Below are positions 1 through 64,000 of a stretch of DNA of 64,000 bases, one piece after another. Below the pieces are notes generated by a model that saw only the letters and a list, made by a program, of their open reading frames with translations, did not search any database and was not told where the DNA came from. The translations under genes and the position numbers were made by a program. Location: positions 8,829-72,828 of the forward strand of contig JAFTJE010000012.1 of NCBI GenBank assembly GCA_017456545.1, given 5' to 3'. Within the stretch, counting starts at the first letter, position 1. Each line of letters starts with the position of its first letter. The stretch is from Clostridia bacterium (GTDB lineage: Bacteria; Bacillota; Clostridia; Oscillospirales; CAG-272).

Positions 1-1487
1 TAGAATACTTTGAGTGCTTCGGTAAGCTCTATCCCAAAAATACAAAGGCAGACAGATGCGACCGTTCTCTTGGATACGAGGATTTCTTTGCCGATGAAAT
101 TACCGTTGACGGTGAGCTGAAATACTCCCCCTTCTGGTTCCGTTGCTTCCGTTTCATGGCTGTAAAGGTTTTAGAGGGTGATGTTTCCCTTACCCTTGAC
201 AGATTCCTTGAGGTAAATTATCCCATGCCTGTCCGTAAGGATTATGATTTCGGCAGGGATGACGATAACAGGCTCTGGGAGATAAGCGTACGCACACTCC
301 AAAGATGTATGCACGAGACCTATGAGGACTGCCCCTATTACGAGCAGCTCCAATACTGTATGGATACCTCGACTCAGATGGTATTTAACTATCAGCTCTG
401 CCACGACGACGCATTGGCAAGAAAGGCAATGGACGATTTTGCCGCTGCCCAGCTGGCAAACGGACTTATGCCCTCACGCTATCCCTGTGTTTACGATCAG
501 CATATCCCCTCCTTCCAATTCTATTTTATATTTATGGTATATCAGCACTACATTCGCTTCGGTGACCTCTCCCTTGTGAGAAAGCATCTTCGTGCTATTG
601 ACGGTGTGGTTGAATGGTTTACTGCCCTTATTGACGAGGACGGTATGGTAGGTCAGAGTAAGTATTGGAACTTTGTTGACTGGGCTAAGCCCTGGGTATA
701 TGACCAGGCCCGTGGCTGTGAGGGTGGTGTTCCCCTCGGAGTATATGAGGGTAATATCGGTCTTTACAATCCTATGATGGCTTACTTCCTCCAGGTGGGT
801 GCTAAGCTCAATGAGCTCTGCGGTCGCCGTGATGTGGCAAGAGAATATACAAAAACAGCCAACCTTCTTATAAAGAGCACCAAAAAATACTTCTACGATA
901 AGAAAACAAAGCTCTTTGCCGATGATGTAAACCACATTTACTACTCGCAGCATATGCAGACCTGGTGTGTTCTTGCCGGCGTTGTCCGTGGAGAGCAGGC
1001 TAAGGAAATTATGACCCTTTCCCAGTCTCTTGAGGCTAAGAGCACCTATGCCTTTGCATTCTTCTATTTCCGTGCTCTTGAATCCTGCGGTCTTTATGAA
1101 TATACCGAGGAAATGATGAGCTCCTACAGAAATCTCCTTAAGCTCAACTGCACCACAGTTCCCGAGACTCCCGAGGAGTCAAGAAGTGAATGTCATGCAT
1201 GGGGCTCCATTGCAATATATGAATTCAGTGCAACGATCCTCGGTGTCCGTACAGAAAATGTAGCGGAAAAGTCCATTTCCATAAAGCCCTATATCAAGGG
1301 AAGAGATTATGCTAAGGGCACTGTTTCCACCATTGCGGGAGATGTATATGTAAGCTGGAGAAAGCAGGAGGGAGAGTTTACAATTGAAGTAAGCTCCGAA
1401 AACGACTGTGACAAGGTGGTTTACCTCCCCGACGGAAAAGTAACGGTAATTACAGAAAAGAAAGCAACATTAAAGTGTACTATATAA
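1..1487 (+). CDS. GH78 alpha-L-rhamnosidase, 5'-partial (frame open from window start)
   Basis: Motifs [27 protein letters not shown] and RSECHAWGS; no stop upstream of 156 in this frame. Confidence 0.85.
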
Positions 1488-1504
1488 GCAAAAAGGAGAC
1501 AAAA

Positions 1505-1882
1505 ATGAAAATAGCACTTATTGCCCACGATAAGAAAAAGGATACAATGATAAAGCTGGCTATAAAGTATCAGGAGGTTTTGGCAAAGCATGAGCTTTAC
1601 GCAACCGGTACAACAGGCACACTTGTAATGGGAGAAACAGGACTCAGGATAACGAGAATGAAAAGCGGTCCTCTGGGTGGAGACCAGCAGATAGGCTCCA
1701 TGGTTGCAGAGGGTAAGCTGGACCTTATTATCTTCCTCCGTGACCCCCTTACCTCCCAGCCCCACGAGCCCGATGTTTCTGCTCTCCTTCGCCTTTGCGA
1801 TGTTCAGTCGATTCCCTTGGCTACCAACTACAAGAGTGCAGAAATTATGCTTGACGCATTGAAGAACGGAATTGCCTTCTGA
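1505..1882 (+). CDS. mgsA: Methylglyoxal synthase
   Basis: [33 protein letters not shown]; AGGAG RBS before ATG 1505. Confidence 0.95.
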
Positions 1883-1960
1883 AAATAAATAAACCGAGCT
1901 CGGCTATGCCCTGCAAGGCTTTAAGCTTATGCAAATCCGAATAGCTGCGTATTATTAAGC

Positions 1961-1998
1961 AAAAAGACGCCGATTTTCTAAGAATTTCGGCGTCTTTT
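1961..1998 (+). terminator. Intrinsic terminator
   Basis: AAAAGACGCCGA...TCGGCGTCTTTT hairpin with T tract. Confidence 0.75.
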
Positions 1999-2143
1999 AT
2001 TGTAAATATTTAGGTATGTATGTTTACAGACATACTGCTTTGTGTGAAAGTAAAATTCTTTATCCCACACAAATTCTATCCTGTATTCCTGTGATATGCA
2101 TTGTTAATAGCTTCTCTTTCTAAGGCTTTTTTGCCGTTTTCTC

Positions 2144-2172
2144 TTGACATTGAGCTTCTAATAATATAAAAT
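2144..2172 (+). promoter_or_regulatory. SigA-type promoter of rny
   Basis: TTGACA-17bp-TAAAAT. Confidence 0.6.
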
Positions 2173-2303
2173 AATAATGTGTACATATGCGCTTTTTTTG
2201 AGAAAACTCATCTTACATAGCGTTTATACATAATATCGGATTGGGTATCCCCTATCCGCAGACTATTGCATTTGATACGAAAATCAAAAAGAAGGAGGTT
2301 GAA

Positions 2304-3845
2304 ATGGAAGTATTATGTGCGGTACTTGGTGCAATCGGTGGTATCATTGTTGGTATCATTGTCGGAATTATTATTCGTAAAAAGATTGCCGAGAAGCAGA
2401 TAGGCTCCGCTGAGGAGCAGGCGAGACGCTTGCTTGAGGATGCTATTAAGGCTGCTGAGACAAAACGCAAGGAATCCATACTTGAAGCTAAGGAAGAAAT
2501 ACTTGCAGCCCGTAACGAGCACGAGGCTGAGGTAAAGGAACGCAGAGCCGAGCTTAGCAGACAGGAAATGCGTTTGAACACGAGAGAAGAAAATCTCGAC
2601 AAAAAGATTGATGCCATTGAGAAGAAAGACGAAGCTCTTTCCAAAAAAATCAAAGAGACCGAAGAATTAAATCTTAAGATCTCACAGGCCCGTGATGAGC
2701 AGCTTAAGCTACTCGAAAAAATTTCGGGCTACAGTATAGAAGAAGCAAGAGCACTTCTTATTAAAAATTTAGAGGACGAAGTAAAGTACGAGCAGGCACA
2801 AAAGCTCCTTGAGCTTGAGGCTGAATTTAAGGAGGAGGCAGATAAAAAGGCTAAGAATATTATCTCCCTCGCTATTGCCCGTTGTGCATCCGACCATGTG
2901 TCGGAGGCTACTATCTCCGTTGTTGCATTGCCCAGCGATGAAATGAAGGGTAGAATTATCGGCCGTGAGGGTCGAAATGTAAGAGCTATTGAAAATCTTA
3001 CAGGCGTTGAGCTTATTATCGACGACACCCCCGAGGCAATCACAATATCAGGCTTTGACCCTGTACGCAGAGAGGTTGCAAGGCTTGCCCTTGAAAAGCT
3101 TATCTCCGACGGTCGTATCCATCCCACAAGGATTGAGGACTGTGTTGAGAAGGCTAAACGGGAGGTTGAGGCTTCTATTAAGCAGGCAGGCGAAAAGGCT
3201 ACCTTTGAAATCGGAATCCACAGTCTTAACTTTGAGCTTGTTAAGCTCCTTGGCAGACTTAAATACAGAACCAGCTACGGTCAGAATGTTCTTACACACT
3301 CCATGGAGGTTGCAGAGCTTGCAGGAGTTATGGCAGCAGAGCTTGGTGCCGATGTTACATTGGCTAAGCGTGCAGGTCTTCTCCACGATATCGGTAAGGC
3401 ACTTACAGCAGAGGTTGAGGGCTCCCATGTTCAAATCGGCGTAGATGTGGCTAAGAAGTATAAGGAGAGCAAGGAAATTCTCCACGCTATTGAGGCTCAC
3501 CACGGTGATGTAGAGGCACATTCTATTATCGCAGTTATCGTTCAGGCAGCGGATGCAATATCTGCGGCACGCCCCGGTGCAAGACGGGAAAATATCGAAA
3601 ACTATATCAAGCGTCTTGAAAAGCTTGAGGAGATTGCAGGCAGCTTTGACGGGGTTGAAAAGACCTTTGCTATCCAGGCAGGCCGTGAAATCAGAATTAT
3701 GGTTAAGCCCGAGCTTATCAATGATGAAAGAATGGCTCTTGTTGCAAGAGACATTGTAAAGAAGATTGAATCCGAGCTTGAATATCCCGGTCAGATTAAG
3801 GTAAATCTTATCAGGGAAAGCCGTGTGGTTGACTACGCCAAATAA
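2304..3845 (+). CDS. rny: Ribonuclease Y
   Basis: N-terminal TM helix, coiled coil, KH ([11 protein letters not shown]), HD (LLHDIGK); AGGAGG RBS before ATG 2304. Confidence 0.97.
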
Positions 3846-3995
3846 GCTCACGGCTCATAAAAATACCTGAAATATATCTTTTGTATTATTTTAATATAAA
3901 CGGATATGTTCACCTTGAAAACGGAAATGGGCTGTCTACAATGTCAGCCCTTTTTCATAAAGCAGTCGGGCACTCCCGAATAGAAAGAAAATAAA

Positions 3996-4790
3996 ATGAA
4001 GCCATTTAATATTCTTGCACTCGGTGACATATGCGGCCCCGAGGCAACAAAATTCCTTTGTAAAAGACTATGGTCTATTCGCCGTCAGTATGGCGTAAGC
4101 ATGGTAGTAGCAAACGCGGAAAACTGTGCCGAGCCCAACGGAATAGATAAGGACAGTGCCATCTCTCTTTTCGAGAGTGGTGTTGATGTTATAACAACAG
4201 GAAACCATGTATACAGAAAATCATCGGTGTTTTCCTACCTCGATGACGAAAAAAACCTGCTCCGTCCCTTGAATTTCCCGTCAACCAACCCGGGGCATGG
4301 CTCCGTAATCGCAAAAATTGACGGTGTGCGTGTCCTTTGTATGAATGTCCTCGGTGACGCATATATGGACCCGTCGGGCTGTCCCTTTGATGCAGTGGAA
4401 AGGGAGCTTGACCGTCAGGTGGGAAATTACGATTTTGCCCTTTTGGATATCCACGCAGAGGCAACGGGAGAAAAGAAGGCTATTGCCTACAATTTTTCCG
4501 ACAGGATTTCCGTCTGCTTCGGTACCCATACCCATGTACAAACCTCCGACGCACAGGTCCTTGACGGAAAATGTGCCTACCTTACCGACCTTGGCATGTG
4601 TGGAGCTGTTGATTCCGTCTTAGGAGTTAAAAAGGAGGCTGTAATACACAAGATGAAAACAAAAATGCTCTCCCGATTTGACTTTGCAGGGGGAGAAATG
4701 TGTATTGAGGGTGCAATTTTCAGCGTAAATACAGACACTTGGCACGGTATTTCGTGCAAAAATATAAGAATTACAGGAGAGTTAAAATGA
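3996..4790 (+). CDS. ymdB: YmdB-family metallophosphoesterase
   Basis: GDICG, NAEN, TTGNH, DIHAEATGEK, GTHTHVQT; follows rny. Confidence 0.92.
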   Translation: MKPFNILALGDICGPEATKFLCKRLWSIRRQYGVSMVVANAENCAEPNGIDKDSAISLFESGVDVITTGNHVYRKSSVFSYLDDEKNLLRPLNFPSTNPGHGSVIAKIDGVRVLCMNVLGDAYMDPSGCPFDAVERELDRQVGNYDFALLDIHAEATGEKKAIAYNFSDRISVCFGTHTHVQTSDAQVLDGKCAYLTDLGMCGAVDSVLGVKKEAVIHKMKTKMLSRFDFAGGEMCIEGAIFSVNTDTWHGISCKNIRITGELK

Positions 4791-6064
4791 AAACAACAGA
4801 GCTCTTAAAGTTTATTAAGGAAGGTAAGCTTGACGCAAGGCTTTCCGACATCTACGGCGAGGAGAACCTTGCCGAGCAGAGAAAAAGATATGAGGATGCC
4901 GTTTCCGAGTTTGCATCCTTTTACGGCGAGTGTGAGGCTTCCCTCTTCTCCGTTCCGGGCAGAAGTGAGATTTCCGGCAACCACACCGACCACAACCACG
5001 GAGAGGTCCTTGCAGGCTCCATAAACCTGGATATTATTGCAGTGTCCGCTATGACCGACGACGGCGTTATAAAAATCAAATCAGCAGGCTTTCCCGAGGA
5101 CTGTGTGGATATAAATTCCTACACCTCCCCCGTTGAATCCGACTTTTTCAAGTCCAATGCCCTTATTGCAGGTATGGCAAAGGCATTTACCGACAACGGC
5201 TATAAGGCAGGAGGCTATGTTGCTTATACCACATCAAATGTATTCAAGGGCTCAGGTCTTTCCTCCTCTGCCGCATTCGAGGTTATGGTAGGTAATATCC
5301 TTAATCACTTCTATAACGACGGCAAGGTAGATAATGTGGAAATTGCAAAGATGGCACAGTTCTCCGAAAATGTTTTCTTCGGTAAGCCCTGCGGTCTTAT
5401 GGACCAGATGGCGTGTGCAGTCGGTGGATTTGTACATATTGATTTCTTTAACCCCAAGGCTCCCTTGATTAACAAGATTAATTTTGACCTGAGTGGAGCA
5501 GGCTACTCCCTCTGTATTATAAATACAGGCGGAAACCACGCTGACCTCAACGAGGATTATGCATCTGTTCCCGCAGAGATGAAGTCCGTTGCAAAATATT
5601 ACGGAAAAACCGTTCTTGCAGAGATGGACAGAGATATCCTTATGTCCGATATTGAAAAGCTCCGTGTGGCAGTAGGCGACAGAGCTATACTTCGTGCTGC
5701 TCACTTCTTTAACGAGAATGACAGAGTTGAGGTACAGGCAAGAGCACTTTTGGAAAATGACCTGGAAAAATTCCTTCAGTATGTGCTTAAATCCGGTCAG
5801 TCCTCCTATATGTACCTCCAGAATGTATTTACAACTAAGAATGTTGCCGAGCAGGGACTTTCCCTGGCTCTCTGCATTACCGATATGACTCTTTCCGGCT
5901 CGGGTGCGGCTTGGCGTGTTCACGGTGGAGGCTTTGCAGGTACTATCCAGGCATTTGTTCCCCATAGATATGTTGAGCTTTATAAGAAAAATATTGAAAA
6001 GGCGTTTGGCGAGGGTGCTTGCCATGTGCTTCGTATCCGTCCCTACGGAGCTATAAGGGTATAA
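4787..6064 (+). CDS. galK: Galactokinase-family GHMP kinase
   Basis: PGRSEISGNHTDHNHG, GSGLSSSAA, KPCGLMDQ, RVHGGGFAG. Confidence 0.85.
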   Translation: MKTTELLKFIKEGKLDARLSDIYGEENLAEQRKRYEDAVSEFASFYGECEASLFSVPGRSEISGNHTDHNHGEVLAGSINLDIIAVSAMTDDGVIKIKSAGFPEDCVDINSYTSPVESDFFKSNALIAGMAKAFTDNGYKAGGYVAYTTSNVFKGSGLSSSAAFEVMVGNILNHFYNDGKVDNVEIAKMAQFSENVFFGKPCGLMDQMACAVGGFVHIDFFNPKAPLINKINFDLSGAGYSLCIINTGGNHADLNEDYASVPAEMKSVAKYYGKTVLAEMDRDILMSDIEKLRVAVGDRAILRAAHFFNENDRVEVQARALLENDLEKFLQYVLKSGQSSYMYLQNVFTTKNVAEQGLSLALCITDMTLSGSGAAWRVHGGGFAGTIQAFVPHRYVELYKKNIEKAFGEGACHVLRIRPYGAIRV

Positions 6065-6108
6065 ATCTAAATATTTACCTATATAAAAAGCTCCTTGAGG
6101 TTTATCCG

Positions 6109-6885
6109 ATGCAAATATACACATTGTTTTCCGGCTCAAGCGGAAATTGCGTGTATATAAAGGACAGGGGTACAGAATTACTTATAGATGCAGGTAAAAG
6201 TGCGGGGGCGATTGAAAAGTCACTTACCGCACTTAACTCTTCCCTTTCCAATATAGACGCCATATTTCTTACCCACGAGCATGCAGACCATACCGTCGGC
6301 CTTGAAATTATATCAAAAAAGTACCGCATACCCGTACATATTACTGCTCCTTCCTATGACAGGATGGTTTCTCCCACATCCTCTCTCTGTGCCTGTGCAT
6401 GGAGACGGGAGGTACATTACAGCACAAGGATAGGCTCCCTTACCGTTACCTCCTTTGAAATACCTCACGACAGTATGCAGAATGTGGGCTATATCATAGA
6501 AAACGAAGAGGGAGAAAAATTCGGTGTTGCCACGGATATGGGTCACATTACAGAGGAGATACTCTCCTATCTTTCCGGGTGCCATTATGCGATTATAGAG
6601 TCAAATCACGACACGGGAATGGTAAAATCAGGTCCCTATCCCTACTTTCTGAAGCAGAGGATACTCTCCGACAGGGGACATCTATGTAACGAGGAATGCT
6701 CCCGTCTTGCCATATTCTTGGCAGAAAGAGGTACAAGAGCCCTTACCCTTGCCCATCTCAGTCGGGAGAACAACACCCCCGATAAGGCTCTTTCCGTCAC
6801 CAGACAGGCACTTGACACTGCAGGCTTTTTCTCTGTGGAGCTAAATGTCGCCTCCCCTATAATAACTACCTGCGTACACAAATGA
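6109..6885 (+). CDS. MBL-fold hydrolase, YycJ/WalJ-like
   Basis: SGSSGN, THEHADH, ESNHD, HLSRENN; GAGG RBS before ATG 6109. Confidence 0.85.
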   Translation: MQIYTLFSGSSGNCVYIKDRGTELLIDAGKSAGAIEKSLTALNSSLSNIDAIFLTHEHADHTVGLEIISKKYRIPVHITAPSYDRMVSPTSSLCACAWRREVHYSTRIGSLTVTSFEIPHDSMQNVGYIIENEEGEKFGVATDMGHITEEILSYLSGCHYAIIESNHDTGMVKSGPYPYFLKQRILSDRGHLCNEECSRLAIFLAERGTRALTLAHLSRENNTPDKALSVTRQALDTAGFFSVELNVASPIITTCVHK

Positions 6886-6910
6886 CACCGTATATTATAA
6901 GAATATATTA

Positions 6911-6937
6911 AAAAACAGCCACAGAGTGGCTGTTTTT
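6911..6937. terminator. Bidirectional terminator hairpin, copy 1
   Basis: AAAAACAGCCAC-AGA-GTGGCTGTTTTT between convergent genes. Confidence 0.8.
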
Positions 6938-7271
6938 ATGTTTTCTTTTCAAGCTCATCTATTAACCAAGGAACATCATCGACAAGAGTTGAATATACAA
7001 CAGACAAATCCACATGACCATAATCGTGTACTATTCTGTTTCTCAATCCTGATATATCCGTCCAAGGAATATTTCTATGCCGGTTTTTGTACTCTTCAGT
7101 CAGCTTTCTTGAATTTTCCTGTACTTGTATTAATCTGAAAAGCATAGAGTCAAAAAGTATTTCGTTCCCTTCAAGCTCTCCCTTCGAAATACCTTTTGTA
7201 TGAAGAACAATGAATTTAAGATCTGTAAGCATCTTATCTATATAGTATTGATCGTTTTTAATCTTATCCAT
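6936..7271 (-). CDS. HEPN (DUF86) RNase toxin of a HEPN-MNT module
   Basis: RNRIVHDY (RX4HXY) and IPW motif; overlaps upstream MNT gene. Confidence 0.9.
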   Translation of the reverse strand: MDKIKNDQYYIDKMLTDLKFIVLHTKGISKGELEGNEILFDSMLFRLIQVQENSRKLTEEYKNRHRNIPWTDISGLRNRIVHDYGHVDLSVVYSTLVDDVPWLIDELEKKT

Positions 7272-7737
7272 ATATCCTTATACCGTCCTTTAATATTTCT
7301 TCAATAAGCTCCTCGTTGCCCGGTAACTGATTAAAGTCAAGAAGGTCCACTTTTTTATGAAGCTCCTGTCTTAATCTTTCCGCCATTCCAAAAAATTTAA
7401 GCCCCTTTGCGTCCGTTGATATAAGAAGATCAACATCACTTGTTTCCTTTGCCTTACCCTTCGCATAGGAGCCAAAAAGAATACAGTATTTTACATTGTA
7501 CTCCTGAAAAACCGTACCACAAGCTTTTTTTATCTCCTCTAAGGACAATATGCCGTGTTCCTCGTCCAGCTCAATATATTTTTCAAGCTGCTCTATCATA
7601 TATTTGTATTTTATTACATTCTTTCTTTCTTCTTCGTTTTCATACATTTTATAGGAACGAAGGGAAACACCGAGATATTCGCTTGCTTCCTTTTGAGTAA
7701 GCTTTTTTTCTACTCTTATTTCTCTTAATGTTGCCAT
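7264..7737 (-). CDS. XRE-HTH fused to minimal nucleotidyltransferase (MNT antitoxin)
   Basis: N-terminal LTQKEASEYLGVS HTH; LFGSYAKG-X6-DVDL and KVDL. Confidence 0.88.
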   Translation of the reverse strand: MATLREIRVEKKLTQKEASEYLGVSLRSYKMYENEEERKNVIKYKYMIEQLEKYIELDEEHGILSLEEIKKACGTVFQEYNVKYCILFGSYAKGKAKETSDVDLLISTDAKGLKFFGMAERLRQELHKKVDLLDFNQLPGNEELIEEILKDGIRIYG

Positions 7738-7770
7738 ATTGTCGCCTCCTTCTGTTTATATATTATCATT

Positions 7771-7837
7771 TTTGCACTTTTTTGTCAATAGTAAAAGTGC
7801 AAATTTTGCACTTTTTGAAAATTTACAAAGTGCAAAA
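7771..7837. promoter_or_regulatory. Candidate operator array over the HTH-MNT promoter
   Basis: Four TTTGCACTTT/AAAGTGCAAA copies in alternating orientation around a minus-strand TTGACA (7783-7788). Confidence 0.6.
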
Positions 7838-8350
7838 TTATTGGAGCAGACTGTAATAAAATCTGCGTCTTGACAGGGCAAGATAGATATAATAGATAAA
7901 TATATTTATTATAAAGGAAAGAAAATATCCAAGGGGTCGGCTATTTAACAGTCTTGTAAGTATAAATGCCCCCTCCCAGGCAAGGGAAACAAAGTACACG
8001 GATGTGGCTAAATGTAGGGCTGTAACGGTAAAAAGTGCCACGGTAACTGTGTATTCACCGTTTTTTATGCAGGATACAAGGTCACGCCATATTCCATTAT
8101 AGCCCTCTGCCTCAAGCTGACAGATTAAGCTTTCTCTTTTTTTCCTGCTTGAAAAATGCTTTATATAAACTGACAGCATAGGTATAAGCATCGCTACAAA
8201 AACAGCCACGGGCACGGATATTTTATCAAAAATTTCATTTTTAAGTATTATATTGCATAAAGCTCCTATAATGTAATAAATAAAATACCCCATCACAGAT
8301 GATACGGTTATAATTATTATATCGAATACGGTTCCTTCTGCTTTATTCAT
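7838..8350 (-). CDS. Hypothetical membrane protein (about 4 TM)
   Basis: Hydrophobic segments; AGGAG RBS. Confidence 0.7.
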   Translation of the reverse strand: MNKAEGTVFDIIIITVSSVMGYFIYYIIGALCNIILKNEIFDKISVPVAVFVAMLIPMLSVYIKHFSSRKKRESLICQLEAEGYNGIWRDLVSCIKNGEYTVTVALFTVTALHLATSVYFVSLAWEGAFILTRLLNSRPLGYFLSFIINIFIYYIYLALSRRRFYYSLLQ

Positions 8351-8368
8351 TTTCTCTCCTTCAACACT

Positions 8369-8393
8369 AAAACAGCCACGGAGTGGCTGTTTT
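8369..8393. terminator. Terminator hairpin, copy 2
   Basis: AAAACAGCCAC-GGA-GTGGCTGTTTT, near-identical to 6911-6937. Confidence 0.7.
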
Positions 8394-8783
8394 TTACTTT
8401 TCGCTTAGTATGGAGTAAATCTTTTCTGCGTTTCTTTTTCGGCTGAGGCGATAGGAGAAGAAAATATCCTCTATCCACCACACATAAGAAAGGAGCTGTA
8501 ATGCAAAGCCAACCGTTCCGAAGCCACCGAACAGATATCCTATAATTCCCAGAGCAAGCTTGCCTATACCAAGTCTAATATCTCCTGCGTAAAACCTGTC
8601 TGCTCCGAAAATTCCTAAGAAAAGTGACAAAATTACGGTTGCGTATATGTTTTTTAGCTTCAGCTCCTTTATTTTATTACATTTTTCCTCGCTTTCGGCA
8701 TCAAGCTTTATGCACAGCTCTCTGTACGCTTCCTTTGGGATGTGCTTTCTTATTTTACATATATAGTCGGAGTTATTGCTCAT
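8394..8783 (-). CDS. TM2-domain membrane protein
   Basis: LSLFLGIFGADRFYAG motif. Confidence 0.8.
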   Translation of the reverse strand: MSNNSDYICKIRKHIPKEAYRELCIKLDAESEEKCNKIKELKLKNIYATVILSLFLGIFGADRFYAGDIRLGIGKLALGIIGYLFGGFGTVGFALQLLSYVWWIEDIFFSYRLSRKRNAEKIYSILSEK

Positions 8784-9180
8784 CGTCTCCACCGTTAAGC
8801 TCACGGAGTCTTTTATTTATTCCTTCAATATGCTTCCTTTGTATTATTTCTATGGCTATTAAAAGTCCAAAATAGATCAAAGCATATAAAACAAACATTA
8901 TTACTGTCCTTAAATAATTTATTTTACTTTTATAAATTACAAGAGCAATAAATGCAATAAGCATCACTCCAAAGGCCCTTAATAAATTTTTGACTGTTTT
9001 TTGTAATGAGGTGCTACATACAAATATCTCGTAGCAGGTTACAGCAACGGAAAGAACAGCTAATAACCGTGCAAATCCTATACCGTAGATTTCGGGGTTT
9101 ATTGAATTTGCTATTAAAAATAAAGCGAGCATAAGGCCCATATTTCGAAAAATTGCGTTCAAATAATTATTCAACCTCAT
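8773..9180 (-). CDS. Membrane protein, putative LytTR-system partner
   Basis: About 4 TM segments; directly downstream of the LytTR gene. Confidence 0.65.
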   Translation of the reverse strand: MRLNNYLNAIFRNMGLMLALFLIANSINPEIYGIGFARLLAVLSVAVTCYEIFVCSTSLQKTVKNLLRAFGVMLIAFIALVIYKSKINYLRTVIMFVLYALIYFGLLIAIEIIQRKHIEGINKRLRELNGGDDEQ

Positions 9181-9182
9181 AT

Positions 9183-9620
9183 TTACACCCCCAGCTTCTT
9201 TCTGATATCATTCACATACCCACGGGAAATTATAATTTTCTCTCCGTTTGCAAGAGTTCCCAAAAGACGGGCATTCTTTTCCCTTTTTATGCTTTTCAGC
9301 TTTTTCAAATTTACAATAGAGGTTTTGGAGACACGGACAAAATATGTGTCCCTCAGTCCCTCCTCTAAATTATAAAGGCGAGCCTGACATTTATACACCG
9401 TTTTATCGGTGTAAAAGAAAACACTGCCGTCCACACTCTCAAAATAGTATATCTCTCCCAAGGGAATAAAAAAGGTCTCTCCGTCTGTTTCTCCTGCAAG
9501 GTTTTTTCCTATTACGCTGACGCAGGATATAATTTCCTGTATTTCACTGTTTAGCTCAGCACATTTTATAAGAACCTCGGGCTCTCTGTACGCTTCATTT
9601 TTATCAATTGTTATCTTCAT
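9183..9620 (-). CDS. Stand-alone LytTR transcriptional regulator
   Basis: IYYFES, LYNLEE, FVRVSKTSIVN, ISRGY. Confidence 0.9.
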   Translation of the reverse strand: MKITIDKNEAYREPEVLIKCAELNSEIQEIISCVSVIGKNLAGETDGETFFIPLGEIYYFESVDGSVFFYTDKTVYKCQARLYNLEEGLRDTYFVRVSKTSIVNLKKLKSIKREKNARLLGTLANGEKIIISRGYVNDIRKKLGV

Positions 9621-9688
9621 TTCGCCCTCCCTGTTTACTTTTGTACTTTTAGTTTACTGCAATACAAAACCAAAATCAAGGGAATTTT

Positions 9689-9720
9689 GGTAAGTTGCAT
9701 TTTTAAGACGGTAGGATGCA
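9689..9720 (-). promoter_or_regulatory. LytTR-type direct-repeat binding site
   Basis: GGTAAGTTGCA and GGTAGGATGCA, 21 bp apart, upstream of the LytTR gene. Confidence 0.65.
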
Positions 9721-9821
9721 AAAATAACACATAATTTCCATAAAATAATTGTTGACAAATCTAAAACTATGTGCTAATATATACGCATAAAAATAGAATG
9801 AAGATAAGGAGGCACTAAGAA

Positions 9822-10049
9822 ATGGTTAAGGTTATTTGCAAGAAGGAATACAACACAGAAACAGCTGAGCTTGTAAAGAAGGTAACAGTTGGTGAATTCG
9901 GTGATCCCACAGGATACGAGGAAACACTTTATGTAACTGCTGACGGCTACTTCTTCCTTTACACAAACGGTGGTGAGGAGTCCCTTTACCCTGTTGAGAG
10001 CATTAAGAGAATGTCCAAGAAAACAGCAGACGAATGGCTCGCAAAATAA
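9822..10049 (+). CDS. Small hypothetical protein
   Basis: AGGAGG RBS, TTGACA promoter element upstream, hairpin terminator downstream. Confidence 0.75.
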   Translation: MVKVICKKEYNTETAELVKKVTVGEFGDPTGYEETLYVTADGYFFLYTNGGEESLYPVESIKRMSKKTADEWLAK

Positions 10050-10098
10050 GTACATAAAAATGCCGATATGGAATCAAATCCACATCGGCTTTTTATTT

Positions 10099-10677
10099 TT
10101 ATTTCTTTAAGCTATCTCTGATTTCGGTAAGAAGACTTTGCTGGGTTTTGAAGTATTCTATCTTCGCTTCCTCACGGGCTTTTGTCTCTGCTGCCTCGGC
10201 TTCTGCCTTAGCCTTAGCCTCTGCTTCAAGCCTTTGTGCCTCGGCTTTAGCCTCCTCCTCTGCCTTCTTTTTGGCTTCAACCTCATCACGGTTAAGCTCC
10301 TCGTAGAGCCGTCTGCTTTCCTCTTCTACACGCTTTCTTAAATGGTTATATACCTTTATTATTATAAATACAACAAGGGCAGTAAGTAAGAAATCTATTA
10401 CAGCCTGCAATATAAGACCGTAGGTTATAGCCACCTCGCCCTGTATAACCTCACCCGAGGCATCTACTATTTCATCCTTAAGTACCCATTTCCATTCCGA
10501 TAGAGAAAGCCCCTGGAGAATGAGTCCTAAAAGAGGATTAATAAAGCTGCTTACAATCTGGGATACTATTTTATTAAACGCCGCACCTATTACCACAGCA
10601 ACAGCTAAATCCACTACATTGCCCTTAGCAATAAACTGTCGAAATTCGCCTGCCAGCTTTTTATTCTTGCTTGACAT
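10099..10677 (-). CDS. mscL: Large-conductance mechanosensitive channel
   Basis: EFRQFIAKGNVVDLAVAVVIGAAF and LLTEIRD; extended AEK-rich linker. Confidence 0.93.
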   Translation of the reverse strand: MSSKNKKLAGEFRQFIAKGNVVDLAVAVVIGAAFNKIVSQIVSSFINPLLGLILQGLSLSEWKWVLKDEIVDASGEVIQGEVAITYGLILQAVIDFLLTALVVFIIIKVYNHLRKRVEEESRRLYEELNRDEVEAKKKAEEEAKAEAQRLEAEAKAKAEAEAAETKAREEAKIEYFKTQQSLLTEIRDSLKK

Positions 10678-10819
10678 ATTTTTCTCCTATCTCCCCCGTA
10701 AGGGCGTATTGAGAGCTTCTCTCCCTATTGGGCGTCAGCCATATCGAGCATCACCGTATCGGGCATCAGCCTGTTTATGTATCCAACGGACACAACCCAT
10801 TGAAGTCTTTGGATTCAAA

Positions 10820-11803
10820 TTAAAGCAGGGTTTTATAAAGCTCCTCTTTAGTTGCCTGAGTAAGATATGAGGGAGCAATATCGAGAACGGTTTTACAGCC
10901 ACTCTGTCCCTCGGAATTAAGTCTGTATGCTGCCCTTGCATAGGCTACAAGAACTGAGGAGGTAAACTCGGGATTGGAATCCAGCTTCAGGCTGTATTCG
11001 ATTATGTGGTTGTTTTCTCCGTTCAAGCCTGTCTTACCGCTTCTTATTACAAAGCCTCCGTGGGGAATACCACTGTGGTCACGGTCAAGCTCCTCCTTGG
11101 AGATAAAGTGAACGGTGGTATCATAGTCGGCAAAGTAATTCTTCATTTCCTTAATTTCTTTTTCTATCCTTGCCTTATCTGCACCCTCCTTGGCTACAAC
11201 AAAGCATTCACGGATATGCTTTTCTCTGACGGTGAGATTGGGATTGGCTCCACTTCTTACAGCGTCAAGGGCACTGTCCACAGGAATAGTATACTGCTTA
11301 CCGTCAAGGACTCCCTCTACTCTGCGTATGGCGTCGGAGTGTCCCTGGGATACACCCTTACCCCAGAAGGTATAGTCCCTACCCTCGGGAAGAATAGCAA
11401 GACCGTAGGCTCTCATAAGAGAGAACATACCCGGGTCCCAGCCGACGGAAATTATTGCTATTTTACCGCTTTCCTTAGCTGATGCATTTACATTTTCAAA
11501 ATGCTCGGGAATCCTTGCATGGGTGTCAAAGGAGTCTATTACATTAAAATGCTTTGCCATTTCCGGTGTCTGCACAGGAAGATCCGTTGCACTTCCTCCA
11601 CAAAGAATCAAAACATCTATCTTATCCTTATAGCCTTCAATATCGTCAGCGTGGCAAACAGCCACACCCTGTGTACGGATTTTAACGCTTTCGGGACTTC
11701 TTCTTGTGAATACAGCCACAAGCTCCATATCATCATTCTGTCGGATGGCACTCTCAACACCTCTGCCGAGATTTCCATATCCGTATATACCAACTCTTAT
11801 CAT
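10820..11803 (-). CDS. ddh: meso-Diaminopimelate dehydrogenase
   Basis: GYGNLG, CGGSATD, DSFDTH, GWDPG, TFWGKGVSQGHSDA, SNPEFT. Confidence 0.95.
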   Translation of the reverse strand: MIRVGIYGYGNLGRGVESAIRQNDDMELVAVFTRRSPESVKIRTQGVAVCHADDIEGYKDKIDVLILCGGSATDLPVQTPEMAKHFNVIDSFDTHARIPEHFENVNASAKESGKIAIISVGWDPGMFSLMRAYGLAILPEGRDYTFWGKGVSQGHSDAIRRVEGVLDGKQYTIPVDSALDAVRSGANPNLTVREKHIRECFVVAKEGADKARIEKEIKEMKNYFADYDTTVHFISKEELDRDHSGIPHGGFVIRSGKTGLNGENNHIIEYSLKLDSNPEFTSSVLVAYARAAYRLNSEGQSGCKTVLDIAPSYLTQATKEELYKTLL

Positions 11804-11881
11804 ATTATCCTCCGTCTTACGGAAATTTATTTATAACATAAAAATTATAGCATACTCTTTTTTTATATGCAATAATAAATT

Positions 11882-12430
11882 TTACTTTTTTGTATAGTCG
11901 AAATTGTTTTTTATTTTCTTAATATGGCGAAACGCCTCTTTTTCTCCCTGCTCGGCAAGGATTCTCAGCCACTCCTCCAGCACATCTGCTGTGGCTCCGT
12001 TCATTTTCTTTCTTGCATTACCTCGTAGAAAATACTCCAGGGGGTGGCTGTTTTTATAGTTTTTTCCCTGGTATATCTTACTTGCAGCAACACGGTCACA
12101 GAACATTTCCTTTAAGTATTTCATAGGCATTGGCACAGGCTCGTACATTTTGGTTACGGGATTTAAGTCCACCCAGTATTCAAAATGATGCTTGTTTCTG
12201 CCCTTATGGTGCATCCACGCACGGGAGTAGCCGAATATTTCTCTTTCCTTTTCGTTAGGGCTTCTTGTACCCTGATAATATTTTACACTTGGGATAAGCT
12301 CCGTTGGAGACAGCTTTGATAAATCGTGGAATAGTCCCTGAAAGAAAATGCCTGCCCGTCTGCAATGCCTTATTACCTGTCTTCTATGCTTACCTATTGT
12401 GTGTAAATGTCTGAATAGCTTGAATTTCAT
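11882..12430 (-). CDS. HD-like DUF5662-type protein
   Basis: HDLSK, AWMHHKGRNKHHFEYW, EMFCDR. Confidence 0.75.
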   Translation of the reverse strand: MKFKLFRHLHTIGKHRRQVIRHCRRAGIFFQGLFHDLSKLSPTELIPSVKYYQGTRSPNEKEREIFGYSRAWMHHKGRNKHHFEYWVDLNPVTKMYEPVPMPMKYLKEMFCDRVAASKIYQGKNYKNSHPLEYFLRGNARKKMNGATADVLEEWLRILAEQGEKEAFRHIKKIKNNFDYTKK

Positions 12431-12447
12431 TTTACGCCTTCTCCCTC

Positions 12448-12580
12448 GTTAGCCTCCCTCCTTGAGGGAGGGGGACCGTTTTACGGTGGAAGGAGTTACC
12501 TCTCCCACCCATTATATGTAACCTCTTTGCAGAAAATTATTTTACTCTTTATCCATTGTTAGCCTCCCCCCTTGAGGGAG
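12448..12580. repeat. REP-like palindromes (GTTAGCCTCCC..CTTGAGGGAG, two copies)
   Basis: Copies near 12448 and 12558; a similar palindrome occurs at 31691. Confidence 0.55.
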
Positions 12581-12618
12581 CCATACATTTACATTAATTC
12601 TGCATTCTGAATTTTGAA

Positions 12619-12696
12619 TTCTGCATTCACTTTGATTCTGCATTCACTTTGATTCTGCATTCACTTTGATTCTGCATTCACTTTGATTCTGCATTT
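12619..12696. repeat. 17-bp tandem repeat TTCTGCATTCACTTTGA, about 4.5 copies
   Basis: Exact units start at 12619, 12636, 12653, 12670. Confidence 0.9.
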
Positions 12697-12779
12697 ATTT
12701 TATCACTTTATTCCCACTCGGTCAAGTTTTATATTGCAATACGGTAAAAAAAGTGATAAAATATCCTTGAGGTGATATT

Positions 12780-13550
12780 ATGAATAATGAAATTAAAATA
12801 ATGTCCTTTAATTTAAGAATGGACACAGAATATGACGGTATCAACCGTTTCAGAAACAGAATTGACAGAGTTATGGAGGTAATTAATTCCGAGGACCCCG
12901 ATATAATCGGCTTCCAGGAGGTTACCGACTATATGAGAACCGTAATGCGTGAAAGCCTTAAAAACTATACAGTTGTCGGCTGTGGAAGAAGCAGAGATTA
13001 CCACGATGAGGCTATGCTCATTGCATTTAAGCACTCTGACTGTGAGCTTATTTCTCTTGATAATATATGGCTGTCAAAAACTCCCAAAATCCCCGGCACC
13101 AACTACGGCGGAGATAACAGTGGATGTCCGAGAATGTATACAATTGCCCGTTTGAAGCACAAAAACTGCCCTACGCCCTTTAATTTTATTAACACACACC
13201 TTGACCACCAGGGAGCAAACGCCCGTTACCTTGGGGCTATGCAGCTGGTACAGGCTATTTCCGAAAGGGATGAAAAATTTATTATGACGGGTGATTTTAA
13301 TGCTACACCCGACTCCCCCGAAATCAAGCTGATAACAGATGCTCTTGCATACCGTGGTGCTATTGACTGTACTGAGGGCTTTCCCCCAACCTTCCACGCC
13401 TTTGGCAAAATTCCCGAAAGCCAATGGGTAAAAATAGACTACATATTTACAGACGGTAAATGTATTAAGTCCTACCCCGTGCCCGATATTATGGAGGACG
13501 GAAAATACTACTCCGACCATAATGCAGTTGTTTCTATTATAGAATTATAA
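12780..13550 (+). CDS. Endonuclease/exonuclease/phosphatase-family protein
   Basis: MSFNLR, PDIIGFQE, NTHLDH, GDFN, IDYIF, SDH. Confidence 0.9.
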   Translation: MNNEIKIMSFNLRMDTEYDGINRFRNRIDRVMEVINSEDPDIIGFQEVTDYMRTVMRESLKNYTVVGCGRSRDYHDEAMLIAFKHSDCELISLDNIWLSKTPKIPGTNYGGDNSGCPRMYTIARLKHKNCPTPFNFINTHLDHQGANARYLGAMQLVQAISERDEKFIMTGDFNATPDSPEIKLITDALAYRGAIDCTEGFPPTFHAFGKIPESQWVKIDYIFTDGKCIKSYPVPDIMEDGKYYSDHNAVVSIIEL

Positions 13551-13556
13551 TCAGTA

Positions 13557-13838
13557 AATGCAGAATCTATGTGAATGCAGAATGCAGAGTGCAGAATGCA
13601 GAATTGATTGATTTGATGTAATTGCAGATTGAATCGGTAACGACAACAGACAACTAATAAATGCAGAATGCAGAGTGCAGAATGCAGAATGCAGAATTGA
13701 TTGATTTGATGTAATTGCAGATTGAATCGGTAACGACAACAGACAACTAATAAATGCAGAATGCAGAATGCAGAGTGCAGAATGCAGAATTGATTGATTT
13801 GATGTAATTACAGATTGAATCGGTAACGGAAACAGACA
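13557..13838 (+). repeat. Composite repeat: GCAGAAT heptamer tract plus ~55-bp constant block, three copies
   Basis: Units of about 86-93 bp differing by heptamer number; homologous copy at 60721-60860 on the opposite strand. Confidence 0.9.
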
Positions 13839-13963
13839 GGTTCATAATAAAATGAGAATTTTATGACATAGGTGGAAAATTATCCTTACCTATTCACCAT
13901 TCCATTTTAGCTTTTTACTATAATATAAAAACCGCCTTTGCTTAAAGCAAGGGCGGTATTTTT

Positions 13964-14566
13964 TTATTCGTTGGGGTCGAGATACTTGGAATAGGTCTTA
14001 TAGTAATCTATACCCGATGCTACAGTCATAAATGTCATAACTGCGATTGCTACATAGCTTATAATGTGGTAATCCTTAACACCGATAAGGGCGAAGAGGG
14101 CAGGCTCTATAAGGAGTGTGCAGATACATACGCACTGTGCCATTGTCTTACACTTACCGAAGAAGCTGGCAGCGATAACGCCTGCACCCGAGCCTGAGCA
14201 TACAAGACGGATAGAGGTTACTGCAAGCTCACGGAAGAACACTATTGCACTTACCCAAATCATAATGGACTTAAGAGGCTCCTCTTCTATTTTTACGGTA
14301 ATGGAAAGGAGGGAGGCAAATATCATAAACTTATCTGCCAGGGGGTCCATAAACTTACCGAAATTGGTTACAAGCTTATACTTTCTTGCAATCTTACCGT
14401 CTATAAAGTCGGTAGCGGCGGTAATTATAAATACGGCTGCTGATACGAAGCTTCTCACATAGAGATTGGGGATGTAAAGCACGCAAGCCACAAATATAGG
14501 AACAAGGAGAACTCGAAGGATGGTCAGCTTGTTTGGTAAATTCATTTTCTTTTTGTTTTCTTTCAT
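13964..14566 (-). CDS. pgsA: CDP-diacylglycerol--glycerol-3-phosphate 3-phosphatidyltransferase
   Basis: NLPNKLT and DFIDGKIAR...GKFMDPLADK. Confidence 0.95.
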   Translation of the reverse strand: MKENKKKMNLPNKLTILRVLLVPIFVACVLYIPNLYVRSFVSAAVFIITAATDFIDGKIARKYKLVTNFGKFMDPLADKFMIFASLLSITVKIEEEPLKSIMIWVSAIVFFRELAVTSIRLVCSGSGAGVIAASFFGKCKTMAQCVCICTLLIEPALFALIGVKDYHIISYVAIAVMTFMTVASGIDYYKTYSKYLDPNE

Positions 14567-15885
14567 ACTATTTCTCCTGTTAAATCATACTCGAGAGCAT
14601 CCTTGATACGCACACGGACAAATGTACCCTCGGGTATTTTTATTTTTGATAAAAAGAATACATTTCCGTCAATTTCGGGTGCATTGTCTGCTGTTCTTCC
14701 GTAATAGGTTTCACTAACAGGGTCGTATCCCTCACAAAGAACCTGTACCTCTTTTCCTATTTTACTTTTTAATTGCCTGTCTGTTATGGAAAGCTGAGTT
14801 TTCATTATAGCCTCGTATCTTTCCTCCTTGATTTCCTCATCTATCTGGTCCTCAAAGTCATAGGCAGGAGTATTTTCCTCTCTGGAATATGTAAAAGCAC
14901 CGAAATGCTCAAATTTTGCTTCCTTTACAAACTCACAAAGCTCGTCAAACTCAATTTCACTCTCTCCCGGGAAGCCTACAATGGCTGTGGAACGGATTGA
15001 AATTCCCTTTACCCTCTTACGAAGAGTCTTTATTACATTACGGATAAGCTCCCCGTCTCCGTGACGGTTCATTTTCTTAAGTATCTTATCGGAAATGTGC
15101 TGTATGGGAAGGTCAATATATTTTACAAGCTTTTTATTTGTTTCAAACTCGCAAATAAGCTCCTCTGTCACCTTTTCGGGATAGCAGTAAAGGACTCTTA
15201 TCCAGGTTACATCCGTTTCCTCGGACAGGCGACGGATAAGCTTGTGTAAGCAATACTCACCGTAAAGGTCTATACCGTATGAGGTGGTATCCTGTCCTAC
15301 TATTACAAGCTCCTTAACTCCTAAGGAAACTATCTCCTGTGCTTCCTTTACAAGGTCGTCTATGGGTCTTGAACGGAATCTGCCACGGAGCTTGGGAATT
15401 GCACAATAGGTACAGCAGTTATCACAGCCCTCGGAAATTTTAAGATAAGCCATAGAATCCCCTGTGGTTACAATTCTGTCTCCACCCAGCTCTACCGTGT
15501 TTTTATCCTTAAATTCCTTAAATTTTTCACCCTTTGCAACAGCCCTTACAGCCTCTACAATACTGTGAACGCTACCAGTTCCGAGAAGAGCATCAACCTC
15601 AGGCATTTCCTCCATTACCTCTTCTCTGTATTTTTCTGCCATACAGCCTGTAACAACTATTCCCTTAAGCTTGCCGTTTTCCTTAAGCCATGCAATATCG
15701 AGAATATTGTCAATGGATTCCTGCTTGGCATCCTGAATAAAGGCACAGGTGTTTATAACCACTATATCGGCATCCTCTGCGTCTGTTATTATATATCCCT
15801 CTGATACAAGATGTCCGAGCATAACCTCTAAATCGAGCTGATTTTTAGGGCATCCGAGAGATACAAATCCTACTTTAATTGCCAT
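14563..15885 (-). CDS. rimO: Ribosomal protein S12 methylthiotransferase
   Basis: SLGCPKN, NTCAFI, CDNCCTYC radical-SAM motif, APEIDG TRAM domain. Confidence 0.93.
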   Translation of the reverse strand: MAIKVGFVSLGCPKNQLDLEVMLGHLVSEGYIITDAEDADIVVINTCAFIQDAKQESIDNILDIAWLKENGKLKGIVVTGCMAEKYREEVMEEMPEVDALLGTGSVHSIVEAVRAVAKGEKFKEFKDKNTVELGGDRIVTTGDSMAYLKISEGCDNCCTYCAIPKLRGRFRSRPIDDLVKEAQEIVSLGVKELVIVGQDTTSYGIDLYGEYCLHKLIRRLSEETDVTWIRVLYCYPEKVTEELICEFETNKKLVKYIDLPIQHISDKILKKMNRHGDGELIRNVIKTLRKRVKGISIRSTAIVGFPGESEIEFDELCEFVKEAKFEHFGAFTYSREENTPAYDFEDQIDEEIKEERYEAIMKTQLSITDRQLKSKIGKEVQVLCEGYDPVSETYYGRTADNAPEIDGNVFFLSKIKIPEGTFVRVRIKDALEYDLTGEIV

Positions 15886-16537
15886 TTTTTTCTCCTTCAG
15901 CGAATATGCGAATACCCGCCTTGATATCATTTATGCTATAACCGTAACGCATAAGAGAAGCCATCATTTTTCCCACATCCTCTTTTTCCTTGGGGAGGGG
16001 ATTGTACTTTTGTGAAATAATATAGGCACAGCTTGCCCCGAAGTCCACATCCTTAAGGGCAGATTTAAGAAATTCCATAACCTCGTCCCTCTTAAAGCCC
16101 TTAACTATAAACTCCTCGGCAATCTTCATCTGTCCGTACTTTTTGCGTAAACAGCTCTCAAGCAGAATACCCATCTGCTTCTTTTCATCTATATATCCTC
16201 TGTGCTCCATATAAAGAGCTACATTTTCACAAAGCTCCCTTGCATATCCTCTCTGCATTAGCTTATTTACAAGAGTTTTCTTATTATTATCTCCGTATGA
16301 AAGAATTGTAAAGGCGTGACGGCGTGCGTTATCAAAGAGCATCTCTTCTCTTATCTTAAGAAAATGCTCATCATCGATTATCTCGCCCTCATCAATATCA
16401 AATCTCTCGTACTGATCGTTTGAAAGAAGCATCTCAAACTTAGTACCCATAGAAGATGAAATGTGTAAGGTGTAGCCTTGCTGGGATTTCTTTATTTTTT
16501 CTACGGTGTAATAAATTTCATTTTTCATAATCATCAA
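15875..16537 (-). CDS. recX: Regulatory protein RecX
   Basis: Follows recA; LVNKL..RGY, GYIDE, KYG and LMRYGY repeats. Confidence 0.8.
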
Positions 16538-17631
16538 TCCAAATTAAGTGCGTCTAAGTCAAAATCTCCTGAGTCGATATCAAAGCTATCACCCTCAGAA
16601 ACCTCTCCGTTTTCTATCTTTTTCTTGATTTTTTCTTCAAGCTCCTTCATAAGCTCAGGGTTATCCTCAAAGAATTTTCTTGCATTATCCTTACCCTGAC
16701 CTATCTTTGCTCCGTCATATGAGAACCAGGAGCCACTCTTTTCCACGATATCGAGATTTACTGCCATATCAATAATCTCGGAGGACTTGGAAATTCCCTT
16801 ACCGTAAAGAATATCAAACTCCGCAATCTTAAAGGGAGGAGCAACCTTATTTTTTACTACCTTTACCTTAACTCTGTTTCCGTAGGAGTCGGAGCCTTGT
16901 TTAAGAGTTTCTGTCTTTCTTACATCGAGACGGACAGAGGCATAGAATTTAAGTGCCTTACCACCTGTTGTAGTCTCGGGGTTACCGTATGCAACACCTA
17001 TTTTATCTCTCAGCTGATTTATAAATATTACAATACAGTTGGTCTTTGATACTATTGCAGTAAGCTTTCTTAATGCCTGGGACATAAGCCTTGCCTGTAC
17101 TCCCATATGGCTCTCACCCATCTCACCCTCTATCTCCTGTCTTGGAACAAGGGCTGCAACGGAGTCTATTACTACTATATCAACAGCACCGGAATTTATA
17201 AGTGTTTCTGTAATTTCCAGTGCCTGCTCCCCGTCATCGGGCTGGGAGAGATACAAATCATCTATATTTACTCCTATTGCCTTTGCGTACACGGGGTCCA
17301 GAGCATGCTCTGCATCTATAAAGGCAGCTGTGCCTCCCAGCTTCTGAGCCTCTGCAACGGCGTGAAGAGCTACCGTTGTTTTACCTGAGGATTCAGGACC
17401 GTATATTTCTATGATTCTTCCCCTTGGCAAGCCACCAACACCCAGGGCAAGGTCAAGGTTAAGAGAGCCTGATGATACTACGCTTACCTTTGATTTTTTC
17501 TGCTCTCCGAGTCTTACAATGGACTCCTCTCCGTTAGCCTTTCTTATCTGGGCAATTGCAGTCTCAAGGGCTTTTTTCTTGTCATTTACTGCTTCATTCT
17601 TTTCTGTAGCCTTTGTAGCCTTCTTCGCCAT
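16534..17631 (-). CDS. recA: Recombinase RecA
   Basis: [35 protein letters not shown]. Confidence 0.99.
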
Positions 17632-17729
17632 TTATTTTCTCCTTAGCTTTATTTTTTCTTCGGGAGATAAACCCCACTACGGTATATATTAATCAGTTGC
17701 AGTGGAGCTTTTACTCCTTTTTTAATTTT

Positions 17730-18302
17730 TCAGACAGTGGCAGAATCGAGTCTCCAGCCGTTGGACTCCTTACGGATTATTACCTCTACCTCTTCTCCCT
17801 CAGTGCTCATAACGGTGGCAATTATTCTTTTACTTCTGATGCTCTCTATTTTTATTGTGTCGTAATTATACTGTGTAATTTCTATAGCCTTATAATCCTT
17901 ATACACGGCAAGCAGTCCTGTGGAATCCTCTATATATCTGGATTTTGTAAGACCTCCCGTTCCACCGACGGAGGGATTAAGGTAATACTGTATCAGGGAA
18001 TTTGAATAAGACGCTGTAAATACCTCCTTTGTCCTTGCTGAAAGAATATCTACCGTCTTATACTTTTCGTTCAGGTCCACCTGTCTGTAAACCGACTGAT
18101 AAACCATACTGTCATTATACTTAAGACCCTTACCGTAGTAAATTTCATTAAGCTCACAGGAGGATTTTACAAGCTCCTCTACTATAACAATTGCCTCCTC
18201 CTCCTCGGGCCGTGTGGTAAATTCTATAATAAGCATTACAGCACCGACAATAAGGGCTATGGCTAATATAATAAATATAATCCTCTTCTTATTCTTAATC
18301 AT
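17730..18302 (-). CDS. Hypothetical membrane-anchored protein
   Basis: N-terminal TM helix; start overlaps the gyrA stop. Confidence 0.75.
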   Translation of the reverse strand: MIKNKKRIIFIILAIALIVGAVMLIIEFTTRPEEEEAIVIVEELVKSSCELNEIYYGKGLKYNDSMVYQSVYRQVDLNEKYKTVDILSARTKEVFTASYSNSLIQYYLNPSVGGTGGLTKSRYIEDSTGLLAVYKDYKAIEITQYNYDTIKIESIRSKRIIATVMSTEGEEVEVIIRKESNGWRLDSATV

Positions 18303-20872
18303 CAGTTATCCGATGCCTCTGCTTCCTTTACTGAATTTTCTTCATTTACAGACACAGTATCGGAGATTTTTTCTTCTCCCTCTGTGGCATCCACACTAAT
18401 TTCATTATTAATTTCAGAATTTTCCTCTTCCTTTTCGGAATCGGTAAAGGACATCTTAACTATCTTTGCATCCTTATTAAGCTTCATAACCTTGACGCCT
18501 GTTGCACTTCTGTTATATAAGGGAATTTCGGAAACGGAGGTTCTTATTACCACTCCCTCATTTGTAATGGCAATAATATCCTTTTCCTCATCCACAACTC
18601 CTATGGATGCAAGCTTTCCTGTCTTTTCATTAATATTATGGGCACGGACACCTAATATACCTCTGTTCCTTGACTCAAAGTCGGAGAAGCAGCTCCTCTT
18701 TCCAAAGCCATTTTCCGTTACTGTCAAGAGCTGCTTTTCATCATCAACTATTACAGCACCTATTACGGAATCCTCGTCACGGAGCTCAATACCTCTTACA
18801 CCTCTTGCAGTTCTTCCTACTATGCTTACCTTGTTTTCGGAGAATCTTGCTCCCTGTCCGTTTCTTGTAGCTATTATAATATCACTCTCTCCCTTGGTGT
18901 GACCTACAAATATAAGCTCATCACCCTCGTCAAGATTAATAGCTATCTTACCGCCCTTACGCTTATTCTCATATTCCTTAACCTCTGTACGCTTGATAAC
19001 ACCGTTTCTTGTAACCATTACAAGGTACTCGTTATCATTAAACTCAGTCAAGGAAATCATAGCTGTAACCCTTTCACCCTTTTCTATTTCTATAAGGTTA
19101 ATAAGGTTATTACCCTTGGCTGTTCTTGAGGATTCGGGAATCTCGTATACCTTCTTTATGAATATCTTACCTCTGTCTGTAAACATAAGCAGGTAGGAAT
19201 GGCTGTTTGCAACAAGGATATTTTCAATATTATCCTCTTCCTTTGTACCCATACCTATAATACCCTTACCACCACGCCTTTGTGCTGAGTAGGTATCTGT
19301 TGATACTCTCTTTATATATCCCGCATCTGTAAGAGTTACCACGCACTCGTGTCTGGGAATCAAATCCTCAAGGTCTATCTCATCCTCGGAATCCACAATC
19401 TCCGTTCTTCTTTCATCTGCGTATTTTCTCTTTATTTCAAGAAGCTCTGTCTTTATTATTTCCTTAACAAGACCCTCATCTGCAAGAATCTCGTTAAGCT
19501 CCTTTATTTTCGCATAAAGACTGTTTAATCTATCCTCTATCTTCTGTCTTTCAAGACCGGAGAGTCTGCCGAGAGTCATATCCACAATAGCCTGGGCCTG
19601 CTCATCGGTAAGCAAAAATCTCTCCTTAAGGTTTTCCTTAGCTGCCTGTGTGCTCTCGGATGCTCTGATAATTGAAATTATCACATCAATATTATCAATA
19701 GCAGTCTTGTAGCCCTCATAAATATGAGCCTCTGCCTTAGCCTTGGCTAAGTCAAATTTTGTTCTTCTTACTATTACTTCCTCTTGGAATTTTATATATT
19801 CTCCGAGAAGCTCACGGAGTCCGAGAGTCTTAGGCTCACCGTTTACAAGTGCAAGCATATTTACAGCACATGTATCCTGGAGCTGTGTGTTCTTATAAAG
19901 TGTATTGAGTATTACCTGAGGATTTGCATCCCTCTTATACTCAATTACTATTCTCATACCACGGCGTCCACTCTCATCACGGAGGTCAGATATTCCCTCA
20001 ATTCTCTTATCCTTAACCATATCCACTATGGATTTGATCATCTGGCTCTTATTAACCATATAAGGAATCTCGGTAATTACTATTCTTCTGTGCTCCTCCT
20101 CAATAGTCGCCTTGGAACGAACCATTACTCTGCCTTTACCTGTGGTATAGGCATCTATAATACCTCTTCTGCCGTAAATTGTGGCATAGGTAGGAAAGTC
20201 GGGGCCCTTTATATACTCCATCATTTCCTCAACGGTGGCATCGGGATTCTCCATTAAATGGATGGTACCGTCAATTACCTCACCTAAGTTGTGAGGAGGA
20301 ATATTGGTAGCCATACCTACGGCAATACCCACGCTTCCGTTTACCAGAAGGTTAGGAAATCTTGATGGGAGTATACTTGGCTCCTTTCTTGTATTGTCAA
20401 AGTTGGGTACAAGGTCCACTACATCCTTTTCAATATCGGACATAAGCTCATTGGCAAGCTTGGACATTCTCGCCTCTGTATAACGGTATGCGGCAGCACC
20501 GTCTCCGTCCACATTACCGAAGTTACCGTGTCCGTCAACCAATACATATCTCAGTGAGAAGGGCTGTGCCATTCTTACAAGTGTACCGTATACGGACTGG
20601 TCACCGTGGGGATGATATCTACCGAGAACATTACCTACTGTGGTAGCCGATTTTCTAAAGGGCTTGTCCGAGGTAAGATTATCCTCGTACATAGCGTACA
20701 GTACTCTACGCTGACCGGGCTTCATACCGTCTCTTACATCGGGAAGAGCTCGGCTTACTATAACACTCATGGAATATTCAAGGAAGGCTTCCTTTACCCT
20801 TGATTCCATTTGTCTGTTTACTATCATTTGCTCGGTATTTTCATAATCGAGCAATTCATCTCTGTCTCTCAT
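18302..20872 (-). CDS. gyrA: DNA gyrase subunit A
   Basis: RALPDVRDG, YHPHGD, AAYRYTE, GyrA box QRRGGKG. Confidence 0.98.
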   Translation of the reverse strand: MRDRDELLDYENTEQMIVNRQMESRVKEAFLEYSMSVIVSRALPDVRDGMKPGQRRVLYAMYEDNLTSDKPFRKSATTVGNVLGRYHPHGDQSVYGTLVRMAQPFSLRYVLVDGHGNFGNVDGDGAAAYRYTEARMSKLANELMSDIEKDVVDLVPNFDNTRKEPSILPSRFPNLLVNGSVGIAVGMATNIPPHNLGEVIDGTIHLMENPDATVEEMMEYIKGPDFPTYATIYGRRGIIDAYTTGKGRVMVRSKATIEEEHRRIVITEIPYMVNKSQMIKSIVDMVKDKRIEGISDLRDESGRRGMRIVIEYKRDANPQVILNTLYKNTQLQDTCAVNMLALVNGEPKTLGLRELLGEYIKFQEEVIVRRTKFDLAKAKAEAHIYEGYKTAIDNIDVIISIIRASESTQAAKENLKERFLLTDEQAQAIVDMTLGRLSGLERQKIEDRLNSLYAKIKELNEILADEGLVKEIIKTELLEIKRKYADERRTEIVDSEDEIDLEDLIPRHECVVTLTDAGYIKRVSTDTYSAQRRGGKGIIGMGTKEEDNIENILVANSHSYLLMFTDRGKIFIKKVYEIPESSRTAKGNNLINLIEIEKGERVTAMISLTEFNDNEYLVMVTRNGVIKRTEVKEYENKRKGGKIAINLDEGDELIFVGHTKGESDIIIATRNGQGARFSENKVSIVGRTARGVRGIELRDEDSVIGAVIVDDEKQLLTVTENGFGKRSCFSDFESRNRGILGVRAHNINEKTGKLASIGVVDEEKDIIAITNEGVVIRTSVSEIPLYNRSATGVKVMKLNKDAKIVKMSFTDSEKEEENSEINNEISVDATEGEEKISDTVSVNEENSVKEAEASDN

Positions 20873-20886
20873 ATATCCGAGCCTCC

Positions 20887-22833
<1,947 letters not shown>

Positions 22834-22887
22834 TCATAATGCTTAACACATAAATAAAGTGCAAAATTTTAATTTGATTTCTTTTAT

Positions 22888-23115
22888 CTATTTATAAATT
22901 GTTGATGAGTTAAAGGGGGATAGGTATACTGTTTCATCCCTCATTATTATAAAGGATTTGGGAAGCTCATAGCCTAAGGGAATTACTCTTTTTTCCTTTT
23001 CGGCTTCCTTGAGAAATTTTCTTGTATAAAGGGACACAGTAGATGAGTCAAGGTCAAATATAGCTACTATATCCTCTCTTCTCACAGACTTTGAGGGTCC
23101 TATGTGAAGGTACAT
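22888..23115 (-). CDS. remB: RemB/DUF370-family protein
   Basis: MYLHIG, IVAIFDLD, PKSFI; between recF and gyrB. Confidence 0.85.
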   Translation of the reverse strand: MYLHIGPSKSVRREDIVAIFDLDSSTVSLYTRKFLKEAEKEKRVIPLGYELPKSFIIMRDETVYLSPFNSSTIYK

Positions 23116-24215
23116 TATATTCTTCTTCCTTCCTTGATTCTTATCATATTTTCATTATAGCTGTCAAAAACAGAGGGCTCACAGGTGGTTATAATAACCT
23201 GCTTATTATCAATGCTTGATAAAATATATTGCTTTCTTCTCTCATCAAGCTCCGATAAAACATCGTCAAGCAGAAAAACAGGATATTCCCCCGTATATTC
23301 CCTGCTTATTTCTCCCTCTGCCATTTTCATAGCCAGTGCAAGGGACCTCTGCTGTCCCTGGGAGGCATAAAGTCGGGAATCTCTACCGTTTATATCTATT
23401 TTCAAATCATCCTTGTGTATACCGTAAAGGGTGGAGCCGTATTTAATCTCCCTTTCCCTGCTTGAACAGTAAAGAGAAAGATATTTTTCCCTTATCTCCT
23501 CCTTACTCCGACTGTCCTTGAGAGAATGGTTGGCATCGTAGGTAACGGTGGGTATTTCCTTACCGTCGGTCATATCCTTGAAAAATTCCTTTACCCAATA
23601 ATCGAGCCTTCTTATATATTCATCTCTTATAATGCTTATTTCTGCCGAAAGGGAGGATAGCTCCTCGGAATAAACATCCAAAAGCTGTTTTATATTGCTT
23701 TCCTCGGATTCCTCTCTTTTAAGTACGGCATTTCTGTTCATTATATAATTGTTATACTTGGCAAGGAGCCTTATATAATTCGGCTTAAGCTGGGATATAG
23801 CCACATCAAGAAAGCTTCTTCTTACAGAAGGGGAATCACTGATAATACCGAGATGGGACGGGCAGAATAATACAGCACGGAATTCTCCTATTATCTCAGA
23901 GGTCCTTGACACCCTTACATTATTTCTGTAAAAGGCTTTTGGCTTACTTTGGGATATTTCTACACCTAAGGTAACAGGACCCGAGGAATTTTCAAATTTA
24001 AGTAGGGAATAGGCAGATTGGGAGCCGAATTTTATAAGCTCCTTATCCTTTGAGGCACGAAAGCTTCTGCCCCTTGCAAAAATATAAATTCCTTCAAGAA
24101 TATTGGTTTTTCCCTGGGCATTGTCTCCGTAAATCACATTGACCCCGTCGGAAAACTCAATAGCTTCACTTTCTATATTGCGAAAGCTTATCAGCTCTGT
24201 GCTTTTTATTTTCAT
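23115..24215 (-). CDS. recF: DNA replication/repair protein RecF
   Basis: FRN, GDNAQGKTN, SQGQQR, LLDDVLSELD. Confidence 0.97.
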   Translation of the reverse strand: MKIKSTELISFRNIESEAIEFSDGVNVIYGDNAQGKTNILEGIYIFARGRSFRASKDKELIKFGSQSAYSLLKFENSSGPVTLGVEISQSKPKAFYRNNVRVSRTSEIIGEFRAVLFCPSHLGIISDSPSVRRSFLDVAISQLKPNYIRLLAKYNNYIMNRNAVLKREESEESNIKQLLDVYSEELSSLSAEISIIRDEYIRRLDYWVKEFFKDMTDGKEIPTVTYDANHSLKDSRSKEEIREKYLSLYCSSREREIKYGSTLYGIHKDDLKIDINGRDSRLYASQGQQRSLALAMKMAEGEISREYTGEYPVFLLDDVLSELDERRKQYILSSIDNKQVIITTCEPSVFDSYNENMIRIKEGRRI

Positions 24216-25360
24216 CAGCTATTCATTCTTATGGGCATTACAAAGTACTTGTAGGTGCCCTCCTCTTTATTTTGGGGCTCTATAAGAACTCCCGAAAAGG
24301 GATTGGAGTAGGACATCTTTATTTCACCGTCATCACATACTCTTATAGCCTCCAAAAGGAATTTACAGTTGAATGCAATTGTAATAGAGCCATCATTTTC
24401 CTTTCTTATATCCAATTCATCATAAACATTACCGTTAGCAGAATTGGTGGAAATGGAAAGAACCTCATCTATTGTAAACTTAACAAAGGAACGGATAGAG
24501 CCGTTTAATCTGTCCTCTACTATAAGGGAGGATCTTTCAAGGGCGTTTCTCAAATCCTCTGCCTTAAGGTAAGTAACTATCTTGTGCTCCTTAGGTAAAA
24601 GTCTTTCATAATTTATATAATCGGAATCTATGGTTTTTGAGAAGAGTGTAAATTCTCCTATTTTGAACACCATATATCTTCTTGTAACCTTGATTTCCAT
24701 GGTATCCTCGGAATCCTTTATCATCTTTATAGCATCCGATAAGGTTTTACCGGGAACTATAAATTTAAGGTTCAAGGAGGAGCCGTCTCTGTTTCTGCTT
24801 TCAAGAGCAACCCTTTTCTCACAGAAGGCAAGACGGTTGGAATCACAGGAAACGATAGTAACAGAATCCTCATCTATCTGGAAATAAGCTCCTGAGAAAA
24901 CAGGTCTTGAATCATTCTGGGCAATGGCAAAGGATATCTTATTAACAAGCTTCTTAAAGAGATACTGGGGTATTACAAAGCCTTTTTCACCCAAAACATC
25001 GGGAATGGAGGGAAAATCTCCACCGGGGAGAGCCTTGATATCAAAGTGGGAAAGACCGGACTCAATAACTGTTTTATAATTGGAGTCTACTGAAACCTTT
25101 ATTTCCCCGTCGGGAAGAGTTTTGATAATCTGCAAGAATTTCTGTGCTTCTATTACACAGTTGCCCTCCTCCAATACTTGGCACTCAAACTGTGTTTTAA
25201 TACCCTTTTCATTATCAAAGGTCTCAGCCTTACATATATTATCAGAGGTACAGTTTAAGTGGAAGCCCTCAAGGGCGGGAATTGCGGTTCTTGAGGATAC
25301 GGTATAAGTAAGAGGGGAAAGATAATTTAATATTGTCTGCTTGTCAAAAATTACGATCAT
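24215..25360 (-). CDS. dnaN: DNA polymerase III beta clamp
   Basis: SRPVFSG, DSNRLA, IVPGK, C-terminal VMPIR; position after dnaA. Confidence 0.95.
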   Translation of the reverse strand: MIVIFDKQTILNYLSPLTYTVSSRTAIPALEGFHLNCTSDNICKAETFDNEKGIKTQFECQVLEEGNCVIEAQKFLQIIKTLPDGEIKVSVDSNYKTVIESGLSHFDIKALPGGDFPSIPDVLGEKGFVIPQYLFKKLVNKISFAIAQNDSRPVFSGAYFQIDEDSVTIVSCDSNRLAFCEKRVALESRNRDGSSLNLKFIVPGKTLSDAIKMIKDSEDTMEIKVTRRYMVFKIGEFTLFSKTIDSDYINYERLLPKEHKIVTYLKAEDLRNALERSSLIVEDRLNGSIRSFVKFTIDEVLSISTNSANGNVYDELDIRKENDGSITIAFNCKFLLEAIRVCDDGEIKMSYSNPFSGVLIEPQNKEEGTYKYFVMPIRMNS

Positions 25361-25781
25361 AATATAATTCCTCCAAAATAAGGTTAAGGTCTATTAATTT
25401 GCCTTTGATTTGAAATTAATTTTCGGTGCTTTTCGAAAAATCTTTTTTTCTTGTTTTTTTTATTTAATAAATAATTAATATTGGCAGTAGCAGGAGTAAA
25501 AGTATTAGGGGTATGGGAAAGAGTTGAAAACTCCGAATTTCCTTACAAATCAAGGGAAAACCTTTTATTTTTATCAACTTTTTAAGGTTGTAAGGTGTGG
25601 AAAAGTATTGACCCTTTTCGACATAAAATTTCTCTTGTTTTCCACAAAATCCCGTTGGTTGATTAAAAGGGTGTGGAAAACTTTTTATTTTTATTTGTAA
25701 AAAACCGTAAAAAGCCTTGATTTATAAGGGTATTTGATAATTTTGAGTAAATGTGAGTTTTCCACAGTTATCAACACTCAG
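25361..25781. other. Probable oriC (dnaA-dnaN intergenic) with DnaA boxes, DnaA-trio-like tract and AT-rich unwinding region
   Basis: TTTTCCACA boxes at 25596, 25638, 25672, 25758 (either strand), TTATCAACA at 25768; on the minus strand degenerate boxes, CCCC, TAC-like trios (~25484-25507), then AT-rich DNA, as in B. subtilis incC. Confidence 0.85.
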
Positions 25782-27161
25782 TTAAATTCCCGAGGTTATG
25801 GTTCTTATAAGCTCACGAATTTCCATAGAGAGCTCTCCGTTGTGCTCCATTTCCTCCTTTATCACCTTTTCCGAGGATATTACAGTGGTTCTGTCTCTGT
25901 TAAGAGCCTTACCTATCTGTCCCTGGGATAGGGAGGTTATGGTCCTTGCTATGTATACACAGATGTGTCTTGCCATAGCTATTTCCATATTTCTCTTGGA
26001 GGAAAGTATATCCTCTCTTGAAATATCGTATTTCTTAGATACGGCAAGGATAATTTCATCCATTCTCTTCTCGTCATTTTCCTTGGTGCTGATAAAATCC
26101 TTGATAGCATTCTTTACTCTTTCTATATCCATCTCACCACCCTCAAGCAGAGAGATAGCACCCAGCTTTTTAATAACTCCCTCCAGCTGTCTTATGGAAG
26201 AGGTTACATTCTCGGCAAGATAATTAAGAGTCTCGGGACTGAGTGTAAGATTGCTCTGCTTAGCCTTCTGCTTAAGAATAGCTACACGGAGGTCAAAGTC
26301 GGGTAGGGAGATATCTGCCATAATTCCGGACATAAATCTTGACTGTAATCTTTCCTCCAGGGTCTTTATTTCCTTGGGAGGTCGGTCGGAGGTCAGAATT
26401 ATCTGCTTGTGCTCCTCGTGGATGGCATTAAAGGTATTGAAAAGCTCCTCCTGAGTAGATATTCTTCCGGCTACAAATTGAATATCGTCTATAAGAAGAA
26501 CATCTGCATTTCTGTACTTGTCCCTGAACTGTATGGTAGTTTTTTTCTGAATGGCATCTATGAGCTGATTTGTAAATTCCTCACCCTTTACATATATTAT
26601 TTTTTTGGTGGGGAAATTCTTTGATATACGGTTTGTAATGGCGTAGAGCAAATGAGTCTTTCCCACTCCCGAGGGACCGTATATAAAAAGAGGATTGTAA
26701 AGATTGTGTATATCCACCGTGTCATAGTCCTTATCGGCTACGGCAAGGGAGGCTGCATTGGCAAATTTATTGGATGAGCCGACCACAAAATTATCAAAGG
26801 TATATTCCAGCTTATAGTTATCGGGAACCGTAGCTGTCTTACCCTCGGTATCCTCTCCTCTCTTCATCTTTTTGAATATTTCTATATTTTCACGGGAGAG
26901 GTCTGCCTCACCGTTTTCACGGGAGGTAATGGATATATCCGGCTTGAAGCCCACTATCTGGAAAAGAGCTCCTGCCAGCTCCTCGGAAAACTGCTTTGCA
27001 ATAATATCTCTTTTAATATTTGTGGGAGTGGTAAATATTACCTCATCGGGAGTTAAGGATATCATTTTAAGGTCACTGAACCACAGCTTTACCACCGTGT
27101 CTGTATGATTGGATTTAAGTATTTGCAAAACATATTCCCATATATTTTCAAGATCTGTCAT
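25782..27161 (-). CDS. dnaA: Chromosomal replication initiator DnaA
   Basis: YTFDNFV, NPLFIYGPSGVGKTHL, LLIDDIQF, TSDRPP, RLQSRF; start placed at ATG 27161 from the RBS. Confidence 0.98.
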   Translation of the reverse strand: MTDLENIWEYVLQILKSNHTDTVVKLWFSDLKMISLTPDEVIFTTPTNIKRDIIAKQFSEELAGALFQIVGFKPDISITSRENGEADLSRENIEIFKKMKRGEDTEGKTATVPDNYKLEYTFDNFVVGSSNKFANAASLAVADKDYDTVDIHNLYNPLFIYGPSGVGKTHLLYAITNRISKNFPTKKIIYVKGEEFTNQLIDAIQKKTTIQFRDKYRNADVLLIDDIQFVAGRISTQEELFNTFNAIHEEHKQIILTSDRPPKEIKTLEERLQSRFMSGIMADISLPDFDLRVAILKQKAKQSNLTLSPETLNYLAENVTSSIRQLEGVIKKLGAISLLEGGEMDIERVKNAIKDFISTKENDEKRMDEIILAVSKKYDISREDILSSKRNMEIAMARHICVYIARTITSLSQGQIGKALNRDRTTVISSEKVIKEEMEHNGELSMEIRELIRTITSGI

Positions 27162-27471
27162 AATTTGTCCTTTCTTAAGAGCTGTAAAGGAAGAGCACTC
27201 CAAAAGATAATATTAACAGCTAAGCCCTTAAAGTTAGATTAAGAATATTATATTTATACATATATAATTATAATATATATCCAAAATATTGTCAAGGTGG
27301 AAAGGGAGATTTTTTCTAAAATAATAACCCGATTTTGGGACAATTTAAGCATATTTTTATTTGCACCTTGAAAATGAGGAAAAAAAAGTATATAATTATC
27401 ATACATAAAAAATCAGAGGGCAGATAAGATAATCTGCCCGATGAATAAAAATACAAGAAGGGAGAGAAGAT

Positions 27472-28836
27472 ATGAAGATATTTATAGTAGGCGGAGGACA
27501 GGTAGGAAGTAACCTTGCCACCTCCCTCGTTGCCGAAATGCATGACATCACGGTTATAGACCCTGACGAAAGGGTGCTGGAATCCATAGGAAGCCGTAAC
27601 GATGTAATATGCTATGTGGGAAACGGAGCCTCCTTCTCCGTACTTCAGTCTGCCGGTATCGAGGAATGTGACCTTATGATTGCCGTAACTCTTTCCGATG
27701 AGGTAAATATGCTTGCCTGCCTCTGTGCCCATAAGCTGGGTGTAAGGCATACGGTAGCCAGAGTGAGAAACGGGGACTATACCTCCCAGCTATATGAGCT
27801 TAAAAAGGATTTGGGACTTACAATGGCTATAAATCCTGAAAAGGCAGCAGCCGAGGAAATAGCGAGAATAATACGCTTTCCATCTGCCTCCCGTATTGAG
27901 CTTTTTGCCAAAGGCAGGATGGAAATGGTTTCCTTTAAGATACCTAAGGATAACCCTCTTGAAAACATGATGCTTAAAAATCTGACAGCCACCCTTAATA
28001 TCAAGGTGCTTGTATGTGCTGTTGACCGTAGAGGAGAGCTTATAATCCCGGGTGGAGATTTTGTAATCAAGGCAGGGGATGAGCTCTATATAACCGGCTC
28101 CCCAAAGGAAATTGAAAGAGCATTGAGAAGAGCAAAGCTCTATGTAAACCCCGTAAAGAATCTTGTTATAAGTGGCGGAGGAAGAATTACTCATCATCTT
28201 TGCGAGGCACTCTCCAAGAAAAACATATCCCTAAAAATTATAGAAAGGGATAATGATAAGGCAGAGGAAATGGCAGCTCTTATTCCTTCTGCTGTGGTCA
28301 TCAACGGAGATTCCACAGATGAGGAGCTCCTTATTGAGGAGGGTATAAAAAATGCAGATGCCTATGTGGCTCTGGGAGAAACGGAGGAGGGAAATATACT
28401 CAGCTCCCTTTTCGCCAAGAGAAACGGAGTCAAAAAGGTAATAGCAAAAACAGACAGTGAAAGAATGGGAGCTATTACAAGAGAGCTTGGTCTTGAGACC
28501 TCTGTGTCACCGAAAACCGTTACCGTTAACAGTATTTTGCGTTATGTCAGGGCTATGGCAGAGAGTGAATCCTGCGAAAACATAACATCCCTTTATAAGA
28601 TTCTTGACGGTCGTGCCGAAATATTGGAGTTTACTGTTGATGAGGCAATTGACGGACTTACGGGAATCACACTAAAGGAGCTTTCATTAAAAAAGAATCT
28701 TCTTATAGCAGGAATAGTTCGTAAAAACGAGGCAATAATCCCGGGTGGTAGCGATTTTATCAGCGTGGGAGATTCTGTTCTTGTTCTGACATCAGGTCAC
28801 TCCTTTACAAGGCTTAGTGACATTATAGAGGGCTGA
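27472..28836 (+). CDS. trkA: Trk potassium transporter RCK subunit
   Basis: Two RCK_N/RCK_C pairs (GGGQVG, GGGRI, IIPGG). Confidence 0.93.
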   Translation: MKIFIVGGGQVGSNLATSLVAEMHDITVIDPDERVLESIGSRNDVICYVGNGASFSVLQSAGIEECDLMIAVTLSDEVNMLACLCAHKLGVRHTVARVRNGDYTSQLYELKKDLGLTMAINPEKAAAEEIARIIRFPSASRIELFAKGRMEMVSFKIPKDNPLENMMLKNLTATLNIKVLVCAVDRRGELIIPGGDFVIKAGDELYITGSPKEIERALRRAKLYVNPVKNLVISGGGRITHHLCEALSKKNISLKIIERDNDKAEEMAALIPSAVVINGDSTDEELLIEEGIKNADAYVALGETEEGNILSSLFAKRNGVKKVIAKTDSERMGAITRELGLETSVSPKTVTVNSILRYVRAMAESESCENITSLYKILDGRAEILEFTVDEAIDGLTGITLKELSLKKNLLIAGIVRKNEAIIPGGSDFISVGDSVLVLTSGHSFTRLSDIIEG

Positions 28837-28837
28837 T

Positions 28838-30280
28838 ATGAACAGAAGAATGATATTTCACATACTCGGTAAGATACTTCTTGTGGAGGCTGCACTTATG
28901 CTCCCCTCCATGGCTGTGGGTCTTATCTATGGGGAAAAGGCAACTCTTTCCTTTATCCTGCCCATGGGGCTTCTGTGCTTGATAGGCTTTCTGCTCACTG
29001 CAAAAAAGCCACAGAACAAGGATATTTATGAGAGAGACGGATTCTTTATAGTGGCGAGTGCCTGGGTGCTCATGTCCCTGTTCGGTGCCCTTCCCTTCTA
29101 TTTCAGTGGCTCCTTTAACTCCTTTATAGATTGCTTTTTCGAGGTGGTTTCCGGTTTTACCACCACAGGGTCGTCGATTTTATCCGATATTGAGGCACTG
29201 CCCTACTGTATATTATTCTGGCGTAGCTTTACCCACTGGGTGGGTGGTATGGGAGTTCTTGTGTTTGTAATGGCTATACTTCCTCTCTCCGAGGAGAGGT
29301 CTATGTACCTTATGCGTGCAGAGGCACCGGGACCCATAGTCGGTAAGCTCGTGCCTAAAATGAAAAGCACAGCAAGAAGACTCTACGGAATTTATATAGT
29401 ACTTACCGTAATTTGCGTTATTTTCCTCTTGGCGGGAGGTATGCCCCTTTTTGATTCTCTATGCCACGCCTTCGGAACCGCAGGTACGGGAGGCTTCAGT
29501 ATAAAGAATAACGGAATAGCCTTTTACGACAGTGCATATATTGAGATGGTGCTGGCTGTGTTTATGCTTATCTTCGGCATAAATTTCAACTTATATTACC
29601 TTATACTTCTGGGTAATATCAAGGAGGTAATTAAAAGCGAGGAGCTTCGCTGGTATCTGGGAATTGTTGGGGTGTCCACTCTTGCCGTTTCCCTTAATAT
29701 TATGAAAACCTTTAAGGGACAATCCTTCAGATATGCGTTTTTCCAGGTGTCATCCATAATTACAACCACGGGCTTTGCCACAACGGATTTTAATGTTAAC
29801 TTCCCGGAATTTTCGAAATCCATTCTTGTGCTTCTTATGTTTATAGGTGCCTGTGCAGGCTCCACGGGAGGTGGCTTTAAGGTGAGCAGGCTTATTATTC
29901 TTATAAAAAGCTTCAAAAAGGAGATAAGAAAGCTCCTCCACCCCAGGTCTGTGACCGTTATAAAGCTGGAGGGAAAGCCGATTAACTCCACTCTTTCCCA
30001 TAACACCTTAGCCTACTTTATGATGTATATAATCATAATGATAGTGTCGGTAATTGCCATATCTGTGGACAATTTTGACTTTACCACCAACTCCACGGCA
30101 GTAATATCCTGCTTCAATAATATAGGCCCCGGTCTTGGCGTAGTAGGTCCTATGGGCAATTTCGGAGGCTTCTCCTGGTTTTCCAAGCTTATTCTGTCAT
30201 TTAATATGCTCTTTGGCAGACTTGAGATACTTCCTATGCTCGTTCTCTTTAATCCCATGGCGTGGAAAAAGAAAAGCTGA
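28838..30280 (+). CDS. trkH: Trk potassium transporter membrane subunit
   Basis: SGFTTTG, GTGGF, TTTGF, NNIGPG pore motifs; FGRLEI. Confidence 0.93.
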   Translation: MNRRMIFHILGKILLVEAALMLPSMAVGLIYGEKATLSFILPMGLLCLIGFLLTAKKPQNKDIYERDGFFIVASAWVLMSLFGALPFYFSGSFNSFIDCFFEVVSGFTTTGSSILSDIEALPYCILFWRSFTHWVGGMGVLVFVMAILPLSEERSMYLMRAEAPGPIVGKLVPKMKSTARRLYGIYIVLTVICVIFLLAGGMPLFDSLCHAFGTAGTGGFSIKNNGIAFYDSAYIEMVLAVFMLIFGINFNLYYLILLGNIKEVIKSEELRWYLGIVGVSTLAVSLNIMKTFKGQSFRYAFFQVSSIITTTGFATTDFNVNFPEFSKSILVLLMFIGACAGSTGGGFKVSRLIILIKSFKKEIRKLLHPRSVTVIKLEGKPINSTLSHNTLAYFMMYIIIMIVSVIAISVDNFDFTTNSTAVISCFNNIGPGLGVVGPMGNFGGFSWFSKLILSFNMLFGRLEILPMLVLFNPMAWKKKS

Positions 30281-30507
30281 TAATAAAGATTCTCTTTTTC
30301 TTCGGGCACAAAAGCCTTACATTAGTCAAAGGTACGGAAAAGCTGTACATTATAAGCCTTCGCCTTAAGGTAAAGAAAAAGCACACATAAAACAGCCACA
30401 GGGTCTGCCCTGTGGCTGTTACTGTTAATTGTAAAATAAAATTATATGTTGAAATTTACCTTTGATTGTGATAGAATAGCTACATCATTTTGTAAGGGGG
30501 TGTGTCT

Positions 30508-31224
30508 ATGAATAAAGAGAAAAACAAAGGGGGCGTTAAAATAAGGGCACTAAAGCATGCCTTCCCGAAAACTCTCCCCATACTTGCAGGCTTTTTGTTT
30601 CTCGGCATGTCCTACGGATTCTATATGAGAGCCGAGGGCTTTCCCTTCTATTTCCCCATACTTATGAGCATTGTTATTTTCGGTGGCTCCCTGGAGTTTG
30701 TGGCTGTGAGCATGCTCCTTTCCCTATTCTCCCCCGTAACAGCCTTTTTTATGGCTCTTGTAATACAGGCAAGGCACTTATTTTACGGAATTGCCCTTCT
30801 TGACAAATATAAGGGCACAGGAAAAAAGAAGCCGTATCTTATTTTCGGTATGTGCGATGAGAGCTTTTCCATAAACTGCTCGGCAGAAATTCCCGAGGAT
30901 GTGGATAAGGGATGGTTCTACTTCTTTGTAACCCTGCTTAATCAGTCCTATTGGGTCCTCGGTGCATCTCTCGGCTCCCTGGTTGGCAGCCTTGTAGCCT
31001 TTAACACTGAGGGCATAGAGTTTGTTATGACAGCTATGTTCATTGTCATATTCCTGGAAAATTGGCTTAAAGAAAAGCAACACATATCCTCCCTTATTGG
31101 CGTTATTGCCTCTGTTATTTGCCTCCTGCTCTTCGGTAAGGATTCCTTCCTCATTCCTGCTATGGTGTGCATTGTTCTTCTTCTCTTTGCCTTCAAGAGA
31201 CCTATTGGGAGGTGTGAAAAATGA
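30508..31224 (+). CDS. azlC: AzlC-family branched-chain amino acid exporter
   Basis: FGGSLEF, ARHLFYG, DESF. Confidence 0.88.
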
Positions 31225-31547
31225 CACTTACCCAGCAATTTATAACAATTGGCTTGTGTGCCGTGGCAACAATGCTGACAAGATTCCTCCCCTTTCTTGT
31301 GTTCTCGGGAGACAGGGAGGCACCTAAGCTTGTGCAGTACATAGGAAAGGCTCTGCCCGGTGCTATTTTCGGTATGCTTGTGGTATATTGCCTGAAGGGA
31401 GTGTCTGTTATTTCCTTCAGCTACGGTCTTCCGGAGCTTATTGCCATATGCGTGGTTGTTCTTATCCACCTGTGGCAGAGGAAAATGCTTCTCTCCATCG
31501 CCACAGGCACCGTCGTCTATATGCTCCTTGTACAGCTTGTATTTTAG
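31221..31547 (+). CDS. azlD: AzlD-family subunit
   Basis: [27 protein letters not shown]. Confidence 0.88.
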
Positions 31548-31642
31548 CTCCCGTATAATAATTTCAGCGACAAAAGGCTCCCTTAAGACTCCTGCTCTTG
31601 TGCAGGGTCCCTGTGGGAGCTTTTTTATTGGTTTCCGGGTAT

Positions 31643-31855
31643 AATACCATGCGACAGTCGCATGGTACGGAGAAGGATATGCGTTTTTAAGCCTTCACCT
31701 TGAGGTGAAGGCAGAGTTAAAAACCCGTTTGTGGGTAGCAAGTAGCAAATGTGTGGCTGGCAGGCCAATTCTTAACGCACTTGTGCGTACCCGGTAATGT
31801 CTAGGGGCTATGCCCGAAAATGAAATACCCCCCGTTTTACGGGGGGATATTTATT
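31643..31855 (+). mobile_element. Non-autonomous (MITE-like) derivative of the IS200 at 41064-41765
   Basis: Left hairpin ACCATGCGACAGTCGCATGGT; 31723-31855 closely matches IS right end 41634-41765; no transposase. Confidence 0.8.
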
Positions 31856-31861
31856 TTGTGA

Positions 31862-32317
31862 TTATATTCTGTGCTCTGCACCGATAAGACGGTCACCCAT
31901 ATAGGTGAGCTTCAGCGTAAAAAATTCCTGCTCTGTGTCTAAAAGGTCGAGGAAAACCTTATCGCCCTCCCACAGGGGAAGCTCCTTGACCCTCGGCTTA
32001 TCAACCCAGCACAGCTCCCCTTCGGGACAGGAGGAAAGCTCCCCTGTAAATTCCGTGCAGGTGAAAAGATGCATAAGCTCAGTTTCGTATTTGTCCGACA
32101 CAAAGGTCACAAGACCTCTGTATTTTGGCTTTATAAGGGTAAGCCCCGTCTCCTCGTAAGCCTCTCGGATTACGCAATCAAAAGGGCTCTCCTTCTCCTC
32201 AAAATGACCTCCGACACCCAACCACTTGCCGTCGTTACCGTCGTTTTTACGGCTTGCCTTACGGAGCATAAGATAGGCTCCGTCCTTTTCTATATAACAA
32301 AGAGTTGTGTTCTTCAA
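31862..32317 (-). CDS. Nudix hydrolase (MutT-like 8-oxo-dGTPase)
   Basis: GGHFEEKESPFDCVIREAYEETGL Nudix box; WEGD. Confidence 0.88.
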   Translation of the reverse strand: MKNTTLCYIEKDGAYLMLRKASRKNDGNDGKWLGVGGHFEEKESPFDCVIREAYEETGLTLIKPKYRGLVTFVSDKYETELMHLFTCTEFTGELSSCPEGELCWVDKPRVKELPLWEGDKVFLDLLDTEQEFFTLKLTYMGDRLIGAEHRI

Positions 32318-34017
32318 TTGGCAATTTTCCTCCAGACTGAGGCGTTCTCTTTTGTAAGACTTTTTGCATTTGCTTCCGGGTCTGTAACATCAACCTTAAT
32401 TGTATCCTGGCTGTATCGACCTTCAAAGTATTTCCACTGAGTGCTTGTGTCCTCGAAGTGTATTTTGGTAAGACTGTCACAGCCTTCAAAGGCACTGCTT
32501 GAAATAGTATGAACATCGGAGGGAACGGTAAACTCCTTATCGGTCCTTCCTGAGGGGTAAACCACAAGGACTGTTCCGTGCATTGAGTATACTACTCCGT
32601 CAACCGATTTGAATGTGTGATTGAGAGGGGAAACATTTATTGACTTTACCCGACAGTATTCAAAGGATGATTGATTCAGTGTTTCCAAAGAAGCAGGTAA
32701 TGTTACAGTATCCAGATTTATACAACCGGAGAGCATATCATGGGGTAAGGACTTAACTCCCTCCGGAACGGTAATGCTTTTTATTTTGCAGGAGTGAGTG
32801 TTTATATAGTCAAATGAGGGTAGGGATAGATTACCGCTGAAAAATACATTTTTGCCGATTGCATATTTGCACCCTGCCTCCTCGAAGGTTGGCAGAGTGA
32901 TTTCTGTTTCGCTTCCTATGTAGTTAAACAGCTCACCGTTATAAATCTGAAAGCCCTTTACTGTGGTTATAACACCGGGAGAATCAAGACTTGTATGCAC
33001 AACGGGTGCAAGGTCCGTCATATCCACAGAGGACAGATTATATATCTCCTTGAGCTTCGAGGAGCCAAGAAACGGACTGTCAACCGATATAACCGAGGAG
33101 GGGATTACTACCGAAGCCAGAGCAGATTCTCCTCCAAAGGCTCTGATTCCCAAGGATTCCACTCCCTTTTCGAGGGTCAGGCTTTTAAGAGATACACAGC
33201 CTTCAAAAGCACCGTCCTCCACTGTCTTTATGTTGGAGGGTACCGTAACGGAGGTTAGGCTGTAGCAGTGATAAAAGGCACGGGTGGAAATTTTACTTAA
33301 CCCCGAGGGGACAGTAATATTTTCAAGGGAATAGCAACAGAAGAAGGCTGAATCCTCCAAGGTATTTAAGCCCGAGGGCAGATTTATGCTTTTTAGTGAA
33401 TAGCAGTTTGCAAATGCTTTGCTTCCGATACCGGTCAGGCTCGAGGGTAGATTTATGCTCTCCAATGAATAACAGCCGTCAAATGCGTGTGCTCCTATAT
33501 CAATTACGCCGGAGGGCACACTGAATTCCTTTAGGCTTCCGCATTCTGCAAAGGCGTATTCTTCTATTGTAAGCAGACTTGATTGCTGATCAATACGAAC
33601 ACTTGTAAGAGAGTTACAGCCATAGAAGGCGTTGGACGGAATGGTGATTACCTTGGAGGGGATATTTACGGATTTAAGCTTTTGACATCTTGAAAAGGTG
33701 TCGGGAGCAATTGTGGTCACCGATTCGGGAATTGTAACCTCTGTAAGGTTTTCAAGGGGCAAAAAGGATATCGCTGTTACAGGCTTTCCCTTATATTCGG
33801 CAGGTATATTCAAATTAGTTATCCTTGAAGCAATCTTGCTGTCCAAATCGGCAGCAACCGTGTACGATGCATCATCATCATTTAGTATAAAATCAAGGAC
33901 ATCCATAGAGCTGTCATCATCCTCATCGTCATCCTTGTCCGAATTACAGGAAATTAAGGCAAGCGAGCAGGAGACAGCCATCAATATTAAAAGTAAAAGG
34001 GTAAGTAGCTTTTTCAT
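32314..34017 (-). CDS. BspA-type leucine-rich-repeat lipoprotein
   Basis: Signal peptide with LISC lipobox; repeated AFxxCxSLxSIxLPxxLxxI. Confidence 0.88.
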   Translation of the reverse strand: MKKLLTLLLLILMAVSCSLALISCNSDKDDDEDDDSSMDVLDFILNDDDASYTVAADLDSKIASRITNLNIPAEYKGKPVTAISFLPLENLTEVTIPESVTTIAPDTFSRCQKLKSVNIPSKVITIPSNAFYGCNSLTSVRIDQQSSLLTIEEYAFAECGSLKEFSVPSGVIDIGAHAFDGCYSLESINLPSSLTGIGSKAFANCYSLKSINLPSGLNTLEDSAFFCCYSLENITVPSGLSKISTRAFYHCYSLTSVTVPSNIKTVEDGAFEGCVSLKSLTLEKGVESLGIRAFGGESALASVVIPSSVISVDSPFLGSSKLKEIYNLSSVDMTDLAPVVHTSLDSPGVITTVKGFQIYNGELFNYIGSETEITLPTFEEAGCKYAIGKNVFFSGNLSLPSFDYINTHSCKIKSITVPEGVKSLPHDMLSGCINLDTVTLPASLETLNQSSFEYCRVKSINVSPLNHTFKSVDGVVYSMHGTVLVVYPSGRTDKEFTVPSDVHTISSSAFEGCDSLTKIHFEDTSTQWKYFEGRYSQDTIKVDVTDPEANAKSLTKENASVWRKIAN

Positions 34018-34201
34018 TTTTGCTCTCCTTCTATTATTTCTATATTTATATTTTATCATTGTGTTGCAGCTTTGTCAACATATCACTTCTCTGAGGAGAG
34101 CATATCTGTAAAATATGAGAAAATAGCAAAAAGCGACCTGCAATAAAGCAGGTCGCTAAACAAGATTATGCCTCGGACAGGAAAAGCCTGTCTGGAGAGG
34201 G

Positions 34202-34765
34202 TTATCCTCTGATGAAGTCCATTATTATGGGCATCAAGAAGGTCATGCCAAAGGCTATGGCTGCACAGAGAACAAATATAACCGGGAGCCACAGGGTCTT
34301 AAAGCTCTTTGAATATCTTGCCTCTGCCTTCTCTATTCCCTCCTCGGGGATGTAGAATTTGGCATTTGAGTAGTCGTATTTTGTTCTTGTGAACTTATTT
34401 TTTATTTTCTCCCAAAGCCTTTTGAAAAAGCCCTTCTCTGTCTTTTCCTCCTCACTGCTCTTTTTACCATCAATAACGGGAAGAGAGCCTCCGACACAGG
34501 CAATAGTATTTCTTAATACCTTACCCTCACGGAGCATATGACGGTAGATAGCCTTGTTTTTGCCCAATTCATCAAGGGAGAGAGCACTGCTTTCATCCTT
34601 TGCCTTGTTAAGGAGCTCCCTTACAATTGAGCCGCTGATATTCTGCACAAACCAGAAGGCTACAAAGGATAGGAATACGCCAAGTGCAATAGCATAAATT
34701 ACAATATCTGATGTTACGACCCAGCCAAGAAAGGGTGCATCGTCTGTTGCTGAAAATAAAAACAT
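34202..34765 (-). CDS. Hypothetical membrane protein
   Basis: Two TM segments; directly after parB. Confidence 0.7.
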   Translation of the reverse strand: MFLFSATDDAPFLGWVVTSDIVIYAIALGVFLSFVAFWFVQNISGSIVRELLNKAKDESSALSLDELGKNKAIYRHMLREGKVLRNTIACVGGSLPVIDGKKSSEEEKTEKGFFKRLWEKIKNKFTRTKYDYSNAKFYIPEEGIEKAEARYSKSFKTLWLPVIFVLCAAIAFGMTFLMPIIMDFIRG

Positions 34766-34767
34766 AA

Positions 34768-35685
34768 TTACTCCTCGGTTATTTTGTTACCGCAGAGCTT
34801 AACCAGAATGTCCTCAAGATCCTCGTTGTCAATAAACTCGATCTGAACTACACGGCACTTACCTTTATTTTGTATTTTAATTTGTTTACCTGTCAGGGAC
34901 ATGGCTTTTCTCTCTAAGTCCTTGATATAATCAACTACTAAATCGTCGTCGTCGTCGTCGATTTCGTCGGCTGTATTCTGTGCAGACTCGTATATTTTGT
35001 TGAGCTTCTTAACAAGAGCCTCAGTGTCACGAACGGAAAGGGAACGGATGAGTATTTTTTTCGCTGTATCCTCTATAATGCTCTTGTCCTTAAGTCCCAA
35101 TAATGCCCTTGCGTGGCCGGCTGAGATATCTCCCTCCTTAAGAAGCTCCAATACCTCATCGGGAAGGTCCAACAAACGCATAGTGTTGGCAATTGCAGGC
35201 CTGCTCTTGCCTACCTTTACAGATACCTCCTCCTGAGTAAGATTAAACTCCTTCATAAGCGAAGCATAAGCCACAGCCTCCTCATAAGGGTTCAAGTTTT
35301 CACGCTGTACATTCTCGATAATAGCAACCTCAGCCGATTTCATTGCATCTGCTTCCATAACAATAGCGGGAATTTCTGTGAGATTTGCCATCTTTGATGC
35401 TCTCCAACGGCGTTCTCCGGCGATAATCTGGTAAAAACCACCCTCACTCATACGAACAATAATAGGTTGGAGCAATCCGTACTGTGAAATTGAGCTTGCG
35501 AGAGCCTCCAGACTTTCTGTATCAAAATACTTTCTGGGCTGGTCCTCCTTGGGCTCTATTTCTGATATTCTGATTGTTTGAACGCCGTCCTTCTTTGCAG
35601 AAACGGCAACAGCCTTCTCTATAGGGCTATAATTATCGGCAAAAATTGATTCAAGTCCTCTGCCAAGACCTCTTTTTGTAGCCAT
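34768..35685 (-). CDS. parB: Chromosome partitioning protein ParB/Spo0J
   Basis: RGLGRGL N-terminus, QPRKYF, IAGERRWRA, ENVQRENL, KSRPAIAN. Confidence 0.95.
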   Translation of the reverse strand: MATKRGLGRGLESIFADNYSPIEKAVAVSAKKDGVQTIRISEIEPKEDQPRKYFDTESLEALASSISQYGLLQPIIVRMSEGGFYQIIAGERRWRASKMANLTEIPAIVMEADAMKSAEVAIIENVQRENLNPYEEAVAYASLMKEFNLTQEEVSVKVGKSRPAIANTMRLLDLPDEVLELLKEGDISAGHARALLGLKDKSIIEDTAKKILIRSLSVRDTEALVKKLNKIYESAQNTADEIDDDDDDLVVDYIKDLERKAMSLTGKQIKIQNKGKCRVVQIEFIDNEDLEDILVKLCGNKITEE

Positions 35686-35699
35686 ATTTGCTTCTCCTC

Positions 35700-36476
35700 T
35701 TAAAATAATTCCGTTCTTTCGAGTATTTCCTTCGCAACATCCTCGTATTCCAGACTTCCCTTTGAATATCTGGAGTAATAGTATATTGGCTCTCCATAGC
35801 TCGGTGCCTCGCTTAAGGCGACACTGCGAGATATTTTTGTCTTAAAAATCTTTTCGCAGTAGTATTTATTAAGCTCCTCAAACACCTGTGAAGATAGTTT
35901 AAGGCGTGAATTGTACATAGTTATCAGTATACCTACTACTCTCAATCTGGAATTGTAGCTGTTTTTAACTCTTTTTATGGTAGACATAAGCTGAGATAAT
36001 CCTTCAAGAGCATAATATTCGCACTGTATGGGCAAAATTATTCCGTTGCTTGCGGTAAGTGCGTTAATTGTGGTAATACCTAACGACGGTGGACAATCTA
36101 TAATAATGTAGTCAAAATCTCCTCGTCTTTTAAGCTTGTCTATCTGATTTTTCAAGAAATATTCTCTTTCCTTTTCGGACACAAGCTCAAAATCTCCGGC
36201 TGCAAGTGATACATTTGATGCTATAACGGATAAATTATTGTATTTAGTTGGGATAATTGCGTCAAAAATATCGCATTCACCTATTAAAACCTCGTAAGAA
36301 GTCCATTTTGCCGTGCTTTTCATTACTCCGACACCACTCGTAGCACTTCCCTGAGGGTCTAAATCAATTAATAATACTTTTTTCTTTAATACAGCAAGAT
36401 ATGTAGCAATATTTACAGCAGAGGTGGTTTTTCCTACTCCGCCTTTTTGGTTGGCGAACGATATAACATATGCCAT
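35700..36476 (-). CDS. parA: ParA/Soj ATPase
   Basis: [32 protein letters not shown]. Confidence 0.95.
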
Positions 36477-36597
36477 GTAAATTTACCAACCTTTTAATAT
36501 ATTTTTAGTTATAAAAAGTATACCATAAGATTTATAATAAATCAATAGTAATTTATGTAAATTCTAATATTTTTGCAAATTCGCCATTTGCGTTTTA

Positions 36598-36721
36598 TGT
36601 TTCATGTGAAACAAATACTTTTTGTGTAAATAGGAATTTATAATGTTTCCCGTGAAACAAAAACTACCTGTGCCGGGAGAGAGTTACTCTCCTTGCTGTA
36701 TATTTTGTTTCCCGTGAAACA
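36598..36721. promoter_or_regulatory. Three parS sites
   Basis: TGTTTCATGTGAAACA 36598-36613; TGTTTCCCGTGAAACA 36644-36659 and 36706-36721. Confidence 0.92.
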
Positions 36722-36771
36722 AATAATAATATGCTATTAAAATATTGTTTAATGCTTGAATTGTTAAATGC

Positions 36772-36823
36772 AAAAATTATTAAGCTAATTAATTGGCTAA
36801 AAAATTATTAAGCTAATTAATTG
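36772..36823. repeat. AT-rich 24-bp direct repeat, two copies
   Basis: AAAAATTATTAAGCTAATTAATTG at 36772 and 36800. Confidence 0.8.
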
Positions 36824-36907
36824 CTATAGCAAAAGGGAAGAGCTTTGAAACAGCAAAAATGCTGCATTGACGAATAATGTCAAATAATGTAATAAAAAAA
36901 CAAAAAG

Positions 36908-37082
36908 TTTTCCACACCCCCTGTCTTCCTTCATAATTAGTTTGCAGTGGATATAATAGATAAATCAACATTTTTGACCTTAAACGGCAAAATAACGCTT
37001 AAAAACAGCTATTTTGGTTGACTATATCTTAAATATCCTTTAATTATCCGGTTGATGAGGGTGTGGAAAACTTTGTTGATAA
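36908..37082. promoter_or_regulatory. Second DnaA-box cluster
   Basis: TTTTCCACA 36908; TGTGGAAAA 37062 and TGTTGATAA 37074, the same variants as in oriC. Confidence 0.6.
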
Positions 37083-37227
37083 CTCAATGAGTTTATTTTT
37101 GAAAATGAAGTTATTGGCTTGCAGATGCTCGTTAAACGGAAAATAAAAGAGTAGAGAAGCTTTGGATGGAAATGTATAAGAGAAGGAAAAGAGTGATATG
37201 TGGTGTTGCCTTTTGTGCTTACCACTG

Positions 37228-37243
37228 TGTTTCACATGAAACA
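37228..37243. promoter_or_regulatory. parS site
   Basis: TGTTTCACATGAAACA. Confidence 0.9.
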
Positions 37244-37245
37244 TT

Positions 37246-38142
37246 TTATGCTGTTGTTTCGTCTTTATTTACTGAACCGTCATTCTTTTGGTTTATTAAT
37301 AAGGAATAATTATTGTCTATCGATTTGTCGCTTGATTTGGGAATCAATATGGTTAGCTCTACAAAATCATCGCTTTCTATTCTTCGCGTTTTAATGTTGA
37401 TGCCGGAGCCCTTTACATTGTTTACAGCTCTGTCTACTGCAATATAAAAGGACTTTATGCTTTTGTAGTGATTTTTTTGCCTTGTTTCCTTGCTTTGCAT
37501 ACCTGAATCCACGGTGCTGTCTATTAATAACTCGCTTTTACTTACATTTAATCCTTGCTCTATAATTGTATTCAGTAGTTTTTCACGCATTGTATGGTCA
37601 AAAACCTTTAGCAATGCTCTTGCATGGCGTTCTGTAAGGTTGTTTTTGAGTATCAGCTCTCTCTCCGAGGGCGTAAGACGGAGAAGACGGAGCTTGTTCG
37701 CTACAAAGGACTGACTATTGCTTAACCTTCTTGCAATTTCCTCTTGCGTCAGATTATATGTATCAATTAGTGTCTCGATTGCCTGTGCTTGCTCAAAAAT
37801 GTTCAAGTCCTCTCGTATCAGATTCTCAATAATTGATATTTCAGCAGATTTTTCTTCATTTATATTCATTATAATACAGGGTACACGGTCCATTCTAAGC
37901 TCTTTAGCTGCTCGTAACCGTCTCTCCCCCGATATAATCTCGTATCCGTCTCCAATCTTACGGACAGTGATAGGCTGTATCATTCCGTATTGTCTTATAC
38001 TGTCTGCCAGCTTTATAATAGCATCGTCAGTAAAAATTCTTCTTGGCTGATTGGGGTTAGGACTTATTTTGCTCACCTCGATGGAGTGGACCTGCTCTCC
38101 CTCCTCCTCTTGGGCTAATGGCTTTTGGTAGTAAATCCTCAT
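37246..38142 (-). CDS. noc: ParB-family protein, nucleoid occlusion (Noc)-like
   Basis: PNPNQPR, SGERRLRA, SQSFVANKLRLL, LTERHARALL; upstream of parA. Confidence 0.75.
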   Translation of the reverse strand: MRIYYQKPLAQEEEGEQVHSIEVSKISPNPNQPRRIFTDDAIIKLADSIRQYGMIQPITVRKIGDGYEIISGERRLRAAKELRMDRVPCIIMNINEEKSAEISIIENLIREDLNIFEQAQAIETLIDTYNLTQEEIARRLSNSQSFVANKLRLLRLTPSERELILKNNLTERHARALLKVFDHTMREKLLNTIIEQGLNVSKSELLIDSTVDSGMQSKETRQKNHYKSIKSFYIAVDRAVNNVKGSGINIKTRRIESDDFVELTILIPKSSDKSIDNNYSLLINQKNDGSVNKDETTA

Positions 38143-38762
38143 TTTTATTCCTCCTTTTTGTATTTACACCCTTATTTTATCATTTCCCGACTGCATTTTC
38201 TGTCCTTTATCGCTGAAGAATAATGGTAAAATATGGTAAAAATGTAATTTACATGTCAATATTGCTTATATATACTTGTATTTAAGGTTACGATGTCGCT
38301 AAAAATATATATATAAAAAAAGAAAAACAGAGGAAAAAAGAATGCTGGATTGTATAAATAGCTACAGAAATGCCCCGGGGCGAAAATACGCTGTTTTTGG
38401 CTTCAAATCCTTCTTGAAGCTAACTGACGGAGTAAATAGAAAAAGTCACACGGGAGGTGCCGTAACGACCCTGAAAACAATAAAAAACGGGACCCTTACA
38501 TGCCAAAAGGTAATGTCGGTTCGACTGTGTGATTTGTGTATAGCAGGTGTTGCAGTGGGTATTATCTTAATTGGATGTAAATGGCTTAAAGGAAAAAAGA
38601 AGGAAAACCGTTAAATCCCACATCTATTATAAGGCTCCAATTTACGGAGCCTTTTTCATTAGTGCCTTTCACGGCATGAAAATAAACCCTTAGTTCTGCT
38701 TAGAGAAAAAGGTGCGAGGAAATACATAAATAAAATCGGATAAGCACCATGCAAGTCCTACA

Positions 38763-38877
38763 AAAGCCTCACCTGTGTAAGTGGAGGAGGCACCCTTGCG
38801 TGACGGAAGTAGTGTAAGCTTATAAGAAGCAATCCCTCAGTCGCTTTGCGACAGCTCCCTTTACACAAAGGAGCCTT
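38763..38877. repeat. REP/MITE-like palindromic element
   Basis: GCCTCACCTGTGTAAG ... CAATCCCTCAGTCGCTTTGCGACAGCTCCCTTTACACAAAGGAGCC imperfect inverted repeat. Confidence 0.55.
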
Positions 38878-39152
38878 AGATTGGTCCGTTTACTGAAGAC
38901 TGTGCGTGTATGCTATGATAGTTTTTCAGTGCCTCTTGAAAGATTAAGCCTGTAATAATACCTTTTGGGGATGTACATATTACCCTTGCACCGGGCAGTT
39001 ACGATTCTATAATAATAAGGAAGAAAGGAAGCAGATTTTTCTGTAAAACAAAAAAGTTGAAAAATTTTTGAAAAAAATTAAAAAAGGTATTGACAAACAG
39101 GAATTCTTCTGCTAATATAGTAATAGGAATTATTACTGATAAGGAGAAGCGT

Positions 39153-39524
39153 ATGAGATTAACCCATCAAAGAGAAGAAATCCTTTCATTCCTTCGGTCT
39201 AAAAGAGCTCATTATAATGCGGTTGAAATCTACGATGCCGTAAGGGAGAGGATTCCGAACATCAGCCTGGGCACAGTTTACAGAAATCTTGGTAAGCTTG
39301 TTGAGGACGGTGAAATTATAACTGTGGAAACCGATAACCGAAGCATATATTATGACGGTTATATAGCTCCACACACCCACTTTGTATGTAAATGCTGCAG
39401 TCAGATATTCGATTTTGAGGAAGAGGGACAAAGCTTCAAATCGATTAGTGACAAGGGCTTTACAATAGATAAGCACCGTACAGTTTTATACGGAACATGT
39501 ACGGAGTGCAATGAAAAAAATTAA
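39153..39524 (+). CDS. Fur-family regulator, probably PerR
   Basis: ISLGTVYRNL, HTHFVCKCC, C-terminal CTEC; upstream of rubrerythrin. Confidence 0.85.
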   Translation: MRLTHQREEILSFLRSKRAHYNAVEIYDAVRERIPNISLGTVYRNLGKLVEDGEIITVETDNRSIYYDGYIAPHTHFVCKCCSQIFDFEEEGQSFKSISDKGFTIDKHRTVLYGTCTECNEKN

Positions 39525-39553
39525 AATTTTAATTACATAAAGGAGAAACTATT

Positions 39554-40099
39554 ATGGCAAAATTTGTATGTTCAGTATGTGGATATGTTCACGAAGGAGA
39601 CAGTGCACCTGAAAGATGCCCTCAGTGCAAGGTTCCCGCTGAAAAGTTTAACAAGCAGGCAGAGGATAAGGTATGGGCTGCAGAGCATGTTGTTGGTGTA
39701 GCTCAGGGCTCCCCCGAGGATATTATGGAGGATCTCCGTGCTAACTACATGGGTGAGTGCACAGAGGTTGGTATGTATCTTGCAATGGCAAGAGTAGCTC
39801 ACAGAGAGGGCTATCCCGAGATCGGTCTCTACTGGGAGAAGGCAGCTTGGGAAGAGGCAGAGCACGCAGCTAAGTTTGCAGAGCTCCTCGGTGAGGTAGT
39901 AACAGACTCCACAAAGAAGAATCTTGAAATGAGAGTTGACGCCGAAAACGGTGCGACAGCAGGTAAGTTTGACCTTGCAAAGAGAGCAAAGGCTCTTAAC
40001 CTTGATGCTATCCATGACACAGTTCACGAAATGGCTCGCGACGAGGCACGCCACGGAAAAGCTTTCGAGGGACTTCTTAAGAGATACTTCAATAAATAA
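39554..40099 (+). CDS. Reverse rubrerythrin (NADH peroxidase)
   Basis: N-terminal CSVCGY...CPQC rubredoxin followed by EAEH/EARH diiron domain. Confidence 0.92.
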
Positions 40100-40475
40100 T
40101 CAGGACAAAGCCCCCTTCCACGAAAGGAGCCTTCAGACAAGGCATTCGAGGGACTATACTTCAATAAATAATTAGTTAATAATATAGCGAAATCTATAAT
40201 CAGAAACTTCCAAGGCTAAATATAGTCTTTTCATGAAAAATCTCCAAAAAAAGCACCCCAACGGTGAAAAACCGTTGGAGTGTTTTTTATTTTTTGTCTT
40301 TCCATATAAAATGGAAAATAACGAATGCTATACCATAATTCAAAAAAGCTCAAATTGTGGAATTTGTGATTATGGAAAATGTTTATAATGTCAAAACGAA
40401 AATCCAAATAAATATTCCTACCTTGACTTTTCTACAAAATGTGATATAATTAGTTTATAACAAATAAAAAGAGGA

Positions 40476-40847
40476 ATGGCTTTGGACAATTTAACAAAAG
40501 TTGGAACGTACAACGATAAGTTTAACAAAATTTTAAATATAAATATAAGTCAAAAAGATATTTTTGTTTCAGATGGACTAAAAACTCATTTGATTAAAAG
40601 AAATCATTTAGATTGTTTGAAATATATAAACAAACTCCAGGAAATCATAAAAAATCCCGATTATATTGGGGTGAATCCAAATGAATCGGGAGATTCAGTT
40701 GAACTTGTGAAAAAATATTCTGACAATGTTTTAATCGGAATTAAGGTAGATTTATCGTCAAATATTCTATATGTTTCCACAATGTATAATCTGCAAGAGC
40801 AAAAATTACAAAGAAGAATTCATAGTGGAAGACTTGTTAAATTTTAA
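40476..40847 (+). CDS. Small putative BECR-fold (PBECR-like) nuclease
   Basis: GLKTHLIKRNH, IIKNPDYIG, ELVKK, YVSTMY resemble PBECR-type domains as recalled; own promoter (TTGACT 40423, TATAAT 40445). Confidence 0.6.
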   Translation: MALDNLTKVGTYNDKFNKILNINISQKDIFVSDGLKTHLIKRNHLDCLKYINKLQEIIKNPDYIGVNPNESGDSVELVKKYSDNVLIGIKVDLSSNILYVSTMYNLQEQKLQRRIHSGRLVKF

Positions 40848-40875
40848 CCATTTTCCAAAAAGTACACAAATATGG

Positions 40876-40904
40876 TTGACAAATGTTTAAATGTGTGGTA
40901 TACT
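40876..40904 (+). promoter_or_regulatory. Consensus SigA promoter with extended -10
   Basis: TTGACA-17bp-TATACT with TG two bases upstream of the -10; no ORF follows. Confidence 0.8.
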
Positions 40905-40910
40905 ATACAT

Positions 40911-41050
40911 GCAGTAAGAGTATACTGAATAGTGAGTTTGAATGAGGTCGGAAATGGTTCCCGACACACTTCGAAAGAAGTACCTGAGATGATGGATACA
41001 CCGCCCATCCGTTTGAACTTAATAAAAAGCCCTCGTTAGGGCTTTTTATT
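40911..41050 (+). ncRNA. Structured small RNA (four-way junction), possibly the skipping-rope motif
   Basis: Closing stem 40935-40944/41010-41019, three internal hairpins (one with a GAAA tetraloop), own promoter and terminator; motif name from memory only. Confidence 0.7.
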
Positions 41051-41054
41051 TTTT
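41021..41054 (+). terminator. Intrinsic terminator of the small RNA
   Basis: AAAAAGCCCT-CGTT-AGGGCTTTTT. Confidence 0.8.
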
Positions 41055-41063
41055 GTCTAAAAG

Positions 41064-41765
41064 AATACCACGCGATAGTCGCGTGGTTCAATAGAGGTTA
41101 ACCGGTGAGAAAGGAATCCTCCGATATGATATAATGAAAGAGACCTGCCAGTCAAATTCAAAAAACATATCGGAGGATTTATCTATGAAAAAAGAGACCA
41201 TAGACACAAATAGTTTAGCACATACAAAATGGAATTGCAAGTATCACATAGTGTTTGCACCAAAATATAGACGAAAAGTATTTTACGAAGAAAAAAGGTT
41301 AGAAATAAGAGAAATACTACGAAAACTATGCCAATGGAAAGGTGTAGAAATAGTAGAAGGGGAAGTGTGCCCAGATCACATACATATGCTGGTAAGCATC
41401 CCGCCCAAAATGAGCGTTTCGGGATTCATGGGATAGTTTGAAAGGAAAAAGCTCATTGTTGATATTTCAAAAATGGGGGAACATGAAATTTGCATACAGA
41501 AATCGCGAATTTTGGTGTAAGGGATATTACGTAGATACCGTGGGTAAAAACACAAAGGCAATAAAGGAATATATAGCAGATCAAATAACGAAAGATAAGG
41601 AAAGCGACCAGTTAAGTATGTTCGACCCACGGGACCCATTTATGGGTAGTAAGTAGCATATGCATGGCTGGCAGGCCAATTCTTAACGCACTTGTGCGTA
41701 GCCAGTAATGTCTAGGGCTATGCCCGAAACTGAAATACCCCCCGTTTTACGGGGGGATATTTATT
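41064..41765 (+). mobile_element. IS200/IS605-family element (tnpA only)
   Basis: Subterminal hairpins ACCACGCGATAGTCGCGTGGT and CCCCCCGTTTTACGGGGGG around a Y1 transposase. Confidence 0.88.
41185..41656 (+). pseudogene. tnpA: IS200 Y1 (HUH) transposase, frameshifted
   Basis: YHIVFAPKYRR, DHIHML, FWCKGYYV; one extra G near 41436 breaks GFMGYLKGKSS into a TAG stop. Confidence 0.88.
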
Positions 41766-41836
41766 ATGCTATTTTTCAAGGCGATATTCAAAAGATATCA
41801 TTTCCCCAAAACGCCCTTTGGGGAGGACTTGAACTA
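41766..41836 (+). repeat. ~70-bp cassette leader repeat, copy 1
   Basis: ATTCAAAAGATATCATTTCCC..AAACG.CCTTTGGGGAGGACTTGAACTA; second copy at 43735-43805. Confidence 0.85.
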
Positions 41837-41940
41837 AAAAAGCGGTTTTGCAAGTGCTACTTGACAAAATCAAGTGATATATTCTTTATTTTTGCAAGGA
41901 TTTCTGTTATAATCAAATTAAGCAAAAGGAGGCGACTTTT

Positions 41941-42040
41941 ATGACAGTTGGTGAAAAAATACAAGCATATAGAAAGCGACTTGGATGTCGCAAGAAGAGC
42001 TCGGGCAAAAGTTGCTTGTAAGCCGACAGACAATTACTAT
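41941..42040 (+). pseudogene. Truncated, frameshifted XRE-HTH gene start
   Basis: AGGAGG RBS, then MTVGEKIQAYRKRLG and, after a 1-nt shift, SQEELGQKLLVSRQTI. Confidence 0.7.
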
Positions 42041-43147
42041 ATGACAATCGGTCAGAATATCAAACGACTTCGCAGAAATGCGGATATGACACAGGAAGAA
42101 CTCGCCGAAATGCTGTCGATATCCTCTCAGGCAGTCAGCCGTTGGGAAACAGATTCCGCTATGCCGGATATTTCGTTGTTACCCATGATTGCCAATATTT
42201 TTGATGTCACCACAGATTCTCTTCTAGGAGTGGATATATCAAACAAAGAAGCACACATCAAATCAATTATTGAAGAAGCTCGTGAAACAGGAAAAAGCGG
42301 ACGCATAAGCGAAGCTGCTGAAATCATTCGTAATGGAATTGCGAGATATCCAAACAGCTATGAATTGTTATCTGAGCTTCAAGAATATTTGTATATTTTA
42401 AGTAAGCATTCACCTGACAAAGAGAAAGCTGTAATACGGAAAGAGATTATTTCACTTGGCGAAAAAGTTATTGCCAACTGCATGGATAACCAAATAAGAA
42501 ACCGTGTTATGACTACTCTGTGTTACACTTATAATAAAGTCGGAGAAAAGGAAAAAGCTGAAAAAATCGCATTGTCTATGCCAAACATTTATGAATCGGG
42601 AAGTGTTTTGCGCACTCACATCGAAACGGGTGATCGTCAATATGAAGCAAAGCGAGACTTGATCGTTACATTAATATCGATGGCAGTTACAGAGTTATCC
42701 AAACTTAATACAAAATTGGATAACGGTGATTGGGCTTTGTCGGATGACGAACAAATTATCATTTATCAAAAAGCATTATCACTGATTGATGTGTTATGTG
42801 AAGATAATGATTATGGTGAGTATATATTGAATGTTTCTGACTTGTATAGAAATATTGCAGCGGTATTCAGCAGAAAAAACGATATTGCGAAATCATTGGA
42901 ATATCTTAAGAAAGCGGTAACAATTAATGTGTCGTTTGATAATTCCTATAAACCAACACAAGTACACACATCTCTTCTTCTTCGCAATGATATTTACGAC
43001 GACTTTTTCTGGACGGATACAAATAATGCCTCTTTGTCGCTTTTAATTGATATCAACAACAATGAAGATTTCAACGCTGTTAAAAAAGAAGCAGGTTTTG
43101 CCGATTTGTGCAACGAATTAAAAAAAGCAGCCGGAAACCGAAACTGA
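42041..43147 (+). CDS. XRE-HTH regulator with TPR-like helical C-terminus
   Basis: MTIGQNIKRLRR..TQEELAE..QAVSRWE..PDISLL. Confidence 0.85.
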   Translation: MTIGQNIKRLRRNADMTQEELAEMLSISSQAVSRWETDSAMPDISLLPMIANIFDVTTDSLLGVDISNKEAHIKSIIEEARETGKSGRISEAAEIIRNGIARYPNSYELLSELQEYLYILSKHSPDKEKAVIRKEIISLGEKVIANCMDNQIRNRVMTTLCYTYNKVGEKEKAEKIALSMPNIYESGSVLRTHIETGDRQYEAKRDLIVTLISMAVTELSKLNTKLDNGDWALSDDEQIIIYQKALSLIDVLCEDNDYGEYILNVSDLYRNIAAVFSRKNDIAKSLEYLKKAVTINVSFDNSYKPTQVHTSLLLRNDIYDDFFWTDTNNASLSLLIDINNNEDFNAVKKEAGFADLCNELKKAAGNRN

Positions 43148-43405
43148 TATCTTTTTTGGTCTGACTTGCCAAAAAGAAAAGTCGCGCGAGCGGCTTTTTC
43201 TTTTTGTACTTTTCACTATTCTCTTTTCACTCTTCACTTTTCTCTGACTCTCCCGCACGACTTTTCCAGAGAAGAGATAAGAGAGAAGAGAGAAAAGGTA
43301 GCCTTTCTCCCTTTGGTCGAAAAGCATTTTTATTATAAAATCGTGTGCATCTTTTTCGGCACCTCTACTCAAAAAGGAAACCGTCCAAAAGGACGGTTTT
43401 TCTTT

Positions 43406-43668
43406 TTGGTTGTGTGGCAAGCGTCGGCTTGCCACATTCGGTTATAAGTCCGACGAGCGTAGCTCGTTGGGGAAGCACACCGCGCGCATCCTGTGGATGA
43501 AACAGCGCGGCGTGCTTCCCGCAGCGGTCGGATTTTTACGCCGAAGCGACCAGCGTAGGCGAATAAAAATTCGGGTTACCGCAAGGCGGCACAGCGACAC
43601 AGTATAGGAAAACCCAATTAAATTTCGACAATTATATAATTAAATTCAAATCTCGTCTCCACAACCAA
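43406..43668. repeat. GC-rich multi-hairpin non-coding element (MITE-like)
   Basis: Terminal TTGGTTGTG/CACAACCAA inverted repeat enclosing four strong hairpins. Confidence 0.6.
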
Positions 43669-43734
43669 CAATGCGAACCGAAAAAGATATCGGTTCGGAA
43701 AACCCCGAAACCACATCGGTTTCGGGGTTTTGTT

Positions 43735-43805
43735 ATGCCATTTTTTAAGGTGGAATTCAAAAGATATCATTTCCCAAAAACGACCTTTGGGGAGGACTTG
43801 AACTA
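43735..43805 (+). repeat. ~70-bp cassette leader repeat, copy 2
   Basis: Matches 41766-41836. Confidence 0.85.
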
Positions 43806-43853
43806 CTTATCTTGATAAAAACGTAAAATTCTGTTACAATTTATAAAAAGGTA

Positions 43854-43884
43854 TTGACTTTTACCCAACGTAAAAAACTATAAT
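43854..43884 (+). promoter_or_regulatory. MerR-type promoter/operator
   Basis: TTGACT-19bp-TATAAT with dyad TTTTAC-N5-GTAAAA. Confidence 0.75.
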
Positions 43885-43908
43885 TTCGGTGTAAATGGAG
43901 GTGTTTCT

Positions 43909-45111
43909 ATGAAAATAAAGTCTGTATGCGAATTAACCGGTCTTACCGATCGCACGATTCGTTACTATATTGAAGAAAAACTGATATCTCCCTTGTACAC
44001 CGAGAATTATTTGGGTCGTAAAACCTATAACTTTTCCGAAAAAGACATTAAAGACTTAAACGATATTGCCGTTTTGCGAAAATTTGATTTCACTTTGGAG
44101 GAGATAAAATCGGTAATCAATGACGCGGAAGCAAGTAAAGAAATTCTTTCCAATGTAAAAGATAGAACGGCACAAACTGTTTTGGATGGTCAAAACAAAC
44201 TCTTTGTGTTATCACAGATCAGTACCGAAAAAACTTATACAGTCGCAGAGCTTGCTGAGGCGTTATCAAAGGTCTCTTTGGATATGCCTGAGCATAAGGA
44301 AACAATTAAAACCAATATTCTAAAAACGGCATTGTCTGTTTTAAAAACAATAATAATCTTTGCGGTTGTTTGGCTGCCGATAGCGTTAAGCATATTTGTA
44401 GTCACCATTAGTATCAATGATTATCATTATCCCGTTTTTGAACCTATAATGATTGGATTGACAATTACTTCTTTTCTACCGTCCATAACGGTATTGATTG
44501 TGTCAAAAACAAAACTGAAATGGAAAAAGATTGCGCAACGAATTTTGCTCGTTTTTTGTATTTTGAGCATCCCCGTTAGCTTTTTTATGTCATTTGGAAT
44601 TGTGTCAAAATCCCAAACAACAGATATTAGAAATTACCGTGACTTTGATGCTGATTGCCTTGCCAATAGAAATGTGGTGTTCCAAGAGTTGTTCCCAAAC
44701 TGGCCGAATTATTTTGAAAACGTGAAACAAGCAGACGGCAGTTATAAAACAGTTTATTTAGATTCACATTATTATTATCACTACCACCAAGGATTTGACT
44801 ACACCTACGATATATATGCCGAGTGGCCATTGAGTGAAGATGAATACGTCAAAGAGGTAAAACGAGCAACTGCTGTATTTACAAAAAACATTGAAAACAA
44901 AACGTACAATTATAAGTTTGCAGAAATTATAAAAGGTGACTATAATTGTCTGGTGCTGTACAACGGTGATGCGCCTTTCACCAAGGCGACCGATAATTAT
45001 GATTATATTATTTTTGCTTATAATGATGAAAATAACACCGTTCGGTACATCTACTGTGACAGTCTTGAAAACGGCGCCGATCAGCCGTATTATTTAGAAC
45101 TTGATTGGTGA
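43909..45111 (+). CDS. MerR-HTH regulator with TM helices and a C-terminal extracytoplasmic domain
   Basis: IKSVCELTGLTDRTIRYY..LISP; about 3 hydrophobic segments mid-protein. Confidence 0.82.
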   Translation: MKIKSVCELTGLTDRTIRYYIEEKLISPLYTENYLGRKTYNFSEKDIKDLNDIAVLRKFDFTLEEIKSVINDAEASKEILSNVKDRTAQTVLDGQNKLFVLSQISTEKTYTVAELAEALSKVSLDMPEHKETIKTNILKTALSVLKTIIIFAVVWLPIALSIFVVTISINDYHYPVFEPIMIGLTITSFLPSITVLIVSKTKLKWKKIAQRILLVFCILSIPVSFFMSFGIVSKSQTTDIRNYRDFDADCLANRNVVFQELFPNWPNYFENVKQADGSYKTVYLDSHYYYHYHQGFDYTYDIYAEWPLSEDEYVKEVKRATAVFTKNIENKTYNYKFAEIIKGDYNCLVLYNGDAPFTKATDNYDYIIFAYNDENNTVRYIYCDSLENGADQPYYLELDW

Positions 45112-45689
45112 TATCTTTTTCGGTGCAACGTGCCAATAAAAGAAAAACACATCCACACGGATGTGTTTTTCTTTTATTCGCTACGGAATGAGGCTTGAGC
45201 CATATGGTCAAGGGATTATGAGCCCGAGGGCGAATAACTTGTTTGCCAGTGAAAACGATTGAGTATCGTTTTCATGCCTGCAAATCGCCACAAAGCAAAG
45301 AGTTTTCCGAGCCGAGTGTAAACAAAGTGTCGAGGTGAGAGAAAACGACTATGCGACTGGTGCGGTGGTTATATTAAAACAACTGTGTGTTGTTTTCTTG
45401 CCAGCGTTTCTCCGTCGAACAAGGAGTATGCCAAGTTGAGTGTAAACGAAGTGTCGAAACGCGGCAGACGACTATGTGAACGGAGAGAAAGGTCATGTGG
45501 TTCAAATCCCTTCCCCACACCTAAAACAAACCTAAATTGAACCATCGGTTCGGTTTAGGTTTTTTCTTTTGTGTGGTGGAGTTTGAATCCTTTGCGACTC
45601 CGTGTTATACACGACGAGCGTGGCTTGATGGGAATTGAGAGAAAAAACGCTCAGTGAGTCGATTAGTGAGTCGATTAAGTTACAAGCAC

Positions 45690-45718
45690 TTGACAATTTA
45701 TGCGCTTTGCGCTATAAT
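45690..45718 (+). promoter_or_regulatory. Methyltransferase promoter containing two GCGC sites
   Basis: TTGACA-ATTTATGCGCTTTGCGC-TATAAT. Confidence 0.8.
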
Positions 45719-45740
45719 TTTTAATTAGTGAGGTGTGTAT

Positions 45741-46718
45741 ATGATTGAGATTACTGATAAAAAATTAAATGGATATAAATTCATAGATTTGTTTGCTGGT
45801 ATGGGTGGATTTAGAATAGCATTGGAATCACTTGGTGCCGAATGTGTTTATTCAAATGAATGGGATGTTCCTGTGCAAAAAGTATATGCTGATAATTTTG
45901 GGGATGTTCCAGAAGGTGATATAACAAAAATTGATGAATATTCTATTCCTTATCACGATATTCTTTGTGCTGGGTTTCCTTGTCAGGCATTCTCGATTAG
46001 TGGAAAGCAACGAGGGTTTGAAGATAGTAGGGGCACATTGTTTTTTGATGTAGCTAGAATTGTTAGGGCTAAAAAGCCTAAAATTGTATTTATGGAAAAT
46101 GTTAAAAATTTTGCCACGCATGACAACGGTAGAACCTTACAAATTGTAAAAAATATAATGGAAGAATTAGGATATGTTTTTTACCAAAAAATATTGAATT
46201 CGGTAGACTACGGTATACCGCAAAAACGAGAAAGAATTTATATGGTTTGCTTTAGAAAAGATTTACAAATAAACGACTTTGTATATCCAAAAAAAATCAA
46301 GCTTATACGACATGTTGAGGATTATTTATTACGAGATGAAGATCAGGTTAAACATTTGTATGTCAACAGATCAGATACGCAATTTAATAAAACAAAGGAT
46401 GATACTTACAGCAATAAGACAATTAGACTTGGAATAGTAAATAAAGGTGGACAAGGAGAGCGTATTTATAGCACAAAGGGAATAGCTATAACTCTTTCTG
46501 CTTGTGGAGGGGGAGTATTTGCTAGAACAGGTGGATATCTAATTAACGGAAAAACTCGTCGTTTGCATCCTAGGGAATGTGCAAGAATTATGGGTTATCC
46601 GGATTCCTATAGGCTAGCAAAAAATGCAAATCAAGCATACAAGCAACTTGGTAATTCTGTTGTAATTGATGTTTTACAGTATATTGCTTGTCAAATTGCA
46701 AATGTGGTGGAACGATGA
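45741..46718 (+). CDS. C5-cytosine DNA methyltransferase, M.HhaI-like (predicted GCGC)
   Basis: FAGMGG, GFPCQ, ENV, QKRER; TRD GIVNKGGQGERIYS..IAITLSA.GGG closely resembles M.HhaI as recalled. Confidence 0.92.
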   Translation: MIEITDKKLNGYKFIDLFAGMGGFRIALESLGAECVYSNEWDVPVQKVYADNFGDVPEGDITKIDEYSIPYHDILCAGFPCQAFSISGKQRGFEDSRGTLFFDVARIVRAKKPKIVFMENVKNFATHDNGRTLQIVKNIMEELGYVFYQKILNSVDYGIPQKRERIYMVCFRKDLQINDFVYPKKIKLIRHVEDYLLRDEDQVKHLYVNRSDTQFNKTKDDTYSNKTIRLGIVNKGGQGERIYSTKGIAITLSACGGGVFARTGGYLINGKTRRLHPRECARIMGYPDSYRLAKNANQAYKQLGNSVVIDVLQYIACQIANVVER

Positions 46719-47011
46719 ACGAAATAGATTTTAAGGCTTGGTTACGATCACAAAATACAATAAAAAAAGTTCAAGGCGATTTAATTTCAAGAATTAAACG
46801 CCTTGAACGTGTATTCGGTAATATTGACTTAGACGAAGAATATCAAAAAGATAAGTGCTGTTTTTTACTCTCTCTATTTAAAAACAAAGGAGTAAATTCC
46901 GAAATGAACAAATTTGAAATAGCGGAACTTCCAATAGGTCAATATCAATTAAGCACTTATAAGTATGCTTTGAAAAAGTACATATCATTTATCGAGTCAG
47001 AATGTCTATAA
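46715..47011 (+). CDS. Small hypothetical protein coupled to the methyltransferase
   Basis: ATGA overlap with the MTase stop codon. Confidence 0.65.
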   Translation: MNEIDFKAWLRSQNTIKKVQGDLISRIKRLERVFGNIDLDEEYQKDKCCFLLSLFKNKGVNSEMNKFEIAELPIGQYQLSTYKYALKKYISFIESECL

Positions 47012-47783
47012 ATCCAACATTTGAAATTGAATCTATTTGTGGTTCAAACTCCACAGAAAATATAACATTAGCATTAAGCGTATTTGAAAGTTTTCTAATT
47101 TCATATACGTTTTCTCTTTTTGAAAACATATATTCTGTTCCATCTAATTTAAACCTTATATTGTGAAGTTCGCTATTAGAAATAGCCATCATTCTATCGC
47201 CTTTTACACCAATGGCAATAATAGGATAATTGTTTTCAATATAATTTTTCATCTTTGCAACATTATTTTTTCCAACATATCCCGAACCACTTCTTTTAAC
47301 CCTATATGTAGCAGATATATTAAAAACATTTTCAATGTCTTCTATTGAAAAAATTTCAAAGTTATTCGTAATAATATATTTCGTTTCTTTTCTTTTGTAA
47401 TAATTTTTTATCCATGCTGCAAAAACATCAGTACCATTTTCCATTTCTATAAGTTTTCCCCTAGTTCCTGCATTTTTAAATGATTCAAAATCTTGATTCA
47501 TATATTCAATTATTGCGTGGGAGTATGGATTGATTGGTGTTGCGTTCAAATGACTATAATCAAACATTTCTATCCCTATATTAGGTAATAAAACAAACTG
47601 TCCACATTGAGCAGGGCAATGCTTCGCTTCAATGTAAAAAGATTTTCCACTATTAGTCACCACTTCAATGTCGGATTTTGTGGAATCGCTTTTTCCTTTC
47701 CAAGTAAAATGTGCATATTGACCGAAATGTCTTTCTAAATAGTCAACACAAGACTTTTCAAAATCTTCCCAAACTTTAGCCAT
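46989..47783 (-). CDS. Type II restriction endonuclease, R.HhaI-like
   Basis: SDSTKSDI..FYIEAK..QCGQFVL, YRVKRSGS, LSNTLNANVIFS resemble R.HhaI as recalled. Confidence 0.78.
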   Translation of the reverse strand: MAKVWEDFEKSCVDYLERHFGQYAHFTWKGKSDSTKSDIEVVTNSGKSFYIEAKHCPAQCGQFVLLPNIGIEMFDYSHLNATPINPYSHAIIEYMNQDFESFKNAGTRGKLIEMENGTDVFAAWIKNYYKRKETKYIITNNFEIFSIEDIENVFNISATYRVKRSGSGYVGKNNVAKMKNYIENNYPIIAIGVKGDRMMAISNSELHNIRFKLDGTEYMFSKRENVYEIRKLSNTLNANVIFSVEFEPQIDSISNVGFIDILTR

Positions 47784-48759
47784 TGTTATTGCCTCCTTGC
47801 TTTTTTATAAATTCAAGTATTGATGTACCTATTGCCTTAATTACATTTACAGTCATTGCATTTCCTGCTTGCATAAGCAAGTGCCTATCTTTAACAAAAT
47901 TTTTAACCCTCATAGCATATTCTTTTGGAAAACCTTGTAACAGCAAAGCTTCAAATCCGGTTAGTTGAAAAATAGTATTATTTTTAACATATAGAATACC
48001 ATCTCTTTGTGCTCGTAAAGTTGGGCATTTGCCGTCATATATTCTCAAATCGCTCATTCGAGTGTCTATGATTTTCCCTTCCATTTGAGTGATATCTGCA
48101 ACAGAATATTTGCCGTTGTTAGTTGGGTTATTCAAATAATAATGCAATATTTCGAGCCTTTCTGGAGTAGCTAAATTGTCATCAATTAAAAAATCCATTA
48201 AATTCGGTTTTATGATTTTTGGCGGCCATTCAAACTTAGAAAAATCAAAGTTCAAATCAGTTCTAAAACCAACAAAATAAACCCTTTGACGCATTTGTGG
48301 GACACCATAATCTAGGCTTGTCAAAACTCTGTACGATGTTGTATATCCACAATTTGTCAGTTCGTTTATAATCGTTTTGATTGTTTTCCCATTATCATGA
48401 GTTACCAATCCTTTTACATTTTCCAAGATAAAAACTTTTGGTGATTTCTCTTTTATAATTCTTGATAGATGGAATATGATTTGTCCCCTATCATCAGAGA
48501 AACCCTCTTGTCTACCGATAACAGAAAAAGTTTGGCAAGGGAATCCTGCAATCAAAACATCAAAATCAGGTAAATTTTCTTTTCCCAATTTTTTCAAATT
48601 TCCAAAATTTTTGTCCTCAGTTTGATGCATTAGTATATATGTTCTGTCGGCTAAACGACTCGTGTCGGAATGTCCTACACATCTTAGTCCACATTGTTCT
48701 AACCCTAGCCTTCCACCACCGATTCCTGAACAAAAATCAAAGAATGTATTAATCATCAT
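47776..48759 (-). CDS. Second C5-cytosine DNA methyltransferase (H. pylori GCGC-MTase-like)
   Basis: DFCSGIGGGRLGLEQC, GFPCQ, ENVKGL, DTRMSDLR..PTLR, QAGNAM. Confidence 0.88.
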   Translation of the reverse strand: MMINTFFDFCSGIGGGRLGLEQCGLRCVGHSDTSRLADRTYILMHQTEDKNFGNLKKLGKENLPDFDVLIAGFPCQTFSVIGRQEGFSDDRGQIIFHLSRIIKEKSPKVFILENVKGLVTHDNGKTIKTIINELTNCGYTTSYRVLTSLDYGVPQMRQRVYFVGFRTDLNFDFSKFEWPPKIIKPNLMDFLIDDNLATPERLEILHYYLNNPTNNGKYSVADITQMEGKIIDTRMSDLRIYDGKCPTLRAQRDGILYVKNNTIFQLTGFEALLLQGFPKEYAMRVKNFVKDRHLLMQAGNAMTVNVIKAIGTSILEFIKKQGGNNNG

Positions 48760-48967
48760 TTTGCTCTACAAACAATTTATAAGTTTTAATTTCTAATGCA
48801 TCGGCAATTTTTTGAATATTGTCAAGAGAAATGCTTCTTCTAAAACATTCGATATCACTTATATATGTTCTGTGTAAACCTGAAAGCTCAGCTAATTTTT
48901 CTTGAGAAATATTCTTTTCCTTGCGATAATTACGCACATTTGTTCCGAAAACTCTAATAATATCCAT
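48749..48967 (-). CDS. R-M controller (C) protein, XRE HTH
   Basis: SQEKLAELSGLHRTYISDIE; leads the M-R operon. Confidence 0.85.
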   Translation of the reverse strand: MDIIRVFGTNVRNYRKEKNISQEKLAELSGLHRTYISDIECFRRSISLDNIQKIADALEIKTYKLFVEQNDD

Positions 48968-49012
48968 GTTTCACCTCAAAAAAATCTTACAATTATATTT
49001 TAATTCTTGGTA

Positions 49013-49038
49013 GACAATAAGTCTACACACGATAAGTG
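49013..49038 (-). promoter_or_regulatory. Tandem C-box operator
   Basis: Minus strand CACTTATCGTG-TGTA-GACTTATTGTC resembles GACTTATAGTC C-boxes. Confidence 0.7.
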
Positions 49039-49166
49039 GCATAAGGATTTGACTCTTTTATAAAAACCGAGTGTTGTTCTCCTGCCTATGTTCGCTTTTC
49101 CACGGCAAAAAGCATTTTTATTTTAGGTTGAAAAGCTATGGGATTTATGGTATTATTATTGTATAA

Positions 49167-49946
49167 ATGAAAAATGGTGGTATGGCTAAAATGAGTATTA
49201 AGAAAAACTGGATAACCTCTGCACACAGAGGATTTGTAGACGGCACATTGAAGGAAAACAGCCTTGCGGCGTATTACAACGCTTACTTAAACGGGGCAGA
49301 TATGATAGAAACCGATGCCAGATTCACCTGTGACGGCGTGTTGGTAGTAAATCATGATGCAACTGTGACAGGCTTTAACGAAAGAGGAGAAAGGGTAACC
49401 TACATCGTTGCCGAAACTCCTGCAAAAACCGTATGCTCGGTAATTCTGTCAAAGGATGATGTGTGGGGAACACAGCGTGTTCCGACATTGGAGCAGGTTT
49501 TGAATTTAGCCTATCACACAGGGTTACATGTAAACATAGATTTGAAAAACGGTTATGAAAGTGCAGAGCCCGTAGCTAAAGCAGTGCTGAAATGCGGTAT
49601 GCAGGGAAAGATTGTTTATGCACTCAACGGCTCCGGGATGAAAGGAATAGAAGCCATTTTAGCTATTGACCCCGATGCACGGTTTATCGATAGGGGAGTT
49701 GGCTTTGCAAATACCGTAAGTGGCTTTTCCGAACGGGGAAAAAGATGCTTCTGCTATACAGACGATGTAAGTGAGGAAAATATAAACGCTATCCGTAACG
49801 CAGGATGCCTTCTTGCACTTATCAGCCTTAACCCTGACAATTTCGAGTCAGCCATTTGTCGAAAGCCCGATATGTGTGAGTTCTTACATAGCTCGGATTT
49901 CAAGGCAATAGAGGAAAATTACCTGAAGAAAATAAGACTGTATTGA
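49167..49946 (+). CDS. Glycerophosphodiester phosphodiesterase family protein
   Basis: AHRG, ENS, IETD, HD, VPTLEQ, NIDLK. Confidence 0.85.
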   Translation: MKNGGMAKMSIKKNWITSAHRGFVDGTLKENSLAAYYNAYLNGADMIETDARFTCDGVLVVNHDATVTGFNERGERVTYIVAETPAKTVCSVILSKDDVWGTQRVPTLEQVLNLAYHTGLHVNIDLKNGYESAEPVAKAVLKCGMQGKIVYALNGSGMKGIEAILAIDPDARFIDRGVGFANTVSGFSERGKRCFCYTDDVSEENINAIRNAGCLLALISLNPDNFESAICRKPDMCEFLHSSDFKAIEENYLKKIRLY

Positions 49947-49993
49947 AAACCAATTAAAAAAGCCTTGAAAACAATGAGTTTTCAAGTTTTTTT

Positions 49994-50048
49994 TGGTCTG
50001 AGTAGTGAAATTTAATTCACAGCCCCTACTATCCAAAAGATAATGGCG
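49994..50048 (-). pseudogene. Decayed copy of the 3' two-thirds of tRNA-Pro (att-like scar)
   Basis: TGGTCTGAGTAG is identical to 52078-52089 and the alignment continues degenerately for ~55 nt. Confidence 0.6.
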
Positions 50049-50229
50049 ATTATGAATTGTTTTATTGCATACAAGCATTAGACAAACATTATTTATCAAT
50101 ATATGAAGGTGATTTTGTGAGCTTGCTTGCCTGAAATGTATTTGTGATTTATATTAAGCATTTATTTGCACTTATTTAATTGAATTTTGTTTAATTATAT
50201 GGTAAAATGGGCTTGTAATAAAAAATAGA

Positions 50230-51858
50230 TTGGAGAACAATATGTTAAGCTTTGATAAATTTCATTTTAGTTCAAGAAATTCCTTGATATCTGTTACAAA
50301 GGTTAATGAAAATTTAATTTTACATTCGCTTCATAACGGTGGAATGGTTCCACTTATGGAGCTTGAATACTCTAATTCAATAACCGAAACCTTTTTGCCT
50401 TGGGAGCTTCAGGTAACTGCGAATGATGAAATGCACAAAATGTGCTTGTTTGGTAAGGATGGGATTTGTTTCTTTGGAAAAGGAAGCTCACCCTGTTTTA
50501 GCTATATTTATATGAAGGGAGTGTATAATGCAAATTATATTTATGAGGGAAAGAACATTTTGAAGCTTTGCGATTGCTTTACTAATACATTCCATACCTT
50601 CAAAATTCATAAAGGAACTGTCTCTCTTGATACAAAGGACAGTGAAAGAAGAATATACAAGGATTACATAAAAATAAGAGTTTTACCGGATGAAAACGGA
50701 GAATATGAGTTTACCCTTCGTCTTAGCACAAGTGAGCATTCTGTTTATACTGATTTGACATATAATGAATATTCGGAATGCAAAAAAAATGAATATCTTG
50801 CCTGGGAAGAAAAAATGAAATGTCAAAACGAATGTGATAAAGCATGTGCATATATTTTGTGGAGTAATATTATATCCGGCGAGGGTAATTACGACAGAGA
50901 CGCAATTGTAATGAGTAAGTCCGGTATGTGTAAGCTTTGGTCCTGGGATAATACCTTTAATGCCCTTGATTTGGCTGATAAGGATTTTGAGCTTTCGTAT
51001 AATCAGTTTATTTATCCTTATAGATTTATGGACAATCATGGCAGAACACCGGATACTGTTACTACTGTAAATATGGAAAAGGCATTTGTAAAGCCTCCAA
51101 TCCAGGGCTGGATTTATAAACAGCTCGTAAAACGGAATAAAAAATATGAGGATATTGAGGTCTTAGATGAGCTATATTATTTTATGAAAAAGAACACGGA
51201 CTGGTGGCTCAACTATCGTGGAAATACTCCCTGTTATTATCATGGAAATGACTCGGGCAACGATAATGCGACATGCTTTGATAATACGGAGATTATTCAG
51301 TCTCCGGATTTAATTGCGTATTTGTCGGTTCAATGTGATGTCCTGTCACAGATGGCAGAGAAGCTTAATTTATGTAATGATACCAGAATATACAAAATGC
51401 TGTCAAGTGAGCTTTTGCAAAAGTGCGTAACGCATTTTTGGGATGGAGAAATTTTTATCCGTAACGGTATGACAGAGGAAATATACAGACCCCAAAGCTT
51501 AATGCCACTAAGAATGATTGTTTTAGAGAATAAGCTTCCCACTGATATAAGAGAGTACATACTTAATAAGCTTAAAAATGATTTCTTATGTCCGTACGGT
51601 CTTGCAAGCGAATCTATACACAGTCCGTTCTATACACAAAACGGCTATTGGAGAGGACCTGCCTGGGGACCTGACCAAATTATATTTACCTTAGCCCTAA
51701 GAAATATGGGAGAGACCGAAATAAGCGAGACAATCGCAGCGGGCTACAAAAAAGCAATAGAAAAATCGGGATTTTCGGAGAATCACGACCCATTAACAGG
51801 TGATTCGTTAAAATGTAAGGCGTACAGCTGGACTGCAAACGCTTATAGATTATTATGA
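50230..51858 (+). CDS. (alpha/alpha)6 glycoside hydrolase, GH63/MGH1-like
   Basis: WSWD, KPPIQG, DSGNDN, YWRGPAW, FSEN, YSWTA. Confidence 0.8.
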   Translation: MENNMLSFDKFHFSSRNSLISVTKVNENLILHSLHNGGMVPLMELEYSNSITETFLPWELQVTANDEMHKMCLFGKDGICFFGKGSSPCFSYIYMKGVYNANYIYEGKNILKLCDCFTNTFHTFKIHKGTVSLDTKDSERRIYKDYIKIRVLPDENGEYEFTLRLSTSEHSVYTDLTYNEYSECKKNEYLAWEEKMKCQNECDKACAYILWSNIISGEGNYDRDAIVMSKSGMCKLWSWDNTFNALDLADKDFELSYNQFIYPYRFMDNHGRTPDTVTTVNMEKAFVKPPIQGWIYKQLVKRNKKYEDIEVLDELYYFMKKNTDWWLNYRGNTPCYYHGNDSGNDNATCFDNTEIIQSPDLIAYLSVQCDVLSQMAEKLNLCNDTRIYKMLSSELLQKCVTHFWDGEIFIRNGMTEEIYRPQSLMPLRMIVLENKLPTDIREYILNKLKNDFLCPYGLASESIHSPFYTQNGYWRGPAWGPDQIIFTLALRNMGETEISETIAAGYKKAIEKSGFSENHDPLTGDSLKCKAYSWTANAYRLL

Positions 51859-52077
51859 CAAGAAAAAAGCCTTATCGGTTCCGATAGGGCTTTTGATATT
51901 TTAGTAATATGAACAAAAAGACAAGCCATGTTTTATGAAAGAATCTTGAAAAATAAGAACACATTTAATATAAAAAATTCTAAAAGTATTGCACTGTCAG
52001 ACCTCTGAAATTATCAATTTTCAAATAAAAAAGCAAGACCTTGTCCGTCCCAATAAAGTGTTCGGATAGGTCTTGCT

Positions 52078-52153
52078 TGGTCTGAGTAGCGGGATTTGAA
52101 CCCACGGCCTCTACCACCCCAAGGTAGCGCGCTACCATCTGCGCTATACCCAG
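52078..52153 (-). tRNA. tRNA-Pro(GGG)
   Basis: 76-nt cloverleaf; anticodon arm CTACC-TTGGGGT-GGTAG, GGTTCAAATCC T arm, encoded CCA. Confidence 0.96.
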
Positions 52154-52408
52154 ATTTTTGCTGCTTCGTTTATGTGCTTGTACATTATAGCACATGTTTT
52201 TCAGTTCGTCAAGATGTTTTTTGATTTTTATAAAAAAATTTTTTCGGTGGAGAAAAATATATAAAAATCCTATGTGAGCTGTCGAAATTTTATATAAAAC
52301 AGAGCAGATTTCAGGGTGGACGGAAATGCTGCAAACTAAAAAATGCAGAAAGCAGAGAATTTTTGCGAACTGAATCGGGTTCGCTTTGTTAATTCTCTGC
52401 TTTTAGCT

Positions 52409-53587
52409 TTATTCTGTTCGCTGTGTGTCCTGAGTGTCGGAAAAGTCCATTGTATCGGCAAACTCCTCAGAGTCGGGGAACTGTGCCCTTAACGCTTTTC
52501 GTTTTTTTGCCCGTCTTTTATGGTATATTTCCAAGCCTATATAGAACATAAGGGAAATAAACATTACAACATAGTAGCTGATAAGTCTCCATATAAGCAT
52601 TACACCGTTTGCAACAGCAGATACCGTGGCTAAAATGGACTCACCTGCTATAAATACGATTATAGACTTGAATACCTGACCTGCCGAGCCCTCAACACCG
52701 CCGGATGCACCGGGAGTAGGGATGAAGCCTACTGCAGTAACTGCAAAGGAGGTACCTGCAAGAGTAAGGAAATGATGGGATGCAGTGGCGGGAATATCCA
52801 TAGAGAGAAGGATAAAGAAGGATGAGGAATACAAAAATGTAAAGGAAATAATTTTTGTAATTACGGCAATAACAAACTGCTTTTTCTTCTTAAGAAGGTC
52901 GTCAAAGGCAGCCTGAACCTGCTCAAAATAGGTTTTAATTCCATCAACCTTAGGTCTAACCCACTTGAATATTCTGAACTTACAAAGAAAGCAGATAAAT
53001 CTTACCAATCCGTTACGAATCCTGCTGCTTGCACCAAGGGAGGCAATAAACAAACACATAAGGAAGTTAAGAACATAGCCTGCTATAATAATGGGAATCC
53101 ACCATGGGTCAGCCGAGGCTGTTAATGTATCAAAGAAAAACAGTCCGAGGAAGGAGAAGCCCGTTGTTACAAACATATAGATAATGAGGTTTGTAAGGAG
53201 TAATCCCGTAGACTCTGAAATTTTAATTTTTGATTTGGAAAATGCGTGAGCCTGGAAGGGCTGTCCACCTGTTGCCAAGGGAGTTATTCCGTTAAAGAAA
53301 TGCTCAGTCATGGCAATTGTATAGGTTGTTGACATTTTGATATTGCATTTTCTTGCCTTGGTAAGAATACAGAGTGAGAGAGGATAGGTGGCAAGATATA
53401 AAAGCACCATTAATACAGCAAGTAAAACATATCGGAAATCAACGCTTTGGAGTTGTTTACCGATAGCAGGCAAATCGTTCATGGAAAGAACAGTAAAGAA
53501 TAAAAGCAATGCTATTGTGATATACAAAATAAACAATGCAATTTTTTTACCGTTAAGTGGGTTTTTCGGTGGCTCGTTATTTTTCAT
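52409..53587 (-). CDS. Lysylphosphatidylglycerol-synthase TM (flippase-like) protein
   Basis: FFNGITPLATGGQP, PTPGASGGVE, IWRLISYY. Confidence 0.85.
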   Translation of the reverse strand: MKNNEPPKNPLNGKKIALFILYITIALLLFFTVLSMNDLPAIGKQLQSVDFRYVLLAVLMVLLYLATYPLSLCILTKARKCNIKMSTTYTIAMTEHFFNGITPLATGGQPFQAHAFSKSKIKISESTGLLLTNLIIYMFVTTGFSFLGLFFFDTLTASADPWWIPIIIAGYVLNFLMCLFIASLGASSRIRNGLVRFICFLCKFRIFKWVRPKVDGIKTYFEQVQAAFDDLLKKKKQFVIAVITKIISFTFLYSSSFFILLSMDIPATASHHFLTLAGTSFAVTAVGFIPTPGASGGVEGSAGQVFKSIIVFIAGESILATVSAVANGVMLIWRLISYYVVMFISLMFYIGLEIYHKRRAKKRKALRAQFPDSEEFADTMDFSDTQDTQRTE

Positions 53588-53821
53588 CTTATCTCTCCTT
53601 TCTTATTACTGTATCCAAAATTTGAAAACACAATTGATTTATTCTAACATATAATTTATATTTTTGCAATACAAAAACAAAAGATTTAACATAAAAAATA
53701 TTATAATGTAATTTATGATATTTAATGTGAATATTGTGTGTCGAAATTTTGATATTTTAGTTGCAAAAAGCATTTTCATGTGGTAGAATATAGTTAGTTT
53801 AATATTAAGGAGGTTATTTTC

Positions 53822-55375
53822 ATGAACAAGTTTTCTAAGCTTCTCGGTTATGATGCAATCGAGAAGAAAACAAGTGTCAAAACTGAGATCGTTGCAGGTA
53901 TAGTTACATTCCTTGCAATGGCTTATATTTTGACAGTTAACCCGAACCAGATTTCAGGCGGTGCGGGTAAGGAATATTGGTCTTCAATATTCATAGCTAC
54001 TGCCCTCGGTGCTGTTATAGGTACACTCCTGATGGCGTTCTTGGCTAAAATGCCCCTTGCACAGGCTTCCGGTATGGGTCTTAACTCCATGCTTGCAGGT
54101 CTTCTCGGAGGCTGGAGCTACGGTGAAAATTTCACACCCGGACAGGCATTTATGCTCGTTCTTATTTCAGGTCTTGTTTTCCTTGCACTGTCTTTGGTTA
54201 CCTTTAAGGGTAAGACATTCCGTGAGCTTGTATTTGACGGTATGCCCGTTGCAGTAAGAAGTGCTATTTCCGTTGGTATCGGTCTCTTCATTGCTTATAT
54301 CGGATTCCAGAATGCAGGTATTATCATTACAAACGACTATACTCAGGTTGGCTTTATCAACCTTGCTGATTGGGGCAATCAGATAGTTAATAACGGTGAT
54401 ACAAATTTCGATTATATCCAATTTGGCAAGATGTTTTCCAGTCCCATTACAACAACAGCATGCACAGCTGTAGTTGCACTTGTAGGTCTTTTCCTTATTA
54501 CTATTCTTGACAAGCTTCAGGTTAAAGGCTCCATCATCTTCGGTATCCTCGGTGCTACAATTGTTGGTATTCCCCTCGGCGTTACAAATCTTTCTATTCT
54601 CGCAGGAGACGAGACAACAGGTATTTCCTGGAAGTTCTGGGATAACTTTGCTAACTTCTTCGGTGGAGAAAACAGTGTATTCGGCTCCTTTGTAGATGTA
54701 TTCTCAGAGGGTCTTATCCCCGAAGGCATATCCGTATTTACTGTTATTATGATCGTTATTACCATGTGTATGATCGATATGTTCGACACAATGGGTACAA
54801 TCGTAGGCTGCTGTGGCGGTAACAGAATCCTCTCTGATGAGAATAATAAGCCCCACAACTACGGTAAGATTATGATATGTGATGCTGTGGCTACATGCTC
54901 CGGTGCTATGCTCGGTACATCCACAGTAACAACCTTCGTTGAGTCCGGTGCAGGCGTATCTGCAGGTGGTAGAACAGGTCTTACAGCGTTTACAACAGCA
55001 TGCCTCTTCTTCCTCTCCATGTTTATGCTTCCCGTATTTGCAGCTATCCCCGGTGCTGCTGCTGCCTCTGCACTTATTTATGTTGGCGTTCTTATGATGA
55101 AGAACAATGTAAAGGATGTAGATTTCAGTACAGCTATTAATGCTACATCAGCATTCCTTACTATCGTTGTAATGGTTCTTTCTTACTCCATTACAAAGGG
55201 TATCGGTATCGGTCTTCTTTCCTATGTGATTATGACCTCTATCTCTTATCTTGTAGAGCTCATCATCTCTGCAATCAAGAAGACAGAGAAGCCCAAGTGG
55301 GAGCTTTCTGTTGTTGCTATTGTGGTAGCAGTTCTCTTTGCAGTATACTTCTTCGTTCCTGCAACCTTGTTCTAA
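53822..55375 (+). CDS. NCS2/AzgA-family purine permease
   Basis: TFLAMAYILTVNP, GMGLN, DMFDTMGT, ESGAGVSAGGRTGL. Confidence 0.9.
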   Translation: MNKFSKLLGYDAIEKKTSVKTEIVAGIVTFLAMAYILTVNPNQISGGAGKEYWSSIFIATALGAVIGTLLMAFLAKMPLAQASGMGLNSMLAGLLGGWSYGENFTPGQAFMLVLISGLVFLALSLVTFKGKTFRELVFDGMPVAVRSAISVGIGLFIAYIGFQNAGIIITNDYTQVGFINLADWGNQIVNNGDTNFDYIQFGKMFSSPITTTACTAVVALVGLFLITILDKLQVKGSIIFGILGATIVGIPLGVTNLSILAGDETTGISWKFWDNFANFFGGENSVFGSFVDVFSEGLIPEGISVFTVIMIVITMCMIDMFDTMGTIVGCCGGNRILSDENNKPHNYGKIMICDAVATCSGAMLGTSTVTTFVESGAGVSAGGRTGLTAFTTACLFFLSMFMLPVFAAIPGAAAASALIYVGVLMMKNNVKDVDFSTAINATSAFLTIVVMVLSYSITKGIGIGLLSYVIMTSISYLVELIISAIKKTEKPKWELSVVAIVVAVLFAVYFFVPATLF

Positions 55376-55517
55376 TCTTTAACTGAACATAAATTGATCG
55401 AGAGTGTCGCATGTCGGCACTCTCTTTTATATTAATTTTATGTAAATTTTTTAATAAATTTCAAATTATATATTGACAAGATAATAAAATAAGCGTATAA
55501 TAACCGTGATTATAAAT

Positions 55518-55756
55518 GGCGTTTGATGAAGAGAGTATTACAGGTCACTTATTCAAAGAGAGCCACGGTAGGTGAAAGCGTGGTAATAAGCCCTGCAAGA
55601 AAAACACTTCGTAGCCTGCGAAAGAAAGCCTTTTTGGTTAGTAGAATCGCACGCCCATCCCGTAAGGATGTTTAAGTGGACCGTTATCGGTCAATTTGGG
55701 TGGTACCGCGGAAGATAGCCTTTCGTCCCATATCGGGGGACGAAGGGCTTTTTGTT
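55518..55756 (+). promoter_or_regulatory. T-box riboswitch, probable Asn (AAC) specifier
   Basis: AGTA, AGAGAG and GGTGAAA stem-I motifs, GAA-A-AAC-A-CTTC specifier loop, GGGTGGTACCGCG T-box, terminator 55717-55756. Confidence 0.88.
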
Positions 55757-55824
55757 TTTCACAGATACAGCCTTCCCACATTACACAGGTTAAAAATATT
55801 TACTATAAATCGGAGGATAAAACC

Positions 55825-57600
55825 ATGTTAAGAACACATAATTGTAATGAGCTCGGACTTGCTCATATCGGTCAGAGTGTAACTCTTACCGGTTGGATTG
55901 AAACCGTCCGTGACCACGGTGGAGTGCTTTTTGTAGACCTTCGTGACCACTACGGCGTAACACAGATCGTATTTTCCGACGACTCTATGATAGCGGGTAT
56001 GTCAAAGGAAACCGTTGTTAAGGTTGACGGAACAGTAACAAAGCGTGATGAGGACACAGTAAACCCCAAGATTGCAACAGGACTTATTGAGGTTCGTGCA
56101 GAGAGCATAGAGGTTCTCGGCCCCTGTCAGCTCGGTCTCCCCTTTGAAATTGACGCATCCACACAGACAAGAGAGGATGTACGCCTTAAGTACCGTTATC
56201 TCGACCTTCGTAACCGTAAGATTCACGATAATATCGTGCTCCGTTCTAAAATCTTGAGCTATCTCCGCCGTCAGATGGAGGACTTGGGCTTTATGGAGAT
56301 ACAGACTCCTATTCTTACAGCCTCCTCACCCGAGGGTGCAAGAGACTATCTCGTGCCCAGCCGTAAGCATAAGGGTAAATTCTATGCACTTCCTCAGGCT
56401 CCCCAGCAGTTCAAGCAGCTGCTTATGGCATCAGGCTTTGACCGTTATTTCCAGATTGCTCCCTGCTTCCGTGATGAGGATGCCCGTCAGGACCGTTCTC
56501 CCGGAGAGTTCTATCAGCTTGACTTTGAGATGTCCTTTGCAACGCAGGAGGATGTATTCGAGGTTGCTGAGACAGTAGTTTACAACACCTTTAAGGAGTT
56601 CTCCAAAAAGGAGGTTTCCAAGCCCCCCTTCCGTAGAATTACCTTTGCAGACGCAATGATGAAGTACGGCTCCGATAAGCCTGACCTTCGCAATCCCCTC
56701 ATTATTCAGGACCTTACAGACTTCTTCGGTAAGCACGAGTTCCTTACAATCAACGGAAGAACAGTACCCTTCAAGAACAAGCTTGTCCGTGGTATTGTAG
56801 CCAACTATCTTGTTAAGAAGGATGGTGACGGAGACGGTAAGAAGGCATTTGAAAAGGCTATTGACGCTTATTCAAGAAGCATAGGTATGAAGTTCGGTAT
56901 CGGCTACATCACACTCGAGGGTGGAGAATACAAGGGTCCTATTGCCAAGTTCCTTACAGAGGAGCAGAAGGCAGAGCTTACAGCTCTTGTAGGTATTAAG
57001 GAGGGCGAGTCCCTGTTCTTCATCAGTGACTCTGCTTCCGTTATCAATAAGCTCTCCGGTGAGATGAGAACATGGATAGGCAATGAGCTCGGTCTTATCA
57101 AGAACGACTCCTTTGAGTTCTGCTTCATTGTTGATTTCCCCATGTATGAGCTTAATCCCGAAACAAATAAGATTGACTTTACACATAACCCCTTCTCAAT
57201 GCCCCAGGGAGGTATGGATGCACTTCTTAATAAGGATCCTCTTGATATTTTTGCATACCAGTATGATATTGTATGTAACGGTGTAGAGCTTTCCTCCGGT
57301 GCTGTTCGTAACCATAATCCCGATATTATGAGAAAGGCATTTGAGATTGCAGGCTACGGTGAGGATACACTCAAGGCTAAGTTCGGTGCCCTTTACACAG
57401 CCTTTGCATACGGTGCTCCTCCTCATGCAGGTATGGCTCCCGGCGTTGACAGAATGATTATGCTTATCGCCGAGGAGGAAACAATCCGTGATGTTATCGC
57501 ATTCCCCTTGAACGGTAACGCACAGGATCTTATGATGGGTGCCCCCGGTGAGGTAACAGAGCAGCAGCTCCGTGAGGTACACATTAAGGTAAGAGACTGA
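55825..57600 (+). CDS. aspS: Aspartyl-tRNA synthetase, probably non-discriminating
   Basis: RTH, RDHGG, EGARDY, PQQFKQ, CFRDED, GAPPHAG; GGAGG RBS before ATG 55825. Confidence 0.95.
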   Translation: MLRTHNCNELGLAHIGQSVTLTGWIETVRDHGGVLFVDLRDHYGVTQIVFSDDSMIAGMSKETVVKVDGTVTKRDEDTVNPKIATGLIEVRAESIEVLGPCQLGLPFEIDASTQTREDVRLKYRYLDLRNRKIHDNIVLRSKILSYLRRQMEDLGFMEIQTPILTASSPEGARDYLVPSRKHKGKFYALPQAPQQFKQLLMASGFDRYFQIAPCFRDEDARQDRSPGEFYQLDFEMSFATQEDVFEVAETVVYNTFKEFSKKEVSKPPFRRITFADAMMKYGSDKPDLRNPLIIQDLTDFFGKHEFLTINGRTVPFKNKLVRGIVANYLVKKDGDGDGKKAFEKAIDAYSRSIGMKFGIGYITLEGGEYKGPIAKFLTEEQKAELTALVGIKEGESLFFISDSASVINKLSGEMRTWIGNELGLIKNDSFEFCFIVDFPMYELNPETNKIDFTHNPFSMPQGGMDALLNKDPLDIFAYQYDIVCNGVELSSGAVRNHNPDIMRKAFEIAGYGEDTLKAKFGALYTAFAYGAPPHAGMAPGVDRMIMLIAEEETIRDVIAFPLNGNAQDLMMGAPGEVTEQQLREVHIKVRD

Positions 57601-57647
57601 CCGATACAGATTTGACCCTTTTTACGAATTAAAGGAGTTTAATTATT

Positions 57648-57929
57648 ATGGATAAAGATACATTGAGAAGGCTGGAGCTGTTAAATCAGCTCAGCCTTAC
57701 AGAAGAGCAGAAGAGTGAAATGTATTCATTCTTCGACAGAAGAGATAAAGACCTTTCCGAGCTTTCCTCTATTGATACTGAAAATACTGAGAGAATGGTA
57801 CATGTTTTACCTATACTTACAGTAGTTCGTGAGGATAAGATAATACAGAATTTTGACCGTGAGTCACTCCAGGCAGGAGCACCCGAGACCGACGAGGGAT
57901 ACTGGTGTGTTCCCCGTGTGGTAGAGTAA
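57648..57929 (+). CDS. gatC: Amidotransferase subunit C
   Basis: VVRED, AP...YWCVPRVV; position in operon. Confidence 0.85.
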   Translation: MDKDTLRRLELLNQLSLTEEQKSEMYSFFDRRDKDLSELSSIDTENTERMVHVLPILTVVREDKIIQNFDRESLQAGAPETDEGYWCVPRVVE

Positions 57930-57941
57930 TGGGAGGTAAGT

Positions 57942-59144
57942 ATGGAATTCTATTTTGAAAAAGTAAATACATCCCTTGACAAAAAAATTGTAGCAGATGA
58001 TATGCTTCTTACAAAGGACATACCCACAACAGCAGGCTCAAGGATGCTTGACGGATATGTTAGCCTTTTTGAGGCAGAGGTGCTTACCCGTCTTACAAAT
58101 GCAGGATATGGCCTTTGTGGTAAGGCATCTGTCGGTGAGTTTGCAATTGACCTCCTCGGCGAGACCTCATATAAGGGTGCTTGCGTAGATGAAAACGGTA
58201 AAATCCTTAACCCCGTGGCTGAAATTATCAAGTCCGGAGATGCTATGGCAGGTATCTGCCTTGATGCAAACGGTTATGTAAGAAGAGCCTCTGCACAGTA
58301 CGGTCTTGTAAGCGTTAAGCCTACCTACGGCACAGTTTCCCGTTTCGGTATGATTCCTGTAGCTTGCTCAGGCGATTGTGTAAGCGTAATGGCAGAGAGC
58401 ACAACAGTATGCCGTGATATTCTCGATGCTATATCAGGCCACGACGACAAGGATGGCACAAGCCTGCCAGAAGGCAAGTGTGCACTTCTTAAAAAGTCTG
58501 CTCCTGTGGTTGAATTTAAGCGTATTGCCGTAATTACAGATATGCTTTGCTCCGACGATACCGTAAACGGTGCTGTAAACAGCCTTGCAGCTAAGCTTGA
58601 GGCTGACGGAATCGTAGTGGACCGTATTGAAAACGACCTTATAAAGAAGTCCCGTAATGCGTGGAATATCCTTATGAGTGCAGAGCTTTGCAACAATGTT
58701 TCCCGTTATGATGGCGTAAAATACGGCTACCGTTCCAATAATTTTACATCCATTGATGAGCTTTATACCAACAGCCGTACAGAGGCATTCGGCGATTTTC
58801 TTAAAGCTGCTATTCTTTTCGGCTCCGATACACTCTCTACAGAAAACTATATGAGGGTATATGATAAGGCTCTTCGAGTACGCAGACTTATCTGCGAGGA
58901 GTTCGGTAAGCTCTTTAAGGAGTATGATGCAGTTCTTATGCCTGCTTGCTCCACTATGGCTTACGGTATTGAGGATGTAAAAGCAAATAAGGATATGCCC
59001 TATACAGAAAACCTTTATACTGCTCCTGCAAGCATTACAGGTCTTCCTGCTGTTGTTTTTGAGGGAGTACAGCTTATTTGCAACTATTTTAATGAGACAT
59101 CCCTTCTTGCACTTTGCGAGAAATTGGAAAAGGAGGGTAAATAA
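57942..59144 (+). CDS. gatA: Amidotransferase subunit A homolog with degenerate catalytic triad
   Basis: TTAGS, KPTYGTVSRFG, SRYDGVKYGYR, SRTEAFG retained; amidase signature altered. Confidence 0.85.
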   Translation: MEFYFEKVNTSLDKKIVADDMLLTKDIPTTAGSRMLDGYVSLFEAEVLTRLTNAGYGLCGKASVGEFAIDLLGETSYKGACVDENGKILNPVAEIIKSGDAMAGICLDANGYVRRASAQYGLVSVKPTYGTVSRFGMIPVACSGDCVSVMAESTTVCRDILDAISGHDDKDGTSLPEGKCALLKKSAPVVEFKRIAVITDMLCSDDTVNGAVNSLAAKLEADGIVVDRIENDLIKKSRNAWNILMSAELCNNVSRYDGVKYGYRSNNFTSIDELYTNSRTEAFGDFLKAAILFGSDTLSTENYMRVYDKALRVRRLICEEFGKLFKEYDAVLMPACSTMAYGIEDVKANKDMPYTENLYTAPASITGLPAVVFEGVQLICNYFNETSLLALCEKLEKEGK

Positions 59145-60587
59145 ATGAGATACGAAACAGTCATCGGTCTTGAGGTTCACTGTGAGCTTGCAACCGACTC
59201 AAAGATTTTCTGCTCCTGCTCAGCTCATTCCTACGGTGCTGAGCCCAATACCCATGTTTGTCCCGCATGCTGTGGTATGCCCGGTATGCTTCCTATTGTT
59301 AATAAAAGAGTAGTGGACTACGGTATGAAGGCAGGTCTTATGCTTAACTGTCACATTAACCGTGTGACAACCTTTGATAAAAAGAGCTACTACTATCCCG
59401 ACCTTCCCTCAGCTTATCAGACTACACAGTGGTTTGCCCCCGTTGCCGTAAACGGTCTTGTGGAGATTGAAACCTCCCAGGGCAAAAAGGGTGTACGCAT
59501 TAAGCAGATTCATATGGAGGAGGACGCAGGTAAGCTCGTTCACGATATCCGTGAGGATACTACACATGTTGACTTTAACCGTACAAGTGTTCCCCTTATT
59601 GAAATTGTAAGCCAGCCGGACCTTTCCTCTGCTGAGGAGGTTGAGGCTTATCTTGAAAGACTTAAAGTCCTTCTTCGCTATGCAAGGGTTGCCGAGTGTG
59701 AGATGGCACACGGTACAATGCGTTGTGATGTAAACCTTTCTGTTCGTCCCGAGGGTAGCGATAAGCTCGGTGTCCGTACCGAAATGAAGAATATGAACTC
59801 TATCGAGGCTATCAAGCGTGCAATAGAGTATGAAACAGCAAGACACATTGACGCTATCGAAAACGGAACAGAGGTGCTTGTACAGGAGACACGCCGTTGG
59901 GACGATATCAAGGGCAAGAGCTATGCTATGAGATCCAAGGAAACAGCAGGTGATTACCGTTATTTCCCCGACCCCAATGTAATGCCTGTTGTAATTGATG
60001 ATGAATGGTTTGACTCCATTCAGGCTTCATTACCCGAATTTCCCGAGGTTAAGCGTGAGAAGTATATGACAGAGCTCGGTCTTAGCGACTATGACGCTGA
60101 GCAGATTGCAAAGAGCATTGCACTTTGTGAGTGCTTTGAGGATGCATACTCTGTATGCGGTAATGCAAAGGATGCTGCTAACTGGATGTTATCCGAGGTT
60201 ATGAGCAATCTTAACGCCCGTCAGATGACCTACGATATGCTTACCCTTAACGGCAAGGCACTGGGTGAGCTTATCTCCCTTGTTTCCGGAAATAAGGTGG
60301 GCCGTGCCAATGCCAAGAAGATACTCAATGCTATGTTTGATGACGCAGCCGTTGTTCCCTCCAAGTACGCAGAGGAGAACGGATTTATAATCTCCAACGA
60401 TACAGGACTTATGGATAAGGTTATAAAGACCATGGTAGAGGCTGACCCTAAGGCTGTGGCCGACTATAAGGGTGGTAAGGAAAAGGCTATTATGGCAATC
60501 TACGGTAAGTGTATGAAGGAGCTTCGTGGTAACTGTGACCCCCAGATGCTTCGCACAAAGCTTATAGAATATATAAACAGCCTTTAA
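59145..60587 (+). CDS. gatB: Amidotransferase subunit B
   Basis: IGLEVHCEL, YYPDLP, HMEEDAGK, RCDVN, DYRYFPDP. Confidence 0.96.
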   Translation: MRYETVIGLEVHCELATDSKIFCSCSAHSYGAEPNTHVCPACCGMPGMLPIVNKRVVDYGMKAGLMLNCHINRVTTFDKKSYYYPDLPSAYQTTQWFAPVAVNGLVEIETSQGKKGVRIKQIHMEEDAGKLVHDIREDTTHVDFNRTSVPLIEIVSQPDLSSAEEVEAYLERLKVLLRYARVAECEMAHGTMRCDVNLSVRPEGSDKLGVRTEMKNMNSIEAIKRAIEYETARHIDAIENGTEVLVQETRRWDDIKGKSYAMRSKETAGDYRYFPDPNVMPVVIDDEWFDSIQASLPEFPEVKREKYMTELGLSDYDAEQIAKSIALCECFEDAYSVCGNAKDAANWMLSEVMSNLNARQMTYDMLTLNGKALGELISLVSGNKVGRANAKKILNAMFDDAAVVPSKYAEENGFIISNDTGLMDKVIKTMVEADPKAVADYKGGKEKAIMAIYGKCMKELRGNCDPQMLRTKLIEYINSL

Positions 60588-60645
60588 TGAATGCAGAATG
60601 CAGAATTCAGAATGCAGAATAAGAAGAGCATAATATATTAGAATA

Positions 60646-60684
60646 AAAAAGCAACCACTTCAATTAAGATGTGGTTGCTTTTTA
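60646..60684. terminator. Bidirectional terminator
   Basis: AAAAAGCAACCAC...GTGGTTGCTTTTT between gatB and nadE. Confidence 0.8.
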
Positions 60685-60720
60685 TTTAATTTAGTAAAGC
60701 TTTTACAAATGTTGATACAT

Positions 60721-60860
60721 TAATTCTGCACTCTGCACTCTGAATTCTGCATTCTGTATTGATTAGTTGTTTGTTGTCGTACCGATATCCTGCATTTACA
60801 TTTAATCAATCAATTCTGCACTCTGCACTCTGAATTCTGCATTCACATAGATTCTGCATT
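60721..60860 (-). repeat. Heptamer composite repeat, homolog of 13557-13838
   Basis: Reverse complement reads AATGCAGAATCTATGTGAATGCAG...AATTGATTGATT...CGACAACA; a shorter tract lies at 60588-60620 on the plus strand. Confidence 0.85.
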
Positions 60861-61594
60861 CAATCAAGCTTCGGTTCAAAAACCGGCATAAGCTCCAGCT
60901 TAAAGAGATTCATTCTATGCTTTCTGTCAATAAGTGCCTTCTTTTCGGGGTCATCAATTTCCCCTGTACGGATATATCTGTCAAGCTCAGCATAGGTAAA
61001 GCCCAGGTTGTCCTCATCCGTCTTACCGCAAAGACCGTCAATAGGAGTCTTATCAACAAGCTCACGGGGGAGACCGAGTGCATGACCGATAGCCTTTACC
61101 TCCTGGACCGTAAGACGGGAGAGAGGGCTGAAGTCACCAACGGAGTCACCGTATCTTGTGGAGTAGCCTACCCAGTCCTCGGAGAGATTACAGGTATTTG
61201 CAACTCTTCCGTTACAGCTCTGGGACACTGCATAAACAGTAGTCATACGGATACGGGGCATAATATTACTTGTGGACTGGAAGGAGAGAGGAAGGTCGGA
61301 GGGCATACTGCCTATAAGACCGTCAACTGCATCCTTTATATTAACAACATAATGCTTTATGCCAAGATGGTTTACAAGAGCATAGGCACAGTCGATATCG
61401 TGCTGCTCACCGTTAGGCATAAGAACTCCGATAACTCTGTCCTTACCGAGGGCTTCAACGCAAAGAGCTGCAACAACAGAGCTGTCCTTTCCACCTGAAA
61501 TGCCGAGGACGGCATTACAGCCCTTACCGTTATTTTCAAAAAATTCTCTTATCCAATTTACACAGTCATTTTTGACCTTTTCAGCATTAAACAT
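60860..61594 (-). CDS. nadE: NH3-dependent NAD+ synthetase (single domain)
   Basis: LGISGGKDSS, RIRM, GYSTRYGD, DEDNLGFTY; no glutaminase domain. Confidence 0.92.
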   Translation of the reverse strand: MFNAEKVKNDCVNWIREFFENNGKGCNAVLGISGGKDSSVVAALCVEALGKDRVIGVLMPNGEQHDIDCAYALVNHLGIKHYVVNIKDAVDGLIGSMPSDLPLSFQSTSNIMPRIRMTTVYAVSQSCNGRVANTCNLSEDWVGYSTRYGDSVGDFSPLSRLTVQEVKAIGHALGLPRELVDKTPIDGLCGKTDEDNLGFTYAELDRYIRTGEIDDPEKKALIDRKHRMNLFKLELMPVFEPKLD

Positions 61595-61716
61595 GGTACT
61601 CACCTCATATATATTTATATTTCAATTATATACTACCTTCACTGTGTTGTCAACCCTTGATTTCGGAGTGGAAATGTTGTATACTGTATGTAATAAGGAA
61701 CACAAAGGAGGGCATA

Positions 61717-64000
61717 ATGGAGCTATTTGATTATGAAAGGGAGCATTATAAAAAGCTCAGAGCCGAGCTTGGAGAATGCTGTGTTTTACTTAAATCAAAC
61801 GGTAAATTTCCCATAGACAAGCCCTGTAGAATCGGTGCCTTCGGTAACGGAGTACGCCACACGGTAAAGGGAGGCACAGGCTCAGGAGAGGTAAACTCCA
61901 GATTTTTTGTTACCGTGGAGGAGGGACTTAAAAACGCAGGCTTTGAAATTACCTCGGATAAGTGGCTGGATTCCTATGATACGGAATACATACATGCGAG
62001 AGAACGCTTTGTAAAACGGATGAAAAGGGAGGCTAAGGAAAAGCATCAGCTTGCCCCCGTTTATGCAATGGGTAAGATTATGCCCGAGCCGGAATATAAT
62101 ATACCCACAGATGTGGAATGTGATACGGCAATATATGTCCTCTCACGAATTTCGGGCGAGGGAGCAGACAGAGAATTTATAAAGGGAGATATCCTTCCCA
62201 CCGAGACGGAAATAAGAGATATTTTAGAGCTTAACAGACGGTGTGACAGATTTATGCTTGTTCTCAATGTGGGTGGGGTAATAGACCTTTCAGAGCTGTC
62301 CTCTATTTCCAATATTCTTCTTTTGTCCCAGCTTGGCACCGGTACGGGAGATGCCCTTGCCGATTTGCTCCTGGGTAAAAGCTACCCGTCGGGTAAGCTG
62401 ACAACCACCTGGGCGTCCGAGTCCGATTACGAGCATATTGAGTTCGGCAATAAGGATGATACAAGGTACAGAGAGGGAATATATGTGGGCTACCGTTTCT
62501 TTGATATGGATGCAAGACGAGTGCTGTTCCCCTTCGGCTACGGTCTTTCGTATACTGAATTTAACATAAAAAAGCCTACCGTATGCCAAAAAAACGGTAC
62601 TTTTACAGTAAATACAAGGGTTATAAATACAGGCTTACGCCCTGGTAAGGAGGTTGTACAGTGCTACATTTCCTCACCTCGAGGCAGACTTGATAAGCCT
62701 CTTAAGGAGCTCTGGGGCTTTGCCAAAACAGGAGAGCTTTTGCCGGGTGAGAGCACTGATGTATCTATGGAGCTTCGCATAGAGGATATGGCATCGTATG
62801 ATGAAAGCACAGAGAGCTATATACTCGAGGCAGGCAATTATATAGCTTATATAGGCAATTCGTCAAGAAGCTTAAATGTGGCATTTGTGATTAGTTTAGA
62901 CGGTGAGGCTGTAGTCTGCAAGGCAAAAAATTTAAGTGGAGAATATGATTTTGACGACCCCGAGCCACCGCTACATAAAAGAAGAAAGCCCGATAATGAA
63001 ATCCCCGTATTTTCTCTCTCCTCAGAGGAGCTTACATATAACGAGGCAGACTATATAAGAGAGGAGAGGACAGAGGCGAAAATCAAGGAGCTTACAGATG
63101 TTTCTCTGGCATATCTTAATGTGGGACACTTTAATCCTCACGGGGGTATTCTCAGTGTTATAGGTAATGCCAGCTCCCAGGTTGCAGGGGGAGCAGGGGA
63201 GACCACAGATGAGCTTAAGGATATGGGAATCCCACAGATAGTAATGGCAGACGGGCCCTCCGGACTTCGTCTCAGCAGGGAGCTTTACAGGGATAAAAGG
63301 GGTAAGGTACACTCCCTGTCAGAAAGTGGAATCCCCGACAGCGTGCTTGAATATCTGCCGGGTATACTGAGAAGGCTACTGAAGCTTTTTGTCGGTAAAA
63401 GCAAGCTGCCAAAGGATTGCACTGTCGAATATCAGTACGCCACAGCATTACCCATAGGTACTGCCGTTGCCCAGAGCTGGAGCACGGATTTTGCCACAAT
63501 GTGCGGTGATATTGTGGGGGATGAAATGTCACGCTTTGGCGTACATTTATGGCTTGCCCCGGCATTGAACATACATAGGAGCATACGCTGTGGAAGAAAC
63601 TTTGAATATTATTCAGAGGACCCTGTTGTCAGTGGAAAAATAGCCTCAGCCTTAACAAGGGGAGTGCAGTCCCACAGAGGCTGTGGTGTTACAGTTAAGC
63701 ATTTCTGTGCCAACAATCAGGAAACAAACCGATACGGCAATAACTCAATAGTCAGTGAAAGGGCAATGAGAGAAATATACCTGAAGGGCTTTGCCATTTG
63801 TATAAAAGAAGCCGACCCTGTGGCTGTAATGACATCATACAATCTTGTAAACGGCACCCATACAGCAGAGCATAAGGGACTTATCCACGACTATTTAAGG
63901 TGTGAGCTCGGATATGACGGGCTTGTAATGACGGACTGGATAGTTTACGGTGGTATTATGGCTGATAAAAAAGATAAGCATCCTCGCACCACGGCGTGGA
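61717..64000 (+). CDS. GH3 beta-glucosidase with inverted domain order, 3'-partial (absent from ORF track)
   Basis: CVLLKS, KGGTGSG, EGADR, PSGKL, EGIYVGYR, FPFGYGLSY come first, then DGPSG, GRNFEYYSEDP, KHF, VMTDW; AGGAGG RBS. Confidence 0.88.
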   Translation, partial: MELFDYEREHYKKLRAELGECCVLLKSNGKFPIDKPCRIGAFGNGVRHTVKGGTGSGEVNSRFFVTVEEGLKNAGFEITSDKWLDSYDTEYIHARERFVKRMKREAKEKHQLAPVYAMGKIMPEPEYNIPTDVECDTAIYVLSRISGEGADREFIKGDILPTETEIRDILELNRRCDRFMLVLNVGGVIDLSELSSISNILLLSQLGTGTGDALADLLLGKSYPSGKLTTTWASESDYEHIEFGNKDDTRYREGIYVGYRFFDMDARRVLFPFGYGLSYTEFNIKKPTVCQKNGTFTVNTRVINTGLRPGKEVVQCYISSPRGRLDKPLKELWGFAKTGELLPGESTDVSMELRIEDMASYDESTESYILEAGNYIAYIGNSSRSLNVAFVISLDGEAVVCKAKNLSGEYDFDDPEPPLHKRRKPDNEIPVFSLSSEELTYNEADYIREERTEAKIKELTDVSLAYLNVGHFNPHGGILSVIGNASSQVAGGAGETTDELKDMGIPQIVMADGPSGLRLSRELYRDKRGKVHSLSESGIPDSVLEYLPGILRRLLKLFVGKSKLPKDCTVEYQYATALPIGTAVAQSWSTDFATMCGDIVGDEMSRFGVHLWLAPALNIHRSIRCGRNFEYYSEDPVVSGKIASALTRGVQSHRGCGVTVKHFCANNQETNRYGNNSIVSERAMREIYLKGFAICIKEADPVAVMTSYNLVNGTHTAEHKGLIHDYLRCELGYDGLVMTDWIVYGGIMADKKDKHPRTTAW

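Follow-up and report, generated by a model that had tools for sequence, protein, structure and literature searches.

Probable recombinase-less gene cassettes in a Clostridia genome and their insertion at tRNA CCA ends

Two unrelated regulator genes stand one behind the other in a 64,000-nt stretch of DNA from a Clostridia bacterium (the window), and both are framed by the same ends. The question raised by this locus is whether the two framed units are mobile gene cassettes and, if so, where they land and which enzyme could move them. The original prediction, made from the sequence alone, had read them as a cassette array served in trans. Our analysis supported this reading, since the same motifs are widespread and flank varied genes in many relatives. 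The two units are probably recombinase-less integrative gene cassettes, and their family is frequent among gut Oscillospiraceae and Clostridia related to them. All features of the window described below lie on the plus strand.

Layout of the array in the window

The array begins behind an IS200-type insertion sequence (41063..41765), whose ends were derived from the loose ends of many contigs. Its tnpA gene is frameshifted (41134-41436 and 41438-41656), and both ORF pieces match the Pfam family Y1_Tnp (HUH/Y1). It had been predicted that the window contains no recombinase gene. This held for serine and tyrosine recombinases, and must be limited to them because the transposase gene (41134-41656) lies directly 5' of the first leader. 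Elements of the IS200/IS605 type carry subterminal hairpins in the same orientation, have no inverted repeats and insert beside a short target word. Units derived from IS200/IS605 and served by the adjacent TnpA were rejected, since the unit ends are inverted repeats and the IS200 (703 nt) is an independent insertion that has ends of its own. Copies of its right end with other flanks were found on three contigs of the same genome (C1, C8 and C10). The IS200 removed the outer left arm of unit 1.

The inner part of this left arm, the leader (41766..41836), is still present. It carries AAAAGATATCA at 41790-41800 and a small hairpin (CCCCAAA/TTTGGGG), its 3' end reads GGACTTGAACTA, and sequence comparison showed that it is kept at 86-89% in other genera. 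The predicted sharing of the leader by both units was confirmed as a 77-nt direct repeat with 90% identity (41760-41836 and 43729-43805, D1). AAAAGATATCA occurs four times in the window against 0.09 copies expected, a number reached in none of 100 shuffles. Genome-wide (1,907,742 bases, both strands) there are five copies, four of them at this locus, with about 2.8 expected from base composition.

The leader is followed by the head of a different, widespread XRE cassette (41837..42040), which consists of a promoter-like region and a frameshifted N-terminus (MTVGEKIQ...). That cassette family matches 41837-42043 only, at 13 loci with 75-89% identity, and the frame is broken after 41941-42018. 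Within it, a candidate promoter sequence, TGTTATAAT, was found by eye at 41902-41910. The start of the XRE gene proper is most likely 42041, and 41941-42040 is most likely a frameshifted remnant of another cassette's gene. Cargo gene 1 (42041..43147) encodes an HTH_3 (XRE) regulator of 368 aa with weak TPR matches, and its TGA stop lies inside right site R1 (43146..43171, GATATCTTTTTTGGTCTGACTTGCCA; CCA at 43169-43171). Unit 1 is a chimera of two cassettes.

A cargo-less module (43172..43371) lies behind R1, composed of a terminator (43176-43199), a long imperfect hairpin (about 43205-43313) and a degenerate right site, R3. The last is the third right-end variant that had been noticed; it reads ATCTTTTTCGGCACCTCTACTCA at 43349-43371 and ends in CTCA. 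The stretch 43171-43375 is 94.8% identical to the DNA directly 3' of tRNA-Met at a related locus (L096). The next segment (43372..43667, with inverted repeat I7) comprises a further terminator (43376-43401) and about 265 nt of a GC-rich, non-coding element. This element closes like a tRNA 3' end (TTCAAATCTCGTCTCCACAACCA, 43645-43667), and an Rfam search with it gave no match.

Unit 2 has a complete left arm (43668..43805; repeats I16, D1 and D4), made up of the spacer ACAATG, hairpin U (43674-43697, loop AAAAAGATAT), the terminator hairpin T2 (43699-43731) and the leader, in which AAAAGATATCA occupies 43759-43769. A promoter scan placed a promoter-like site at 43812-43840. Cargo gene 2 (43909..45111, 400 aa) encodes a MerR-type HTH protein with hydrophobic stretches after the HTH, and no family was assigned to its C-terminal part. 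Its TGA stop lies inside right site R2 (45110..45135, GATATCTTTTTCGGTGCAACGTGCCA; CCA at 45133-45135).

Several further details of the original prediction could be verified at these ends. The open frames 41948..43147 and 43909..45111 both end within TGATATCTTTT, with TGA at 43145-43147 and 45109-45111. The right ends form a 36-nt repeat (D5, 78% identity) of the pattern GATATC-T5/6-YGG-N9-CCA, followed by a hairpin and a T run. The perfect inverted repeat is also present, and measures 15 nt (43677-43691 versus 45110-45124, I9). The near-equal lengths of the units were reproduced (41790-43155, 1366 nt; 43759-45119, 1361 nt) but are a coincidence, as the other units span 711-3604 nt.

The DNA behind R2 (45136..45562) is a native tRNA-Met downstream flank, with a terminator hairpin (45132-45181), a GC-rich element and a terminator (45528-45562). 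This GC-rich element consists of two 124-nt units followed by a copy of the tRNA-Met 3' part at about 45488-45516 (repeats D2, I1 and I8). Contig C8 of the same genome carries the same flank 3' of an intact tRNA-Met, with 96% and 80-99% identity. The cargo-less module and the two GC-rich elements with tRNA-like ends thus stand between and behind the two units. The array in the window is a worn copy, and no tRNA gene adjoins it in the assembly.

Cassettes and insertion sites in relatives

Among 200 other genomes of the family, 17 have the leader, which is also present at 58 of 79 loci from the genome collection, and the right site occurs in at least 122 metagenome stretches. Dozens of other genomes, and metagenome contigs numbering more than 100, carry the arms with other genes between them. 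The left arm measures about 170 nt, and the leader forms its inner portion. The arm opens with a hairpin bearing the loop AAAAAGATAT and continues with a terminator hairpin and the conserved leader containing a second AAAAGATATC; each long arm has two copies of the GATATC motif. In the alignment of the left-arm hairpins, 5 of 22 pairs kept their pairing through two-sided changes. The arm is followed by a promoter-like region, mostly one gene, and the right site, a conserved 26-mer (GATATCTTTTTCGGTGCNACNNGCCA) whose CCA is in register with the CCA of the tRNA.

The right site repeats the left arm's opening 23 nt in inverted orientation, so a circular cassette would carry a palindromic site of about 50 bp centred on CCAA. 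Upstream of many right sites there is no left arm of the hairpin type, and other left arms exist, for example behind tRNA-Tyr; the palindromic joined site is therefore not general. Nor is the stop codon inside the site a general trait: in two sets of 21 and 63 right ends it was seen in 4 and 2, respectively.

The units occur singly or as short arrays, and the function of the cargo varies greatly from locus to locus. Among 23 units at 22 loci (711-3604 nt), 19 hold a single ORF of at least 70 aa, 18 of which read away from the tRNA, and at 18 of 21 right ends an open frame has its stop no more than 60 nt from the right site. The Pfam families of the cargo include GH10, GH32, rhamnosidase, ion channel, methyltransferase, phosphorylase, GNAT, phosphatase and HTH; eight of the 23 proteins have no Pfam family. 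A Pfam scan of the cargo ORFs from 21 of these 23 units found no recombinase domain. The two units of the window hold only the XRE and MerR genes, within the same two kinds of arm.

Some cassettes could be followed from genome to genome. The MerR unit (43778-45136, 1359 nt) is 96.5% identical in a water-deer gut MAG (L123), where it is flanked by the right site of another gene and the left arm of the next cassette, with neighbours different from those in the window. The likeness breaks off exactly at CCA (45136). Similarly, a cassette for a 266-aa methyltransferase is shared by an Acutalibacteraceae MAG and a Faecousia MAG. The two proteins differ by three residues (counted by eye), and the flanks after CCA are unlike.

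Alignment showed that in Oscillospiraceae-type gut genomes the left arm begins directly 3' of the CCA of tRNA-Met. At 17 related loci, ARAGORN called tRNA-Met(CAT) in eight, tRNA-Gln(CTG) in four and no tRNA in five. The genome collection gave 58 left arms. Thirty of them stand behind an intact-looking tRNA-Met end and 10 form tandem junctions (six behind a canonical right site, four behind an R3-type right site); 13 are behind other or pseudo-tRNA ends, in four no hairpin U was found and one is at a contig start. The empty site, both junctions and the cassette-cassette junction have only CCA(A) in common. These sequence comparisons show that insertion takes place exactly at the CCA end of the tRNA-Met gene, with variants at tRNA-Gln or tRNA-Tyr. 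Contig C8 provides the corresponding empty site in the same genome, where tRNA-Met-CCA is followed by the flank that stands behind R2-CCA in the window.

Joins without the units were also seen in read contigs, which are short and were assembled from mixed communities. In run X3, one contig joined a tRNA-Met 3' end (...CCCCCGCAA) to the R1 flank at 43169. R3 was joined directly to hairpin U (43369 to 43666, the GC-rich piece being absent) in contigs of four runs from three studies, and in contigs of X4 and X8 the match ends at 45135 and 45136. Summed contig depths in those runs were 27-1600 for the arms (mostly hundreds) versus 0.65-44 for the cargo genes. The joins may reflect the arrays of other organisms and not excision in this strain.

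Candidate enzymes and alternative explanations

The enzyme is presumably supplied in trans, and the candidate is the large serine recombinase of big mobile elements with the same arms. At four loci (L093, L140, L154 and L157) the genes behind this left arm encode DNA methylases, DUF1281, YodL/DUF3846 and an adhesin, and the contig of L140 (G411:C12) continues with TrbL, a TraG-like ATPase and a sortase. Proteins with large-serine-recombinase domains were found upstream of the right site at 4 of 14 long metagenome loci (L258, L295, L305 and L306), at a distance of 0.1-4.5 kb, and at 10-18 kb in G411:C7. At L258 a ParB_N-Recombinase protein lies 124 nt from the right site. No single contig with a tRNA, left arm, recombinase gene and right site was seen: G411:C7 has no tRNA within 54 kb upstream of the right site, the 4-16 kb retrieved around the closest orthologues of the recombinase beside the right site (57-72% identity; G160, G115, G202, G126 and G267) contain no right site, and at L127 a serine recombinase lies behind the leader with no right site after it. 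In the same genome as the window, no serine or tyrosine recombinase gene was found on the window's contig (C10), and the only serine recombinase lies beside an unrelated split gene. Taken together, the gene contexts are suggestive, and make the large serine recombinase of the same-armed elements the most likely candidate for an enzyme acting in trans. A simple serine-recombinase site needs no paired motif copies. The two GATATC copies per long arm could equally be arm-type sites for a tyrosine integrase, or transposase-binding sites.

A tyrosine recombinase, whether an integrase encoded by the large elements or an Xer-type enzyme of the host like the one used by IMEX elements and dif modules, would use AAAAGATATC as arm-type or accessory sites. 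The two motif copies at unequal distances from the crossover agree with this, as do the tRNA 3' ends, which are classic targets of tyrosine integrases, and the 28-nt copy of the tRNA-Met 3' part that flanks the GC-rich elements next to the units, a footprint that these integrases usually leave. The genome has two Phage_integrase (PF00589) genes, only on C12 and C43 and none on C10. We consider this explanation quite unlikely: the sites share only CCA(A), 3-4 nt, while tyrosine recombinases normally need an identical overlap of 6-8 nt, no such enzyme was among the scanned proteins beside the arms, and by eye the arms appear unlike the Firmicute dif site. A reading of the units as non-autonomous transposons, of the mobile-insertion-cassette or MITE-like type, is also very unlikely; a DDE transposase would bring them into the tRNA end, and CCA would be a 3-bp target duplication. 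Inverted repeats of about 23 nt at both ends with CCA on either side would suit them, and the subterminal motif copy of each long arm recalls the multiple transposase-binding sites that Tn7- and IS21-type ends carry. Against this, the scanned proteins included no DDE transposase adjoining any arm, many units have left arms without an inverted copy, and all observed insertions are at a tRNA-type CCA or the right end of another unit, an uncommon pattern for elements of this sort. A mobile insertion cassette or MITE of an IS family was also rejected, since despite the inverted ends the scanned proteins revealed no transposase-carrying element with such ends, and the neighbouring IS200 has other ends.

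The units could also be decay products of large conjugative elements at tRNA-Met, in which internal deletions left the ends and a nearby gene (CIMEs in the strict sense); they would then not live as cassettes, and nothing would select for units of a single gene. Both arms are common to the large elements, unit 1 is chimeric with an empty module beside it, and L121 is a clear remnant, comprising the leader, a putative DUF4314-like ORF, a truncated methylase, a DUF3990/HTH pair (named through Pfam on near-identical G411 proteins) and a right site. Still, this origin is unlikely for the family, because random deletions would not yield the single-ORF, tight-ended and recurring units described above: 19 of 23 have one ORF, 18 of these in the same direction, frames stop close to 18 of 21 right ends, and the same cassettes stand beside other neighbours in other genomes. 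L121 aside, the scanned cargo ORFs match none of the named families of the large elements. Least credible is the absence of any mobility, with the framework of promoter and terminator duplicated locally in tandem, or the segment inverted through the 15-nt repeat (43677/45110). The leader is found only twice in this genome and the MerR unit is bracketed by that perfect repeat, but the arms with other genes between them in so many genomes and metagenomes contradict it. The repeat is accounted for as right site versus left-arm hairpin, and no strand-changing joint was present among 15 of 24 contig joints.

Relation to known systems and meaning

The cassettes are integron-like in arrangement but made of different parts. 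Like integron cassettes they are small, mostly single-gene units of unrelated functions and mostly one orientation, with an imperfect-palindrome boundary site, some stops inside the site, and arrays possible without a nearby integrase. The likeness to integrons that had been predicted thus holds for layout and not for membership, there being no IntI and no attC. An attC site has imperfect inverted repeats with a GTTRRRY-type core and recombines at one end. By comparison with this consensus, attC at the cassette ends was rejected, since the sites here are GATATC-T5-CGGTGC...CCA plus an inverted partner and break at the CCA in the middle of the joined site. The crossover lies mid-palindrome, half a site remains at each unit end, and a tRNA gene end with its CCA target serves as platform. 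Integron cassettes are promoterless and read from a common promoter; each unit here opens with a terminator hairpin and has a predicted promoter-like sequence of its own, which may set it apart. Among large-serine-recombinase elements (SCC-like or ssrA-island-like), autonomous members encode such an enzyme, with Resolvase, Recombinase and zinc-ribbon parts, and the partner sites have very little identity (the central dinucleotide) and inverted half-sites of about 20-25 bp. The units here share this site pattern, with partner sites identical only in CCA(A) and inverted half-sites of about 23 nt, a likeness that excludes units with other left arms.

The CIMEs of the ICESt1/ICESt3 family (PMC5704250) keep attL and attR, lack integration and transfer genes and stand in tandem with relatives at one target gene end; mobilisation by a related element's recombinase has been proposed. 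They are described there as decayed ICEs/IMEs with tyrosine integrases and long att identity. The units here likewise keep both arms, hold no integration or transfer genes and can stand in tandem, but are mostly single-gene, with tight uniform ends, very diverse cargo and a core of only CCA(A). L121 is a remnant of the decayed kind, and most units show no trace of large-element genes.

The ssrA-specific islands of Dehalococcoides (PMC3146451) are also tandem; some carry a CcrB-like serine recombinase module (DsiB) that includes a ParB-domain protein, and 15 lack it and are thought to ride along. Staphylococcal SCC and pseudo-SCC composite islands are described in the same paper. The resemblance lies in the tandem arrangement behind the end of one small RNA or essential gene, and the ParB_N-Recombinase protein of L258 may be compared with DsiB. 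Those islands are multi-gene, insert in the tmRNA T-loop and leave a 20-bp direct repeat (PMC3146451), whereas the present units, of about 0.7-3.6 kb, insert after or within CCA with a 3-4-nt repeat, and their link to a serine recombinase is suggestive. The tycheposons of Prochlorococcus (bioRxiv 10.1101/2020.12.28.424599) are variable islands seeded by tRNA genes including one tRNA-Met, stacked with partial tRNA copies between them. They have their own integrase (a tyrosine recombinase in 910 of 937) and leave partial tRNA repeats, and cargo-carrying forms exist. The present units are likewise tRNA-seeded, stacked and cargo-carrying, but lack an enzyme and leave only CCA. Our literature search found no description of the present cassettes.

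In the reading we favour, a recombinase-less cassette would land exactly at the CCA end of tRNA-Met, or of tRNA-Gln or tRNA-Tyr in variants, and new cassettes could land at the same place, so that arrays form. A broader proposal is tentative: gut Clostridia may run an integron-like gene-capture platform at tRNA CCA ends, with cassettes moved by the serine recombinase of a co-resident conjugative element. Insertion and excision there would involve cassettes of a single gene, each bringing a terminator and a promoter of its own. The right arm (...GCAAC...CCA) of every cassette would imitate the tRNA acceptor end, so that each insertion would recreate the target and arrays could grow and reshuffle. 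If true, gut communities of animals and humans would share a second cassette system that evolved independently.

Ends of the cassettes

The observation of two cassettes with shared ends, an XRE/HTH_3 cassette (unit 1, 41766-43171) and a MerR cassette (unit 2, left arm from 43668, right site to 45135), was confirmed. The leader stands twice in the locus, as a direct repeat of 77 nt (41760-41836 and 43729-43805, 90% identity), and 43677-43691 is a perfect 15-nt inverted copy of 45110-45124. Both right ends continue as described, with a T-rich stretch, YGG, nine bases, CCA and then a hairpin with a T run. The third right-end variant is a degenerate copy at 43349-43371 (R3). The 11-mer AAAAGATATCA occurs four times in the window against 0.09 expected (none of 100 shuffles reached four) and five times across the whole 1.9 Mb genome, four of these at the array locus. 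The TGA of TGATATCTTTT closes both open reading frames, at 43145 and 45109. The noted overlap of stop codon and site is therefore real in the window but no rule, since the TGA of TGATATC is the stop at only 4 of 21 right ends in the genome set and 2 of 63 in the metagenome set. The XRE gene is present as predicted, but its start is most likely at 42041, and 41941-42040 is the frameshifted head of another gene.

The original prediction proposed comparing the leader with relatives. It has only two copies in its own genome and was found in 17 of 200 other family genomes, at 86-89% identity in other genera; it was found in none of three same-genus genomes. Alignment of related loci showed that the conserved block exceeds the leader and starts directly after the CCA of tRNA-Met(CAT), and a diverged version starts after tRNA-Gln(CTG). 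ARAGORN found tRNA-Met in eight of 17 loci, tRNA-Gln in four and no tRNA in five. The block, or left arm, begins with a six-base spacer and a hairpin with loop AAAAAGATAT (43674-43697), which includes the further CCGAAAAAGATATC noticed earlier. A terminator hairpin (43699-43731) and the leader follow, the latter with a second AAAAGATATC inside and GGACTTGAACTA at its end. In an alignment of 20 arms, pairing was kept through two-sided changes at 5 of the 22 predicted pairs of both hairpins. The terminator would keep transcription of the tRNA operon from running on into the unit.

A species-genome collection was scanned with 19 leader bases, which gave at least 121 stretches, and 79 loci were read. 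Among the matches listed, 58 of the 79 held the true block, and nearly all of these were gut MAGs labelled Oscillospiraceae, Acutalibacteraceae, Faecousia, Eubacteriales or Clostridia. The remaining 21 were chance matches, most in unrelated taxa or records labelled only Clostridia/Eubacteriales. Directly before these 58 left arms, again among the matches listed, stood an intact-looking tRNA-Met end (30), a canonical right site (6) or an R3-type site (4), and the rest lay behind other or pseudo-tRNA ends. Rfam returned no family for leader, arms or the GC-rich elements described below, at gathering score or at E up to 5, and blastn of the left arm against phage and plasmid collections returned no match.

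The right site was found 0.7-3.6 kb behind the leader in 22 loci among the matches listed, and its sequence, GATATCTTTTTCGGTGC-N-AC-NN-GCCA, varies little across them. It repeats the first 23 nt of the left arm in inverted orientation (GATATCTTTTTCGGTGCAACTTG versus the reverse complement of CAAGTAGCACCGAAAAAGATATC), and its CCA is in register with the CCA of the tRNA. Unit-to-unit junctions run in the order right site, CCA, spacer, hairpin. When metagenome contigs were scanned with the 26-mer right site, at least 122 stretches were obtained, some titled human gut. Longer right arms carry a second motif copy 113-125 nt upstream. Other left arms, without the inverted copy, also exist, some right sites lying ~1.1 kb behind tRNA-Tyr(GTA) or tRNA-Met. 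Four metagenome loci (L233, L266, L283 and L289) have the right site ~1.1 kb behind tRNA-Tyr(GTA); their left arm, a terminator plus several GTGATATT-type repeats, makes a second arm family. Two viral contigs with the right-site 17-mer were chance matches, both inside GC-rich genes. A family-wide count of the pattern with one mismatch was too noisy (286 of 401 genomes matched, mostly within genes), and exact matches alone were followed.

Cargo and breaks at the CCA

Among the matches listed, 23 units were counted in the 22 loci. A single ORF of at least 70 aa is present in 19 of the 23, directed away from the tRNA in 18 of the 19. An open frame ends no more than 60 nt from the right site in 18 of 21 cases of the genome set and 20 of 63 of the metagenome set, again among the matches listed; the lower metagenome share is because many of the right ends there have the long right arm. 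Pfam assigned cargo enzymes to GH10, GH32, alpha-rhamnosidase, LCM-type methyltransferase, nucleoside phosphorylase, GNAT and histidine phosphatase, and other cargo to ion channel, EamA, AraC and several HTH_3 proteins; no Pfam family was found for 8 of the 23 proteins. The two cargo proteins of the window are one of HTH_3 type, with weak TPR matches, and one of MerR type, hydrophobic in its middle. A scan placed a promoter-like site in unit 2 at 43812-43840, and promoter-like TGTTATAAT was seen by eye in unit 1 at 41902-41910. Such sequences would give each unit a promoter of its own.

A copy of the MerR unit in a water-deer gut MAG contig (L123) matches 43778-45136 (1359 nt) at 96.5% identity. 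That copy lies behind the right site of another gene, and the left arm of the next unit follows right after its CCA. The likeness stops at 45136. Contig C8 of the own genome carries tRNA-Leu and tRNA-Met, and after the CCA come the terminator and GC-rich element that in the window stand behind the CCA of R2 (the right site of unit 2, 45110-45135), at 96% and 80-99% identity. Because the flank of this tRNA-Met is the flank behind the CCA of R2, R2 looks like a right junction made of element arm, CCA and native tRNA flank. The stretch 43171-43375, made up of terminator, long hairpin and degenerate site, is 94.8% identical to DNA directly behind tRNA-Met in a related locus, L096, and is thus a module without cargo. 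Judged by its sequence, unit 1 is a chimera; its first 207 nt alone match a widespread XRE cassette (13 loci).

The array locus was compared with contigs assembled from four public gut runs (three studies); uncovered window parts and runs with a small word share were left out as evidence. Summed contig depth in these runs was 27-1600 for the arms (mostly hundreds) versus 0.65-44 for the cargo genes. On one contig a tRNA-Met end runs into the flank of R1 (the right site of unit 1, 43146-43171) at 43169, and another has a full tRNA-Met ahead of the hairpin. In all four runs, contigs fuse the degenerate site straight to the hairpin without 43370-43665. Matches to the MerR unit in two further studies end at 45135 and 45136. 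These short contigs, assembled from mixed communities, showed that the modules occur in other contexts, and are no demonstration of excision in the own strain. Ten genome-collection loci among the matches listed end within 170 nt behind the leader, as expected where one community holds different units at one place. Same-genus synteny gave no empty site: relatives are 72-76% identical in the flanking genes and the downstream DNA could not be aligned. The recurrence of units with varied cargo and the breaks at CCA support the original reading of cassettes served in trans.

Neighbourhood of the array

No tRNA gene adjoins the array of the window. The array's left-hand neighbours are a Fur-family gene, genes for rubrerythrin and for a PBECR3 nuclease-domain protein (the latter at 40476-40847), a skipping-rope RNA and an IS200 element with a frameshifted tnpA (41063-41765), so that the array start, 41766, is the first base after the IS. 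The IS200 has at least two identical copies, one of which ends contig C1, so this MAG may be wrongly joined across the IS. Right-end copies of 112-128 nt lie elsewhere in the own genome (C1 end, C8:15540-15667 and, on the window's own contig, C10:40551-40678). If the join is false, the array may actually belong behind the tRNA-Met of contig C8, as its continuation, by analogy with a related locus, L253, whose order is tRNA-Met, terminator, GC-rich element, left arm, cargo and right site.

GC-rich non-coding elements of ~200-340 nt lie at 43402-43667 and 45182-45520 of the window and at C8:37336-37542. They stand behind the terminator after CCA and finish either like a tRNA or with a duplicate of the tRNA-Met 3' part; elements of the same kind occur in L013 and L253. 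They may be miniature integrated elements of the tyrosine-integrase type, or a small RNA gene. ARAGORN ruled out 45180-45520 as tmRNA, and the tmRNA of the genome is on C33. Behind the tRNA-Met of a metagenome contig (L292:742-1000), a long hairpin of CTTTTCAC-type repeats precedes a small gene, which we take by eye to encode a four-helix-bundle protein (23S rRNA intervening-sequence type). Window 43205-43313 keeps such a long hairpin, with the gene missing.

A strong promoter-like site (TTGACA-17-TATACT, 40876-40904) follows the PBECR3 gene, and then the skipping-rope RNA (RF02924, 40937-41017, 66 bits), the only real Rfam match near the array, and a terminator. TTTTTATTTTTTGTCT stands on both sides of this block (~40283 before, ~41043 after), and 40476-41050 looks as if it were an insertion. 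Just behind the array, two C-5 cytosine DNA methylase genes (45735-46718, plus strand; 47776-48759, minus strand) enclose ORFs of 107 and 264 aa without family, and 45735-48759 is probably a restriction-modification unit. Methylases were also seen behind the leader in large relatives. Farther on, a T-box leader (RF00230, 55513-55733, 113.7 bits) before an aspartyl-tRNA synthetase-type gene (55696-57600) is ordinary.

Candidate enzymes and meaning

Only CCA(A) is common to the empty site, the left and right junctions and the unit-to-unit junctions. Partner att sites of large serine recombinases (Bxb1, phiC31, Ccr-type) share only a very short core between inverted half-sites; 6-8 identical bases are the usual requirement of tyrosine recombinases. 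By analogy, the very short core and ~23-bp inverted half-sites fit the att sites of large serine recombinases. Circles of units with hairpin arms would carry a ~50-bp palindrome centred on CCAA. The two motif copies per arm and the left arms without inverted copy do not correspond to the needs of a minimal serine-recombinase site. The prediction that the window lacks a recombinase held in that no serine or tyrosine recombinase gene is on the contig, but it missed the frameshifted IS200 transposase gene (Y1_Tnp, 41134-41656). Since the contig has no serine or tyrosine recombinase gene, the enzyme would act in trans.

Resolvase, Recombinase and zinc-ribbon proteins were found upstream of the right arm in 4 of the 14 long metagenome loci scanned, and in one of the four a ParB_N-Recombinase protein lies 124 nt from the right site. 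On contig C7 of another genome, G411, the interval 10-18 kb upstream of a right arm includes a cluster of recombinases and one recombinase of 630 aa. Four related loci (L093, L140, L154 and L157) have the left arm and then DNA methylases, DUF1281, YodL/DUF3846 and an adhesin; farther along the contig of L140 (G411:C12) are TrbL, a TraG-like ATPase and a sortase. No contig examined combined a tRNA, a left arm, a recombinase and a right site, the 54 kb upstream on G411:C7 contained no tRNA, and no right site was found in the 4-16 kb around five close orthologues of the recombinase adjacent to the right site. The link of the arms to large serine recombinases is suggestive only.

C12 and C7 of G411 were considered as one element, and no overlap was seen. 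A recombinase behind the leader in L127 and the sole serine recombinase of the own genome are not linked to the arms, a fragment of an unrelated split gene adjoining each. The fragment is, by eye, presumably an end of the CotJC/manganese-catalase type. The own recombinase (519 aa, C12:1-1700) lies at a contig end overlapping C11 (C11:46412-46533), followed by the tail of a gene seemingly split by the element, the same pairing as in L127.

The layout recalls integrons as first suggested, but the defining integron parts are absent. The closest described systems are cis-mobilizable elements (CIMEs) with tandem accretion (PMC5704250), the Dehalococcoides ssrA islands, 16 with a CcrB-like serine recombinase module and 15 without (PMC3146451), and tycheposons (bioRxiv 10.1101/2020.12.28.424599). 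The units here differ from all three in being single-gene-sized, in having uniform ends, in inserting at the three final bases of the tRNA gene and in their structured left arm. Word searches of the open-access literature returned no description of a CCA-end cassette system, which may be described elsewhere. We class the units with integrative elements that lack a recombinase and stand in tandem at a tRNA gene.

A CCA-end system would explain the frequent assembly breaks just behind tRNA-Met in such genomes. The 26-nt right arm and the CCA are short, well-defined sites, which makes the question testable at the bench, and the system could be used as a landing pad in organisms where engineering is difficult. 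If the units move as inferred, they would give gut Clostridia a simple and very common way of exchanging single accessory genes, such as glycoside hydrolases, transporters, regulators and modifying enzymes, without a phage- or plasmid-sized vehicle. The cassettes reach through gut communities and occur here in a major gut family.

Follow-up and report, generated by a model that had tools for sequence, protein, structure and literature searches.

If the GatA subunit of a GatCAB amidotransferase cannot hydrolyze glutamine, from where does the enzyme take the nitrogen that turns Asp-tRNA(Asn) into Asn-tRNA(Asn)? The question is raised by one gene (57942..59144, + strand) in a stretch of 64,000 nucleotides, called the window below, from Clostridia bacterium (CAG-272; assembly GCA_017456545.1, contig JAFTJE010000012.1, positions 8,829 to 72,828, forward strand). 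GatCAB is the textbook glutamine-dependent enzyme of tRNA amidation, and its ammonia tunnel and the coupling of its glutaminase to its kinase are a model for amidotransferases. A first-pass annotation of the window had proposed that this GatA, here designated GatA', is a pseudo-enzyme and that Asn-tRNA is made from free ammonia with GatA' as a scaffold. The analysis assigns a probability of about 0.55 to the reading that a noncatalytic GatA', encoded in a module with a T-box leader specific for tRNA-Asn, takes part in the amidation of Asp-tRNA(Asn) with free NH3/NH4+.

Organization of the operon and its surroundings

The operon opens with a T-box leader that has an Asn (AAC) specifier (55513..55733; Rfam RF00230), followed, all on the + strand, by aspS2 (55822..57600; NF001750), gatC (57648..57929; TIGR00135 at 60.8 bits against a cut-off of 47.1, and PF02686), gatA' and gatB (59145..60587; NF004012 at 579.6 bits against a cut-off of 338, with PF02934 and PF02637). 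The aspS2 gene encodes a bacterial-type AspRS (AspRS2) that is presumed to be non-discriminating; its open reading frame opens at a TTG codon at 55696, but the likely start is 55822 because the NF001750 match (765.5 bits, cut-off 443) begins at residue 43 of that frame. GatB and GatC both score above the cut-offs of their equivalog models and GatB matches the T. maritima GatB (3al0_B) with 435 bits, so that both appear canonical, as the first-pass annotation had said of the GatB motifs. The gatA' gene, identified by profiles, alignment and fold as encoding a GatA homologue that is truncated at its N-terminus and has no catalytic triad, is an intact frame of 400 aa with an ATG start and a GGGAGG Shine-Dalgarno sequence 6 nt before it. 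Only four in-frame sense codons lie 5' of this ATG and gatC ends at 57929, which leaves no room for the ~60 N-terminal residues of other GatA proteins; these are therefore truly absent. The ATG of gatB abuts the stop codon of gatA', and the Shine-Dalgarno sequence of gatB is within the 3' end of gatA'.

Some variation in the arrangement was observed among related loci. In some carriers of the operon, aspS and gatC form one fused open reading frame (L013 of genome G018 and G234:C10:75950-77668, 709 and 733 aa), and AspRS frames of 697-702 aa are also found at two loci with a canonical GatA (L019 and L020). One related locus has a glycine riboswitch immediately 3' of gatB (L032:6818-6916).

The chromosomal replication origin probably lies within the window: dnaA (25785-27203), dnaN, recF, gyrB, gyrA and recA occupy 16537-27203 on the - strand, parA/parB/noc-like genes lie at 34.7-38.1 kb, and the cumulative GC skew has its minimum at ~22-26 kb of the window. 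Two DNA cytosine-5 methyltransferase genes on opposite strands (45735-48759; TIGR00675, 299 and 264 bits) lie where the GC content of the window is lowest (31-38%), in what is probably a restriction-modification island.

Loss of the glutaminase active site

The strings from which the loss of catalytic function had been proposed (IVADDML at residues 15-21 and CLDANGYVR at residues 106-114, with SRYDGVKYGYR as a retained structural motif) are all present in the intact 400-aa frame. A phmmer search of PDB sequences aligns residues 19-371 of GatA' with residues 79-439 of S. aureus GatA (2df4_A; E 1e-50), in which Ser178 is the nucleophile of the Ser-cisSer-Lys triad (PMC2330236). With the S. aureus residues counted by hand on this alignment, the catalytic K79 pairs with D19 of GatA', the GGSSGG segment that bears the cis-Ser S154 is deleted, and the nucleophile S178 pairs with Y112, which bears out the proposed loss of the triad. 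The Arg and Asp residues that bind glutamine, reported as R334 and D418 in the yeast enzyme and as conserved in bacteria (PMC4027206), are R358 and D425 in S. aureus by alignment count and A290 and N357 in GatA'; thus the loss reaches past the triad to substrate binding. The gene occupies the place of a gatA, between gatC and gatB, and the protein scores 168.1 bits against PF01425, the amidase signature (gathering threshold 27), of which the Gly/Ser-rich GGSSGGS signature is absent from GatA', deleted according to both the alignment and a motif comparison. Against the equivalog model TIGR00132, GatA' stays well below the cut-off (243.3 versus 481.1 bits; 242.1 bits in a search within the genome) and matches only profile positions 62-463.

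The same losses are found in relatives of GatA'. A listing of homologous proteins has at least 120 clusters of ~400 aa at 60-95% identity; where the clusters listed have a name, it is "hypothetical protein". A scan of species-representative genomes yielded 349 stretches that encode a relative, of which the best 80 were compared together with the window (81 loci). In these 81 loci (the window and the best 80 of 349) the Lys column contains D in 77 and E in four, the GG[ST][ST]GG motif does not occur in any, and the nucleophile column varies freely (S in 43, A in 14, T in 13, Y in 10 and M in one). A motif table of seven operons of this type and nine canonical gatA genes, all from one bacterial family, gives the same division: the nine canonical proteins have KD, GGS[ST]GS, GGS, SS[LFM][DE] and RRI/ERL/QRI, whereas the seven short proteins have [DEG][DG], no loop, a variable segment, CSG[ED] (ASGE in one) and K-x-[AVI]. 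The glutamine-binding Arg of the VKRRI motif is kept in all nine canonical relatives and the Asp at the D425 position in seven of them; the seven short forms have A, S, T or V at the Arg position and N or S at the Asp position. Because triad, Gly/Ser loop and glutamine-binding Arg and Asp residues are all gone, GatA' is not an amidase-signature glutaminase, and gatA' is predicted from its sequence to encode a noncatalytic GatA, unable to hydrolyze glutamine or asparagine.

Selection on gatA' and remodelling of the former active site

Neutral decay, with gatA' as a pseudogene, was considered as an explanation of these losses and rejected: the gene is intact in the 81 loci (the window and the best 80 of 349), and its dN/dS is 0.07-0.14. 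By the Nei-Gojobori method with the 95% identical locus L030 as reference, dN/dS is 0.113 for gatA', 0.043 for gatB, 0.031 for aspS and 0.19 for gatC; in 20 pairs whose GatA' proteins are more than 80% identical, the values span 0.074-0.144 (gatA') and 0.012-0.121 (gatB). The comparison among relatives thus agrees with the first-pass annotation, for which neutral decay would have been fatal. Averaged over 1424 pairs, identity is 85% (AspRS2), 80% (GatB), 64% (GatC) and 62% (GatA'), from which it follows that GatA', evolving about twice as fast as GatB, is under constraint, though a looser one than that on its partners; at least 95% conservation is found at 117 of its 400 positions in the 81 loci. 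Two stop codons were seen in other copies of the short GatA: that of genome G268 has an in-frame TAG, and the match in G058 was flagged with one TGA, yet an open frame of 406 codons was found there.

An AF2 model of GatA' (pLDDT 96.1, pTM 0.93) has as its top Foldseek matches the GatA chains 3h0l_A and 2df4_A (TMq 0.90-0.91, rmsd 2.5 A), with 4wj3_A in the same TMq range and other amidases at 0.82 or less. In the model, therefore, the amidase-signature fold is kept and is closest to that of solved GatA proteins.

Within this fold the former active site has been altered in a consistent way. When 66 GatA representatives that bear the triad were compared with the 81 loci (the window and the best 80 of 349), 49 of the canonical conserved positions were unchanged, 11 (the nucleophile included) were no longer conserved, and 12 had switched to a different residue conserved in at least 85% of the 81 loci. 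The switches include K to D19, G to D70, T to V109, G to N110, D to E145, Y to W241, S to N251 and D to N357. Conservation of at least 95% is new at another 24 positions, E356 among them, and C142 and C250, each at least 95% conserved in the 81 loci, replace a canonical Ser in the motif table. By homology to canonical active-site positions, the switched residues are predicted to line one pocket. The switched and newly conserved residues suggest that what was the active site is now a remodelled, acid-rich region on which selection acts, and not one that has merely eroded; since pocket residues have switched to new, strongly conserved ones instead of drifting, to call GatA' a pure scaffold may understate its part. 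Conservation of the pocket appears to exceed the needs of a passive scaffold and would leave room for a ligand or new chemistry. Changes in GatB were sought with nine canonical GatBs of one bacterial family: 102 conserved positions are common to both groups, and 16 are group-specific, that is, at least 95% conserved in the GatBs of the operon and different from a residue common to at least eight of the nine canonical proteins (among them K79 for R, Q121 for R, T147-S148 for C-G, Q157 for E and N278 for D).

The operon as a probable route to Asn-tRNA(Asn)

The leader of aspS2 matches RF00230 over the full model (1-219) with 113.7 bits (gathering threshold 93), and its specifier loop, GAA-A-AAC-A, is invariant in the 13 leaders that were aligned. 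An nhmmer profile finds the T-box in 56 of the 57 related loci with at least 350 nt 5' of aspS, and Rfam alone finds it in 12 of 15 loci scanned; 51 of the 56 leaders have the strict GAA[AG]AACA pattern and the other five have AAC in a slightly different context. The order aspS-gatC-gatA'-gatB is complete in 65 of the 81 loci (the window and the best 80 of 349). The other 16, many of which stop at contig ends, are partial (11 with gatC-gatA-gatB, two with aspS-gatC-gatA, two with a split aspS hit and one with gatA-gatB), and the 81 loci show no conserved gene beyond these four.

The host genome (G000; 1.9 Mb in 43 contigs, 90.55% complete) was searched for the alternative routes that the first-pass annotation had named. 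A profile search found no second gatA or other amidase, so that gatA' is the only amidase-signature gene of this assembly; neither asnS (best class-II matches at most 110 bits) nor asnA was found in it. A Gln-type asnB is present, together with a glutamine synthetase, but without an AsnRS, AsnB is no source of Asn-tRNA. GlnRS is present (683 bits). Besides AspRS2 there is a second, housekeeping AspRS (C15:36382-38205, locus L004), 38.5% identical to AspRS2. Among the 32 tRNAs of the host assembly, no tRNA-Asn or tRNA-Asp gene was found.

The distribution of the short GatA was followed through a family sample of 101 genomes and an order sample of 201 genomes; all carriers are MAGs, 85-98% complete. 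In the family sample, 35 genomes have any gatA match and 17 have one above the cut-off, and seven (G000, G017, G018, G037, G081, G098 and G058) carry the short form, with 219-272 bits and a match that starts at profile position 39-62. The asnS gene is found in 91 of the 101 genomes, and the ten without it are the seven carriers and G029, G062 and G071; thus 91 of 94 non-carriers have asnS and three do not. Six further carriers (G102, G234, G276, G188, G115 and G268) come from four further families in the order sample, and asnS at E<=1e-40 was found in none of the 13 carriers, which are 85-98% complete MAGs. Divergent partial matches in G231 and G220 (with asnS) and G193 (without asnS) were left out of the carrier count. 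The short form is the only gatA in 11 of the 13 carriers; G058 and G102 also hold a canonical one. In G058, which has no asnS, a canonical gatA-gatB pair (613.6 bits) was observed together with a full aspS-gatC-gatA'-gatB operon (loci L017 and L018), which may be an intermediate state or a division of labour.

Given the AAC specifier of the T-box, the lack of asnS in all 13 carriers and the short form as sole gatA in 11 of them, the module is taken to be a route to Asn-tRNA(Asn), and very probably the only one. The evidence from leader and gene content supports an aspS2-gatC-gatA'-gatB operon dedicated to Asn-tRNA(Asn); with GlnRS in the genome and asnS found in none of the carriers, the assignment of the operon to Asn-tRNA made in the first-pass annotation stands, and we infer that AspRS2 is non-discriminating. 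Two AspRS genes are present in all 12 carriers checked, whereas G031 and G002, non-carriers of the same genera as carriers, have asnS, no gatA and the housekeeping AspRS only; the AspRS2 of G000 is 79-82% identical to those of G017 and G098, compared to 58-60% for the housekeeping AspRS. The pattern is thus that of a self-contained cassette alternating with asnS, and horizontal spread of this cassette is likely.

Source of nitrogen for the amidation

In the proposed mechanism, uncharged tRNA-Asn would switch on the module through the T-box, AspRS2 would load Asp onto tRNA-Asn, and GatB would phosphorylate and then amidate that Asp while being held, most likely, by GatA' and GatC in a GatC-A'-B complex. 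The nitrogen would be free NH3/NH4+ of the cytoplasm, entering probably by way of the remodelled, acid-rich former active site of GatA' (opened by loss of the N-terminal cover and the Gly/Ser loop) and passing through the GatA-GatB tunnel. The formation of the complex, ammonia as donor and the route of entry are what we infer from several lines of background. GatC folds GatA and bridges GatA to GatB (PMC2330236; PMC4027206). The retention of gatC in the operon, and the direct contact between the stop codon of gatA' and the start of gatB, give indirect support to a putative complex. Yeast GatFAB is reported to transamidate with 20 mM NH4Cl, and a truncation of GatF that destabilizes the GatA site is reported to lower glutaminase activity and raise NH4Cl-driven transamidation (PMC4027206). 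The GatCAB tunnel is described as hydrophilic, with ammonium thought to pass by protonation and deprotonation (PMC2330236), which an open acidic vestibule would fit. By analogy, free NH3/NH4+ would be the best candidate donor; it is also the simplest source, since GatA' is predicted to make no ammonia and the module has no other gene, and direct uptake of ammonia by the enzyme is probable because a dead GatA is kept under selection in Clostridia that have no other apparent route for charging tRNA-Asn.

A more tentative proposal, possible but doubtful at present, is that the old pocket, with its conserved D19, D20, D70, D108, E145, E356, N110 and W241, has become a dedicated site of ammonium capture that feeds the GatA-GatB tunnel; the enzyme would then be the first natural ammonia-specific tRNA-dependent amidotransferase, carried on a mobile T-box cassette that displaces AsnRS in gut Clostridia. 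The carriers are gut organisms: of 80 record titles, 22 give a site in the ruminant hindgut and one gives horse faeces, and the DNA runs that contain the operon come under the labels of gut or sheep metagenomes; no RNA run was listed for it. Such habitats are generally ammonia-rich. A search of the host genome (90.55% complete) for an Amt ammonium transporter gave no match. Glutamine does not appear scarce by gene content, as glutamine synthetase and the Gln-type AsnB persist. The first-pass annotation had also argued for an ammonia-rich niche from the single-domain nadE next to the operon (60860-61603, - strand, convergent with and downstream of gatB; profile match) and from ddh (10823-11803, - strand; TIGR01921, 435.8 bits). 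Both genes are real, but ddh is 47 kb from the operon and nadE adjoins it in only three of the 81 loci (the window and the best 80 of 349), so that nadE is not considered part of the system and its adjacency was rejected as a functional link; the argument from the niche is weak.

Alternative explanations

Three other readings of the locus can be weighed against amidation with free ammonia. GatA' might be an amide hydrolase with a new catalytic set in the old pocket, either with Cys142 or Cys250 as nucleophile or with a cluster of Asp and Glu residues and a metal, and might free NH3 from an amide, be it Gln, Asn or some other. The dN/dS of ~0.1, the 12 canonically invariant positions that have switched, the 24 that are newly conserved and the two conserved Cys residues in place of Ser would all fit such an enzyme; its nucleophile position, however, varies freely, its Gly/Ser loop is deleted and its glutamine-binding Arg and Asp are gone, and no enzyme of the amidase-signature family is known to us to function once the triad is lost, all of which makes a new catalytic set unlikely. 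Less likely again is that the ammonia is delivered by another protein, a glutaminase or amidotransferase subunit with its gene elsewhere, which would dock on GatA' or GatB. Split glutaminase/synthase pairs are common in other amidotransferases, and such a subunit could bind to the conserved, remodelled surface, but the 65 complete loci consist of four genes only, and the host genome offers as candidates only two matches to the class-I glutamine amidotransferase domain (PF00117) and the single amidase-signature gene. Replacement of asnS by the cassette within genera (G000 versus G031, G098 versus G002) likewise favours a self-contained unit.

Least probable, and very unlikely, is that an AsnRS has gone undetected through gaps in the MAGs or through divergence, the module not being the route to Asn-tRNA and GatA'-GatB having another or a vestigial role. 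Every carrier is an incomplete MAG, and the host assembly lacks tRNA-Asn as well; yet chance gaps in genomes that are 85-98% complete would have to remove asnS from all 13 carriers while 91 of the 94 non-carriers of the family sample retain it, the T-box senses tRNA-Asn, and a vestigial role agrees poorly with mean identities across carriers of 80% for GatB and 85% for AspRS2. Amidation of Asp-tRNA(Asn) with free NH3/NH4+ in the presence of a noncatalytic GatA' is the reading preferred here.

If this reading is true, a tRNA-dependent pathway is able to run on environmental ammonia, with a bearing on the nitrogen economy of ammonia-rich guts, and the cassette offers a natural system for the roles of GatA besides hydrolysis, namely as scaffold, as tunnel and in allostery. 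A further gain would be a corrected annotation of short GatAs, which are now labelled "hypothetical" or "amidase family", with the consequence that metabolic reconstructions of gut and rumen Oscillospirales would wrongly give them no route to Asn-tRNA. The carriers would form a large natural clade in which GatA is kept and its chemistry erased, in an enzyme that looks essential for decoding Asn.

Comparison with known systems

An exhaustive search of representatives finds many GatA-like proteins without the triad at 29-56% identity, some of them full length (e.g., P0148, 474 aa). A quick maximum likelihood tree of 140 rows, built from the top 150 matches of a triad-less query (a biased sample) and rooted only at the midpoint, places all 70 canonical, nine mixed and 13 sporadic dead sequences in one clade of 92 rows (SH-aLRT 100%); the other 48 dead rows fall outside it, including a clade of 18 rows that contains the GatA' of the window, and the tree forces at least six changes of state. 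No published description of a triad-less GatA was found in a full-text literature search. With the canonical GatCAB enzymes of S. aureus (2DF4/2F2A), A. aeolicus (3H0L) and T. maritima (3AL0), the system has in common its subunits, gene order and GatA fold, but GatA' is shorter by ~60 residues at its N-terminus and has lost Lys79, Ser178, the loop that holds Ser154 and the glutamine-binding Arg and Asp residues. The T-box(Asn) aspS-gatCAB operon of C. acetobutylicum (Saad et al. 2012, J Biol Chem, as cited in PMC4206432) likewise has a T-box leader, an extra AspRS and a GatCAB, with Asn made on the tRNA; set beside it, the cassette differs in its triad-less GatA' and in that AsnRS was not found in the carriers.

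Yeast mitochondrial GatFAB is, like the complex proposed here, a heterotrimer, and it is reported to run on NH4Cl (PMC4027206), but the deletions from the N-terminus of GatF described there were made in the laboratory, in an enzyme that depends on glutamine, whereas the loss in GatA' has come about in nature, is complete and is conserved. AtzE-AtzG (PDB 6C62/6C6G) likewise branched off from GatA and has a GatC-like partner; it is called a "vestigial" complex, derives from GatCA and is by its PDB title an enzyme of s-triazine catabolism. Its chains rank 13 and 16 among the Foldseek matches of GatA' (TMq 0.77-0.78). AtzE-AtzG presumably has a still active amidase and has lost GatB, whereas the GatA' system has lost the amidase chemistry and kept GatB. 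A further parallel is the NadE family, whose ATP-dependent amidation is described both for NH3-dependent single-domain versions and for versions fused to a glutaminase (PMC3376133). Single-domain NadE dispenses with the glutaminase domain outright, whereas the GatA' module keeps its glutaminase subunit in a dead and remodelled form.
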